This document shows positions 1 to 64,000 of a stretch of 64,000 nucleotides of DNA, in pieces. Position numbers and translations under genes: made by a program. The notes below the pieces were generated by a model. That model ran no database searches and was not told the origin of the DNA. It saw only the letters and a list, made by a program, of their open reading frames with translations. The DNA is from Macrostomum lignano (taxonomy: Eukaryota). Positions within the stretch are counted from its first letter, which is position 1; every line of letters starts with the position of its first letter. The stretch lies in contig NIVC01000621.1 of the NCBI GenBank assembly GCA_002269645.1, positions 248,001 to 312,000 on the forward strand. The letters are read 5' to 3'.

Positions 1-1532
1 TAGAATAGAATGTTGAATGTTGTGGACTCAAATGTATACTTATTTAACTGCTCCAGTAGCCGCCTTCGCAGGAATCGATCAGTGTCATTGACATCCTCCG
101 CAGAGAGAAACTGCCGCAAACCGTAAAGAACAATGTAGGCAATGTTAGCCGTTGGATAATTTTGTCCAGATAGCATCTCTGTGGCGTCTGCGAATTGTCT
201 CAGAATGGCTAGAAGTGTACCCGCGACCTCTTTCTCCTCCTGGCGAAGAAAAACGCTTCGCAGTTGCTTGATTTCGGCATCGCTGGTCGCGTCCTGGATG
301 AGCTGGCAAAGTGTTCTGTCCACATCAGGGTAGCGCTGTAGATAGACGCGAAGCATGCTGTAAGTCGAACTCCACCGGGTCTTCACATCCAGCGGTAGCA
401 AGGTATCTGCTTCTGCGTCCCGACGAAATGCATCTGCAGCCCTGGTGGACCGCCTGAATAACTTTGCTGTCCTGCGGATTTTTGTTATGGCGCTGGCAAT
501 CTTTTTGGTGCCCTCCGATGAAAGTGGAAGTGTTCTGAATTCTTCTGCCCACTCAGTGCAATCGTCTTCGTCTTCACTTTCATTGCATTCTGTGCTGCTG
601 TCGCCATTCACACCATCAGCGCTTGAGTCAGTTGCTTCCCAGAGCCCGGAGCCGTGGCACACCACCAGATGCAGAATATGCCCAAGGCAGCTCAGTCGTT
701 GCATGCGATCGCAGATTTTTCCAGCACGAACAATGTTACTACCCTGGTCCGTGGTGCACTTTCCGAACTTATCGTAGAGCCCATACTTCTGAAGGCACTG
801 GACAAACGCATGTGCTATAGCTTCGGCTGTGTGGCGCTCGGTGAAGTGAATGAAATCGAGTGTAGTGCTTTCAACTTGGAAGCTTTCATTGGCAAAGTGA
901 CACGTTATTATCATGTAGGCCATGTTCGTTCTGTCTGTCCATAAGTCAGTTGTAAAGTTGACGACAGTTGGTGCCTCCAGACGAACTTTCAGCATAGCCA
1001 CTTTCTCCTCAAACAGCGAGTCAACTCGGTCAGTAACTTTCTGACGTCTGGGTCCCATATAGCCTGGCAGAATTGCTTGCAAGAACCCTTGCATTCCTTT
1101 CTTGCGGAAGTCACCAAATGAACGGCCATCTTGAATTATGGCTTTAATGGCAGCCTCATCGAGCCTGGACACTAACGCACTTGAAAGTGATGGCTTAACC
1201 TTAGAAGATGAGGCCTGGGAAGTAGGACTCACTGCTACAGGCGCAAAACTACCTGTGATTCTCATTTGCTTTAGTGGCACTGGCACAGTAGATTGTTCTC
1301 GCACAGTACTGCTTCCTTCAGGATCATTGGCAGTAGGCACCTGTGCAGGTGCGGATGTACTTGACCTGCTCTCAGATTCGGAACAGAGAAGCTTATGTTG
1401 GTTTCGTAGGTGATTTAGCAATGCTTTTGTAGATCCATCCTTTTGAAGTTTGAGGTGCGCATTGCACTCCTTACACATAGCATTTTTTTTATCTGCAGAC
1501 TGTTCAAAATACTTCCAAACTCTGGACTTCAT
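1..1532 (-). CDS. hAT-superfamily transposase with N-terminal BED zinc finger (ZBED-like); runs off the left edge of the window
   Basis: Manual translation from ATG 1532: MKSRVWKYF..C..C..HL.NQH (BED finger), FTTDLWTD, TTDQGSN, CLGHILHL (CxxH), DVKTRWSSTYSML. It is absent from the ORF track, consistent with no stop before position 1; spot checks at 3-62 and 180-272 are open. Confidence 0.9.
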   Translation of the reverse strand, partial: MKSRVWKYFEQSADKKNAMCKECNAHLKLQKDGSTKALLNHLRNQHKLLCSESESRSSTSAPAQVPTANDPEGSSTVREQSTVPVPLKQMRITGSFAPVAVSPTSQASSSKVKPSLSSALVSRLDEAAIKAIIQDGRSFGDFRKKGMQGFLQAILPGYMGPRRQKVTDRVDSLFEEKVAMLKVRLEAPTVVNFTTDLWTDRTNMAYMIITCHFANESFQVESTTLDFIHFTERHTAEAIAHAFVQCLQKYGLYDKFGKCTTDQGSNIVRAGKICDRMQRLSCLGHILHLVVCHGSGLWEATDSSADGVNGDSSTECNESEDEDDCTEWAEEFRTLPLSSEGTKKIASAITKIRRTAKLFRRSTRAADAFRRDAEADTLLPLDVKTRWSSTYSMLRVYLQRYPDVDRTLCQLIQDATSDAEIKQLRSVFLRQEEKEVAGTLLAILRQFADATEMLSGQNYPTANIAYIVLYGLRQFLSAEDVNDTDRFLRRRLLEQLNKYTFESTTFNILF

Positions 1533-3393
1533 GCTTCAGTGCCACCTGGTTGAATAGCTGGAATGAGAATTGGTTAGGTAGGTAATGGTACAGTGATTGA
1601 AATCAATTGCTAACTGGGTATTTCTGCGTAAGGGGTCTAACCACATTTTTCAACATTAATGTAAATAACGTTTGAAGTATATGGGATTGAGAAAGACTGC
1701 TTACATAATATCATGAAAAATACTAGTGTCACTTCAATGGAGAAGTAATTATCTTTTTGCATCTGTTATAGTAAATGTTTAGCAATAAAATTACATAAAG
1801 GTTGTTACTTTATTCAAAATTTAAATCAGTGCAGTCTTTTTGCTCTTCATGTCCTCATTTCAATAGAAAGCAAAATAAATATTTATGAATTGGAATCATT
1901 AGAATATTTTCTAAAACACAAGAGTGGTTTTATTCCAGTCATAAAAAATACCTTAAAAGTTATTTGCATTCAAAATAAAATAACATGGCTTGACACTTGT
2001 GTGGAAATGTCAACTGGTTTAGTACTATACATTGCCCATTATAATTACCAAGTGACACTGACAATAATATATAGGCATATACACTTGTAAACTGATCCAT
2101 ATATATAATACCATTATGAACCCTTCTATTCATTAATTATTGCCTAGTAAACAACAAAAGTTCACTGCTTATTTATGCTATCAAATTAAATGCTTCATGC
2201 CTTCATACTTATTACTTGCTTCTCATTTCTATAATTTTATATGTATATATAACTAACTACCAATAAGAAACAGATTATAGGCCAATAGAAACTTTGCTTG
2301 TAGATAGAAACACATGCAGCCACAGAGGAGGTTCAGTTTTATATATTGAGATGTGCCTTAACAGCTTCAACAACTTAGCCTTGTGGTTTAATTTCCCTTA
2401 GCTACTCTACAACTAGGAAAAGAAATATGAAACACTTCTTGCAATGGGAATGGGATTGGGATTGAGATGGAAGGAATACCAAGACCCAAGATCTAATAGT
2501 AAGATACATGAAAGTTCACAGCTAAAATCAGGACCATTTCGTACCTATACTTACAACGAAATTGCTTTCATAGTAATATTACATCTATGAGTTTAGGCCT
2601 ATTTAAGCTGCAAAAATAGAGTACAATAAAATTAGATTATACCCTGTAGTGTAGATATCAGTAGAGATAGAACTAGAGCGATAAAGAGATAGCACAGATA
2701 AAACAATGATACAATGAAACAGGAGAGTTAATCACAAATATATATTTATTTTTACTTTTGATTATAGTTAACAGTAAGTCAGTAGTGGTATAACAGAATT
2801 GCTATGCAAAAACTAAAGTGACGTCTTTACATAAAATTGTATGCTGATATGAGTAGGTAATCATTGTGATAATTGATTATTGGCGACTTATGCGTGGAGA
2901 ATAATAGTGTATTTATAAATTTTAAGCTTCCTCGACCTCATCCAATCCAGAAGTTCAGACCATGTTACACGTAGCACATGTAAAATTATTACTGAACGTA
3001 ATTTTTTAAATCATCAACTGCAAGACTGAATGGGTCGAAAAACGACAATCGTTATTTACCAGAAAGTGTAAATGAATCCATGGTTCTATCTGCTATTTCC
3101 GTTTCAAATTGTATGTAAAATATAACTTAAGTTGTACCTGAAACTCAATGCATATCTTTCGCATTGTGGATTTTGCATAAGGAGTAAAAAGTGCTTGAAA
3201 ATACTCTTGAGAATGATAATTGTTCAAAACCCCGAAAACCCCGAAAACCCGGTGGCCAAACCCGACCCGAACCCCGAACCCGGTACCCCTACCCCGAACC
3301 CGAACCCGACCCGGAACACCTACCCCGAACCCCGAACCCGGTACCAAAACCCGACCCGAAACCCGACCCGACCCCGAACCCCGAACACCCCTA
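1..3393 (-). mobile_element. hAT DNA transposon, 5' part; terminus at 3393 with subterminal CCCGAA/CCCGAC repeats (3228-3390)
   Basis: Minus strand begins TAGGGGTGTTCGGGG at 3393, a typical hAT TIR start. It is followed by dense hexamer repeats and lies upstream of the transposase. The other end is outside the window, so the TSD cannot be tested. Confidence 0.7.
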
Positions 3394-4108
3394 GATTTTA
3401 CCGATGTCGGCGGAGAAGGCAGTGCCAGTCGCGCTAGGCCAGTCGAAAAATCGCTTCAAATCTTTGTTCCGAGTTATGACTCTATGGAATAAATAAAACT
3501 GTTGTAACCGAGTATGCCTTATTAAGCATACGAGACTATTGAGACTGTCGTGTTGCAAATATTGCACAACTAAAATTCATAATTGAAGTTTGTTAAAAAG
3601 CTCTCTTAAATCGTCAACTGACTAACTACTTTTAGTAGCTTAAAAAGTACTTGTTATTTTCTTGCTTACTCCAGTCCGAAGCTTTGCCTATGGTATAAAT
3701 AAAAAAAACATTCCTAGAGTTTGATACGCATCGTACAACCTATATCCCGATTCGAGAGTTCATTCGCGTTCAATCAATGAAACCTTCCAGTTATTGCGAT
3801 GTGTTCTAATTTTCTTCATTATCACTTATTGTTACTCTCGAGTAAATACCGTACAAGTTTAGCAGCCAAATAATCAGATTCTATTTTTTCTAACATAAAA
3901 ACAAAAATAAAACATTGCTTCTGCCGAATTCTTTGCTTGTCTTGACTTGATTGTTTTAAACGTTTCCGAGTGTTGATTTACCACGGTGGTGACAATGCCC
4001 CCCCCCCTTAATGCCCAATGATCTTATCCCCAATAATTCCGATAGCAAACGATATTATTATTATGTCCAGTTGTCATGGGCTCAACGATTATTTCTATCC
4101 AACAGTCA

Positions 4109-4410
4109 GGGGGTTGTAGCCTAGTGGTTAGAGCGTCCGACTCACGACTTGAAGATTGGGGGTTCGATTCCCGATCCCACTTGGAAAAAAATCTGTGTCC
4201 TTGAGCATGACGCTTAACTCTGTACCCGTATTTCTTCAGTTCACCCAGCTGTAAAATGGGTGCCAGCATTAGCTGGGGTAATTGAGGGTGTGCGTGTCGA
4301 CCCCCCCCCCCCAGTCCTTGGACAGCCGTACGCGTCGCGCAGTAGCTGCGGCTGAGCTGTCGGTTGCACATCTTGCCCGATTGGGGCAGGTGTAATATAT
4401 GATTGTTATT
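4109..4410 (+). mobile_element. tRNA-derived SINE (family A)
   Basis: A box TAGCCTAGTGG and B box GGTTCGATTCC with a poorly pairing anticodon stem. Followed by GTGTCCTTGAGCATGACGCTTAAC...CACCCAGCTGTAAAATGGGT, resembling conserved central domains of metazoan SINEs, and an AT-rich tail. Confidence 0.75.
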
Positions 4411-4561
4411 AATTACTTATGCAAAGTACGAAGTTTCTCTTAAATCGGCTACTTAGCAAGTAGTAAACAAGCATTAAGTAGTATATAAGGCATTAAGTAG
4501 TATATAAGCATTATATACTGATAATCAACTTGTTTTGCATTATTTCAGCTACACGGCAGCC

Positions 4562-7500
4562 ATGCCAGCTGAACTGCTTCAACGCCTGATTGCTCCTTAC
4601 GAAAATCTGAGCTCAGATTACGTAATACCAGCCGGCAACCGTAACTACCGACTGCAATATTCCCATGTCTACTCCCAGCGGTTGCACTCGATGCGAGCCC
4701 AGTTGGAGGCTCTGGCTCGTGAGCGTTGGCCTTCCCTGCCATTGCGGCGCATCTCAGAAATTGTCACCGGGGAACGGTGCATCGTAGTTGGCACCCTGTT
4801 CAAGGACATGCCATTGAAGCCCAGCATACTTAGCGAGATTGGTGAAGATCAACAGGTAGAGCCACCACCTGTGCCAGAGTGCTGTGTCAGCGATAAAGAC
4901 CGCCTAATCCTGGAGGACGATCTGCAACGAATTCAACTGGTTGGCGACATCGCCAAGGAGCGACTGGTGACTGGCATTGTGCTGGCTGTGCTGGGCAAAG
5001 AGCCGGATGAGGCTAGAGGCCGCTTCCAGGTGCGTGTGCGGTCTTGAAGATGGGGGTGTGGGATTGGGGGAAGATGGGAGTGTGGGATTGGGGTGAATGA
5101 AGATGAGAGTGTCAGATTGGGGTGAATGAAGATGGGAGTGTGGGATTGGGGTGAATGAAGATGGGGGTGTGGGATTGGGGTGAATGAAGATGGGGGTGTG
5201 GGATTGGGATGAATGAAGATGGGGGTGTGGGATTGGGGTGAATGAAGATGAGAGTGTCAGATTGGGGTGAATGAAGATGGGAGTGTGGGATTAGGGTGAT
5301 TGAAGATGAGAGTGTCAGATTGGGGTGAATGAAGATGAGAGTGTCAGATTGGGGTGAATGAAGATGAGAGTGTCAGATTGGGGTGAATGAAGATGAGAGT
5401 GTCAGATTGGGGTGAATGAAGATGGGAGTGTGGGATTGGGGTGAATGAAGATGAGAGTGTCAGATTGGGGTGAATGAAGATGAGAGTGTCAGATTGGGGT
5501 GAATGAAGATGAGAGTATCAGATTGGGGTGAATGAAGATGAGAGTGTCAGATTGGGGTGAATGAAGATGAGAGTGTCAGATTGGGGTGAATGAAAATGGG
5601 AGTGTGGGGTTGGGGTGAATGAAGATGGGAGTGTGGGAATGGGCTGAATGAAAATGAGAGTCTAGGATTGAGGTGAAGATGGGAGTGTGGAATTGGGGTG
5701 AATGAAGATGGGAGTGTGGGATTGGGGTGAAGATGGGGGTGTGGGATTGGGGTGAATGAAGATGGGGGTGTGGGATTGGGGTGAATGAAGATGAGAGTGT
5801 CAGATTGGGGTGAATGAAGATGAGAGTGTCGGATTGGGGTGAATGAATATGAGTGTCAGATTGGGGTGAATGAAGATGAGAGTGTCAGATTGGGGTGAAT
5901 GAAGATGAGAGTGTCAGATTGGGGTGAATGAAGATGAGAGTGTCAGATTGGGGTGAATGAAGATGAGAGTGTCAGATTGGGGTGAATGAAGATGAGAGTG
6001 TCAGATTGGGGTGAATGAAGATGAGAGTGTCAGATTGGGGTGAATGAAGATGAGAGTGTGGGATTGGGGTGAATGAAGATGAAAGTGTCAGATTGGGGTG
6101 AATGAAGATGGGAGTGTCAGATTGGGGTGAAGATGGGAGTGTGGAATTGGGGTGAATGAAGATGGGGGTGTGGGATTGGGGTGAGTGAAGATGGGAGTGT
6201 GGGATTGGGGTGAATAAAGATAGGAGTGTGGGATTGGGATAAAAATAAAGATAAGAGTTAGGCAATCGTAAAAGCTCGTTGGGAACGAGTGTTGTTGAAG
6301 TTCTTAATTTCATGTGCATAATGTGTCACAGTAAAGTACTCAGTGCACTCTGTTGCTAGTCCCGACCCGGTCATCAACACCCAGGTAGAGGAGCACCTGT
6401 TCGCCCAGCCGGCCCCGCAGCCGCAGTGGCTGCCGCTGGAACCGGAGCCCGAGCAGGACATCTGGCTAGCGGTTGTGTCGGGTTTGCACCTGGGTGATCC
6501 AGCGGAGGATGTGCTCAGACTGCGCCTGCTGGTGCAGCGGCTCACCTGTAGTCTGATTCCGTCTGACAGCATGCGACAGTCGGCTGCCAGTGTTGTTCGG
6601 CTGCTGATTGCAGGTGATTTGCTGTGCGTTTGCTACTTATAGTAGGATAGAATAATTGTGTGGACCGCCAGACTGGAGCTCCGCCAGCCTCCCAGAGTGT
6701 CAGTTGCTAGAGCCAGCCTCCCAGATGCTCAGTTGCTGGGCCAGCCTCCCAGATCCTCAGTTGCTAGGCCAGCCTCCCAGATCCTCAGTTGCTGGGCCAG
6801 CCTCTCAGATCCTCAGTTGCTGGGCCAGCCTCCCAGATCCTTAGTTGCTGGGCCAGCCTCCCAGATCCTCAGTTGCTGGGCCAGCCTCCCAGATCCTCAG
6901 TTGCTGGGCCAGCCTCCCAGATCCTCAGTTGCTGGGCCAGCCTCCCTGATCTTCAGTTGCTGGGCCAGCCTCCCAGATTCTCAGTTGCTGGGCCAGCCTC
7001 CCAGATCCTTAGTTGCTAGGCCAGCCTCCCAGATCCTCAGTTGCTAGGCCAGCCTCCCAGATCCTCAGTTGCTGGGCCACCAGCCTCCCAGATCCTCAGT
7101 TGCTGGGCCACCAGCCTCCCAGATCCTCAGTTGCTAGGCCAGCCTCCCAGATCTTCAGTTGCTGTGCTGGGCACTGGATCGTCAAAATCTTCTCTCTCAC
7201 CTGCCGCTCCTATGGTTGCAGTAAAAAATGCAAATTTCTGTTTCCAGAAGAGACTGCTATTAGCGGCAAACATCAAAGGCTATTTTCTGATAGCGCAGGT
7301 TGCAATACCCATTTCCTGAGTCGCAGCCAAGATCACATTGTGCTTGCGCGACCCATTGGAAAGAAGTCAACCTGACAGATATTTAGATGAAATCTATCAG
7401 AATTACTAATGATTGTTACTAATTGCCCCTCCAACTCAGGCAACAGCCTGGCCAAGAGTACTCAGGACCAAGAGTCGCACTCCAGAGCTCTGTACCTGTC

Positions 7501-8128
7501 TAAGAAGGCAGCCGTGACCAGCGCCGCAGGAGTCAGCCGGTTGGACTCGCTGGTGTCCGAGCTGGCGGCCTCGATTCCAGTCGATCTGATGCCGGGCGAA
7601 TTCGATCCCAGCGGTTATTTCTTGCCCCAGCAGCCGCTCCATCACTGCATGCTGCCGCAGTCTGGCCGCTACTCCAGCCTGAATCTCGTCACTAATCCGT
7701 ATCGGTTCCGGCTGGCCGACTGGCACATCCTGGCCACCAGCGGCCAGACAGTGAAAGATGTTAAGAAATTTAGCAACATCCGGGATCCACTGGACCTGAT
7801 GGAGGGCACGCTGCGCTGGCGTCATCTGGCTCCAACAGCGCCGGACACTCTGGGCTGTTTTCCATTCTACGAGTCGGATCCGCTGCTGCTGGACTTCAGC
7901 CCCCACCTGTACATTGCCGGCAATCAGGCTAGCTTTGGGCATCGGCTGGTCAAGGATGCGGCTGGCCAGGAAACTCTGCTGGTATCTGTGCCGGCCTTCG
8001 CTGACACTGGCGAGTGCGCCCTCGTCGGGCTGCGCAGTCGGCGGGTTCGACGGCTGCTACTGTCGGCTGAAGGATTCCACGGTGCAGGTAGACGAGCTGA
8101 TGCCGAGGTTCCAATGGATACTGACTGA
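4562..8128 (+). CDS. POLD2: DNA polymerase delta small subunit; exons 4562-5029, 6385-6613, 7440-8128 (461 aa)
   Basis: Motifs RLQYSHVYSQRL, GTLFKDMPLKPSIL, LILEDDLQRIQL, VDLMPGEFDPSGYFLPQQPLH, HLAPTAPDTLGCFPFY. GT-AG introns with matching phases (0 and 1). An acceptor TTTCAG at 4548 lies 13 nt before the ATG. Confidence 0.95.
5046..6245. repeat. 29-bp minisatellite (~41 copies) filling POLD2 intron 1
   Basis: Unit GATTGGGGTGAATGAAGATGAGAGTGTCA and variants; period 29 read directly. Confidence 0.95.
6684..7163. repeat. 28-bp minisatellite (~17 copies) in POLD2 intron 2
   Basis: Unit CCCAGATCCTCAGTTGCTGGGCCAGCCT. Confidence 0.95.
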
Positions 8129-8894
8129 AGCTCAATTCGAATACGAGCTACTGTAAGTAGCTTATCATTTCAACTGGCATTTTGTATGTTGCTGTTCTAT
8201 TTTTCTTCTATTTGGTAAACAAGCATTTCAATATAATATTTATGGATCCGGTATTAACGGAACCGACTATTTTTTCTGCGTAAGTAAAAGTATAATTAAA
8301 AGCGTTAACCATCAAATAAAAATAAAATTCGTGTTTAATTGTTATTTACACCTGTAATTAACTTTCGACAAATTCAATTTATAACATATTTGTCTTGACG
8401 CTTTGTTGATAAAGTTTGGAACGCTTCTTTGTGTTAAACCTTGATTATACTCAGCAACATCGCAGAAGATTCTGTCTGTGGTCGCCACTTTTGAGAGCGC
8501 AGGTAAAGTATCTCAATCTTTGCGAGTGACGCAACTTAGCAACGCCGCGGCCGACTTTGAGTTGAGGAATGAAGTGGCGGAGCGGTGTGCGAGGGTTGGA
8601 CGTATTAAAGCTGCCCGTATCTTTTATTTTAGAATAGCCCAAGTGAACATTCGCTTGTGTGCCCGATAATTTGCCAGTGGTTTTTGTACTTTAACACCCG
8701 AGGGCCAACCCCCAGAGAGTAGAAAGTCAGTGCCGCGTATGTAGCCTCACCGCTGTGTGTGGGATGATTCCTCTGAAAGCGTAGTGCCAGGCTGCCAAGT
8801 GCCGTCATGCAAATATGAATCTCTACATGCATGGGCAACAAGGAGCTCCTTGCTACCTATCGCACATAATTTTTCGCAGCAATTCTGGGCTGAA

Positions 8895-9320
8895 TATGAG
8901 GGTCGTTCAATAAATTTTAGGACCACAGTACACATTGCACTCTGGGTGATGTGATGAGTAGATCGGAACACTGTACATGTTAGCTTATACAAAAAAATAT
9001 AAAGGCTTCAAAGCCACCTACCCACCCAAATCAAAATCCATTCCACTGGAGACCTATTAGGATTACAAACCTGGTCTAAACCAGTCGGAATGCCTAGAGC
9101 GGCTTCGCTTAGCCGCTTAGGATAGCACCTTCAAGAAGAACCATTTTCGACTTGTTTGCGGAATTTCCTCGAGGCCGAGCGGATCGTTTGCAGAAGATGA
9201 AAATCGAGCTAATTAAGTTCGACAACTGACGCAAACTTTGCAGAGCAGGCTCTAATCGACGAAGATCCACGATCAACCGTGCAACAGTTAGCCACTACCG
9301 TCGGGATTTCATCACGAAGC
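8895..9320 (+). mobile_element. Degenerate mariner element (TIR and N-terminal HTH remnant)
   Basis: TA+TGAGGGTCGTTCAATAAA resembles a mariner TIR. Broken frames give GLNQSECLERLRLA, PSRRTIFDLFAEF.RGR and LIDEDPRSTVQQLATTVGIS. Confidence 0.65.
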
Positions 9321-10416
9321 CTCGCCATTCAAGATGGTGGTTGTTTTCGTGGCTCATAGCTGCGGTCCAGCGGCAGTTATTCCGCTGGAAACACGGCGAA
9401 CAGTGACTACCAACTGCGGTATGTGACCGTGTGTCCTCCAGTGCTACAAGCTCTTGCTGACAGGCGTCCAAAGATGCGACATCGCGGGCTCCTAACTACA
9501 TGTACTCCACCAGGATAACGCGCCGGCCTATACATTTCTATGTATCCGGAAATTAATATTGGACACCCCCATAAATACCCTCGGGCTAAAGCAATAAAGC
9601 AATTGAAAGTCACGCCGCAAACAAATTAGCTGTCACTGAACTACATGTATGAAAACTGAGGATCGTTAATGCTCAGTGCTCTGCTCAGAAATACAATTTA
9701 GACCAATTATAGCTTCCGTGTACACAGGGCCGCAAACCCTTTGGTAGACGCCCTAGTCTCTTTTCGGGCGTCCCTGTCTCACGACTCTCATGGTCGGCGC
9801 CGTCTTTTAAACCGGTGAATGCCACGTCCAAGAGGTGACAAAAATGAGCACCCGTGACGTCATTCGTCGAATTTAGTTATCTCTTTAATTTATTTAGTTT
9901 TTCGAGTAGGGCAGCTTTTATTAGAAGCGATTGGGGGCCGCGGACCCCCTGTTCCCTTCGCGTACGCCACAGGACCATGGGGCCTTGCCTCATCATTACA
10001 TGGATGTGGGTTACTCTACATGTGTATCGTAGCTTGTTATTCTTGTAAAAAGTTTGTAAAAATCGATTGCAGGTTCTGCACTGCAAGCTTCTACGCTTGT
10101 AACGCCCCAGAAACTCTTAAATAGAACTTTTAACGTTTTCTGTCACTGAATATAATTGCCTCAAAACGTTTAGTTGAGTTGTACACCAGGCTCCCAAGAT
10201 GACCTATACAATACTTGCAATATATTAATGTTTGTAGACTGATGAAAAAACTGATTAACGGGTGGAAACGAATTTTCTGACAATAATTTAGCGGGGCCCT
10301 GTAATGCAGCTGTTTTTGCAGCGTAACCTGTTGTCATTGTTATTGTTAATTTTGTGGTTATTGTTAGTGTTTTTATTGTCAGTTTCGCCATTTTGTCTTC
10401 CAGGTTGCTCCAAAAC

Positions 10417-11584
10417 TCAATCTTTATTGCACATCAGCTCCAGCCTTTGAAACTCGGTCGGGCTCAGCGCCTTGCTGCCGAATCCATAGCACAGCAGGGT
10501 GCCGTTCAAGCTCTTGGCATTTATCGGACCATAGCCGAGTCGCAAAGAGTCAAACAGGCTCTTGGAATATGACAGGCTTGCTGTTTTGCTATTTGCACCA
10601 ACCTCTACGGTGGAGCCGTTCGTGTAAAAACGCAAAGACGTTGTCCCATTGAAAGCGATTCCAAACGACAATTCGTGCCGCGCATTGTCCACTGGCAGGG
10701 CCTGCGTCGAATTGAACAGCAGTCCAAACTCCTCAGTTCCTGAGTTCGTCAGTTGTTTGAAAATGGTAACGCTGAAGATGTTGTCAACCCTTTTTGGAGC
10801 ATGCTCCCCACAGATGACGGGTCGTCACGATTCAGAAAGGAGAAATAGGTTGTTTGGCTGAAATTCAGATGGAAATTTCCCGCGATGGTTATTAAAAATT
10901 TATTTTAAGTTACTCTGCATGAAGCATTTCGCTCACCCATCGTCGAAAACATGTCGAACTCTAAGAAATGCCGAGTATTCCGAGCCATATGCGATCAGCT
11001 TGTGGAACTCGGGAGTCTCAGTACTCAGGTACGAGTCATTATGGCCCTCGAAGTGAGCACCTCTTGCATCCACCGTCACATTTTGAGTCTTGAGGCAGAA
11101 CCGTCTCGGATTGACCTCATTTTGGAGACCGCTTCTTGAGAACTTGTAGAACAGCTTCATCTCTAACTTAGTGAACACTGACTCCGCCACATCTGAAATG
11201 CAATTAATTCGATAATTCTAGGTGTAAGGCAACACGCAGGTAAATTTGAATAACGCCGCACTCACCGCAGTCTCCGCACAGCACATCGGTGTACTTGTAA
11301 GAGTTGCAGTCGCCGTCAGTCCATTGCCCGAGTCGGGAACACGCGTCTCCATGGTAACACTGGCCGGTGCTGATGTTGAAGTGGAATGCGTTGCAGGTGC
11401 GCAGTCGGGAGCAGATGGCAACGCACTGCAGCTCGCTGGTCAGGCGGTGCGGCAGCGGAGCGGCGTGTTGCGTCGGGCACTGGCGGAACTTGCGGAATGA
11501 CAGCCTGGCAACTAGGGAGGGGCACTGCGACGCGCTGGAGGCTGCGGCGGCTGCCAAACTCAGACAGAGCAGCCAGATGAGCAT
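10417..11584 (-). pseudogene. Secreted PAN/apple + LamG/pentraxin-like protein, copy 1; exons 11584-11266, 11192-10937, 10857-10417; -1 frameshift near 10791
   Basis: Signal peptide, PAN Cys pattern (CVAICSRLRTCNAFHFNISTGQC) and LamG-like motifs (AHFEG..SY, IAFNG..FYTNG, LRLG..LNGTL..LS..EF). Intron phases 1 and 2 match copy 2. Exon 3 changes frame at an A5 run; one extra A would restore it. Confidence 0.7.
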
Positions 11585-12291
11585 GATTTACCGATAGTAG
11601 TAGATTATGTCAATATCCCCGACTCTTTGCTGGCTATGCGACACATCTTTATAGCCTTTGTGTCAAGTTGGATTATCTATGCGCTTCAGCGGTGCCAATA
11701 GAGATACCTTATGTTGTTGAATGTATTGCAGTCGGTCCGGATTCAATGCTAGCTACGGTTGTGTGAAACCGAACCGTTTTTTCCGGGGCGTGCAGCGTTT
11801 ATTTTTTTCAGGGTTTTGTTTTCCACTGCGTTCGACTCATTCTTGCGTTTCAATGCCTCGCATTGCTGGTTTAACTGTTAGCTTGGAAAAAGCTTTTGTC
11901 AGGCTCGATGTTTTCAACAATGCCTGGGTCTCTTAGCTATGCCTAAAGCCTCTGGTTTGATTGACAGGTTGTTTTGCATTTGCCAAAGTGTTTTACATAG
12001 AAAGTTTTCTGCATTGAGGTACATTGTAAGCTATTGTTTAGCTGATGTTTCTGCAGTGCAAATTACAGTGGGATATGTTGAAACTAGGAGCTTGTAGACT
12101 TACTGTCTTTAGACTTCAGTTTAAGAATCTAGAGACTACGGCATCGATTCAGCTGGCAAGGGTTTAACGCAACGAGCGCCACCTACCAAACAGCACCTGA
12201 AGCATAAACTCATCATTTTTATGATTGTTACTCACTGGGTCATTTTGATGCAGTTATTGATCTTAGAGTAGTCCTTAATAGTTATTTATTT

Positions 12292-12610
12292 GGTCTGGAG
12301 CGGCGCTCTGGTGTGCTAGCGGCCCAGGCTCGATACCAAGTGCAGTCACATTAATTTGGGGCTAAATTGGAATCTCGGCTGCAGCTCTGCTCGTGCAGTT
12401 AACGGCCTTGAGGGCCAACCCCCCAAGGCGCAGTGAAGTGTACATGCCTAACGATAAATAAAGTTAGGGCCGCTGTACACTCCTGTGTGAGTGTGTGCCT
12501 GCGTACGTATCCGCGCGCTTGTATGCCTGCTCAGGGGAGTCAGCGGAATGGGCAGTAATGCCTCTCGCCGGTTGTGTGCCTATGTCGCTATACGCAGAGG
12601 AGCACACAGG
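12292..12610 (+). mobile_element. tRNA-Glu-like SINE (family B), 5'-truncated copy
   Basis: Closely matches the reverse complement of 23300-23625; B box GGCTCGATACC. Confidence 0.7.
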
Positions 12611-13791
12611 CCCCTGCCTCTAATAAAAAATGTCTTATCTTTAAACAAGAATAGTTTGATAAAAAAGTTGTCTGTAAGGGTTTTTTGTTGGCTGTTGGTA
12701 GGGTAAGTAAGGTTGGTAAGGGTTTTTGCAAGTACTCCAGTCTGTAAACGAATAAACTCATCTTTACAATACTTATTTATCAAAGTGTATCAAAATTTTG
12801 AGTCGAATTGCATTAGTGAAATGGAGCCACCAGCTACCACTGATTTTAATCAGCCTTTGAAAATCGGATTTCATAAATGACTGACAACCTTGTAGGCCGC
12901 ACCCTTCTCGTTGACAGGGTTATCAGTTCGCATGTAAAATCATATATTTTCATTTAAATAATGAGAAAATGTTTGAATTTTCTGTCAATTAAAATATGGG
13001 CAAGAGTTCAGTTTTCTCAAGATGGATAATTTTTTGTCTAAGTCTAAGCCTATAACCACTGATGAAAGACAGTTGGTTAGTCAGCTCTTTTAATTGATAT
13101 GGTAACTGCATGGCTGGTAGCTGCATACTAGCTGGTACATTTACGTGATTGCAAGTCGTTTAAGAAATAGACGCGTTTCTTATAAAAAGTACTCTTTATG
13201 ATTTATGCTTATGATAATATCACCCAAAATTTCTAACTAATCAATATTTTGTAAATATAAAAACAATTTGTAACAAAGCAGATATTGAAAAATATTTGTT
13301 ATAATATTATAATAAAATTATTTACCAAAATAACGTGTGAAAAATTTGTTAATGAAGGCAGAGCAGGTATTTTTGGTAAGCCTAGCTATTTGCCGTGAAC
13401 CCTTTCCTCTGCTTTCCTCTGCTTTCTGGGGTCGGGGTGCTCACTCACAGTAATGGATGAGCCATTCACACTGCCATCAAACAAGCCACCAAATCACACG
13501 ACTTGCTAATTCTAAACCTAAACACATCCAGACCAAATAGTACTCGTAATAGGGTCAGGTGCTCTTGCTATTTTACAATTGGTCCAGAACACTTAAGTTT
13601 AATCTAATAAATAGATTCAGTAGCTATAGGTTTTTAATTCACAGTAAAATTCACACGTTAGTTTAAACAAAACAAAAGAATAATGATAAAATAACAAAAC
13701 GCTTAACTAACTTATTTTTTAAAATTCCAATCACATGACTCATAACCAGTTTCATTTTATGCCGATATATTAGCGTTAGTCATCAGTGTCA

Positions 13792-14940
13792 TTAGTCTTC
13801 GCATAGTTGTTGAAGCTGCTGAAATTCGTACTGACTGAGCACTTTCTGGCCGAGTCCGAAGCAGAGCATGCTTCCGTTCCAGCTATAGTAATCAGAGAGA
13901 CCCTGGCCCAGATGCAGTCGCTCGAACGAGCTCGAAAATTGGGGGGCTGGGAATTTTGAGCCAGTCCAGGAGCCCTCGATGGATCCGTTTATAAAGTGCT
14001 GAGGATAGCTGCCGTTGAATGAGATCCCCATCGAGTTCACTCGGTGCAGACCGTCGGTGGGCAAGGCGGGGGCTGATGTAGAAAAGATACCAAAATTTCT
14101 GTCATTGCTTTTAAAGACATTAATGTTGCATAACCGGTTGGCTGTAGAAAACAGTGAGCTGCCATACGCACCGGATGAATTTAAAAATCGCAGATAGAAT
14201 TTCCATCTGAAATGAAATCAGTTAAAGACGGACCACTTTTACAAATATATAATTTTAAATTCATTAGGCGCAAAATTATACAATCCGACCTCACCTTCCA
14301 TCAAAGATGTGCCTCACTTGGACAAAGGCTGAAAACTCTGATCCATACGCCAACAGCTTGTCAAATCCGGGAGTCTCAGCACTCAGGTATGAGTGAAGGT
14401 AACCCTCAAAGTGAGCACCTTCTGCATCGACTGATACATTGTGAGCAGTCAGACAGAACAGCCTCGGATTGGCCTCAATCTGCAGACCGCTCCTTGAGAA
14501 CTTGTAGAACAGCTTCATTCCTAACTCAGTGAGTTCTGGCTTTTGCACATCTGTAAATGCGATTATGATCTGAATTGTTAGATTTGAGTGATAGACAGCC
14601 TGGTTAATAGGAGTCACTAATATATGAGCCACTCACCGCAGTCTCCGCACAGCACATCGGTGTACTTGTAAGCGTCGCAATCGCCGTCAGTCCATTGCTC
14701 GAGTTGGGAACACGCGTCTCCATGGTAACACTGGCCGGTGCTGATGTCGAAGTGGAATGCGTTGCAGGTGGGCAGTCGGGAGCAGGCGGCGGCGCACTGC
14801 AGCTCATTGGTGAGTCGGTTCGACAGCAGAGCGGCAGACAGAGTTGGGCACCCATTAAATTTGCTGAATGACAGCAGTCTGGCAACCGGGGCTGCGGTTG
14901 CGGAGCTCAGGCAGCACAGCAAGAGAAGAAAGCCTGACAT
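13792..14940 (-). CDS. Secreted PAN/apple + LamG/pentraxin-like protein, copy 2; exons 14940-14637, 14550-14295, 14206-13792 (324 aa)
   Basis: Signal peptide MSGFLLLLCCLSSATA, PAN domain, then a ConA/LamG-like domain. Canonical GTGAG donors and CAG acceptors; spliced length 975 nt, in frame. Confidence 0.8.
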
Positions 14941-15862
14941 CTCAGTAAAAACGTTGTGAAATTGCAGAATTAAAACAAGTTTATTTGCAATCAAGTGATT
15001 TAGAATCTCTTCAATTTTTTCTGGTCTATTACAGTTTCTTTTAGCTTCTTAATTTATGCAGTTTTCTTGCCAACACCAACCTTAAGCTACAGAGCCGCTC
15101 GGCAGGACCGTTGCACGGAAGCACGCTTCCGAACTCGTGTCCGTTTCTTTGTTTTATTTCAACTCAGCTGAATAGGAAGCTGAGTTTCCTGGGCGTGGTT
15201 CTGTGACGGCTTTCTTCCATTCTATCAAGAAAGACAATTGCAGCTGTAAAACAATGCGGAACTATAGTGTCCATTGCCACGAAATTGGCGTCGCTTGTAG
15301 TTTTTTCACTCGTAATGGTGGCTAATGCATCGATTTCTTCAATTTCTAAGACGCTTATAGGTTGACTATTAGACAATTTGCATTGCTTAGCAATTTGACG
15401 ATCATTATTCACATTTTTAATGCAGAACAATCCATTGCTACAAACAATGCATTGTCTGTAGGATCGTCAAACAGAAAAACAATGCAAATAATCAGCGGTC
15501 GCAGTGCGTGACAACGATTGTCTGGCGAGCGCCGGTAGCCGAGCGCCGGTAGCCCGAACCACCGCTGATCATATATCCATTGGCTGGATGGTAAAATTAT
15601 TCCCCTTTTTAGTAGACTTTATAGTAGTAGCTGATGTAGACTATCAAAGACACCGTTTTACACTATTATTTAGGTTTTTTTATAGACCGAAGGTTTCTCG
15701 AATTGAATTTGTCTATGGCCAGACTAAGGCGTCGCCACCGGGGGGGGGGACAGGGGGGACATGTCCACCAGTAAAACCTATGGGGGGACATGCCAATGCT
15801 TTGTCTCCCTATACCTTGTTTACCCGTTATGGATATCAATAATTATGCTTCAGGGCAACAAA

Positions 15863-16777
15863 GTTCGTCCTGGTGCTTGACTGGGTGCTGCGGACTGCTC
15901 TTCCTACCGACGACGACGGTTTTCTGCTGCAGCGACGCGTGGGTCGACGTCAACCGGAGAAGCGGCTCAGCGTGCTTGGCTACGCCGACGACCTCGCCCT
16001 GCTGTCCTCGACCGTCGAGGGCGCCCAACGGCAGCTGGACAGGCTGGTTGCCGTTGCGGCGAGTGTCGGCCTGGTGGTCAACACGCAGAAGACCGTTGTG
16101 CTCTGCGTGCCGGACGACATCGAGGCTGCAATATTTTGCCGAGGCGCTGACGGGCAGGCGACCGAACTCCCGCGATGTCAGCAGTTCGTCTACCTCGGCG
16201 GTCTGGTTCCAGACGCTCGCGAGGACCTGCGACGCCGCCGCGGGCTTGCCTGGGCTGCCTTTCGTTCTGTGAGGGCAGTCCTGCAGTCCGAGGCCCTACC
16301 GGACCGCCAGAGGGCGGCGCTGTTCCAGGCGGTAATCGAGACCGTCCTGCTGTACAACGCCGAGACCTGGACGCTGACGGACTCACTCGAACAGCAAGTC
16401 GATGCGGCGCACGCTGGTCTGCTGCGCGCCGCCTTCAACATCGGCGTCGAGCGAGTCACCAACGCGGCACTCTATCGCCGCGCTGGCCTGCCACGTCCAA
16501 GTGATCTACTGCGCCGTCGGCGACTCCAGCTCGCAGGCCATCTCATCCGCGCCGAGTCGTACTGCCCACAGCCGGTGCAGGAGGTGCTGCTGCTCACGCT
16601 GCAGGCACCCTACTGGCGAGGTCAAGCGCGAACTCGGCGTTACGTCGACTGTCTGCTGGCTGACGCCGGCGCCCCGGACACTGCCGGTGGCGCGGCCTTT
16701 GTTCGCGCCCAAGCCATGAAGCGCGCCCTGTGACGCTGACTTTTACCATCATGACAGCGTATTTTGTTGTTGTTGTT
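15863..16777 (+). mobile_element. 5'-truncated RTE-like non-LTR retrotransposon (RT C-terminal half)
   Basis: FVLVLDWVLR, GYADDLALLS, FVYLG, VLLYNAETWTLT. (TTG)n tail and a candidate 8-bp TSD GCAACAAA at 15855-15862 and 16778-16785. Confidence 0.9.
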
Positions 16778-17446
16778 GCAACAAAACAGCGTCTGCATGC
16801 AGCACCAACATGAGTGCCTGCGGCGCTAAAATGACAGCCTGTTTGTGCCCAGGAGTCAGTAGAATGGGCAAAACGATCTCACATTTCACCGCCTCGAAGG
16901 GTTTTGAGACGATGTCTCCAAAGGCGTATAGCGTCAGGGTGCTCACAGCCCCTGCAGTTAATATTATCTATATCAATAAATTCCGCTAGGAACAATCATT
17001 GGCCAAATTATTTTTAACTAATATTACTCCACGACTTCTCCCCAATGTACATCTACGAGTACCCTATGCGCAAATTTAATCACCTGGCTGCTTTCCTATG
17101 TTCTGTCCGCCCTAATTAACCTTGCATTGGTGTGAAGTAAGTGTGAAATACTGGCCAAAACTACAACTTACTTACTATAAGTAGCTCCGGTGAATCTTCA
17201 TTGCTATTTTAAATAAGGAAATTCAGTCACAATCGCAAGCGATACTTAAGCGACGGCTTTAATCCGTTGAAAATAGAAAATTAAATCGATAATGTACAAT
17301 GCACTCAAAACAGGAGAGCAATTAAATTTTTTGTTTTAATTTTCTGCGTTCATCATGCAACCAAGCTTTTTCAACGCAAACGCTGTGCGATCGTGTCACA
17401 GAGGATTAATGTTAACAGAAAAAAATAATTGGACACAAACGCCTCT

Positions 17447-20400
17447 TCAGACGGCTGTGCGGTCTCTGCGTCGCCAAAAGTTGCCGCCCTGCTGACGTCG
17501 CTGAGCTCTCCTGTTGGCCCGTTGGATGTCAGAGCAGGTCAGGCGCTCCCCCCGGCCGCAGGGGCATTGGCAAGCTTGTCTTCTGTCTGCGTCTGTCAGC
17601 CACCCGATTCGCCTGCGCCTGTTGCGCCTGCCTCGGGGCCTCCAGCACTGCGCGTGGATTGTTATTGTTATTATCATAGTCACAGTCATAAATCATTGTT
17701 ATTATCATAGTCACAATCATAAATCATTGTTATTATCATAGTCACAGTCATAAATCATTGTTATTATCATAGTCACAGTCATAAATCATTGTTATTATCA
17801 TAGTCACAGTCATAAATCATTGTTATTATCATAGTCACAGTCATAAATCATTGTTATTATCATAGTCACAGTCATAAATCATTGTTATTATCATAGTCAC
17901 AGTCATAAATCATTGTTATTATCATAGTCACAGTCATAAATCATTGCTATTATCATAGTCACAGTCATAAATCATTGTTATTATCATAGTCACAGTCATA
18001 AATCATTGTTATTATCATAGTCACAGTCATAAATCATTGTTATTATCATAGTCACAGTCATAAATCATTGCTATTATCATAGTCACAGTCATAAATCATT
18101 GCTATTATCATAGTCACAGTCATAAATCATTGCTATTATCATAGTCACAGTCATAAATCATTGTTATTATCATAGTCACAGTCATAAATCATTGTTATTA
18201 TCATAGTCACAGTCATAAATCATTGTTATTATCATAGTCACAGTCATAAATCATTGTTATTATCATAGTCACAGTCATAAATCATTGTTATTATCATAGT
18301 CACAGTCATAAATCATTGTTATCATCATAGTCACAGTCATAAATCATTGTTATTATCATAGTCACAGTCATAAATCATTGTTATTATCATAGTCACAGTC
18401 ATAAATCATTGTTATTATCATAGTCACAGTCATAAATCATTGTTATTATCATAGTCACAGTCATAAATCATTGCTATTATCATAGTCACAGTCATAAATC
18501 ATTGTTATTATCATAGTCACAGTCATAAATCATTGTTATTATCATAGTCACAGTCATAAATCATTGTTATTATCATAGTCAATCATAAATCATTGTTATT
18601 ATCATAGTCAATCATAAATCATTGTTATTATCATAGTCAATCATAAATCATTGTTATTATCATAGTCAATCATAAATCATTGTTATTATCATAGTCAATC
18701 ATAAATCATTGTTATTATCATAGTCACAGTCATAAATCATTGTTATTATCATAGTCAATCATAAATCATTGTCTTAAGCACTTACCCGCTTGATCTTGCA
18801 CTTGTAGTGACTGTTGGAGGGCAGCAGGACGACCTGATTCCACACGTTCTCCAGATAGGAATTATAGCCCACAAAGATCAGCTGCTGATTCAGTTTCAAT
18901 GGCGCACAGGCGCAGCCCGACTTCAAGACGACTATTTGCACGGAGCCGGGATCCAGGATGTGACCGATGGCCTGGCTGCCAGTGTACAGAACTTTTTTAA
19001 TCTCCAGATGGAGAAGCTTCTCGTAGCCGCCGGCGTACGGCCAGCCCAAGCTGCGAGGTCGGCGAATGGGTGCGGCCATCTGCCATCCAGCCCTGGCGAG
19101 CTTCACCTCGGCAGCTGCAATTCAGAAGACGGAACATTTTTAAACTAACTGATGGCAATCATCTTTATTGGGGCTTATTCACGGAAAATTGGTCGGGGGT
19201 TGTCCTTGAAACCGATGAAGGCCAACCCGCAGTGCACAGAGAGTGTACATACCTGAAGATTAGAAAGTCAGGGTGGCTGCACACCCTGTGTGAGCGTGTG
19301 TGAAATGAGTGTGTGCTTGTGTACAGTATTGGCGCAGCGCTGGTTGTAGGACGCTTTCGACGAAGACGTTGCTGCAAGGAACTCCTGAGAATATTACGCT
19401 CGTAGGTTTTTACGACTGCTGGATATCCCGTGCTGCCGTTCCGACTCTCTCCCGCTCTTCGCGTGGCCCTGCGTAGGTCTTAACAGCTGGGACATCTAAA
19501 CCAGGACCTTCTCAGGGCATACGAGCATAGAACCTTTTCTTAGCATCTCTACTTCCAAAGAAAAACCCACAGTAAGGAATGCCCTTTCTGCCTTTTCGGT
19601 GTTGAGAATGCCAACGAGTAGCCTTTACTTCCTCGCCTTTACTCAGGACAGGCTTACCTATCTCGGCCCAATCTTCGACGCTTCCAGGCCCAAGAGTCTC
19701 TGCCAGCTTGTCCGCTACCTTAGGGCTATTGGTCGAGCGACCGTTCACCTCCTGGACTCTCCGGAGGGGGACTGCGCTGTGGACACCGCGGCATCACTGG
19801 ATCTCTCTGTGCGACACTGCAAAAAAAGCTGCCTGTGGTCGCCAGACGTTAGCTTAACCCCCCTCTGCACCCGGATGCCCGGAGCCCTTGCAGCTAATAC
19901 CATGTACAAATTCGCAAAAATTGTAAAGGAAGAATCCATCTTCTAACCACGGCAATGCAACGAAGACTCGAGGGTCGAAAGAGACTAAAGGGTCGGACGC
20001 CTCACCATTGGGTACACTCACCATACGTGAAGTTTCCATCGCGAAAGTCGCTTTTCTTGAACGGATGTCGACGCCTGACAGTCCTAGACCGGGCTCCTGC
20101 ACCTCGCCTCGGTCGCTTAGCAATGTCGGCAATGTACTGCACCTTGTCGCACTGGATTGAGCTTTTCGCCTGACAGATTTCTATAAAAATAGTTCAATTG
20201 CAAAGATACGTTTTTAAGTTGCGGCTTTACATGTAAGTTCAGCTAATTAGCGAAGTTCACGGCCGCCCGCAAGGTGCAATAAAATAGGCCAACTACTCGT
20301 ATATAGGAAGAAAGCACGTGACCTGAAACTTTCCTAGAAGTCAGGGGCTTGCTTGCCCTTTTTTATCTGCGCAGACGATTTGCCCCTTGTTGACCGTCTG

Positions 20401-21670
20401 GCTGGGTTTCTACCTCTTTTAATTGTCTGCTGAGGTGCACGACGTTTCATCGGCTTTCCAATTTTGTAAAGTCTGACTAAACTTTTACGACCGCAAACTT
20501 CTTATAAAACCTGGCAAGCCCTGCCAAATTGGAAAGGACCAATATCTGATGGACATTTATTGGCCGATGGGGGCGAATCTTTTATGGCTTGGTTTTTTAG
20601 TACCGCCGCAGGATACATGCTAGGATATGCAAAGGAGATATTGCAATATGGCAAAACCGATTGCCAATTATTTGTAACTTGTGCCCCCGCCTGACCTGTT
20701 GGACTTTTATGGCTCAATTTTTTGTTGTGTCTGACGCTGACCAATGATTTATTTCACTTTCGGGGGCGCTTGAACTTATGGTAATCGACCAGACGAAGGG
20801 ATGAACTTGACTGCTAGTTAAAGACAGACGAACAGACAGACAGACAGCATGGACACTCGGTTTTCTTAGAAATGAGCTGGAATGTTTCGAGGAATGGGAT
20901 TTTTCCAGCGCGGATTTTCTCGACCGAATGTTTCTATGGCGACACCAGGAATGGAGTGGAGAGTCGCTGTCGAGAAATGGAGGCACCGACAGCCATAATG
21001 GCTACGGACCTGATGATGTCCATGAGACAGACACTAAATCATGCAATTCGAAGACAGAACAGGACAGTGACATTGTAGGACACACTACAAAGCAGACTGA
21101 AAACGGCAAAAAAATCGCATGGAAACATGCGAGGACGAGCGGGGCTCACCCAAGGATTACTTTAGTTACTTTACTTTAGTCATCCTTGGGCTCACCAGTG
21201 TCGTTGCCAATTTCAGCCGTCTCCTGATCAACTTTCGGTTCCGCCGCATCGATGGCCCGATCGTCCCGCTGGCCAACCGGGCGGCTCCAGTCGGCGCAGA
21301 GCTGGGTGGGCAGCTCGTTGCACAGCTTCTCATTGACTGGCACATAGGCGATGAACGTCAGTTCGCTGATTCTGCAGCTGCGGAAGACTCGCTGACAGCT
21401 CTGACTGCAGATCGGGTCCTCCATAGTTGTTGGCGCCAGGCTGGCAGGCAGGATGCAGCGGAGGCTGCGCACGTTGCACACGATGCTTAGCAGCTGGTCG
21501 TGGCAGCTCTGACCTTGAAAGCGGCGCAGGTTGAGACCGCGGCAGGCGTTCTTAACGGCTGAGTCCTGGCACATCCGCATCAGCTGTTGCTCCTGCGACA
21601 TTGACTGTTCGCCAGTGGCCGAGGCTGCTAACAGAGTGACTAGGAACCACTGCAACATCCTCTGCGGCAT
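17447..21670 (-). CDS. Secreted frizzled-related protein-like, sFRP3/4 (FRZB)-type; exons 21670-21196, 19114-18786, 17647-17447 (334 aa)
   Basis: Exon 1: signal peptide plus a 10-Cys Frizzled CRD pattern (C-x8-C, C-x6-C, PIC-x3-C-x6-C, C..LP..LC). Exon 2: NTR segment SGCACAPLKLNQQLIFVGY, resembling FRZB SGCLCPPLNVNEEYIIMGY. Donors GTGAGC and GTAAGT, CAG acceptors; phases 1 and 0 join in frame. Confidence 0.8.
17659..18772. repeat. 31-bp AT-rich minisatellite (~36 copies) filling sFRP-like intron 2
   Basis: Unit CACAGTCATAAATCATTGTTATTATCATAGT. Confidence 0.95.
19230..19340 (+). mobile_element. Diverged copy of the SINE family B central domain
   Basis: GAAGGCCAACCC..GTGTACAT..GCTGCACACCCTGTGTGAG..GTGTGCTTGTGTACAGTAT aligns to 12410-12515. 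Confidence 0.55.
19440..19760 (+). mobile_element. Degenerate 3' end of an I-group (I/R1/Loa-like) LINE ORF2
   Basis: Broken frames give GHLN, CPFC..GVE and AFTQDRLTYLG..LVRYLRAIGR, the typical post-RNase H zinc-knuckle tail. Confidence 0.55.
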
Positions 21671-23150
21671 GCTCAAAAGACCTTTTTGCTAATCGTATGA
21701 GACGGTTGTTGAAAGAAAACAAGTTGACTGACGAGCAAATTTCAGTTGAGGCGAAAGATCCTGCACTGCTGTGGGGCCGCAATTTATACTCGAAGATTGA
21801 GAGAGGATCCTCATTGCACCGCCCGGCTTCGCTCACACAAAATCTTCCACTCCACTCCTTTCTCCGGATCTTAGTACCCCCGCCCGCCCCTTGTTAGCAA
21901 CAGCGTTTTACGACTTTCGGCCGGCCCAAATTTGGCCTGCGAACTCGCTTTCCCGCCCTCGCGTCGACTGGTCAACCGCCGGTTTTTATGACGCTTAATT
22001 TTTTTTCTTTTCTTCTCTTTCATTTCTTCCAGCGGGTCCGAGACGGCCGAAGTGAAAACTTGCCAAAATGGTCTAGAACAAGATTGCTCTCTGCCTCCCA
22101 GTCTCCCAGTCTGCATCTGATTTGGCAACGCGTCCAGACAAATTTTATGCCCCACTATTAATTGCTCCTCCAAGCGCGAGACTTTGTCGGCGGCTTCTTT
22201 TTCGGAAATCTTTAACTTCTGCGGAGCCGCGTCAACACTCGCACAGGCCGATTTAGCAAAGTGCCCGTCGCACTAAACGTCGTCGTAGAACTGCAATGAT
22301 GAAGAGTAGAGCTTGGCATCGATCGCGTTTTTCGGCCCTACATCAGTGCTGAATTGGCTTCCACCACTGAGATGACGGTCATAAATCGAATGCAGTTTTC
22401 TTACTTACAAGAAAACCCGCGGGAATCCTACGACGCCGACAAAGGAGAGAGGATTAGCCATTGAGGCAATTGGTCAGTTTCGGCAATCTGGGAGCAAAAT
22501 AACGGAGCTTGCACAGTTTATCATTGCCGCTGGATAAAGCTAATGCAAGCGACGAAAATGCAACGTCTGCCCCGAGACAACTGTTTCTAGGGTGTTAACA
22601 TTGTTTCTAAAGGACCACTGGGATGGGACTTTTATTTCTTGTGAATAGTGATAGCTTTTTTAAGACAAGTTTTAACCATTTTTTACTTGAAAAAAGGGAG
22701 GTGTTTTCGAAGTTTAACGTAATAAGTAATGCTATAGCGGTTTTATAACTGCATTAATGTCAAAAAATTATTTTCTAGTTTTTTTGTTTTATTTCGTTCA
22801 TTAGGTCGTCTCAAATACTATAAAAAATCAGCACCAATAATAATAATAATGTTTATTATAAAACATTTTTATTTAAAAAATAGGTCTTGAGAACCTTTTA
22901 AAACTAGTTTTAATCTTGAATCATTTGAACGCTGGAACGTTTCGTTTTTTCGATTGTTACCGAAAAAATGGTTTAAAGCGACTCGCGAGTAAGGAAAAGC
23001 AGTACAAATAAGTTTATTTGATTTCAGCTCCCGTGGGCCATCAAATGTAGCAATACGCGCAACAAATGCTGAATTGGAGTCTGTCTCTGGTCGCCACAGA
23101 CTTTTGTTTTCTTAGTTCATGAAACATTTTGGGGATTTGAGCAGGAGGTT

Positions 23151-23640
23151 GTGTGCACCCTGGTGTGTGCACCCTGGTGTGTGCACCCTGGTGTGTGCAC
23201 CCTGGTGTGTGCACCCTGGTGTGTGCACCCTGGTGTGTGCACCCTGGTGTGTGCACCCTGGTGTGTGCACCCTGGTGTGTGCACCCTGGTGTGTGCACCC
23301 TGTGTGCACCACTTTAAGCGACATTGTCACATAACCGGCGAGAGGCATTACGCCCATTCCGCCGACTCCCCTGAGCAGGCGCACAAGCGCGCAGATACGT
23401 ACGCAGTCATACGCACAGGCACACACTCACACAGGAGTGTACAGCGGCCCTAACTTTATTTATCGGCAAGCATGTGCACTTCACTGTGCCTTAAGGGGTA
23501 GGCCCTCAAGGCCGTTAATTGCACGAGCAGAGCCAAGCCGAGATTCCAATTTAGCCCCGAATTAATGCGACTGCACTTGGAATCGAGCCTGGGCCGCTGG
23601 TACATCAGAGCGCCGCGCTAGACCGCTGGGCTACGGGACC
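23151..23640 (-). mobile_element. tRNA-Glu-like SINE (family B), full head, with a 3' tail of ~11 x 14-bp tandem repeats (23151-23300)
   Basis: Head GGTCCCGTAGCCCAGCGGTCTAGCGCGGCGCTCTG..GCGGCCCAGGCTCGATTCC (A and B boxes, tRNA-Glu-like). Tail unit GTGTGCACCCTGGT on the plus strand. Confidence 0.75.
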
Positions 23641-24232
23641 CCAAAAAGGATTCCAGCTAGTTAGTAGTTAATTAGCAACTATAGCGTCAACCAGCAAAAC
23701 CAGGAAACAACTTGCCCACTAAATCTGAAACTTGGCATAATCTGGATCAGCTTCTTATGCGAAGAAACAAATGAACAGCGCCGTAGGTCGGTGCTTGAAA
23801 CTGCACTTCTTGACTAAGGTTGCTGGATTTTTAAGACTTTTTGGATTAGCCATAGCTAGTAAGACAATTAGCGTTGGAAAATTCGTGTGGACCCTATATT
23901 TTGATACCGTGATACCTTCACCAATTTTCTATGTTGCTAAATATAGTTAACTTCACACGAGCGCAGCTCTTATTTTCGGCCCATTTTTCATATTGTACAT
24001 TTAGCTGTTTGGACACACAGCCCAATGGTCAGCAAAGTAAATTTGTGCAACGGCAAGACAGATACTGTAGCTGAGTACTCTCTATCACTCTATAAAATAT
24101 GAGTAGTCGCATCGCAAAGAAACGAGCAACCTCAACACCTGAGCTACACCTCAGAAAGCGCATTAATGCACTAAAAAGACCAGCAAGCCTTTGAAAGACA
24201 CAAATTTCAGAAAACTTTTTAAGCCTACAAGA

Positions 24233-25237
24233 ATGAAACAGCTCAAAAAATGGCGGAAATCTCTGACGGCGAAGTCGGTGAAAACAACGGATACAACACG
24301 TTCAACATGTTCAACAAGTTCGACATGTACAGCACGGACTTCAAAGCCTTATTTTAGTGCCGTCAATCGAAAGCCGCTATTAAAAGACGAGCCGGAGACC
24401 GCCACAGAGTACGCAACCGTCAGCGAACTGGTCACTCTGTACTTGTACGCGAGGCCTCTAAATCCACTGAAATCCATTTTGATCAAAAGCATCGAGCGAA
24501 TCGAGCAGCCAGTGCTCGATGCCCGATTTCACGCCGCTCGCGAACTCCTGCTTGTCGACTCGGAGCCACGGTTGCTCATTCACGATGCCAGCCTGAATGA
24601 CAGAGAGAAAGTCTTCAATGAAGCTGGTTTCACCGCAACTGAAGGTCCCTACGGTTGGGGAATTTACTTCTTAACTGAGAACAACAGCAAGCGACCCAGC
24701 TACAGCACTCAGAGTGGCGACCAGACACTTCTGCTGGGCGAAGTCCTCCTGGGCAAAGAGAAACTCTGCGACCAGCCCGATCCGGGGCTCAACCTCTCGA
24801 AGATTCAAGACGAGGGCTGCGACTCGGTGCTAGCAAACAACAGCCTTGCCGGCTTCGGCACATGCGTTGTTTACCGACACGAGCAGGCCACTCCAAGGTA
24901 CCTGGTGACGTTTGAAGTGACGAATAATGATTTTGGCCGACTGAGTGACCATTTCTACGCGGCTGTGAGGTTTTTGCTTATGGCGGTGCTGTCCGTGCCA
25001 TTTGCAGTTTTTGTCGCTCTGAAGCTGGAAAACGTTCGAGAGAGGATTCTAGATATTTTTAAATCAGAACTTTGTTGGCTTATCTTCATCTTTGTCCTGG
25101 CTTGTGCAGCAGCTATAGGACTTATATTTATTTTCTTACTGGATTGGCTATTGAGTATCGGTTGGATCATTCAACCCTTTCTGGTGATCGTCTGTCTCGT
25201 GACGATCCCGGCTTTTTGGAGGGGCATCGGACAGTGA
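24233..25237 (+). CDS. PARP-type ADP-ribosyltransferase-like protein with three C-terminal hydrophobic helices (PARP-A, 334 aa, single exon)
   Basis: LLIHDA, GPYGWGIYF, LLLGEVLLGK, GCDSV, VVYRHEQATPRYLV. The catalytic Glu position is T/C. Three hydrophobic segments lie in the last ~90 aa. Confidence 0.8.
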   Translation: MKQLKKWRKSLTAKSVKTTDTTRSTCSTSSTCTARTSKPYFSAVNRKPLLKDEPETATEYATVSELVTLYLYARPLNPLKSILIKSIERIEQPVLDARFHAARELLLVDSEPRLLIHDASLNDREKVFNEAGFTATEGPYGWGIYFLTENNSKRPSYSTQSGDQTLLLGEVLLGKEKLCDQPDPGLNLSKIQDEGCDSVLANNSLAGFGTCVVYRHEQATPRYLVTFEVTNNDFGRLSDHFYAAVRFLLMAVLSVPFAVFVALKLENVRERILDIFKSELCWLIFIFVLACAAAIGLIFIFLLDWLLSIGWIIQPFLVIVCLVTIPAFWRGIGQ

Positions 25238-26379
25238 GGGACTGACGGTACGGAGCGAAAGCTTTCCCCAATTTTTACAAAAAATGTTTCCTAATATATT
25301 ATTACATGTACTAACTAGATGTTTGCTCGGAAGACTATCATTGGTATAGTTCTTTGGTTTGTTTGTTTTGTGTCATCAGACCTCATCATTTTGTGAAGAT
25401 TTTTAATTTTCGTGAAAAACGGATATTTATTGCTCTTTATATAGTGTTTAGCCACTCTGAAAAAATAATTCATTTGCTCCAAACGTTTGCTTCAAATATA
25501 TGGGTACTGGAATCCCACCATTAAAAAACTTATACCTGCACTCATGTCGGTATTAAGAAATGCGCAAATTTTTATTAGCTTTTTAATGCAGGCATGTTTG
25601 TTATATAAATAACATAAATAATAAAAAAAATTCTATAGGGCAGACAAGCAAGACTACTTTTAGACCACTGTTAGTTATTAGTAGTTCCGTTTGAAGAAAT
25701 GTTAGAATCGCGATTGGAAGGATATTTGCGACAGAGTATTAGGAGAAGTTAAGTGAATTGGGTATATAAGCTCGTAGCTCGTATATTACACTTTTCATTA
25801 GCAATTTTTAAACAAAATTTTCTATGATTTATATTTCTATATTTAATGTTTTCTACTTTTAAAAGTAGATAGCTACTTTTTCGATGGCCGTCCGTTGTAG
25901 TTTTTTAACCTTTAGCTCTGACATTAGAGCCGGGATCATTTTTAATTCAAAACAAGGACATCACAGCTAATAGACAACTATTCCACAACTATTTCACAAC
26001 TTTGTCACAACCATTCGACTAAAGACCGTCAGGCATTTATTTAACCCAAGTATGAAAGTTTCGGATTCTAAATAAAGCACAATTTTGTATTTCTGCACAT
26101 TTACTCTCGACAATGCTACCTGACGTACTCAACTTAATGGTTAGAGGTTTATTTTTAAATTGCATTGCTACTTTTTTACTTTCGAATTGTATTTTTATCG
26201 TGATCTCATGCTCAGTGTACTACTCTCGGTAATAAGACAAAAATGAAAAATGAAAAAAGAAGAAAAGAAAAAAAGAAAAAAGAAAAAGTGGAAGGGCAAC
26301 CGGTTTACAACGAGATATGTCTGGAAGAATCCATAACCATTTTAGGACCATGCACACCTGCCTGTAGTCGGTGCAACTG

Positions 26380-27030
26380 TTCCGATGCAGCTGGTGTTGC
26401 TGGTGCAGCCACCTGATGTGGTATTGTGGGAGATTTGCGTCCTACGTATGGGTAGCCTCATCATACGGTGGTTTCTGTCTGGGTTGCTACTCTCCTTAGG
26501 AGAGATGAATCCACAGCACGTTACGCAGCTGGATATTGCTGTGACTGGTTGTCCATATGATTATAATCCTGTTAAGGACTGAGAGAGACTGCACACTGCG
26601 GTGGTATTGAGATACTGTAGCAGTGGAAATTTGGCTATCAGTGTAACAAATAAATATTGAATTTCTTGATGTTCGCCTAGCTAGAGTAGGTGCTGGGCAC
26701 ACTGCTCAATGACTCATGTTTCGGCTGGGAAAACCGGGATGTTCTCACTGAGGTGCAGACTTTCCTGGAAGAGCATCTTACCCTCGATGGTGGAAGATGG
26801 CGATACCCGCTCCAGCGCGGCCGTTAAACAATGAGCCGTCAGTGACGCACCGACATCCAGTGAGGTGCTGCTGTCTGAGGTGCGGTCTGGAAGTCCCTCC
26901 TGATGTTGAGAGCGGGGAGGCGACTATTCACAATGTACGGGTCGATGTGGATGTTGGTAAGGTCGCGAAGGACGAAATCCATATGCGGGATTAGAGTTTT
27001 CATTGGCATAAAAGCCAGAAAGTGTGTCAT
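26380..27030 (-). mobile_element. Degenerate non-LTR (I-group) RNase H remnant
   Basis: Broken frames give [27 protein letters not shown] and IIIIWTTSHSNI. Confidence 0.6.
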
Positions 27031-27542
27031 TTAACGTTTTATCACCGATATCATAGCATTGGCCCTAATAAACTTATGAAGCGGAGGCGAATTTAGGATA
27101 GCGTTCAGCCCCTCGAAGTGGGGTTGATGGGTATGCACCTGTGTGATGACGCGACAGATGCTGCCCTACAGCTGGTAGAGACGCTCACGAGCGGTCTTCT
27201 GCTTCAGCACGTTAGACCGCAGGGCCGAATGATGCTCGGTGCAAACTCAACGGTCCGTTTTCGGAGAGAGGCCCCTAAATGTACTAGCGATACGACAAAT
27301 GTACCAGTGTGCATTCATTTTCGGCTTCATTTCATTTCTAAGAAAATTAAGTGTAGCTTGCTTCTACTACTCTTGTGTTAGTGTTCAATGCTACTATATA
27401 TTTTTGCTGAGATATGGGTTGATCACGTGCAGGATAAATATTATACTTTTGTTTTTTGTCATCCCTTTAAACGACGTCTCATAGAAACCCATTTTATGTA
27501 ACTGAAGCTTGACAAATCTCTGCTCTTTACATAATAATTTTA

Positions 27543-28290
27543 TGCCAAATCACTCCCTGACACACCGGGTCACTCTCTGACGTGCCAAATCACTCTCTGA
27601 CTCATTCTGTCACTCTCTGACGTGCTAAATCACTCCTTGAAACACCGGGTCACTCTCTGACTTGCCAAATCACTTTCTGACTCATTGTGTCACTCTCTAA
27701 CATGCAAAATCACTCCCTGACACACCAGATCACTCTCTGACGTGCCAAATCACTTTCTGACTCATTGTGTCACTCTCTAACATGCAAAATCACTCCCTGA
27801 CACACCAGATCACTTTCTGACGTGCCAAATCACTTTCTGACTCATTGTGTCACTCTCTGACATGCAAAATTACTCCCTGACTCATTGTGTCACTCTCTGA
27901 CATGCAAAATTACTCCCTGACTCATTGTGTCACTCTCTGACGTGCAAAATCACTCCCTGGCACACTGGGTCACTCTCTGACGTGCAAAATCACTCCCTGA
28001 CACACAGGGTCACTCTCTGACGTGCTAAATCACTCCCTGACACACAGGGTCCCTCTTTGACGTGAAAAATCACTCCCTGGCACACTGGGTCACTCTTTGA
28101 CGTTCCAAATCATTTTATGACACACTGTATCACTTTTTGACATGCCAAATCACTCTCTGACTCATTGTGTCACTCTCTAACGTGCCTCCTGACTGACACA
28201 CTGGGTCACTTTGACATGCAAAATCATTTTCTGACACACTGGGTCACTATTTGACATGCCAATTTTCTGATTCATATGGTCACTCTGACA
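27543..28290. repeat. ~39-40-bp degenerate minisatellite made of two related half-units
   Basis: Unit approx. CACTCTCTGACGTGCCAAATCACTCCCTGACACACCGGGT. Confidence 0.9.
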
Positions 28291-28644
28291 TACTCATATT
28301 AGTTTTCTATGTCAGTCCTGTTTGGTCCTTAAGACGGCATATGCCACTAGCCTGAGCTACAATTACTTTTTCATTTATTTCATTCTAAGTCTAAGCAGAT
28401 GAGAAAAGCTCTAAAAGAGAGGGTAGAATAAAAGCCGTCTAGACAGAATACTCGAAAAAACCCAAGACGGGGTTTGAATGGGGGTCATTTTCGGCCCACC
28501 CAACCGTACTCTGCATAAGGTGTTCTTACTTTATTTCAAATTTACTTGCTCAAAATTCTCACTGCCAAGGGCTTGCGACCATCAATCGTGTATTAATGTT
28601 CTTCGTGGCTTCAAGTTTGTTATGTAAGACAGTATATGCTAGTA

Positions 28645-28808
28645 ATCTCACCCATTACCGAGTCTATCTCACCCATTACCGAATCTATCTCACCCATTAC
28701 CGAATCTATCTATATATACTAGCGTATCTCACCCATTACCGAATCTATCTCACCCATAACCGAATCTATCTATACGAGCGTATCTCACCCATTACAGAAT
28801 CTACCTCA
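28645..28808. repeat. 21-bp tandem repeat
   Basis: ATCTCACCCATTACCGAATCT repeated with short interruptions. Confidence 0.85.
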
Positions 28809-29122
28809 CATATGACTGATTCAACTTCTCGATCGCTGCTTGTTATTCTGGCATTCGGTATCCCAGCTGGCTTTTCGATGAATTTCCATTACAAATCCTT
28901 GAAAACGTAAAAGCACCAACAATTTAATGAATCCATTCCAACAATTAAAATCGAAGATTTGGTTTATAATAATATAATATAAGAATAAGCCTAGTAGTAT
29001 ATTTGTGAATGTCCGCGATGTTGAGCAGTCACTTTGGTCTGCAATTTTTACAAGTAAAGCAGTGTTCAGCTGATTTAGCTATCAATTTCCAATGCGATCA
29101 GTCAGAAGACGCTCGGGTTTGT

Positions 29123-29380
29123 TCAGCCCAAGCGGAAGTAGGAACGAAGGTAGCGGCGCTCGCCCCCACGCCTGCGATACGTAATCCGGAACCACCTGCT
29201 AAACCACTTCAATTCCGGATGGGCGTCTTCGTTGGAATCATCCAGCTCCGGTTGGTCCATGTCGGCCAGGTCGTCGTTGGGCCCCTCGTCCAGGTCGTCG
29301 TTGTCTTCGCGCTCAGCCGGGTTGGCGTAGACCGCCAGCGCCACGCAGAGGAGGAGACCGAGGGCGAACTGCCACTTCAT
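29123..29380 (-). CDS. Secreted peptide precursor: signal peptide, acidic propiece, cationic aromatic C-terminal peptide (antimicrobial-peptide-like, 85 aa)
   Basis: MKWQFALGLLLCVALAVYA signal; 17 D/E in the spacer; KWFSRWFRITYRRRGGERRYLRSYFRLG-stop. Upstream TATAAAT at 29486-29480; possible ATTAAA polyA signal at 28928-28923. Confidence 0.8.
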   Translation of the reverse strand: MKWQFALGLLLCVALAVYANPAEREDNDDLDEGPNDDLADMDQPELDDSNEDAHPELKWFSRWFRITYRRRGGERRYLRSYFRLG

Positions 29381-29479
29381 GACTGCTGCTGTTGTTGAAT
29401 TTTGAGCTCAGAGAGATTCGATTTGCAGAGCCGATTCTCGACTTGGGTCTTGAGCTGTTGGAAGCTCAAGGGGGCTTGA

Positions 29480-29486
29480 ATTTATA
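29480..29486 (-). promoter_or_regulatory. Candidate TATA box of the peptide precursor gene
   Basis: TATAAAT on the minus strand, 100 nt upstream of the ATG. Confidence 0.5.
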
Positions 29487-29685
29487 GACCCGCATGACTG
29501 AGGCTGGAAGCTCGTGTTTCCTAACCTCCAATAAACAGAGCCCCGAAAACGTGGTCGAAGAAGGTCTGAATGCTTTAGGCATTCTTTATGGTAACCTTTT
29601 CTCTTACAGCGCCTCGACTGCTCAATGCTACCTAGCCTTGAGACGCCAACGATAAAGAGGAGCTTGTCAGGGTTAGATTCACTAT

Positions 29686-30182
29686 TGTCACGGGGCTCTA
29701 AAAGCTGAATAAGACTCAATTTATGAGCCAGGTAAATGAATCAAAACAAATTCAAAGAACATTGCGCTACCGAAAGAAACCACTGCAATAGACAAACTGC
29801 CTGCATAGCTGGGTACTCTCCGACTGCTTTCCATCTCTTTCGCTTTATGGCATTTATGGCAGCCTGAAGAGCAACAACTATAATAATGTCTGTGTTAAAA
29901 GGACGTTTTCATTGGTTGTCACAGAGCAACTGAAAAGAATTGCAGTATTGTGGCATGTGCTACAGAGTTGATTGGCGATCAGCACTTGGCATCTTGAGTA
30001 GCTCGTAAAAATTGATGAACTGATTGTTGTGGGTTGATGGCTTAGCCATAGACATTTTTGTTACGCGACTGCGTTGATGAATTGAACCATGCTATTGAGT
30101 TATGAAATAAATGATAGACGCGTCAGAGGTCAACAGACCGCTAGACTGACAATTGCTAAAGGCTAAAGCCAAAAGCACAACA
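29686..30182 (+). mobile_element. Candidate 5' LTR of the Ty3/Gypsy element, with a PBS-like sequence at 30184
   Basis: TGT...ACA termini and AATAAA ~75 nt before the end. Followed by G+TGGCGTCGGCAAG, tRNA-Ser-like with a short gap. No second LTR in the window to confirm. Confidence 0.45.
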
Positions 30183-30210
30183 GTGGCGTCGGCAAGCATA
30201 GGCTACGAAA

Positions 30211-33200
30211 TTGCCTGGAAGTACGCCAGCATCGCCAACTAAAGGAGTTGGTAAAACGGTTTCGAGCGACAAAGCACCACCGCTTGCTATCTCGTCGAAA
30301 TCAGTCCAAGCGACAAAGTCGGCAACAGCGACAGCGCAGAACCCAAGCGCACAAGTATCGAGAGGACAGCAAGTTGACATCGAAAAACTCGATGAAAGTT
30401 CGAACTTCCAGAGGTGGTTGGACCGATTCACACTGTGCAGCGAACTCAACGGCTGGCAGGACGACACGAAAAACAAGCTGCTGCTGATGAAGCTCAGCAC
30501 CAAGCTGTACGACGCATTGGCAGATCGAGCCGCTCCCAAGAAGCCGGGAGAAAAGAGCTTCGATGAACTGACCAAACTACTGGCCAGCATCCTGGAACCA
30601 AAGACGTTCGTCATGGCTGAGAGATTCAATTTCCAGCATATCACTCGCACGGCATCAATGAGCATTCGTGAGTATGCACAGCAACTCTGCATGCAGGCAG
30701 ACAAGCGTCAGTTTGGCCTATCCAGAGATGAGAGACTGAGAGATCAGCTCGTATTCGGTTTGAATGACAAGGTGGCCATCAGCAAGTTATTGGAGCAGGA
30801 CTTCAGCACTCTCACGTTTGAGACAGCTATCAACATCGCTGAGGCGCACCAGAACCTATCACAAACGCAAATACTAAAGGGTTGCACCAGTCAGCCGCAG
30901 TCTTCTGAAGTAATGAAAATTTCAGCATCGGTGGCCAGAGGCTCCCACTCTACAAGTTCCAAGTGTGGCAGATGTGGCATAATGCATGGCTCCAATGGAG
31001 GGTGTCCTGCGAAAGGAAAAACGTGCAACAAATGTGGCATGCAAAACCACTTCGCAACAGTTTGCAAAACGAAATCAACTGGTTTTGGCAAAGGCCGAAA
31101 ATCGTTCAAAAGCCCGTCAGCATCTGGTCAATTTAGGCGAGCTGCAGTGTGGCCAAGGACCACAAGCTTTGTAGATGCAAGCGAAGCTGAACAGGAGGAT
31201 TGTTTTCACATTCGACATCCCGTTGATAGCTACACCGTGCCTGTTAGGCTCAGACACACGAGCGGGTCGATGCTTAGCGTGAACGCACAAATCGATACTG
31301 GGGCAGGAGTTTCGGTAATGTCAAAAACGATCTGGAAACGATTGGGTTGTCCAAAGCTGACACCTACAGACACTGTTCTGACAACATACGCTGATACGCA
31401 GATAAAGGTCTTTGGAACACACGACACTGAGTTGGAGTACAATGACGAGTTCATTCCAATCACATTCTTCATTGTGGAATCGCAGAGGAACTTTGTTCTG
31501 GTTGGCCAAGACAAGCTCAATTTCACGCTAAACGCTGTAGACAACAGCTGCACATCGGCAACCCAGTCATGCGAATTTCCACCAGTAACTCTTAAGATCA
31601 AGGAAGGAACCACTCCAATTCATTGCAAACCCAGGCCGCTACCCTTCGCACTCAGACAGGGAGTCAAGGATGAAATCGATCGGTTGCTTGAAGAAGACAC
31701 CATCAAGCCCGTCAAGTTCAGTGAATGGGCCTCACCAATTGTCGTGGTCAAGAAACGTTCTGGAAAGCTCAGACTTTGCGTCGACTACAAGGTGACAATC
31801 AATTCTCATCTTATCAACGATTCATATCCGATGCCTGCACCTGACGAAGTGATTGCAGCTGCTGCTGGCAGCCGGATATACACTCGTCTGGACCTAGAGA
31901 AAGCTTATCACCAGATCCCACTAGATGAAGCTTCCAAAGAGCTGACAGTAATTTCAACACCATTTGGGATGTTCGCTTTCAACAAGCTTCCGTTCGGAGT
32001 GAAAACAGCACCTGCGATCTTCCAGCGGTACATTAGCCAAGTCCTACAAGGAATTCCTGGCGTCATTGCCTACGTAGACGACATATTGATATGCGGCAAA
32101 GGCGTAGAACAATTGGCAGTTCGTGAGACGGAAGTATTGCATCGACTAAACCAGCAAGGATTGAATATCAACACGGCAAAAAGTGAATTCCGCAAGACTT
32201 CGATCAAGTTTCTAGGCTACTTATTGGAAGGAGATCAGCTCAAGCCGGACCCAGCCAAAGTGAAGGCAATCCAGGACATGACACCACCGCAGAACGTTGG
32301 CGAGCTTAAATCCTTCCTGGGTCTCGTAAATTTTAGCGGCAAGTTCATCAGAAACCTAGCTGCACTGACCAAGCCTCTCAATCGACTAAGAAAGAAAAAT
32401 GAGGACTTCGTGTGGACAAAGGAGTGTCAAATAGCATTTGACGAAATCAAGGTCACTCTGATCAATCGAGTCTTCAAATATTTGATCCGGAGAATCCCAT
32501 TGAACTGGAATGCGACAGTTCTCAGCGAGCTCTGGGCGGAGTGTTGACACAAAGCGGTCAAGTCGTGCTGTACATGAGCAAGACTCTGTCTGACGCCGAA
32601 ACAAAATATTCGCAAATAGAGCGTGAAGGCCTGGCACTGGTTTGGTGCATTCAAAGATGCCATCGGTTCTTGTATGGCCGGAGGTTCACACTGATAACTG
32701 ATCACCGGCCCCTCACATACATATTCGCGCCAGACAAACAGCTGCCCACCAGAGTTTCAGCTCGACTACAACGATGGGTAATTATACTAGCTGCTTATGA
32801 CTATGACATACAGTATCGACCATCAAAGCTAATGCTGTCGGATGCGCTATCTCGACTGGTGCCCGCTAAGCCGAATGCACAGACAGCATCGATCGGACTC
32901 CTCGAAGCTGACAACCCGGGAGTAATTCAGCTGGATCGCATTGCACACGCAACCAGAGAGGACCCGGAGTTCAGATGCCTGGGCGCAGCCATAATTAACA
33001 ATAATCTATTTGACGACCCACACCTACTCAGCTACTCAAAGGTTCAAGATGAGCTAACTGTCAATGATGGAATTATTTACAGAATGAATAGAATTGTATT
33101 GCCTCGTGTCCTGAGAGAAACTGCCCTGGCAGCTGTACACTCAACGCACCTTGGGTAGAAAAGTCAAAGTCGATTTTGAGGAAACTGTTCTGGTGGCAAC

Positions 33201-33378
33201 AGATGGACCGTGACATCGCTGACTACATTGGACGATGCAACGTGTGCAACGCGTACAAGTCCAGAAATAAGAACTTTCGGCACTCGTGGCCAGAACCTGA
33301 CAACCCCTGGGAGCGAGTGCACATTGATTTTGCCGGTCCGATAGAGGGCAAGTACCTACTCATCATTGTGGATGCTCC
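30211..33378 (+). mobile_element. Ty3/Gypsy (Mag-like) gag-pol; two frameshifts (~32470, ~33155), truncated in integrase
   Basis: Two CCHC knuckles, protease IDTGA, RT (RLCVDYK, YVDDILI), RNase H (ECDSSQ..LGGVL, YSQIEREGLA, LITDHRPL), integrase HHCC and RVHIDFAGP..IIVDA, after which homology stops. Confidence 0.95.
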
Positions 33379-33379
33379 A

Positions 33380-34060
33380 TATATATCTATGGTTCAATGC
33401 AACAATTCTTTCTTTGGCCCGGCCAAAGAAACAGCGGTCCGGGCCAGAGAAATCAACTCAACAACAGTATATTTATTATCAGAAAGTGAAGTAATAAAAC
33501 AACATTAACAATGCAATATTAAAGAAAGAAATTTTTTTACGATGCTGTATTTTGTCACTTCAATCATTCAATCATTCGAAATAGATGCTCTCTTTGTTTG
33601 TATCGCCACACACCTCCAGGCGCATTCTCTTCACCCTTGGTTGACCACTGCCAACGCCACCGTCCATCTCGTCTCCAGCCCCGGCCGGCTCGGTTTTTGC
33701 TGCACTTTCCGGTTTCGTTTCAGCAGCTGCAGATCCAGCTAGGATGGCGCTGAAAGTTTTCTCTTGACTCATTGAGATGCCAATGTAGCGCTCTAAAGCG
33801 TTGCTACTGTGCCCGGTCACACGTGCTATGTCAGCTCGTTGCACGCCAGCCTCGTTCAGGGTGGTAGCGCAGGTCTTGCGTAGACTTTGATTAGTGTAGC
33901 GTGTACCATTACCAGGCGAAACATCGTTCACTAAAGTCTTGACAGTGTCAGCCAGGGTGTGCCGTCCCATTGGCGTCCGCATAAACCACTCGGCGCGGCT
34001 GTCTCGGCTACGCCTCGGCCAAGAAACGAGTTCTCAGCCAAGCGGTTTGGACCAAAGAAG
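33380..34060 (-). mobile_element. Crypton-type tyrosine recombinase fragment (C-terminal half, ORF 33982-33572) with 3' region
   Basis: WF..PMG..TL, TNQSLRKTCATTL (HxxR position is Q), TGHSS..LERY: DUF3504/CryptonA-like. No RT nearby in this orientation; the 5' half is missing. Confidence 0.7.
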
Positions 34061-35759
34061 TAAAGAAACGGAAAGAACTTATACGTATTTCATTTTGTAT
34101 TAAATTTCACTGCGATTTCTTAAACTACTAAAACATTAATAATGCTAGTCTGTGTATGTGGTAAAAAACATATCCAAGTAATGCTTTTTGAGAACTGAGT
34201 CATTTATAGATTGGCCTCCAACTTTTGCAATTTCTCAGCTCTAGTTATTGATTAGTCCCTGACACTGCTACCAAATTTTGTTGTCTATAATAGCGGAATT
34301 ACGAGCGTACATTACTACATGTAGAGAGATCTTGTCCTAAAGCGCACGATTTGACGCCCCTCCTTTTTGGCCACTTCTGTGGTCGGTGCGGGGCGTGATA
34401 TTATTATTTTTTATTATTAATATTATTATGATGTAACCACGTTTTGGTCGCGGAATCATGTAGGGAAATTTTTCGAACTATCCCAGATCCCTACTGGGCA
34501 GAGCTGTAGAGACTGGGCCGAGTCCCTGACCAGGACACCTGACTCACGCTCTGTCGCGACCTCCTGCTGTCTCTGTTCCGTCTCCCACTCGGCCACACTT
34601 GCCTTTCCGAAGCCCCCTTTTTTTGCGTACCTCGCCTGCTTTCCCATTTCTCATGCACCCCACCCATTTATCATGTATTTCTCGTGCTTCCCATCTTTTT
34701 ATCACGTTTTAGCACGGTTTACTTGCGCTGTGTCCTCCTTGTCCCGTGCCTACTTAGAGTATCGCTTGTGCTCATCGTCACCTCAATCTCCTTTAAGGAT
34801 CCCAAATGGTGACGCAAGGCTCCTGACCCCTCCCTCACCCCGATGACTCATTAACCTCCTCTTGCGCAGCCTTTCTCATGCTATTATTCTCTTCCTAAGA
34901 TTTCTCATGGATCCCATTGTTCTCAATGTTTGCTTGCGCAATTCACTTCTTCGACCGAAAGTAGTATGTATGTAAGTAGTATGCTAACAATTTTTATGAT
35001 TTTTTGTGGGAAGTAGAACACTCTACAACTGTAGTGCACTGTTATGTCGCGTCTCTCCTTTGCTCCTCGCTTTAGCCTTCCCCACGTGCCTCGGCATCGC
35101 GTGTACATGTACGCCCTTGCACTGGTACGCAACAGTGGCACGTTGTGCTCACTAGCTCGCATGTGCTCAAACTAGTATATGTAAATGCTTAAATATACGG
35201 CCATGAGAGCCCAACTTCTACGCCCACACAAGAGCACTACAGTGACTTTGAGCTTGTGGGTGGTGGTTGGTAAATCAGTTTTAGACGATGTAACTTTTCA
35301 AGCTTGTGACTTTTCGAGCTTTTGTGGAGCCCTGTTTCGGCGATGTGATTTTTCTAGCTTACGAGTATGACGGCGACCCCCCAAATATACTTCGTTTACT
35401 TTGTCCTTTTTCACAGTAGAACATGTACGTGCATGCAATACCCTGCGCAGATAACATGCAACTTCTCGCATACATGTAGATGATAGGGATATCTAATGTA
35501 TGTGTATATGCACATGTCTATTATTGTTTTTGTTAAACCATAATGCCAATAGAACAACAAAAGATGCAGCCCAGTAAGGTCACGCGGTCAGGATACGTCA
35601 GATGGCCGTGCCTCGGTGCGACGAAGTCCGCCCCGCCAGTGGTGTCGGGCGTCCCGGCATCTCAAAGCAGGCTGTCCACACATAGACTGAATCCCGCTTG
35701 GCCCCATTTAAATATACCCTGCAAGGTGAATAGCGGGACGTCCTGTAGAGGTTGGGACT

Positions 35760-36062
35760 GAGAAGGACGGTGGGTTGATCAGTAGGCCGCCCAGGCGAGT
35801 CCTATGCGCCGCCAGATGTCCTCCTCTATGTGGAGCACCAGACCGCCAAGGTAGGTGAACCGCTGGCAGCGGGCGAGCGCATGGTCTTCTGCGCTGAGGC
35901 ATACATGTATACCGTACAGGTCCTCTGGGAAATCAGCCGACACGGTGAGAACCTCGGTATTAAGTGTGTTGACCACAAGACCAGCCTATTGATCTGGCGC
36001 TGGGCGCCTTAATAACAGTTAATTGTTGACAGGAAGGCGAGGAGGTCATCGTCGAGGCCAAA
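35760..36062 (-). mobile_element. Degenerate RTE-like LINE fragment, same family as 15863-16777
   Basis: DDDLLAFLS, GAQRQINRL, VNT..TEVL, CQRFTYLGGLV, RRIGLAWAAY, with stops and frameshifts. Confidence 0.8.
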
Positions 36063-37867
36063 AACTCCGAAGTGCCGAAGTAGCGGTGGCCGTCCCCATA
36101 AGTTGGACGTCCGTATAAGTTCACCGCCTTCCTTCCTCTAGGAGCGAGGCTTCAGGAGCAAGCAAATACATGTAAGCTTCAGCGCACTGTCGTTCATCCA
36201 CAGGAAGTCGGCAGCACCGAACCTCTCCATAGACAACACCCAAACTGGCTTTCGTCTGCCGGGGAAGCCTTCTGAGCAAGGTAGCCGCGCAGGGCAGAGC
36301 CGCTGTAGCCGCATCATCTCCGCCTGCTTTGCAGCAGCCCCCTAACTTGCTTCAACATGCAATCGCTGCTTCTGCATGCATGGCAGACTAAATTCAGCCT
36401 GGCGTGTGTCGACATTCAGCATTTCTGAGGGCATCTTTGCGGAACATGTTTAGTAAGTTCAGCCGTATTTTAAGCGTTATTGCTGCTCTCCACTAGCTAA
36501 AATTTTCTGTTAAATTTTAACGAACTCGGGATTCTACTAGTACAATATATTTTTGCAAGCTGACAAAAATGCTTCTTCATAATTCTATACGTTCGTACTT
36601 AGCTAGTTCAACCGTCTATTGAATTCGGAAAGGATCCATTCAATTTCAGCAATCTTAACTAAAAAAATTCAGTCAAAAGTTGTAAAAATTCTCAAAATTT
36701 AAAAAAAATTACTTGTGAGAAAAACGCTATCGGACACTTACACATGTATCAATTCGTTTGGAATGGGAAGTCCAGAAAGTGAAAAGCTGTGAATTTAGCT
36801 GCTGTAAATATTATAAGCTGTTCATCACGCTAATGCGTTTGTAGCGAAAGCCGGCCAAGAAATTTGCACGATCATTGTGGGTGAAGCGTTACGGCCTTCT
36901 ACATATGTCTGAGCTTCAGTTTGTCCGTAAAAACAGACTGACAAACTGAAATCGGTTTCCAAAATATTTTATTGCATTTAATTCACGATAGGACAAAAAA
37001 AACTGTAAAGGGTATTCAGTTATTTACACTGCGTGTCAGACAGAAACATTTGTTTTAGTGTTTTAAAATATGCAATTTTAAAAATAATACTTGGTACCTC
37101 GTTGTTCATGACGCTCAAGCTGGTCACAGCTTGGTCCTGTTTCGACATCTACATGTACAAGGAACTAAAAGCTATTTTTGATAGCAAATCTAGTTTCATA
37201 TTTAACGAGATATTATACAACCTATCAGTGGCTCATTTACCTGTTTGATCGTACAGTACAGGTGGCACGGTCTTGATAGATATTTCGCGAATCGCGATGT
37301 AAAACAGTTTCTCTTCAATTTCCCATGTGAAACTTTGTATTCAGCAGTTCGACATCATTTTCTTTTACTCTGTAGCACATTAAGTAGTGGTTAAACCCCT
37401 ATAATTGTTAATTATTATTATCACAACTTTATTTTTAGAAGATTAGGAAAAAGCTTCTATTATGAATCAATTTTTCACATGTTACTTACTGATAAGCTGT
37501 ATATTAAACCTTGATTACCTATAACCATGTATGTTTTTATGAAACACTGATAAGAGAGGTGTATATAACTATATGTATACATTTATAACTACATATATAA
37601 TTTTGTACCTATTTATTGATATTCACATATATAAATACATATGTATATATAGATATTTACAGATTAGATAAGCATTGTGATATTGAATTAATAAATTGAT
37701 TATAACTATTAACTCTATCCAGTGTTATGCAATGGTCTACTAGAAAGATGTTGGACTTTTAAAAACCAAACAGTTTAAAACGTTTTTATAGCTATACTGC
37801 TTGCAGATTTAAAAAAGCTCCAAAACTGAATTAAGAAGATTGTTTGAAACATTTAAAATTTCATGCC

Positions 37868-38191
37868 ATGGCTAACTGCATTCACACTGTGGCTACTGCT
37901 CGAAAAAAATGTTGGAGGTGTCATTTCGTTGACGACAATATTTTTAGAAAATTTTGCGAAGAATGCGGTGAAAATGATCCGTTCACCTACTTTTGCTTGG
38001 AATGTCCTTCTGCAGCTTCAAACTCAAGTCAGTGCCCACATCCACTGGGTTCTTGGTGGAAGCGGTGCTCGATATGTGAAGAATCTTCCCCTGGTCATGC
38101 AGAGAAGCTTTGGACAAGATTCTGTTCAGAATGCCGAGCAAAAACTAGATTTCAAATTGTCTGTTCAACTTGCAAGCCTGAAGATTTTTAA
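37868..38191 (+). CDS. Small double zinc-ribbon-like protein (107 aa, two internal repeats, six CxxC)
   Basis: CxH-x8-CWRC..KFCEEC..CLEC, then CPH-x8-CSIC..RFCSEC..CSTC. Confidence 0.6.
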   Translation: MANCIHTVATARKKCWRCHFVDDNIFRKFCEECGENDPFTYFCLECPSAASNSSQCPHPLGSWWKRCSICEESSPGHAEKLWTRFCSECRAKTRFQIVCSTCKPEDF

Positions 38192-38644
38192 GTATAACTT
38201 GCGTGTTATAATTAAACTTATTTGATTGTATCAAGCAAAATCAGCAGTTATTGATTAATAGTTTTAATCATCATCCCCACTCACCAGCCCCTGCGCTTTG
38301 TCTCGTTCTAATTAACTAGTTTCATGCTCAAATCCTGAATAGTGGCTGAAGTCAGAAGTTTTTTCGCACTGCTAAATCACTTTTGAACTTTTTTAAAAGG
38401 CGACTATTGTAGCTAGTATACTACTCGTAAAATGTATCTACTAACTAACTAACGATAAAAAGCATAATTGAGAAAACTATTAGCAATCTATTTAACTTTG
38501 TAGCGTAGACCGTGCGAGTTCCATAGCACCAGAGAGCTGCAATTGAGCAGCCCGCATTCGAACTTCCAACGAGACAGAGGTGGATCCTTGCGTCGCAGAC
38601 GATTTAGCGAAGGACCTAGCCAACCACGGCGGAGAAGGAACAAT

Positions 38645-41160
38645 ATGTTGGAATCAGTTTTCAAGCTGGCCAAATTAGTTGAAGAGCTTCAGTCGGAACC
38701 GGACCAGCATTCGTTTTTTGACTTTCTACATGATAGCCAATGCTGGATTGAGCGGACCCTGTCCGGTGTTTTGGACCAGTCGATTCCCCTGGAGACGCAG
38801 GAGCAACAAATGAAACTTATGCACGAGCTTAAAAAAAGGCAAAGTCTAGTAATTAAAGTTCAGTCAATGGGAGGTAAGCTCGCGGAAGAAAATTTCGGGA
38901 ACAAAGATTTGTGCGCGGAAATCAGAAAGCAAATTCGTGACATCGGCCAAAAAATGTCCGACTTGAACGAGGTTGTTCAACAAAAAATGGTGAGTAGTTT
39001 TAATTTTGTTAATATAGCATAAATGCAATACCATGACTTGTTTGTCTTCATATCCTACTAGCGAATATCACGGTTGAGCACTTACCCGCAATGGTGATCC
39101 GGTCTGCATACTTTCCGAAGTCTGTCTCTGACCGCTGGAAAATTTGTCTTGAGGTAGCTCACTACGAGAATAGGTAACAGCGGACCGGGAAAGGCTGTAT
39201 GCTAGCTGTATAATAAGACAGGTCTCTAGTTTGGTATTCTCAACCCCAGAATTTGGCCGCAGGGAGCTTCTGCCAGTGCGAAAGTGGGTTCTATTGACGA
39301 GCAGGATGGGTGGCCCCATGATTTCGGTACACTTTCGGACGCTTCGAAAATACGTCTGCTGACAAAAGCTGGGATCTTAGGAAGCAAGGTGGGCCCTCGT
39401 ATGGAGGGTGCCCGCAGACCTAAGCAGCGGCAATATCATACCAAGTCTTCCGGAGCCTCTCAACACTTTTGGACTACCTGGGTTTCCGAATAGTTCCTGA
39501 ACTTCCTTGAATTCAGTAGAATGTAATAGTACGTACATTCAGCTGTGTATAGAGGCTTGTCAGCATAAAAGCACCCCCCCCCTACAAAATTTCTCGCTTC
39601 CTGCATGTCAATGCGATCCAGTCTCAGCAGTGTCCCTTTTATTGGCTACGAATTCGAGATTGAATATGAAAAAACACTTGTTGGCAGGTAAGTCCAGTGC
39701 CATTTCAAGTCGGAAATCCGATTTCGAAAGAGCTGGTTTGTTTAGCTAGTTCTCATGGATTGTTGGTGGCGGGTTAGCTTAATCTCAGGATTATCTAATC
39801 TCCATCGTTGGAATTCTGACCGCTTGTCTCTCGCTGTCTTCTCTTATGGGGCTGACCAGCTGATATATTTTTATTGCTATTATTTTAACTGGACAGAGTT
39901 TTTGCATTCAAGCATTCACGAAACTGTCTGCAGGGCGCTGGTTACAATCAATTGGCCGAAGCAGCGTCAATTGGTCCCGCAAAGCTATGCACCCCTGATC
40001 AATCACTTCTGCAGCAGTATTGGCAGAAATTTCGCGACTGTCGATGCTGGATATCTGCCCTTCATTACAACATGACAAGACACTGTCAGATAGACGATTC
40101 TCAGCCTTCACCAGAGCATAAGGAGGTTCGTAGACAAAGGATCCTTCAAAAGCTACGCAAAGAGATCGATAGCAGATCGTGGACAGTGGAAAATGTCCGC
40201 ACACTGGGTTACAAACTGATAGAGGAAAATCGAGGAAATTCAGTTTTACGCACGGATGTCAAGGACCAGTTAGGCATCTTGATTGAAGAGTTTAACAGTC
40301 TTCAGGACATGGCTGTGCACCTGTGGGTAAGGTGATCTGTAAACATTTTCCAAAGGGATTTGTTAATAAAAGATACGAGCGCATGTTCAATTTGAAAGGA
40401 TTTGCAGTTGCCAACAATTCATTTTTAGAACGACGAGTTAAGAACGTTTCGCTGCGGGCACACCGAACGGCTCGACCGCGAATCATCTTTACGTCGAATA
40501 AGTGACCAGTTCTGTTCCAGCTGTTGGCCTCTGGCCAGCCAGGTGCAGGCAAACAAACTTTGTCAGGATGGTGACAGAATCAGACGTACACCAGTCACTG
40601 CTGACAATGAAGACACTGCGGTCGAGTACTATAAGATAAGCGACCGAGTTCTGCGATACGCATTAAAGGAGCACAATATTAAGTTGGAAATTCGTTCCAT
40701 TGAGAAAATAAAAAATCCAGTCTTGGATAAGAAACTTTTCAATGTATACAACGAAATGCACAAGAAGGACTGTGTGCCGGAGTTGCTTTTCCACGGAACT
40801 ACAAGAAAAAATGCTGAAATGATCATTCAGAATGGATTCAAGGTTGGCAATAGCGGAATGTTCGGTGCTGGCATATACTTCGCAACCGATAGCACCAAGA
40901 GCGCTCAGTATTGCAGGGGAACAGGTATTAAATCGCTGCTGCTCTGCGATGTCTTGCTGGGTAAAACAATGGTGTGCGATGCTCCAAAGACCAGTCTTAC
41001 CTTAGAGCAGGTTAGAACAGCTGGATACGATTCCGTGTTTGCCAGAAGAAATTCGAAGAAAAAAGGAGGAGTGTTGAATGACGAGTACATCGTGTACAGA
41101 GCGGAGCAAGCCACCCCGAGATATCTAATCAAGTTTGGGTCAGAGTGCTCGATTCTGTGA
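38645..41160 (+). CDS. Two spectrin-like repeats + PARP catalytic domain with intact H-Y-E (PARP-B); exons 38645-38989 (frame open from acceptor at 38504), 39934-40326, 40543-41160 (~451 aa)
   Basis: LLFHGT, GMFGAGIYFA, SAQY, LLCDVLLGK, NDEYIVY. Upstream exons each show a spectrin-like F-x6-W-I helix plus heptad helices. Donors GTGAGT and GTAAGG, CAG acceptors, all phase 0. Confidence 0.8.
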
Positions 41161-42237
41161 TTTTTCTTTTTAGGACGCTTCAATTTTTTAATTCTTCAAA
41201 AGAATGAAATATAGTAGTTACCTTGCCGTCTCAAAGAAGGGACCAATCAAAAATATGTTTCCTTTCCTTTTTAAGAATTTTGTAGGAGCTGGATACATGT
41301 ATCTATTATTTGGGTGCACTTTGACTCTTCCTAGTGCGATTTCCTAAACTTTATGTATTCCGCAGCTCCAATTTTGTTTTTTTTTACTGAACTTACCGAA
41401 TTCTACAAGCGTCGATCGATTTTGTGTTTATCTGTTTTTAACTTGGCTCCCTTCCACTTTTATTGCCATTGCTGAACGGACAAAACAACCTGCTACAGTA
41501 CTTATTTATTCATGCTAAAATTGAAGTTTATGAATTTAAAAAAAAAATTATTCAAGGTTCCATTTTCCATTTTTAAGTTACTCATTCATGATCCCTTGGC
41601 TCCGACGAGTGTTATACCACAGGTTCGGAGATAGACCACGATGCATTGCATGTTGGCAATTTAGGTTTTTAAGATTTGATGCTTAACCATTATATATGCA
41701 TGCACTGTCTAGAAATACTAGATCGGTCATGCAAAGTATAGCTTGCTAGCTACAGTGTCTTCTGAACTAAACTTTGCTTATTTGTGTAAAGACTTTGGTC
41801 ACAACTTTAGCAGTCAGTAAGCCGACTTCACAAGCCGAACAAGAGAGCCTCGATCTAACGTTATATTGTCGCTCTGCTACCCAGGATGCGACACTAAAAA
41901 GTTTACTTTAAACGATTGCATAACCTTAACTATGAACTTTTAAAGAAGTGAACTTTGAGTCTCACTTCCCAGAAAGCGAAGCGTCAGGGAGCGGTCAACC
42001 ATAGACTATTCGTTGAAATCAGCAGGTTCTAATCTGGTCTCTATTCTTCTCTGGTATTTTACTGAACTGAATCGGATACATTAAGCACTTACTTAAGTCT
42101 CATCCCGAGTCTGAGCAATGTCTGAGCAATGATCTGGAGTAGAGTTTCAGTCTCTGAAGATGATAATTTTTCCATGCGGTTGTGAGGTCGAGCCTGCCAA
42201 TTCCTGTGATCTTCAGTAAATGAAATCAGGTCTTGGA

Positions 42238-42280
<43 letters not shown>

Positions 42281-43341
42281 GCACGGGGCATTTGTTGGGC
42301 CATACGCGTACAACGGGACCCGCACTGTTGGGCCAAAAAAAATGTTGGGACTGTCCCATCAAGTCCGTCCAACACTTCCAAAAAACTTACAATAGCAGCT
42401 CAAAAAAATACTCTATGGATTCAGCTCGACAGCCTCTTTTTGATGGTGCAACTCATTTTTAATAATTTTACTTTCTGAGTCCATAATTAAGCAAAAACTG
42501 GCGTCCCAATAAGGAAAAATGATACAAAATTCGACCAAATCACTATTGGGACACTGAAATGGCTAATCTGCTCCCGCATATTTTTATTGGTTTTTTCTCA
42601 TATTTTTACTAATAGTAGATTTCAAGCGCATTCATTTGCTGCAGTCTTTGTTTCAAGACGTAAATACATAGCATACATTAAAATACATACAAAGCAAAGC
42701 ATAGCAAAACACTTTTAAGGGTATTTTATTGTCAAAGGATGGTTCTGGATGGAGATAAACCTAAAGAAATGACAAGGGCTTACATGTACTTCTGACTGTG
42801 ATGGGCATCAGTACTCTACACGAACTAAATTGTTAGGACAGTGTTGCAGTGTTGAATACAACAGCCCACTCTTGTTAGGACTCATGCTATTGACTGCTGC
42901 GCGCATTCGATATTCTATAAATTGTTGGGACTGTGTGCTAGAGTCTCGTTTACAAAAGCCCACTCATATTAGGACTTACCCCGTACATGTTAGGACTAAG
43001 CTCTACCCCCCTGTGTACATGGCTCCAATTTACCAGAGTCCCCTTGCTAGTTAAGTGTACTTTTATTTTGGTCTATTATTGACGCCACCCCGCAAACGTA
43101 CGGTAAAACTAAATTGGCATGTACTCGCTATGCTGAAATCAATGGTCAACTCTGCCTCTGCCATGGCACCCGAGTCACCATGGTATGGAAAGAACAGCAT
43201 GGAATGGCACAGCGAGAAACATGTAAGTGGTATTAAAAAACTTTGTCGGAAACAAGAAGCATTTATATTTAAATGCTATAAAAAATACTGCTCCTGCTAA
43301 GCAGTACCTACCTTTACTTCAGGTATATCACCTTTGATCAA

Positions 43342-45027
43342 ATGCCATGTGGCGCAATTGCCAAAGGATCCGTCGACCGTTTTCGCATTACTGATGGCAA
43401 AGGGCTTTGTGAGACTTTTAATGCCAATTACATGTCTACTTCTACTTTTCATCGCGCTGTTGAGCTGCAAATTAAGGAAGAGATTGAGAATGGCAGGTAT
43501 TTGATTGTGCCTAAGAAGCCTACGATGGTCAGCCCTCTGGGAGCAATTCCCAAGGATAACGGGAAGGCTCGACTTATTCATGACTGCAGCACGCCTCCGG
43601 GCTACTCGGTAAATGACAACTATACGAAGAAGCTGAGCCCCAGGTTTGAGTCCGTCAAGAAGGTTGCAGCCTCTATCGGCAAGGGCTGGTTCATGGCAAA
43701 GCTTGACTTGTCGCAAGCTTACAGAAGCGTGGCGATCCATCCGGATGATTACCAGGCGACCGGCATTGGTTGGCGTTTTAAAGGCAACCGTGATCTGACA
43801 TGGCTTGTCGACACCCGGCTACCCTTTGGTAGCTGCGCCTCGGTCGAGATTTTCTACCGGCTTACTCAAGCGGTCAAGAGGATGATGGTGCGACGCGGCG
43901 TGGCCAATATTTCGGTTTACCTGGATGATTTTCTGGTTGCAGCCGAGAGCGAGAAAGAGTGTATGGATGCTCTGAAAGAGCTGATTAAGCTGGTTCGCCA
44001 GTTAGGTTTTGGTGTCAATTGGAATAAAGTGGTTGAACCTACGCAATGCTTGGTGTATCTCGGTGTGAAGATTGATACTGTCCGTGGAGTTCTTAGTGTG
44101 CCGGCGGAAAAGTGTGAGGAAATGCGCACCACACTGCTTAACTTTTCGCAGCGCAGGCGTCTCTCGAAACGACAGCTTTCGTCGCTTTGTGGCAAGCTCA
44201 GCTGGGTCGTCCAGGTGGTGCACGCTGGGAGTTGCTTCCTAAGACCCCTGTTCGACCTGCTTAATGCCCTGGAAAAGCCACATCACAAAGTGCGTGTGTC
44301 CGCTGACACTGTGCGTATTTTACTCTGGTGGCGAGGTGCCCTTCTGAAGCTGCCTGATTTTCAGCTTTGGAGAAGTTGCACAAACGGCTGGATCATCGAA
44401 ACCGATGCGAGCAGTGCTGGTGGCGGAGCCATTTTGCGCAATGGTAGCGGTATGGTGGATTGGCTGTACGTCAATTGGGATCTGGATGCTGGAGGAAAGT
44501 TTAAAGACAAGCATATCACGTACAAAGAAGCTATTGTTCCGCTGCTGGCTATGGTTCGCTGGGGTGCCTTTTTAAATGACAGTTCGGTCGTGGTCTACTC
44601 CGACTCTAGTGCGGCTGTTGGCATGATTAACAGAGGTTGCTGTCGGCAGCCTGAGTTGCAGCCGCTGTTCCAGACTGCCATGCTCATTGCTGTTAGGCGT
44701 GGGGTTGAGGTGCGCGCTTTTCATGTGCCTGGCTGGTACCATGTCTTTGCGGACCCGTGCTCTAGGCTGCACGCCGTGGACAAAATGCGCGATTTTTTAT
44801 TTCGGGTGTATGGCTCTGTTGACTGCTGTTTTAACGAGATCGCTAGCCATGCTTTCTGCCCTGCTGCCTCCGTTTTTCTCATTTTACAGGCCCTCCGCGC
44901 CAGACTCCCGACCGCCTCAGCAAGCGTTGCGCATTTATCCTGGGCAATGCCTACGCGCCCCGCACGAAGCGGAGTTACCAGTCGCAGCTCGCGTCTTGGC
45001 TGCGATTTTGCAATTCCCGGCACCTGA
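43342..45027 (+). CDS. DIRS/Ngaro reverse transcriptase - RNase H
   Basis: SPLGAIPK, RLIHDCS, KLDLSQAYR, RLPFG, YLDDF, YLGV; RNase H TDAS, KE, SDS, AD..SR. Confidence 0.92.
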   Translation: MPCGAIAKGSVDRFRITDGKGLCETFNANYMSTSTFHRAVELQIKEEIENGRYLIVPKKPTMVSPLGAIPKDNGKARLIHDCSTPPGYSVNDNYTKKLSPRFESVKKVAASIGKGWFMAKLDLSQAYRSVAIHPDDYQATGIGWRFKGNRDLTWLVDTRLPFGSCASVEIFYRLTQAVKRMMVRRGVANISVYLDDFLVAAESEKECMDALKELIKLVRQLGFGVNWNKVVEPTQCLVYLGVKIDTVRGVLSVPAEKCEEMRTTLLNFSQRRRLSKRQLSSLCGKLSWVVQVVHAGSCFLRPLFDLLNALEKPHHKVRVSADTVRILLWWRGALLKLPDFQLWRSCTNGWIIETDASSAGGGAILRNGSGMVDWLYVNWDLDAGGKFKDKHITYKEAIVPLLAMVRWGAFLNDSSVVVYSDSSAAVGMINRGCCRQPELQPLFQTAMLIAVRRGVEVRAFHVPGWYHVFADPCSRLHAVDKMRDFLFRVYGSVDCCFNEIASHAFCPAASVFLILQALRARLPTASASVAHLSWAMPTRPARSGVTSRSSRLGCDFAIPGT

Positions 45028-45877
45028 CGCCGCTGCGGGCAGAGCCTGTGCACGTGGCTGAATACCTGGCTGAGCTGTCCACCCGGCTGTCAGCCTTTCG
45101 GAGTTGCCAGGCGTATGCTAACGCGGTCTCGCTGTACTTCAGAGCTCTCGGCCGGCCGGACCCGTGCGAGTCGCCGATGGTTAAGCTGGTGCTTCGTGGT
45201 CTTCGCCGGTGTCTCAGTCGGCAGCAGCGCTCAAGGGAGCCATTCAGAGTCGCGGATCTCCTCAAGCTACACGCCCACCTGGACCAACGTCTGAAGAGTG
45301 ACATCGCGTTCTGGGCAGCAGTTCTGGCAGCCTGGTGGGGTATGCTGCGAAAAGCGAATGTGACGACGCAATCGGGGCAGCTCGATCTGTGGTGCGACCT
45401 GGCAGCATCGAGCATCGTCTTTTCAGAGTACGACTGTGAGCTCACTGTGCGGCATTCGAAGACCAACCAGTTCAGCGAGTGTTTCTTCCGAAACTGCCTG
45501 ATGGAAGCTTGTGTGTCCTGTGTCCGTTCCGTGCGCTCGAGCGGCAGCTACGGACAAACCGAATCGGCCAGGCGCCGCGTCCGGTTCACCTGTTCTCCAC
45601 GTGGTCGTCCGCGGGATGGTTGCCTCTGACGGCTAGCAGGTTTGATAGCCGGCTTCGTTCGCTCTGCACATCGGCGGGTTTGTCGCCACGCGAGTTCACT
45701 GGCCACGGGCTGCGGCGGGGCGGCGCTACGGCAGCCATGCAGCTCGGTGTTCCACTGCCGATGATCAAGAAGCTGGGCGACTGGAAGGGCAACTCAGTGT
45801 TTCGCTATCTATCTGTTCGGGACTCGGATGCCAGGGCGGCTGTGCATGGCTTGGCTCGTCGGGTTGGCGCGCTCTAA
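44890..45877 (+). pseudogene. Ngaro tyrosine recombinase, split by a frameshift at ~45480
   Basis: AYAPRTKRSY..WLRFC, GMLRKAN (R), SKTNQF (K), then in another frame GHGLRRGGAT, LGDW, RYL. Confidence 0.88.
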
Positions 45878-46298
45878 CTCTCTCTCTCTCTCTCTCTATG
45901 TCGAACTTTCTGGTTTGGGTTGGGCCAGGCTCGAACCTGCGCCTCTCGTGCCAACTGCCTTGACTTCGTCTCACTGGTTTAATGGTCCGACCGGGCGTAG
46001 CTTGGTTGGGTGTTAAACCAGTGGGGCGTGGCTCTTGTGCGTTGGTGCGGGGGTGGTGGGCCGGGCCTTGGTCACGTGCCCGCGGCCTGGGTGGCGGTTT
46101 TTTAATGCGGTGCGGGCTGTCGCTGACCCGCCAAGCGCGTATTGATTTTTTTTTCTCGCTTTTAAGTCTCCAAGGTTTTTATTTGGCTTTTAGTCCGGTA
46201 AATTAAAGTTAATAAATACGCTCGAATACTCGTACAATAGGGCCAGGCTCGAACCTGCGCCTCTCGTGCCAACTGCCTTGACTTCGTCTCACTGGTTT

Positions 46299-49200
46299 AA
46301 TAAAGGGCTCCAGAACAAATTGATGGGCAAACGGATGACACACTGCACAGAGACTTGTTGGGACATATTAAAAACAGCTTATTTTAGAATGGGTACACTT
46401 TACTAAAGTAGAATGCTCCTACAGAAAGCTGCAAGCAAACTAGCATCTTCTGGAGCTGACATGCAGAGAAGAATGATTTTGTCGTCCTTGAAATCACTAA
46501 ATCGATATGCGAAATCGATCTTTTGCTAATCCCACCACAGGTTCCAGTGAAAAGAAGAAACGAAACCCATTGACTAAATTGGCAGTCGACTCAATCGATG
46601 CCGACTGCAACGGACCTGTCAGCTTCGAACTCAGGAGAGCAGCTAATAGACTACGAGAGTAATGCTAGATGCCAGAATGCTTCACAGCATCAAAGTCTTA
46701 AGCAGAAGCTTCAATGAAAGGTTAGTTCATGCTGTGGCTGCATTCGTTTTCGTGTCTAGAAGCGTTATAACTTTTTGTACTTTTAACTCTCAGATTGGGT
46801 CTTAGCAGATTCTATAGCTATGCATGCAAGCGCCCCTCAGAAGAGATGCTTAAATACTGCAGTGCATTTTTCCTAGCAATTATTGGGACACGAAGTGTTG
46901 GGCCACTGTGTGTGTGTCTAGTTTTTTCCGCATTTGTTAAGTCACCTAAAGAACTCGATTAATAAAGGGCTCCAGAACAAATTGATGGGCAAACGGATGA
47001 CACACTGCACAGAGACTTGTTGGGACATATTAAAAACAGCTTATATTAGAATGGGTATACTTTACTAAAGTAGAATGCTCCTACAGAAAGCTGCAAGCAA
47101 ACTAGCATCTTCTGGAGCTGACATGCAGAGAAGAATGATTTTGTCGTCCTTGAAATCACTAAATCGATATGCGAAATCGATCTTTTGCTAATCCCACCAC
47201 AGGTTCCAGTGAAAAGAAGAAACGAAACCCATTGACTAAATTGGCAGTCGACTCAATCGATTCCGACTGCAACGGACCTGTCAGCTTCGAACTCAGGAGA
47301 GCAGCTAATAGACTACGAGAGTAATGCTAGATGCCAGAATGCTTCACAGCATCAAAGTCTTAAGCAGAAGCTTCAATGAAAGGTTAGTTCATGCTGTGGC
47401 TGCATTCGTTTTCGTGTCTAGAAGCGTTATAACTTTTTGTACTTTTAACTCTCAGATCGGGTCTTAGCAGATTCTATAGCTATGCATGCAAGGGCCCCTC
47501 AGAAGAGATGCTTAAATACTGCAGTGCATTTTTCCTAGCAATTATTGGGGCACGAAGTGTTGGGCCACTGTGTGTGTGTCTAGTTTTTTCCGCATTTGTT
47601 AAGTCACCTAAAGAACTCGATTAATAAAGGGCTCCAGAACAAATTGATGGGCAAACGGATGACACACTGCACAGAGACTTGTTGGGACATATTAAAAACA
47701 GCTTATATTAGAATGGGTATACTTTACTAAAGTAGAATGCTCCTACAGAAAGCTGCAAGCAAACTAGCATCTTCTGGAGCTGACATGCAGAGAAGAATGA
47801 TTTTGTCGTCCTTGAAATCACTAAATCGATATGCGAAATCGATCTTTTGCTAATCCCACCACAGGTTCCAGTGAAAAGAAGAAACGAAACCCATTGACTA
47901 AATTGGCAGTCGACTCAATCGATTCCGACTGCAACGGACCTGTCAGCTTCGAACTCAGGAGAGCAGCTAATAGACTACGAGAGTAATGCTAGATGCCAGA
48001 ATGCTTCACAGCATCAAAGTCTTAAGCAGAAGCTTCAATGAAAGGTTAGTTCATGCTGTGGCTGCATTCGTTTTCGTGTCTAGAAGCGTTATAACTTTTT
48101 GTACTTTTAACTCTCAGATTGGGTCTTAGCAGATTCTATAGCTATGCATGCAAGCGCCCCTCAGAAGAGATGCTTAAACACTGCAGTGCATTTTTCCTAG
48201 CAATTATTGGGACACGAAGTGTTGGGCCACTGTGTGTGTGTCTAGTTTTTTCCGCATTTGTTAAGTCACCTAAAGAACTCGATTAATAAAGGGCTCCAGA
48301 ACAAATTGATGGGCAAACGGATGACACACTGCACAGAGACTTGTTGGGACATATTAAAAACAGCTTATTTTAGAATGGGTACACTTTACTAAAGTAGAAT
48401 GCTCCTACAGAAAGCTGCAAGCAAACTAGCATCTTCTGGAGCTGACATGCAGAGAAGAATGATTTTGTCGTCCTTGAAATCACTAAATCGATATGCGAAA
48501 TCGATCTTTTGCTAATCCCACCACAGGTTCCAGTGAAAAGAAGAAACGAAACCCATTGACTAAATTGGCAGTCGACTCAATCGATGCCGACTGCAACGGA
48601 CCTGTCAGCTTCGAACTCAGGAGAGCAGCTAATAGACTACGAGAGTAATGCTAGATGCCAGAATGCTTCACAGCATCAAAGTCTTAAGCAGAAGCTTCAA
48701 TGAAAGGTTAGTTCATGCTGTGGCTGCATTCGTTTTCGTGTCTAGAAGCGTTATAACTTTTTGTACTTTTAACTCTCAGATCGGGTCTTAGCAGATTCTA
48801 TAGCTATGCATGCAAGGCCCCTCAGAAGAGATGCTTAAATACTGCAGTGCATTTTTCCTAGCAATTATTGGGACACGAAGTGTTGGGCCACTGTGTGTGT
48901 GTCTAGTTTTTTCCGCATTTGTTAAGTCACCTAAAGAACTCGATTAATAAAGGGCTCCAGAACAAATTGATGGGCAAACGGATGACACACTGCACAGAGA
49001 CTTGTTGGGACATATTAAAAACAGCTTATATTAGAATGGGTATACTTTACTAAAGTAGAATGCTCCTACAGAAAGCTGCAAGCAAACTAGCATCTTCTGG
49101 AGCTGACATGCAGAGAAGAATGATTTTGTCGTCCTTGAAATCACTAAATCGATATGCGAAATCGATCTTTTGCTAATCCCACCACAGGTTCCAGTGAAAA

Positions 49201-52200
49201 GAAGAAACGAAACCCATTGACTAAATTGGCAGTCGACTCAATCGATTCCGACTGCAACGGACCTGTCAGCTTCGAACTCAGGAGAGCAGCTAATAGACTA
49301 CGAGAGTAATGCTAGATGCCAGAATGCTTCACAGCATCAAAGTCTTAAGCAGAAGCTTCAATGAAAGGTTAGTTCATGCTGTGGCTGCATTCGTTTTCGT
49401 GTCTAGAAGCGTTATAACTTTTTGTACTTTTAACTCTCAGATCGGGTCTTAGCAGATTCTATAGCTATGCATGCAAGGGCCCCTCAGAAGAGATGCTTAA
49501 ACACTGCAGTGCATTTTTCCTAGCAATTATTGGGACACGAAGTGTTGGGCCACTGTGTGTGTGTCTAGTTTTTTCCGCATTTGTTAAGTCACCTAAAGAA
49601 CTCATTAATAAAGGGCTCCAGAACAAATTGATGGGCAAACGGATGACACACTGCACAGAGACTTGTTGGGACATATTAAAAACAGCTTATTTTAGAATGG
49701 GTATACTTTACTAAAGTAGAATGCTCCTACAGAAAGCTGCAAGCAAACTAGCATCTTCTGGAGCTGACATGCAGAGAAGAATGATTTTGTCGTCCTTGAA
49801 ATCACTAAATCGATATGCGAAATCGATCTTTTGCTAATCCCACCACAGGTTCCAGTGAAAAGAAGAAACGAAACCCATTGACTAAATTGGCAGTCGACTC
49901 AATCGATGCCGACTGCAACGGACCTGTCAGCTTCGAACTCAGGAGAGCAGCTAATAGACTACGAGAGTAATGCTAGATGCCAGAATGCTTCACAGCATCA
50001 AAGTCTTAAGCAGAAGCTTCAATGAAAGGTTAGTTCATGCTGTGGCTGCATTCGTTTTCGTGTCTAGAAGCGTTATAACTTTTTGTACTTTTAACTCTCA
50101 GATCGGGTCTTAGCAGATTCTATAGCTATGCATGCAAGGCCCCTCAGAAGAGATGCTTAAACACTGCAGTGCATTTTTCCTAGCAATTATTGGGACACGA
50201 AGTGTTGGGCCACTGTGTGTGTGTCTAGTTTTTTCCGCATTTGTTAAGTCACCTAAAGAACTCGATTAATAAAGGGCTCCAGAACAAATTGATGGGCAAA
50301 CGGATGACACACTGCACAGAGACTTGTTGGGACATATTAAAAACAGCTTATTTTAGAATGGGTACACTTTACTAAAGTAGAATGCTCCTACAGAAAGCTG
50401 CAAGCAAACTAGCATCTTCTGGAGCTGACATGCAGAGAAGAATGATTTTGTCGTCCTTGAAATCACTAAATCGATATGCGAAATCGATCTTTTGCTAATC
50501 CCACCACAGGTTCCAGTGAAAAGAAGAAACGAAACCCATTGACTAAATTGGCAGTCGACTCAATCGATGCCGACTGCAACGGACCTGTCAGCTTCGAACT
50601 CAGGAGAGCAGCTAATAGACTACGAGAGTAATGCTAGATGCCAGAATGCTTCACAGCATCAAAGTCTTAAGCAGAAGCTTCAATGAAAGGTTAGTTCATG
50701 CTGTGGCTGCATTCGTTTTCGTGTCTAGAAGCGTTATAACTTTTTGTACTTTTAACTCTCAGATCGGGTCTTAGCAGATTCTATAGCTATGCATGCAAGG
50801 GCCCCTCAGAAGAGATGCTTAAATACTGCAGTGCATTTTTCCTAGCAATTATTGGGGCACGAAGTGTTGGGCCACTGTGTGTGTGTCTAGTTTTTTCCGC
50901 ATTTGTTAAGTCACCTAAAGAACTCGATTAATAAAGGGCTCCAGAACAAATTGATGGGCAAACGGATGACACACTGCACAGAGACTTGTTGGGACATATT
51001 AAAAACAGCTTATTTAGAATGGGTATACTTTACTAAAGTAGAATGCTCCTACAGAAAGCTGCAAGCAAACTAGCATCTTCTGGAGCTGACATGCAGAGAA
51101 GAATGATTTTGTCGTCCTTGAAATCACTAAATCGATATGCGAAATCGATCTTTTGCTAATCCCACCACAGGTTCCAGTGAAAAGAAGAAACGAAACCCAT
51201 TGACTAAATTGGCAGTCGACTCAATCGATTCCGACTGCAACGGACCTGTCAGCTTCGAACTCAGGAGAGCAGCTAATAGACTACGAGAGTAATGCTAGAT
51301 GCCAGAATGCTTCACAGCATCAAAGTCTTAAGCAGAAGCTTCAATGAAAGGTTAGTTCATGCTGTGGCTGCATTCGTTTTCGTGTCTAGAAGCGTTATAA
51401 CTTTTTGTACTTTTAACTCTCAGATTGGGTCTTAGCAGATTCTATAGCTATGCATGCAAGGGCCCCTCAGAAGAGATGCTTAAACACTGCAGTGCATTTT
51501 TCCTAGCAATTATTGGGACACGAAGTGTTGGGCCACTGTGTGTGTGTCTAGTTTTTTCCGCATTTGTTAAGTCACCTAAAGAACTCGATTAATAAAGGGC
51601 TCCAGAACAAATTGATGGGCAAACGGATGACACACTGCACAGAGACTTGTTGGGACATATTAAAAACAGCTTATTTTAGAATGGGTACACTTTACTAAAG
51701 TAGAATGCTCCTACAGAAAGCTGCAAGCAAACTAGCATCTTCTGGAGCTGACATGCAGAGAAGAATGATTTTGTCGTCCTTGAAATCACTAAATCGATAT
51801 GCGAAATCGATCTTTTGCTAATCCCACCACAGGTTCCAGTGAAAAGAAGAAACGAAACCCATTGACTAAATTGGCAGTCGACTCAATCGATGCCGACTGC
51901 AACGGACCTGTCAGCTTCGAACTCAGGAGAGCAGCTAATAGACTACGAGAGTAATGCTAGATGCCAGAATGCTTCACAGCATCAAAGTCTTAAGCAGAAG
52001 CTTCAATGAAAGGTTAGTTCATGCTGTGGCTGCATTCGTTTTCGTGTCTAGAAGCGTTATAACTTTTTGTACTTTTAACTCTCAGATCGGGTCTTAGCAG
52101 ATTCTATAGCTATGCATGCAAGCGCCCCTCAGAAGAGATGCTTAAACACTGCAGTGCATTTTTCCTAGCAATTATTGGGACACGAAGTGTTGGGCCACTG

Positions 52201-52630
52201 TGTGTGTGTCTAGTTTTTTCCGCATTTGTTAAGTCACCTAAATAACTCAATTAATAAAGGGCTCCAGAACAAATTGATGGGCAAACGGATGACACACTGC
52301 ACAGAGACTTGTTGGGACATATTAAAAACAGCTTATTTTAGAATGGGTACACTTTACTAAAGTAGAATGCTCCTACAGAAAGCTGCAAGCAAACTAGCAT
52401 CTTCTGGAGCTGACATGCAGAGAAGAATGATTTTGTCGTCCTTGAAATCACTAAACAGATATGCGAAATCGATCTTTTGCTAATCCCACCACAGGTTCCA
52501 GTGAAAAGAAGAAACGAAACCCATTGACTAAATTGGCAGTCGACTCAACCGATTCCGACTGCAACAGACCTGTCAGCTTCGAACTCAGGAGAGCAGCTAA
52601 TAGTCTACGAGCGTAATGCTGGATGCCAGA
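46299..52630. repeat. Tandem array of a 661-662-bp unit, 9 full copies plus a partial, more diverged tenth
   Basis: AATAAAGGGCTCC recurs at 46299, 46961, 47623, 48285, 48946, 49607, 50268, 50930, 51591 and 52253; copies differ by few substitutions. Confidence 0.97.
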
Positions 52631-53936
52631 GTGCTCTAAATAACGAGACTCCTGTTTTCTCACTCGACCGGAATTTGTTGTTTAATCTGCTTAACTAATC
52701 TCTGCGTTTCAGTTTTTCAGTTTCACTGTCAATTTTAGGTTTTTTTCTAAGCGCAAGTGTAATTGAATTTTTTATTCATATTAGTCAGGCATATTGCGTA
52801 CAGCATTATAGCGTATTAGTAAAGGTAAAGGTAAATAGACTGCTTGTAACTAGTTTTCCTTCATGTGGATTGGCTTTAACGAAGCCTTTTGTATTTCGAG
52901 TAATGCTGAATTCGCTGGACTGAGGACAATATAGTTACACGATGATATGCTATTCCTTCACTTTCAATAGATCATACTATTAGTATGGGACGTGCTTTTT
53001 TATTTCAATGTATGCTTTTTTTCATCATTTAAATGCTAAAAATACTTAATAGGTCATTGCACTGTGTGTATGTGTGTGTTTTCGTGTGTCAAAAAAAATT
53101 GCAAAATAAGTGCCCACCATTGTATACCGTACCAACAAGTGCCCGGTGCGTGATTGTGTGTGTGTGTGTGTGTGTGGATTGTCCCGTCAGTCACTTTGTT
53201 GGGCTCTGGGGGAAATGCTTCGGGGTTTAATGTTAGGCATTGATTTGTGAAATTTATGCCAAATCAAAGAATACGTCTGCATGCACCGGATGTTTAATAA
53301 ATTTCAAACTAAGGAAACTATTGAAACACTTCCTCAAAGTTCCAAGAAAGATCCTGCATGGCTCAGTGGTTAGGATTAGGACAGAACCTAGCATTCTGTA
53401 GCACCCTGTATTGCCACTTTGAATCTTCATCTAGCAATTCTAGGCGCCTTCAATGGATTTCATGAGTAGCGGAACATTCCAAAGCCTTCTAATTAGAAAG
53501 AGAGGAAACTTGGAAGCTTTGCCAACACAATGGTTGGAGAGGTTTTCACCTGCCTGCTGCTTTCCCATAGCCAATCCAATTAGCAAACCGCCAGTGCAAT
53601 TTTTCCTAGGCAACAAAGCAGCGATGCAGAGCGATGCTGCGAGGAGAAGAATTGAGTATAGTTTTTAATTATTCATTGAACAAAAGGTGGTACAATTCAG
53701 CGTCGCATCGCCGGTGCTTTAGGGACGCGAAAACTTCAAGAAAACAAGAAAGGCTAAGGCTGAGTAATGAAAAAAGTACAGAATCTTTCAGCAGAAAAGA
53801 GTCTTACAGGTGCCATATGGACTGACACGACAGAATATCTCTGGGAATTTTAAACTTCTGCTGTATGATTACAACAACGATGGCTATCTCTGCAAATTTT
53901 CAGTCTTCTGACTCGTTTTCTGCACTATTTACGCCA

Positions 53937-54731
53937 TCAGTACACCTTGACAAACTTGGCCCAGTTCGGGTCGGTCTCGATGGCGTCGCCGACGCTCGAG
54001 TCAGCGAAGTCCAGCATGCGGCAGGCGCCGCTGGCCCGGTTGAACAGGACGGCCCGGCACTCCCAGCGCTGCACGCAGAGCCACAGGCAGCGAAACTCCG
54101 AGCTCACCGAGGCGTCAGTGTAGCAGTAGACAGGACTGATGTTGCCCAGCCTCAGGAACTCCGCTCGCTCCAGGTACTTGCTGTTCGGCGTCGCGATCGG
54201 CTGGCAGACAAACTGTCTCTCCAGATAGGCGCCTTGGTCTCGCAAGCCATCAAAGCTGATGGCTAAAAAATCATCGTCTACCGAGTAACTGTTCGGCAAC
54301 CCACTTTTCCAGTCGCTGTCATTCAAAGTCGGAAACAGCGAGCCGTTGGCGAATCTCCAGCTGCTGCGAGACGTGCCCGCCTCAACCAGGAGATCCGTCA
54401 CTCCGATATAGTAGTGATCAATCCAGTGATTGACAGCTCGGATGGCAGTCAGGTCCATCAGCAGCTCTCCGCCGATGTCCAGGCACAGTCTGGCTGCGTC
54501 GCACCACTTAGAGGTGCTGTTTCCAAGGTAGACGCAGCTGCCCAGCCTGTCAATGAACGGAGCGACACAGGCGCCAGTGGCGAGGGCCGCCAGTCCGCCA
54601 CCAGTGCCAACTGAAACAGCCGATTCGGTAACGTAATCGCGTACATAGAGCTTAGTCAATGGATTAGCTAGAGAGAAAATTGAAAGCTGAACCCATGCAG
54701 TAATGCATTTATGGACTGCAGCCGCAGCCAA
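53937..54731 (-). CDS. C-type lectin-like domain + C-terminal PAN/apple domain protein; 5' end uncertain
   Basis: C..CVYL..W..A...C..IGGEL, YYIG, W..GLPN, RQFVCQ; then CLWLCVQRWECRAVLFNRASGAC. The ORF starts at TTG, so an upstream exon is likely. Confidence 0.75.
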   Translation of the reverse strand: MAAAAVHKCITAWVQLSIFSLANPLTKLYVRDYVTESAVSVGTGGGLAALATGACVAPFIDRLGSCVYLGNSTSKWCDAARLCLDIGGELLMDLTAIRAVNHWIDHYYIGVTDLLVEAGTSRSSWRFANGSLFPTLNDSDWKSGLPNSYSVDDDFLAISFDGLRDQGAYLERQFVCQPIATPNSKYLERAEFLRLGNISPVYCYTDASVSSEFRCLWLCVQRWECRAVLFNRASGACRMLDFADSSVGDAIETDPNWAKFVKVY

Positions 54732-55092
54732 TGAAATGCTTGCGTCCGATTGGGAATTGAGAAGCTACTCTTCTACCCTTGCAGTGTCGACTTTAAAAGA
54801 TTCTCGGAGAAAAAATTAAGTTTGGTAATTTTGCGGCATTCCATTTTTCAGGTCAAACTTCCGTCAAAGTTTTATAGATCATTTTTCTACAAGCGTCGAT
54901 TCTAGAGTTAATTGTCCCTATTTTATACATGATGTCGCTGCTAAAACTCATTGTGGATCGTGATAGCCTAGCTAAAATTTGAGACTTTGACTGCAGGCGT
55001 TGGCCTACATGTATATGGATTTAACGAAAGATCTATCTCACATTTGATGAAGTTCGCGTACGCGACTAGTGGACAGACGCGTCACAACTAGT

Positions 55093-56088
<996 letters not shown>

Positions 56089-56289
56089 TGTCATCTCACC
56101 CGGCTGGTGCTCAAATTTTGTTTACACCAAAGTTGGTAGCTAACAGTGGTGTGAAAGTGCTCAAACTCAAAAGACGCTTTATGGTATCAAAGAAACTACT
56201 GCGCGCATAGTCTTCGGCTTCATTTCTCTTTCAGACAACTCAAGGAAAATATGGACAGCTTACTCCTGAAGCACATACATGTAACATGT

Positions 56290-56378
56290 TCAAGCGGCCA
56301 ATACTGTACGCAGGCACAACATAACTCATACATAGAGTGTACAGCCTTAGGGCCTTAGGAGTTGGCCCTCTTGGGTAA
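56290..56378 (-). mobile_element. Degenerate, internally deleted SINE family B core
   Basis: GAGGGCCAACTCC..GCTGTACACTC..TGTGCCTGCGTACAGTAT on the minus strand. Confidence 0.5.
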
Positions 56379-57459
56379 TATCACTTGAACGAATCCCTGT
56401 GAGTTAAGACTAAAATTTCTAAGTAATAATTATAATTACCTCGTATATATTATAGCTAATTTCAATTAATTTTAATATTGATTCATATTACCATCGCATT
56501 GTATTTCATACGCCTATTTTAATAGAGACATATTTAAAATTATTATTACACTTTACATGTAAGCTGACCACTACACTCAGCTTCATTTTGATAGCCGCTC
56601 ATTTACAGTAAACAAGAATAATATATGTTTCTTGTCGCATGTCGCTAAATATAAGAATCGAAATTACACTCATTTGCTGCATAATAGAAAATAAAACAGA
56701 GTGCAATACGCTCGTAAATTAAGGAAAATGAAACTGATATACCAAGTGTAGGTCATAAGGAAATTTCCCAGTTCGAACCATAGATGGGCCACTCAGAACA
56801 TTTGCGTGAAAGCTACTTTCAGCTCAGTAGTAAGTAAAAACAGAAGAATTTTAATGTATTCTTAAAGCAAGGCTCATTTATTGCCTCTTACTCCTCTCAG
56901 CTTAAACTCTTCAAGCGCGCTTTTCAACACCACCCTCTCCCAATTTTTATTGCCTTTCTCGGAATTCCAGCCTAAAGCTGCCATGTACATTCAGTGGACT
57001 AGCTAATGTACATTATTGCTGAACCAATTAGCAAGTTGTTTACGCCTGCAAACTTGGGCTTCTAAACTTATCAAAGTCAGTTCAGCTGCCTTTATTCTTA
57101 TAAAATAGCTTATGTATTCTTCTTTGCTACTGAACTGAAAGTAGAAAGCTGTTTTACTAAGTATATATGCCTGAGTGGCCCATCTAGCTATTCTAGTTAT
57201 CTGTATGGTTCGAAGCAGGAATATCGACAGAAAACTAAATGACTTACGGGTTTATATAGAGTTTAAAACTGCCTTAATAGATTTCTGTAAAAAAAGGTGT
57301 TTGCTTACTACATTAGTAACGAAATATCTTTTATTTCGATCGGCACAGGTTGGCTGTCATAACGAAGGATATGGGAACTACATACGAATATCTGTTAGTG
57401 ACAGAGTTGCCTTCTTAGTCAGAATTGGTATCGCCAGTAATTTGTAGAGACGATCATCA

Positions 57460-58214
57460 TCAACTGCGTTTAGTCTTTTTACGCTTACGGAATGACCTCA
57501 TTATGTCCAATACCAGATCCACAATCAATGTAATCAGGCCTGGAAGACTTGTCGCTACTCCTTCGCACTGCACTGCTTTGTCGAGCATCACGCCTGTGGA
57601 TCTACTTGACCTGAACGTCACCAAATACCTGGGCGACACCTGCTCAGCACGGTACACAACGTACGTGTACTCATCGTCTCTGTCGATGGCGTTGGCGCTT
57701 TGCTTTTTCTTATTTTGTCCAGACAGCACAGAGTCGCAGCCCATGGCTTTCAACTTGGCAGAGTCGAGCGACCGGTTGGGGGTGTCGCAGACCTTCGGCT
57801 TGCCCAGAGCCACCTCACACACCAGCTGGCAGCGGCGTCCATTGTTGCAGGCCTTTATTTCGTTAATCTTGTAGTCATTGGATACAAAGTAGATCCCGTG
57901 ACCGAACGGGCCCTTGCTATACTGATCGACCGTGAAGCCGTTCTGTATGATTGCTTCAGCGTTTTGTTTTGTTGTGTAGAAGCTGAGCAGCGTTGACCGG
58001 TTGTCAGTCTCGGGCATCTCTCGATTTTTAGAGGCTGTGAGCCTGCGGTCCAGCTCATTATTGTCTATTCTCGCCACCGAATAGATTTTATCTCGAATTG
58101 GCTTTCCCACTTTCTTTAGCACTGTTGAGTACTCATTCGTCATGTCTTCGTCATCGTTTGGAAGAAAGGTCCGAGAGACACCGGGCGCATCCTGCATGAT
58201 TAGGGTCAGTTTAG
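57460..58214 (-). CDS. Degenerate PARP-like domain with a hydrophobic then polybasic C-terminus (PARP-C); probable terminal exon
   Basis: LLSFYTT (His lost), AIIQNGF, GPFGHGIYF, VCEVALGK, GCDSV, VVYRAEQVSPRYLV; tail LPGLITLIVDLVLDIMRSFRKRKKTKRS. Acceptor TATCAG at 58215 (phase 1); in-frame ATG at 58197. Confidence 0.75.
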
Positions 58215-58240
58215 CTGATAATTGTCTTTTGTTGCAGGCC

Positions 58241-58466
58241 GCCACTGTCTCTTGGAGGGTACCACTGTATCTTGGAGGGTGCCACTGTCTCTTGGAGGGT
58301 GCCACTGTCTCTTGGAGGGTGCCACTGTATCTTGGAGGGTGCCACTGTATCTTGGAGGGTGCCGCTGTCTCTTGGAGGGTGCCACTGTATCTTGAAGGGC
58401 GCCACTGTATCTTGGAGGGTGCCACTGTCTCTTGGAGGTGCCACTGTCTCTTGGAGGTGCCACTGT
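58241..58466. repeat. 20-bp minisatellite upstream of the PARP-C exon
   Basis: Unit GCCACTGTATCTTGGAGGGT. Confidence 0.9.
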
Positions 58467-59573
58467 CACTTGTTAAGGTCTCAATTGCGCAGGCTATTGC
58501 ATGTAGCTCTTATACACTCTGTACAATGAAAAGAGCAGAAGTAACAAATCACTTTGAAGTATTCTTTGACACGAAACCTAACAGAAGAAATTCTACGAGC
58601 GTACACAAAACATAGAAACTAATCAGCTAGGATCTTACCGGAAGGGTACATGTATCATATGCAGGATCCGGTATGGCGACATGGTTGCCCATTTCTAGGC
58701 AGGTATGTTACGTCGTAGAATACGAGCTTAGACTGTGAGTACAGGCTTGTTTAGGTTTTCATCTGATTTGATAAAATTATACTCTCTTTTCACTTTAACT
58801 GTTTTTATTAAACTTGTGTCAGTCTCAGATTCTATTTTTAGCTTGCACTCCTAATTTCACCTCTAGCTACATTACACAGAATGCTATGTTTAACTGTGTA
58901 CTCAGCGTACATACTTGTATTGTATTGTAAGAGCGCGTGGTTGAGAATGAGTTTCTCTACTAAACAAAAGCGTGAGCCCACCTCAATTGTCGCACACCGA
59001 AATATTTGGGTTAGAACGGTGCATCCACCCCAGCATGCACGCGGTAACAAGCAACCCTCCCAGTCGGCGACGCATGTCCAGTGCCCGTGCACTAACAAGC
59101 CGACAGCTACATTATCAAATCTGATGTGCCTGCGAAGTTCTGACACTTTTAATCGCAGAGCGCAGAAATCATGCAGAGACAGAACAAGTTAACAAAGTTA
59201 AGCAAGAACAACTTCGCTGTCATTTTTAATAGGCAGGCACATTTTTTCTTTCTCATAATTCAATCAGGTAATTGTATCCAAATGTTACGCTTGAAAAAAA
59301 GCAAAGTGCAATGTCACTGATAGTCTTGCAGTGGAAGAGAGCTATATAGTGGACAACAAATCTAATAAGCGATGGTTTGCTCTTATAGAAACAAATAATT
59401 CAGTATTAATACTAGCAATCATGCAGCTCCTTCCGTTGGGGAGCCAACAAAAAATGAATACAGATTTTTTTGTATAATTTACTACATGTAGCTTCTGAAC
59501 TTATGTAGCCTTTAATTACATTTCAGCAATACCCCGTAAGACTTTAAATCTCAGATATTCCCCTCCCCGTGAG

Positions 59574-59900
59574 CCAGCTCGGGCTCAGCAGCCTCACCAG
59601 CTCGGACTCCAGCAGCCTCACCAGCTCAGACTCCAGCAGCCTCACCAGCTCGGGCTCCAGTAGCCTCACCAGCTCGGGCTCCAGTAGCCTCACCAGCTCG
59701 GACTCCAGTAGCCTCACCAGCTCGGACTTCAGTAGCCTCATCAGCTCGGACTCCAGCAGCCTCACCAGCTCGGACTTCAGTAGCCTCATCAGCTCGGACT
59801 CCAGTAGCCTCACCAGCTCGGGCTCCAGTAGCCTCACCAGCTCGGGCTCCAGTAGCCTCACCAGCTCGGGCTCCAGTAGCCTCATCAGCTCGGACTCCAG
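59574..59900. repeat. 24-bp minisatellite, array 1
   Basis: Unit CTCACCAGCTCGGACTCCAGTAGC; the minus strand reads (RLLESELV/M)n. Confidence 0.9.
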
Positions 59901-60055
59901 CTAGCAGGCATTTTCGCACGTTTTCAAGCGATGCAGCATCTTTGTTTTCCTTGAGCAGCCTCATCAGTAGTGACTCAAGCTCGAATGCCTTCCGCTCTGC
60001 CTCGGGACTCAGCTGGTTAAACTGCTTTTTACAGTCACCTCCGAAGAGGTAAGAA
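59901..60055 (-). other. Candidate coding exon (helical peptide), possibly upstream of PARP-C
   Basis: Open stretch LFGGDCKKQFNQLSPEAERKAFELESLLMRLLKENKDAASLENVRKCLL; its ELESLLMRLL motif resembles the adjacent repeat unit. Boundaries not established. Confidence 0.3.
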
Positions 60056-60614
60056 TCTTAGGAATTTCTTATCAGTTCTTAGGAATTTGACTCTGACATT
60101 TGAGAAAAGTACAGCTTGAGTGCTTGCCGCGCTCGCATTTCAACCTTAGAAAATTTAGGAAATTAAATGTTATGACTTCTTCTCTAGCGGAAGACACTGA
60201 GTCAAGATCAACAAGGTCAACTTAAAAGTTGCACTCTTAGCAGAGCGTCTTATTTTATGTTATCGTAACTTTTCCTTTTTTTATTTCCAAGCTTGAAGCA
60301 TTGCTTCTTTAGCTCATGGCTGGGTGTGTGTGCGACTGAGTTGTCTATGGCCACACCCAACATTAAGGTAAGGGGAATAAGGTGAAATAAGACTCAGGAA
60401 ACCGGATAAGACTTGCCCCTAAAACTGGGAGTCGTGCCCAAAGCACTTGGAAAATTGAGTTAATATAAGAACAACTTTTGTAAAACTGATCTTTTTCGTT
60501 TTTTCTATTAAAATTGTGTTAAACTTAAAATATTACATTGGTGTCCTGACTCAATTCTTTAAATACTACATACTAAGGATTAGGGAATATCGGGAACCTG
60601 ATGGCAGCACTCTA

Positions 60615-61227
60615 CACCATTTTACCTCCTATTTTGAACAAAGTCTTGTTCAAAAGAAACAAGCAGAACTTCAATTCAAACACTTTAAGAAATATCAGCC
60701 CTTGCGGAAATTCAAATCAAACAAATTCCCTTTCTATTGAAACAGAAGAACTTCAATTCAGACTGTCTGTGGCCAAAATTGTCCCCAAATGACGCGCATG
60801 CGCATATTTGAAATTCAAAAGAAACAAAGTCACACTCTATTTCGTAAAATAAAAAACAGGAACAAGACAGTGTCAGTTGGCCAACTTGAGACACCTAACC
60901 ATCAATTGCCTGTCCACCAACGCAGCGAGGGACGTATGTAAACACATGGTTGAACCACTCAATGCACTTGTCCACAGAGATGCAGCCAATGGTTCTGTGC
61001 ACCATGTTGTTTCTTTGTTTCTTTTGAATTTCAAGTTTGCGCATGCGCGTCACTCGGGGACAATTTTGGCCACAGACAGTCTGAATTGAAGTTCTTCTGT
61101 TTCAATAGAAAGGGACTTTGTTTGATTTGAATTTCCGCAAGGGCTGATATTTCCTAAAGTGTTTGAATTGAAGTTCTGATTGTTTCTTTTGAACAAGACT
61201 TTGTTCAAAATAGGAGGTAAAATGGTG
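60615..61227. mobile_element. MITE with ~215-bp terminal inverted repeats and TA target duplication
   Basis: 60615-60829 vs the reverse complement of 61013-61227 nearly identical; TA at 60613-14 and 61228-29. Confidence 0.9.
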
Positions 61228-61387
61228 TACCAAAACTCAGACCAGTTATAATCCACTAATAAGCCATAATAAAACAAGTAGCCCTAAACCGCGAGCCAAA
61301 CGCTTGTCCACAAGCAATAAAATTTTCTTACCTCAATTCCTTTATATATTTTACGATTACATGCCTATTTTTAACAGAGACAATATA

Positions 61388-62039
61388 CACTCAGCAACAT
61401 TTAAAACGCAACACTCTAACTAGAAGAAAAATCAACTCACTCAGAAGAGTCAAAGCGCATAGTCTATGGTTCAAATCGAGCTTCAGAAACGCGTGTAGCC
61501 TCCTCTCGCAAGTAACAGGGCGTTGACTCGACGTGGCATTCCCAGAACAAGGCGTCGAAAAAAGTCCTGGGGAATTTCCTGCCACGCGTTAGCAACAGCG
61601 TTTCGCAGTTCAGCGACTGTCTGCGGCGGATTCTGCCGTTGAACACTCCGCTTGATAAAGTCCCAGACATGTTCAATTGGGTTCATATCAGGGGATCTTG
61701 AAGGCCACCGAAGAGTACGCAGGTGCAGCTGGTCCTTGAGTTCGCTGACAGCTGCTGCCCGGTGCGCCGGTGCATTGGTTCGCAACTGTTCGAAGAGTAC
61801 AACCTGCTTCCAACATTCCGACTGCTCGCCATCTTTCCGCGTCTGTCATCTGTTGAACCATTCTCTCAGCTGGATCACTCTATCTGAAAACAGTCCATAG
61901 TCAACGCCCTGTTACTTGCGAGAGGAAGCTACACGCGTTTCTGAAGCTCGATTTGAACCATAGACTATGCGCTTTGACTCTTTTGAGTGAGTTGATTTTT
62001 CTTCTAGTTAGAGTGTTGCGTTTTAAATGTTGCTGAGTG
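61388..62039 (-). mobile_element. Internally deleted Tc1 element
   Basis: ~140-bp TIRs starting CACTCAGC with TA TSD. N-terminus MVQQMTDAERWRAVGMLEAG is fused out of frame to NAPAHRA..WPSRSPDMNPIEHVW. Confidence 0.92.
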
Positions 62040-62095
62040 TATAGGAGTATACCGTATAAAATAGTTATATACATAAGCTTCATTTTGATATAGCC

Positions 62096-62533
62096 CAGGG
62101 GTCGGCAAACTTTTTTACCTCAAGGGTTGGGTGATGAGCCCAGCTCAGGGCTACGGGCCAGATGAGAGAGAGGAAAGGAGAGGGAATAGAAGAGATAAGA
62201 AACAAGACAAGATTAGAAAAGAGGGGGGAGATGAGAGAAGGGAGAGAAGAGAGAGGGGAAGAGGAGAGAGGGGGAGAAGGAGAGGAGAGATAGAGGGGAG
62301 AGAGGAGAGAGGAGAGAGGGGGAGAAGGAGAGGAGAGATAGAGGGGAGAGAGGAGAGAGGAGAGAGGGATGAGAGAGGGGAGAATGAAGTGAAGAGAGAG
62401 GGGAGTGGAGGGAGAGGGGATGGGAGAGGAGAGAAGAGACATAAATATTGAGCGGGCTGAATCGCTATAATGGTGAAGTTTCAAAGGACCCAAGGGCCGG
62501 ATAGGGAGGCTTCGCGGGTCGGAGTCTGCCGAC
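62096..62533. mobile_element. hAT (Charlie/Buster-like) MITE with an internal GA-rich repeat
   Basis: Starts CAGGGGTCGGCAAAC; degenerate right end GGGCCGGA..GTCTGCCGAC; purine tract at 62160-62440. Confidence 0.6.
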
Positions 62534-63048
62534 TTAATTACAAAAACATGCAAGGATAAGCTAATCGTTGCATCATGGTTGCGGTAAGTATAAATGTCAC
62601 CATGTAGATATAAGAGACGAAACTACTGTATATAGAAAACCAAACGTAAGTTCAATCGCCATTAACAAGAGCATAGTTAAAACAAAACTAGCCACACAGT
62701 TTCCTGTGGTTGCAAAACTAAGCAAAAGTATTGGAATTTTTTTAATCTTTACATTGTCAACTTTTCTGTTGATCAAGAATATTGTTCTATTGTATGTAAA
62801 TACACATGTTCAGGCAAATGAAAATAATATAGCTATTGAGAATTTGTCAAATAAGAACCAGCAATATCGAAAAACCTATTTTATAAAAAGTTTACAACAG
62901 GGCCATATTTGATCTCTAAAAAATAATAATAAACAAAAATGAATTTTCAACTTCAATATTCAATATTCTTAGATATATAGTAATTATAAACTACATGCGC
63001 ATGTAAATATACAAAAATCTGTTTAAGAAAAAATAAGTTTGCCTGATC

Positions 63049-63336
63049 TTAGTCAGAATCGGTATTATCAGTGATTGAGCCATCATCACCACCATCATCA
63101 TCATCATCATCATTATTAGCAGAAGAAATATCAGTTGAACTATCATCATCATGATGATAGTATGGACGACGGCTGGCAGAATTAGACCAATTTCTGTTTA
63201 ATCCTTTAATCCTTATGACACACATTACAAATAATATCAGACCGAAAATCAACGCAGGCCAATTAAAAGTAGCTGGCAACGCAGGCTTGCGTACTGCACT
63301 GCTTCTTCGTTTGCTGCACCGCACCCAGGGGTCCTT
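63049..63336 (-). CDS. Probable terminal exon of a membrane protein (one TM helix + acidic tail)
   Basis: Acceptor TTTGATCCTGCAG at 63337; WPALIFGLILFVMCVIRI followed by an Asp-rich tail. Upstream exons unresolved. Confidence 0.4.
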   Translation of the reverse strand, partial: KDPWVRCSKRRSSAVRKPALPATFNWPALIFGLILFVMCVIRIKGLNRNWSNSASRRPYYHHDDDSSTDISSANNDDDDDDGGDDGSITDNTDSD

Positions 63337-63708
63337 CTGCAGGATCAAATAAAGCTGATATTATAGTTATTGGCAAAATGTACATTAATGTACATTATAG
63401 ACGCACATTAATTGGTTAGAATTCTGCCTTTTTGTATTGGGTGTCTCGCTAATGACAGTAAGGTTCTCAAATAAATTCCCATAGAATGCGAGTCTGATGT
63501 ACTTTTACGGTACAAAGGTTCGATTTTGCTTGAAGATTATATACACTGGCGTACACAGCAAATTATCTCTAAACTATTCCTTGACACAAGAAACCTACAA
63601 AAAAGAAGTAATTCAATACAAAGCATATCAAAACAATTATCAATAGTCTTACCGGGTGGGTGCTTGTCTCATTTTACTTAACGATTATATTTTTGGTATG
63701 AACCAGGC

Positions 63709-64000
63709 CAGTAGCCTCATCAGCTCGGACTCCAGCAGCCTCATCAGCTCGGACTTCAGCAGCCTCATTAGCTCGGACTCCAGTAGCCTCACCAGCTCGG
63801 GCTCCAGTAGCCTCACCAGCTCGGACTCCAGTAGCCTCATCAGCTCGGACTCCAGCAGCCTCATCAGCTCGGACTCCAACTCCAGCAGCCTCATCAGCTC
63901 GGACTCCAGCAGCCTCATCAGCTCGGACTCCAGTAGCCTCATCAGCTCGGACTCCAGTAGCCTCACCAGCTCGGGCTCCAGCAGCCTCATCAGCTCGGAC
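63709..64000. repeat. 24-bp minisatellite, array 2 (same family as 59574-59900); runs off the window
   Basis: Same unit and orientation as array 1. Confidence 0.9.

What the first reader, a model, noticed from the sequence alone, without database searches (positions are those of the whole stretch)
29123..29486. Candidate novel cysteine-free antimicrobial peptide precursor
Seen: signal peptide; ~38-aa spacer with 17 acidic residues; 28-aa tail KWFSRWFRITYRRRGGERRYLRSYFRLG with 9 Arg, 1 Lys, 1 Glu (net about +9), 8 aromatics, no Cys and a terminal Gly; TATA box upstream. Established: this signal/anionic propiece/cationic tail layout is used by AMPs such as Hydra arminins, and C-terminal Gly is the amidation donor. 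Inference: the strands around the central GG could form an arenicin-like beta-hairpin without a disulfide. I do not recognise the family.
Basis: partly seen in the sequence, partly recalled or inferred. Interest (0 to 1): 0.8.

Follow-up and report, generated by a model that had tools for sequence, protein, structure and literature searches.

The report
Flatworm secreted cationic peptide gene family
This is a real, small, intron-free gene of the flatworm Macrostomum lignano, one of at least 26 related genes that attach the same export signal and acidic spacer to very different positively charged end-peptides. It is most likely an untested antimicrobial-type defence peptide family, and a few of its relatives have already been flagged by a computational screen.

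Summary
An 85-codon ORF (29380..29123) encodes a 19-aa signal peptide, a 38-aa spacer with 17 Asp/Glu (net -16) and a 28-aa tail (9 Arg, 1 Lys, 1 Glu, 8 aromatics, terminal Gly). A TATAAA lies 106 nt upstream of the ATG.

The window is Macrostomum lignano (assembly Mlig_3_7). The exact protein is a GenBank entry on three contigs.

It belongs to a family not described as such: at least 26 protein clusters, all M. lignano apart from one contig of unknown species. They share a conserved signal (MKWQxALGLLLC), an acidic propiece and an invariant Lys (often KK/KKK) at the boundary. Their cationic tails vary greatly (helical, alternating Arg/His-hydrophobic, Pro-Arg-rich, Arg/Tyr/His-rich) and mostly end in Gly or Gly-Lys, the usual amidation signals.

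Within the subfamily, signal-peptide DNA is 96-98% identical, the propiece about 70%, and the tails cannot be aligned.

Irvine et al. 2023 (S5 File) list three paralog entries as computational "AMP-like peptides". They were filtered out and never tested.

The AMP-precursor reading is therefore plausible but unproven (about 0.5). A signalling-peptide role is the main rival. The proposed beta-hairpin is not supported: periodicity and AlphaFold2 both favour helix-GG-helix.

The parts
29481..29486 (-). TATA box (TATAAA within GGGTCTATAAAT), 106 nt upstream of the ATG
   Evidence: Sequence read. The 12-mer GGGTCTATAAAT is invariant between the window gene and the Arg/Tyr/His-tail paralogs, while the surrounding promoter is only 46-58% identical. 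Every family locus examined has [TC]ATAAAT 87-124 nt upstream of its ATG.
29381..29456 (-). Inferred 5' UTR (start site assumed about 30 nt downstream of the TATA box; not mapped)
   Evidence: Inference from the TATA position. It is 58% identical to the paralog 5' UTR, with a conserved CAGCAGCAG just before the ATG.
29123..29380 (-). Complete single-exon CDS, 85 codons plus TGA; prepropeptide identical to a GenBank M. lignano hypothetical protein
   Evidence: The gene is called at exactly 258 nt on two sister contigs and translates to the query. GC3 is 0.81.
29324..29380 (-). Signal peptide, residues 1-19 (MKWQFALGLLLCVALAVYA); predicted cleavage Ala19|Asn20
   Evidence: It has the n/h/c-region layout with Val at -3 and Ala at -1 (sequence). 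The same 19 residues in paralog BOX15_Mlig025063g1 passed the SignalP 4.1 filter of PMC10414684. DNA is 96-98% identical to the paralogs, with synonymous changes only.
29210..29323 (-). Anionic propiece, residues 20-57 (17 D/E of 38, net -16)
   Evidence: It is 70% identical in DNA to the paralogs, with omega 0.40-0.47. Predicted disordered (pLDDT about 49).
29207..29209 (-). Lys58, the invariant boundary residue of the family (K, KK or KKK in paralogs); proposed propeptide-processing site
   Evidence: It is one of only four invariant columns in the 24-sequence alignment. Cleavage here is inferred.
29126..29209 (-). Cationic tail, residues 58-85: KWFSRWFRITYRRRGGERRYLRSYFRLG (net +9). Predicted amphipathic helix 58-69/71, GG hinge (72-73, nt 29162-29167), second helix to about residue 83.
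   Evidence: Composition. Helical hydrophobic moments. AlphaFold2: helix 55-72 in the full-length model (pLDDT about 60-67); helices 58-69 and 71-83 in the 31-mer (pLDDT 73.5).
29126..29128 (-). C-terminal Gly85, candidate amide donor, followed by the stop at 29123-29125
   Evidence: Terminal G or GK occurs in 20 of 24 aligned family members, about 9 of 12 mutually unalignable tail classes. Amidation itself is inferred from the established role of peptidylglycine alpha-amidating monooxygenase.

Best explanation
The locus is an expressed, intron-free gene of Macrostomum lignano. It encodes an 85-aa prepropeptide of a large gene family seen so far only in M. lignano (plus one contig of unknown species).

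Proposed mechanism:
1. The signal peptide (1-19) directs the protein into the secretory pathway and is removed after Ala19.
2. The strongly anionic propiece (20-57, net -16) masks the charge of the cationic tail during synthesis and storage.
3. A processing protease cuts at the invariant Lys58 (KK/KKK in most paralogs).
4. The terminal Gly85 is converted to a C-terminal amide.
5. The product is a peptide of about 26-27 residues and about +9/+10 charge, (K)WFSRWFRITYRRRGGERRYLRSYFRL-NH2. It folds on membranes into two amphipathic helices joined by a Gly-Gly hinge and acts as a membrane-active host-defence (antimicrobial-type) effector.

The family reuses one conserved signal/propiece cassette to deliver many different cationic peptides, as amphibian preprodermaseptins and Hydra arminins do.

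Shown: gene, family, architecture, conservation pattern.
Inferred: cleavage sites, amidation, helical fold, antimicrobial function.
For: Real gene:
- The exact protein is in GenBank on three Mlig_3_7 contigs.
- That annotation is built from RNA-seq transcript assemblies (PMC5730564).
- GC3 is 0.81 against 0.50-0.68 in neighbouring ORFs.
- A conserved TATA box is present.

Family:
- An exhaustive HMMER profile search of 1.84 billion proteins found only M. lignano relatives.
- Profile searches then raised this to at least 26 clusters.

Architecture shared by all members: signal MKWQxALGLLLC, acidic propiece, invariant Lys, cationic tail, terminal G/GK in 20 of 24.

Evolutionary pattern typical of effector peptide families:
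- Signal omega is 0-0.12 even at dS of about 1-2.
- Propiece omega is 0.40-0.47.
- The tails cannot be aligned and differ by indels and repeats.

Tail classes are all classic AMP-like chemistries: amphipathic helix, Trp/Arg-rich, Pro-Arg repeats, a two-Cys loop, and alternating Arg-hydrophobic strands.

Window peptide: muH 0.73-0.81 at helical angles; AF2 gives helix-kink-helix.

Independent prediction: paralogs BOX15_Mlig008283g1 and Mlig025063g1 (group 116; 90.9% and 72.7% of predictors), Mlig024774g1/g2 (group 142; 100%) and Mlig001477g4 (81.8%) are listed as flatworm AMP-like peptides in S5 File of PMC10414684.

Bipartite charge, paralog families and taxon restriction are the stated hallmarks of Hydra AMPs (PMC10945409).
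Against: - No functional, peptidomic or expression-site data exist for any family member. None of the M. lignano supplementary tables I could search lists the family.
- AMP predictors over-call any short cationic peptide.
- The window protein itself was not found in the stored (truncated) part of the S5 File.
- The layout (acidic spacer, basic cleavage site, terminal Gly) is equally that of amidated neuropeptide precursors.
- Many paralog tails are only 6-10 residues (FIHIHF-G, GFHVHFH-G), short for classical AMPs.
- The tail contains internal RRR and RR sites that could be cut into smaller products.
- Hydrophobic-moment significance is modest (p about 0.04-0.07 per half). AF2 confidence is low to moderate, and AF2 is biased towards helices for short peptides.
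Confidence: 0.5

Rival explanations
1. Amidated signalling peptide (neuropeptide, hormone or pheromone) precursor. The prohormone is cut at Lys58 and at the internal RRR/RR sites, giving for example YLRSYFRL-NH2, which acts on a receptor. The short paralog products (FVRVRVRL-NH2, IFRVRVRI-NH2, FIHIHF-NH2) would be related ligands.
For: - The layout is a canonical prohormone: signal, acidic spacer, K/KK/KKK site, and a terminal G or GK amidation signal in 20 of 24 members.
- Several members share a -R[VI/F]RLG-like ending, including the window peptide (-FRLG) and the VRLG/IRLG paralogs.
- Internal dibasic and tribasic sites are present in the window tail (sequence).
- In Hydra, some neuropeptides are also antimicrobial, so the two roles need not exclude each other (PMC10945409).
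Against: - The mature regions are the least conserved part of the family. What is kept is a physicochemical pattern (basic/hydrophobic alternation, high charge), not a receptor-type motif.
- Tails of 27-48 residues with +9 to +20 charge are atypical for neuropeptides.
- No relatives were found in any other flatworm proteome in an exhaustive search, whereas flatworm neuropeptide families are usually shared across orders (my own knowledge).
- At least 26 diverging paralog clusters in one species is unusual for a ligand. Literature searches gave no match to a described flatworm neuropeptide.
Confidence: 0.2
2. Secreted material, reproductive or glandular protein. This would be an Arg/aromatic-rich sticky or coacervating component of adhesive, rhabdite/mucus, eggshell or seminal secretions, in which the acidic and basic halves neutralise each other for dense granule packing or self-assembly.
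For: - The closest paralogs have Arg/Tyr/His-rich low-complexity tails (20 R, 13 aromatic and 7 His of 48). This resembles small cationic Tyr/Arg-rich adhesive proteins such as mussel mfp-3 (my own knowledge, a lead only).
- Short paralog tails with strictly alternating hydrophobic/Arg or His residues have strong beta-strand periodicity (muH at 180 degrees above 1, p < 0.03), a pattern that favours self-assembly.
- Rapid evolution and lineage restriction are also typical of reproductive proteins in Macrostomum (PMC7336406 title and abstract).
Against: - No family ID appears in the supplementary tables of the M. lignano adhesion study (PMC6410801) or the reproduction-related RNA-seq study (PMC7336406). 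ID systems may differ, so this is weak evidence.
- The conserved basic processing site and the terminal amidation Gly point to a released small peptide rather than a structural protein.
- The window tail is not low-complexity and is amphipathic-helical.
Confidence: 0.12
3. One reading: the tail forms an arenicin-like beta-hairpin around the central Gly-Gly, without a disulfide.
For: A central GG could make a turn. The C-terminal half has a non-significant secondary moment at 170-180 degrees (0.60-0.63; p about 0.2). Other family members do have beta-type alternation.
Against: - Both halves peak at 95-105 degrees. The N-half has muH 0.33 at 170 degrees, below the shuffle mean.
- AF2 predicts only helices.
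- There is no Cys to staple a hairpin, no BRICHOS domain or any Pfam hit, and no PDB sequence relative.
Confidence: 0.08
4. A chance ORF or pseudogene with no function.
For: The ORF is short, lies in a repeat-rich region and has an LTR-retrotransposon pol about 700 bp upstream.
Against: - The CDS is identical in three genomic copies whose 10-kb surroundings are 96.8-99.8% identical.
- Paralogs show purifying selection on the signal peptide.
- There is a strong GC3 signal and a conserved TATA box.
- The gene is annotated from transcript evidence.
Confidence: 0.02

Closest known systems
fAMP-LP groups 116 and 142 and 'ungrouped 544' of Irvine et al. 2023 (PLoS Pathog, PMC10414684, S5 File): BOX15_Mlig008283g1/Mlig025063g1, Mlig024774g1/g2, Mlig001477g4
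   Same: These are true paralogs of the window gene in the same genome. They have the same or nearly the same signal peptide, an acidic propiece, the boundary Lys and a cationic tail. They were predicted to be AMP-like by 72.7-100% of the prediction tools.
   Different: They were listed only as separate small groups, filtered out as 'Same genome' or 'Ungrouped', and never discussed, united into a family or tested. The predicted mature peptides there follow furin-type sites inside the tails. The window protein was not found in the stored part of that file, and its tail sequence is unrelated to theirs.
Hydra arminins (and Hydra AMP families generally)
   Same: They share a signal peptide plus a bipartite precursor with strongly segregated negative and positive charge, the active peptide at the cationic C-terminal end, multigene families and restriction to one genus (PMC10945409). 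Arminins are Cys-free in the active part and carry a terminal Gly (my own knowledge).
   Different: There is no sequence homology: nothing outside M. lignano came up in the exhaustive profile search. The phylum differs. Arminin activity is demonstrated experimentally, whereas nothing here is tested.
Amphibian preprodermaseptin-type AMP precursors
   Same: They have a highly conserved signal peptide and acidic propiece, a basic processing site, a hypervariable C-terminal cationic peptide and frequent Gly amidation. The signal is conserved even at the DNA level while the mature region diverges (my own knowledge for frogs; the equivalent pattern here is).
   Different: They are vertebrate skin-gland genes with introns and a Lys-Arg site. 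Here the gene is intron-free with a single Lys (KK/KKK in paralogs). There is no homology.
Flatworm amidated neuropeptide precursors (FMRFamide-like peptides, npp genes)
   Same: They share the signal, acidic spacers, basic cleavage sites and a C-terminal Gly amide donor.
   Different: Neuropeptide precursors keep the mature peptide motif and are shared between flatworm orders (my own knowledge). Here the mature part is the most variable and the family was found in one species only. No match to a described flatworm neuropeptide was found.
Arenicins (Arenicola marina)
   Same: They are Arg/aromatic-rich cationic peptides at the C-terminal end of a longer precursor.
   Different: Arenicins are 21-residue beta-hairpins stapled by a disulfide and are released from a BRICHOS-domain precursor (my own knowledge). 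The window tail has no Cys, helical periodicity, no strands in AF2 and no Pfam domain.
Mytilus myticalins and Mesocestoides corti mesco peptides (linear cationic AMPs found by genome mining)
   Same: They are small secreted precursors with a highly cationic linear stretch, found by screening for a signal peptide plus a cationic window (PMC11546468). Myticalins are Arg/Pro/Tyr/Trp-rich multigene peptides (my own knowledge).
   Different: In myticalins the cationic peptide precedes an anionic C-terminal extension (my own knowledge). There is no homology to either.

Membership tests
M. lignano MKWQ-signal prepropeptide family (defined here) | Conserved N-terminal signal M[KR]WQxxLGLLLC | tested here: met
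   The window protein has MKWQFALGLLLC. In the 24-sequence alignment M1, L7 and L10 are invariant, and W3, Q4, G8, L9 and L11 are at least 90% conserved.
M. lignano MKWQ-signal prepropeptide family (defined here) | Acidic propiece of about 30-40 residues, followed by an invariant Lys and then a cationic tail | tested here: met
   The propiece has net charge -16. K58 is invariant. The tail has net charge +9.
M. lignano MKWQ-signal prepropeptide family (defined here) | Significant sequence similarity to other members | tested here: met
   E = 1.6e-19 to P0002 in the single-sequence search. The profile gives E-values of 1e-34 to 6e-7 for 25 further clusters.
M. lignano MKWQ-signal prepropeptide family (defined here) | Compact intron-free gene with a [TC]ATAAAT box about 90-125 nt upstream of the ATG and GC3-rich codons | tested here: met
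   The box lies at -106 in the window and at -87 to -124 in six other loci. GC3 is 0.77-0.91 in all of them.
Gene-encoded cationic antimicrobial peptide precursor (signal / anionic propiece / cationic C-terminal peptide type) | Cleavable signal peptide | tested here: met
   It has the n/h/c regions and a Val-x-Ala cleavage motif. The identical 19-residue signal in paralog Mlig025063g1 passed the SignalP 4.1 filter in PMC10414684. SignalP was not run here.
Gene-encoded cationic antimicrobial peptide precursor (signal / anionic propiece / cationic C-terminal peptide type) | Cationic, amphipathic mature peptide | tested here: met
   Net charge is +9. muH is 0.73-0.81 at helical angles, though only modestly above shuffles (p 0.04-0.07). 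AF2 gives helices.
Gene-encoded cationic antimicrobial peptide precursor (signal / anionic propiece / cationic C-terminal peptide type) | Release of the mature peptide by proteolysis, and C-terminal amidation | not testable with these tools
   The only evidence is the conserved Lys/KK/KKK boundary and the terminal G/GK. Peptidomics is needed.
Gene-encoded cationic antimicrobial peptide precursor (signal / anionic propiece / cationic C-terminal peptide type) | Microbicidal activity of the mature peptide | not testable with these tools
Only in-silico AMP calls exist, and only for paralogs.
Gene-encoded cationic antimicrobial peptide precursor (signal / anionic propiece / cationic C-terminal peptide type) | Expression in barrier or secretory tissue, constitutive at a high level or induced by microbes | not tested
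   No expression table that I could search lists the family. Transcript existence is inferred from the RNA-seq-based annotation.
Hydra arminin family (homology) | Detectable sequence homology to arminins | tested here: not met
   The exhaustive HMMER profile search returned only M. lignano proteins and one chance archaeal hit.
Arenicin-like beta-hairpin AMPs | Two antiparallel strands with beta-type amphipathic alternation | tested here: not met
   Moments at 160-180 degrees do not exceed shuffles, and the peaks are at 95-105 degrees. AF2 gives no strands.
Arenicin-like beta-hairpin AMPs | Disulfide staple and a BRICHOS-domain precursor | tested here: not met
   There is no Cys in residues 20-85 and no Pfam domain.
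Amidated neuropeptide precursor | Basic cleavage sites flanking the peptide, and a Gly amide donor | tested here: met
   K58, internal RRR (69-71) and RR (75-76), and terminal G85 are present (sequence).
Amidated neuropeptide precursor | Mature peptide motif conserved among paralogs or orthologs, with the precursor conserved across related taxa | tested here: not met
   The tails cannot be aligned between subfamilies. No relatives were found outside M. lignano apart from one unassigned Logan contig.
Amidated neuropeptide precursor | Neuronal expression and a cognate receptor | not testable with these tools
   No localisation data were available.

The most novel reading that the evidence does not exclude
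The window gene belongs to what would be the first host-defence peptide family of a free-living flatworm. In this reading a single conserved signal/propiece/Lys cassette works as a 'delivery chassis' for a combinatorial library of amidated peptides with different physical modes. These modes are helix-hinge-helix (this gene), Trp/Arg-rich, Pro-Arg repeat, Arg/Tyr/His low-complexity, and very short strictly alternating Arg- or His-hydrophobic strands (FVRVRVRL-NH2, FIHIHF-NH2, GFHVHFH-NH2). The short strands might act by metal- or pH-dependent self-assembly rather than by classical membrane lysis.
Probability: 0.12. Interest if true: 0.75.

Novelty: new member of a known kind. Interest (0 to 1): 0.5.

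Why it matters
Effector molecules of flatworm innate immunity are poorly known. The only large in-silico helminth survey discarded species-restricted candidates, and it tested just four flatworm peptides, calling one of them the first AMP identified from a cestode (PMC10414684).

Macrostomum lignano is a transgenic and RNAi-tractable model (PMC5730564). A family of at least 26 clusters of candidate defence peptides, with a recognisable shared cassette, could therefore be tested directly: where it is expressed, whether microbes induce it, and whether it shapes the microbiome.

The family is also a clean natural example of a 'conserved export cassette, hypervariable payload', evolved independently of frogs, cone snails and Hydra. 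It supplies a set of short Cys-free amidated peptide templates.

If the peptides turn out to be signalling molecules instead, the family would be an unusually large lineage-specific peptide-ligand expansion.

Tried and rejected
- Pfam scans of the window protein and eight paralogs found nothing meaningful. A borderline Lock_Gag1-like hit in P0020 comes from its duplicated propiece.
- A PDB sequence search with the tail gave only a chance hit at E = 2.
- A paralog inside the window: the tblastn hit at 38571-38521 has no ATG and is chance. The gene is a singleton in this window.
- The archaeal hit P0008 in the profile search is a chance match from acidic repeats.
- Searching family gene IDs in full texts found nothing.
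- Searching family gene IDs in the supplements of five M. lignano studies found no family member: germline/neoblast PMC5816591, ageing PMC5946080, intestine/feeding PMC12732829, reproduction RNA-seq PMC7336406 and bioadhesion PMC6410801. One unrelated hit was to a different gene of the same transcriptional-unit number. No tissue assignment was therefore possible.
- Literature searches for M. lignano AMPs, neuropeptide precursors and -RLamide flatworm peptides found no description of this family.
- Fold search was not run, because the full-length model is low-confidence (pLDDT 59.7) and the peptide is too small for meaningful matches.
- Positive selection on the tail could not be tested, because the tails cannot be aligned.
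- The source species of the one non-NCBI relative (Logan run SRR31628392, L006) could not be determined.
Full report
**1. The observation**

The ORF is on the minus strand of the window. The ATG is at 29380, TGA at 29125-29123, and the product is 85 aa:

MKWQFALGLLLCVALAVYA | NPAEREDNDDLDEGPNDDLADMDQPELDDSNEDAHPEL | KWFSRWFRITYRRRGGERRYLRSYFRLG

- The spacer is 38 aa with 17 Asp/Glu (net -16).
- The tail is 28 aa with 9 Arg, 1 Lys, 1 Glu (net +9), 8 aromatic residues, no Cys and a terminal Gly.
- The only Cys is in the signal peptide.
- TATAAA lies at 29486-29481, 106 nt upstream of the ATG.
- The CDS is 62% GC with GC3 0.81. The flanks are 39-46% GC, and neighbouring ORFs have GC3 0.50-0.68.

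A longer antisense ORF (29009..29398, +) has no support.

**2. Where it comes from, and whether it is a gene**

The exact 85-aa protein is a GenBank/UniRef entry of the flatworm Macrostomum lignano (assembly GCA_002269645.1, Mlig_3_7). It is present on three contigs.
- The gene call spans exactly 258 nt, so the coding region is a single exon.
- The window region is 99.8% identical over 10 kb to one sister contig and about 97-98% to the other. This fits the duplicated genome of this species.
- The CDS is identical in all three copies.
- The Mlig_3_7 annotation was built from RNA-seq transcript assemblies with experimentally defined ends (PMC5730564). A deposited gene model therefore implies a transcript, although I could not inspect the reads.

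**3. It is one member of a large family that has not been described as such**

A single-sequence search found paralogs with the same signal and propiece but an unrelated Arg/Tyr/His-rich tail (P0002-P0004).

An exhaustive HMMER profile search of 1.84 billion representative proteins returned only M. lignano proteins, plus one chance archaeal hit. Two further profile searches raised the family to at least 26 clusters at 90% identity. All are 'hypothetical protein BOX15_Mlig...'. The one exception is a 929-nt Logan contig from run SRR31628392, whose organism I could not determine.

In a 24-sequence alignment the only invariant columns are M1, L7, L10 and Lys58, the first residue of the tail. W3, Q4, G8, L9, L11, A14, L15 and P21 are at least 90% conserved.

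The tails differ radically:
- KWRRRRRFRWRKAIRVAGKVAKAVL
- KWFVRWRRRRWRFRFFRG
- KKWRIKSACKIFRRLLHLARKCYAKKG
- KKFLRVRLPRVRMPRVRLPRVRLPRLRVRFRWSKK
- KKWRIRFRRIRIRWRRVYRVVRTAYRIYRHLPFPGK
- Many short peptides after KK/KKK: FVRVRVRLG, IFRVRVRIG, FVRVHVRFG, FIHIHFG, GFHVHFHG, FHLHLPGK

Twenty of 24 sequences end in Gly or Gly-Lys. That is about 9 of 12 mutually unalignable tail classes. Against a 7% Gly background this gives a binomial probability of 7e-9, though shared ancestry means it is better read as conservation.

Some paralogs sit in pairs 3-4 kb apart. The window gene is a singleton, and a weak hit at 38571 is chance.

**4. Evolutionary pattern**

The window gene was compared with its nearest paralogs, region by region.

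| Region | DNA identity |
|---|---|
| 12-nt TATA element | 12/12 |
| Signal-peptide codons | 96-98% |
| 5' UTR | 58% |
| Propiece | 70% |
| Tail | 55% or less (effectively unaligned) |
| Flanks | 42-47% |

Nei-Gojobori estimates:
- The signal has 0 non-synonymous and 1-2 synonymous changes within the subfamily.
- Against distant paralogs, whose synonymous sites are saturated (dS 0.9-1.9), signal omega is 0.04-0.12.
- Propiece omega is 0.40-0.47.

The signal is therefore under strong purifying selection. The propiece keeps its composition, and the tail is replaced wholesale through indels and repeats.

Every locus examined has a [TC]ATAAAT box 87-124 nt upstream of the ATG and GC3 of 0.77-0.91.

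**5. Structure of the window peptide**

Eisenberg hydrophobic moments peak at helical periodicity. KWFSRWFRITY gives 0.73 at 100 degrees and ERRYLRSYFRL gives 0.78-0.81 at 95-100 degrees. These are modestly above shuffles (p about 0.04-0.07). Beta angles do not exceed shuffles.

AlphaFold2 gave two results.
- With the family alignment, the model is low-confidence (mean pLDDT 59.7). It has a disordered propiece, a helix over residues 55-72 and no strands.
- Residues 55-85 folded alone give helices 58-69 and 71-83 at pLDDT 73.5.

AF2 is biased towards helices for short peptides, so this is supporting evidence and not decisive. Interestingly, the short VRVRV-type paralogs do have strong beta periodicity (muH above 1 at 180 degrees, p < 0.03).

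**6. What the literature holds**

No paper in the searchable library names this family.

S5 File of Irvine et al. 2023 (PMC10414684) is the raw output of a pipeline using SignalP, ProP and a panel of AMP predictors. It lists three sets of paralogs as 'flatworm AMP-like peptides':
- BOX15_Mlig008283g1 and Mlig025063g1 (group 116; 90.9% and 72.7% of tools)
- Mlig024774g1/g2 (group 142; 100%)
- Mlig001477g4 (ungrouped; 81.8%)

Groups confined to one genome were removed before prioritisation, so these entries were neither discussed nor tested. The window protein was not found in the stored part of that file, which is truncated.

Hydra AMP families are described as bipartite in charge, multi-paralog and genus-restricted, and some are produced by neurons (PMC10945409).

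**7. Most likely mechanism**

The best-supported reading is a prepropeptide of the regulated secretory pathway.
1. The signal is removed after Ala19.
2. The anionic propiece neutralises the tail during storage.
3. Cleavage occurs at the conserved Lys58.
4. Gly85 is converted to an amide.
5. A peptide of about 26-27 residues and +9/+10 charge, with a helix-hinge-helix fold, is released and is active on membranes.

Steps 1-5 are inferred from conserved sequence features. Only the architecture, the family and the selection pattern are shown. I give the host-defence (AMP-type) function about 0.5.

The main rival is an amidated signalling peptide, at about 0.2. It uses exactly the same processing logic and is favoured by the very short paralog products and the recurring -R-x-R-[LIF]-Gly endings. 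Against it are the hypervariability of the mature part, the extreme charge and length of several tails, the number of paralogs, and the absence from other flatworm proteomes.

A material, adhesive or reproductive secretion role is at about 0.12. It is suggested by the Arg/Tyr/His-rich and strictly alternating tails.

A chance ORF is very unlikely, at about 0.02.

**8. Comparison and membership**

The locus works like the arminin and preprodermaseptin type of AMP precursor, but it is not homologous to either. It is not arenicin-like: it has no disulfide, no BRICHOS domain and no beta periodicity. Its only true relatives are the M. lignano paralogs. See the membership table for the features tested.

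**9. Novelty and verdict**

The gene is deposited but uncharacterised, and three paralog entries sit unnoticed in a supplementary list of AMP candidates. What is new here:
- These entries and more than 20 further clusters form one family with a shared cassette, an invariant boundary Lys, a conserved amidation Gly and a common promoter layout.
- The window gene is a member of that family, with a distinct helix-GG-helix tail.

This makes it a new member, and a new family, of a well-known kind of precursor. Interest is moderate (0.5). The finding is not surprising in principle. It is useful because flatworm immune effectors are scarcely known and M. lignano is experimentally tractable.

**10. Context noticed in the window**

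- An LTR-retrotransposon pol (protease, RT, RNase H) lies at 30211-33158, about 700 bp upstream of the promoter. There are further RT fragments elsewhere.
- Three PARP-catalytic-domain ORFs are present.
- There is a DNA polymerase subunit B exon and a PAN-domain ORF.
- There are many minisatellites, including a 21-nt array about 320 nt downstream of the stop.

Noticed in passing
window 30211-33158 (+): LTR-retrotransposon pol region: DUF7083, gag-aspartyl protease and RVT_1 in a 778-aa ORF, then RT_RNaseH in the next ORF. It starts about 700 bp upstream of the peptide gene's TATA box. The region is shared at 99.8% with sister contig L002 and partly with L001 (alignment starts at about 2.9 kb upstream of the ATG).
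   Followed up: partly
window 24191-25237 (+), 40543-41160 (+), 57460-58425 (-): Three ORFs with PARP catalytic domains (Pfam E = 1.5e-6, 3.7e-27 and 4.1e-11) lie within 35 kb, flanking the peptide gene. A PARP gene is also called downstream of the gene on both sister contigs. This may be a local PARP-domain gene cluster; its function was not examined.
   Followed up: no
window 28645-28809, 27543-28262, 5070-6238, 6683-7164, 17664-18772, 55145-56033, 59574-59905, 63708-64000: The window has a dense set of minisatellites: 21-nt x6 about 320 nt downstream of the peptide gene's stop, 40/80-nt x18, 29-nt x41, 28-nt x17, 31-nt x36, (CTGT)x222 and 24-nt arrays. They account for the GC- and AT-skew spikes in the composition profile.
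   Followed up: no
window 29324-29380 versus L003/L004/L005 5001-5057: Synonymous sites of the signal-peptide codons are much more conserved between subfamily paralogs (dS 0.07-0.16) than those of the adjacent propiece (dS 0.65-0.76) or the 5' UTR (58% identity). This suggests gene conversion or RNA-level constraint on the signal-coding segment.
   Followed up: partly
L007 5656-5895 (-) and 10001-10243 (+); L008 4673-4912 (-) and 10001-10243 (+); L009 7191-7385 (+) and 10001-10195 (+): Other family members occur as local pairs: inverted duplicates encoding identical proteins about 4-5 kb apart, and a tandem pair 2.8 kb apart whose tails differ (KKFVRARVRVRLG versus KKFVRVRARIRLG). In some GenBank models one copy is fused to an upstream ORF (127-139 aa proteins such as P0005, P0011, P0026).
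   Followed up: partly
L006 (Logan SRR31628392 contig, 929 nt), gene at 541-813: This is the only family member from outside the NCBI M. lignano assembly. It has MRWQLALGLLLC, an acidic propiece and a Pro-Arg repeat tail (LPRVRMPRVRLPRVRLPRLRV...), with a CATAAAT box at -124. The source organism of the run could not be determined, so it is unknown whether the family extends beyond M. lignano.
   Followed up: partly
L003 8752-8910 and L004 8748-8906: A weak tblastn match (41% identity over 61 aa to the propiece and tail of P0004) lies about 3.5 kb downstream of the Arg/Tyr/His-tail paralog. It could be a decayed tandem copy or a low-complexity chance match.
   Followed up: no
window 7409-8128 (+), 53937-54731 (-): One ORF has a DNA polymerase alpha/epsilon subunit B domain (E = 1.5e-39) and another has a PAN domain (E = 1.3e-4). 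They are probably exons of ordinary host genes.
   Followed up: no
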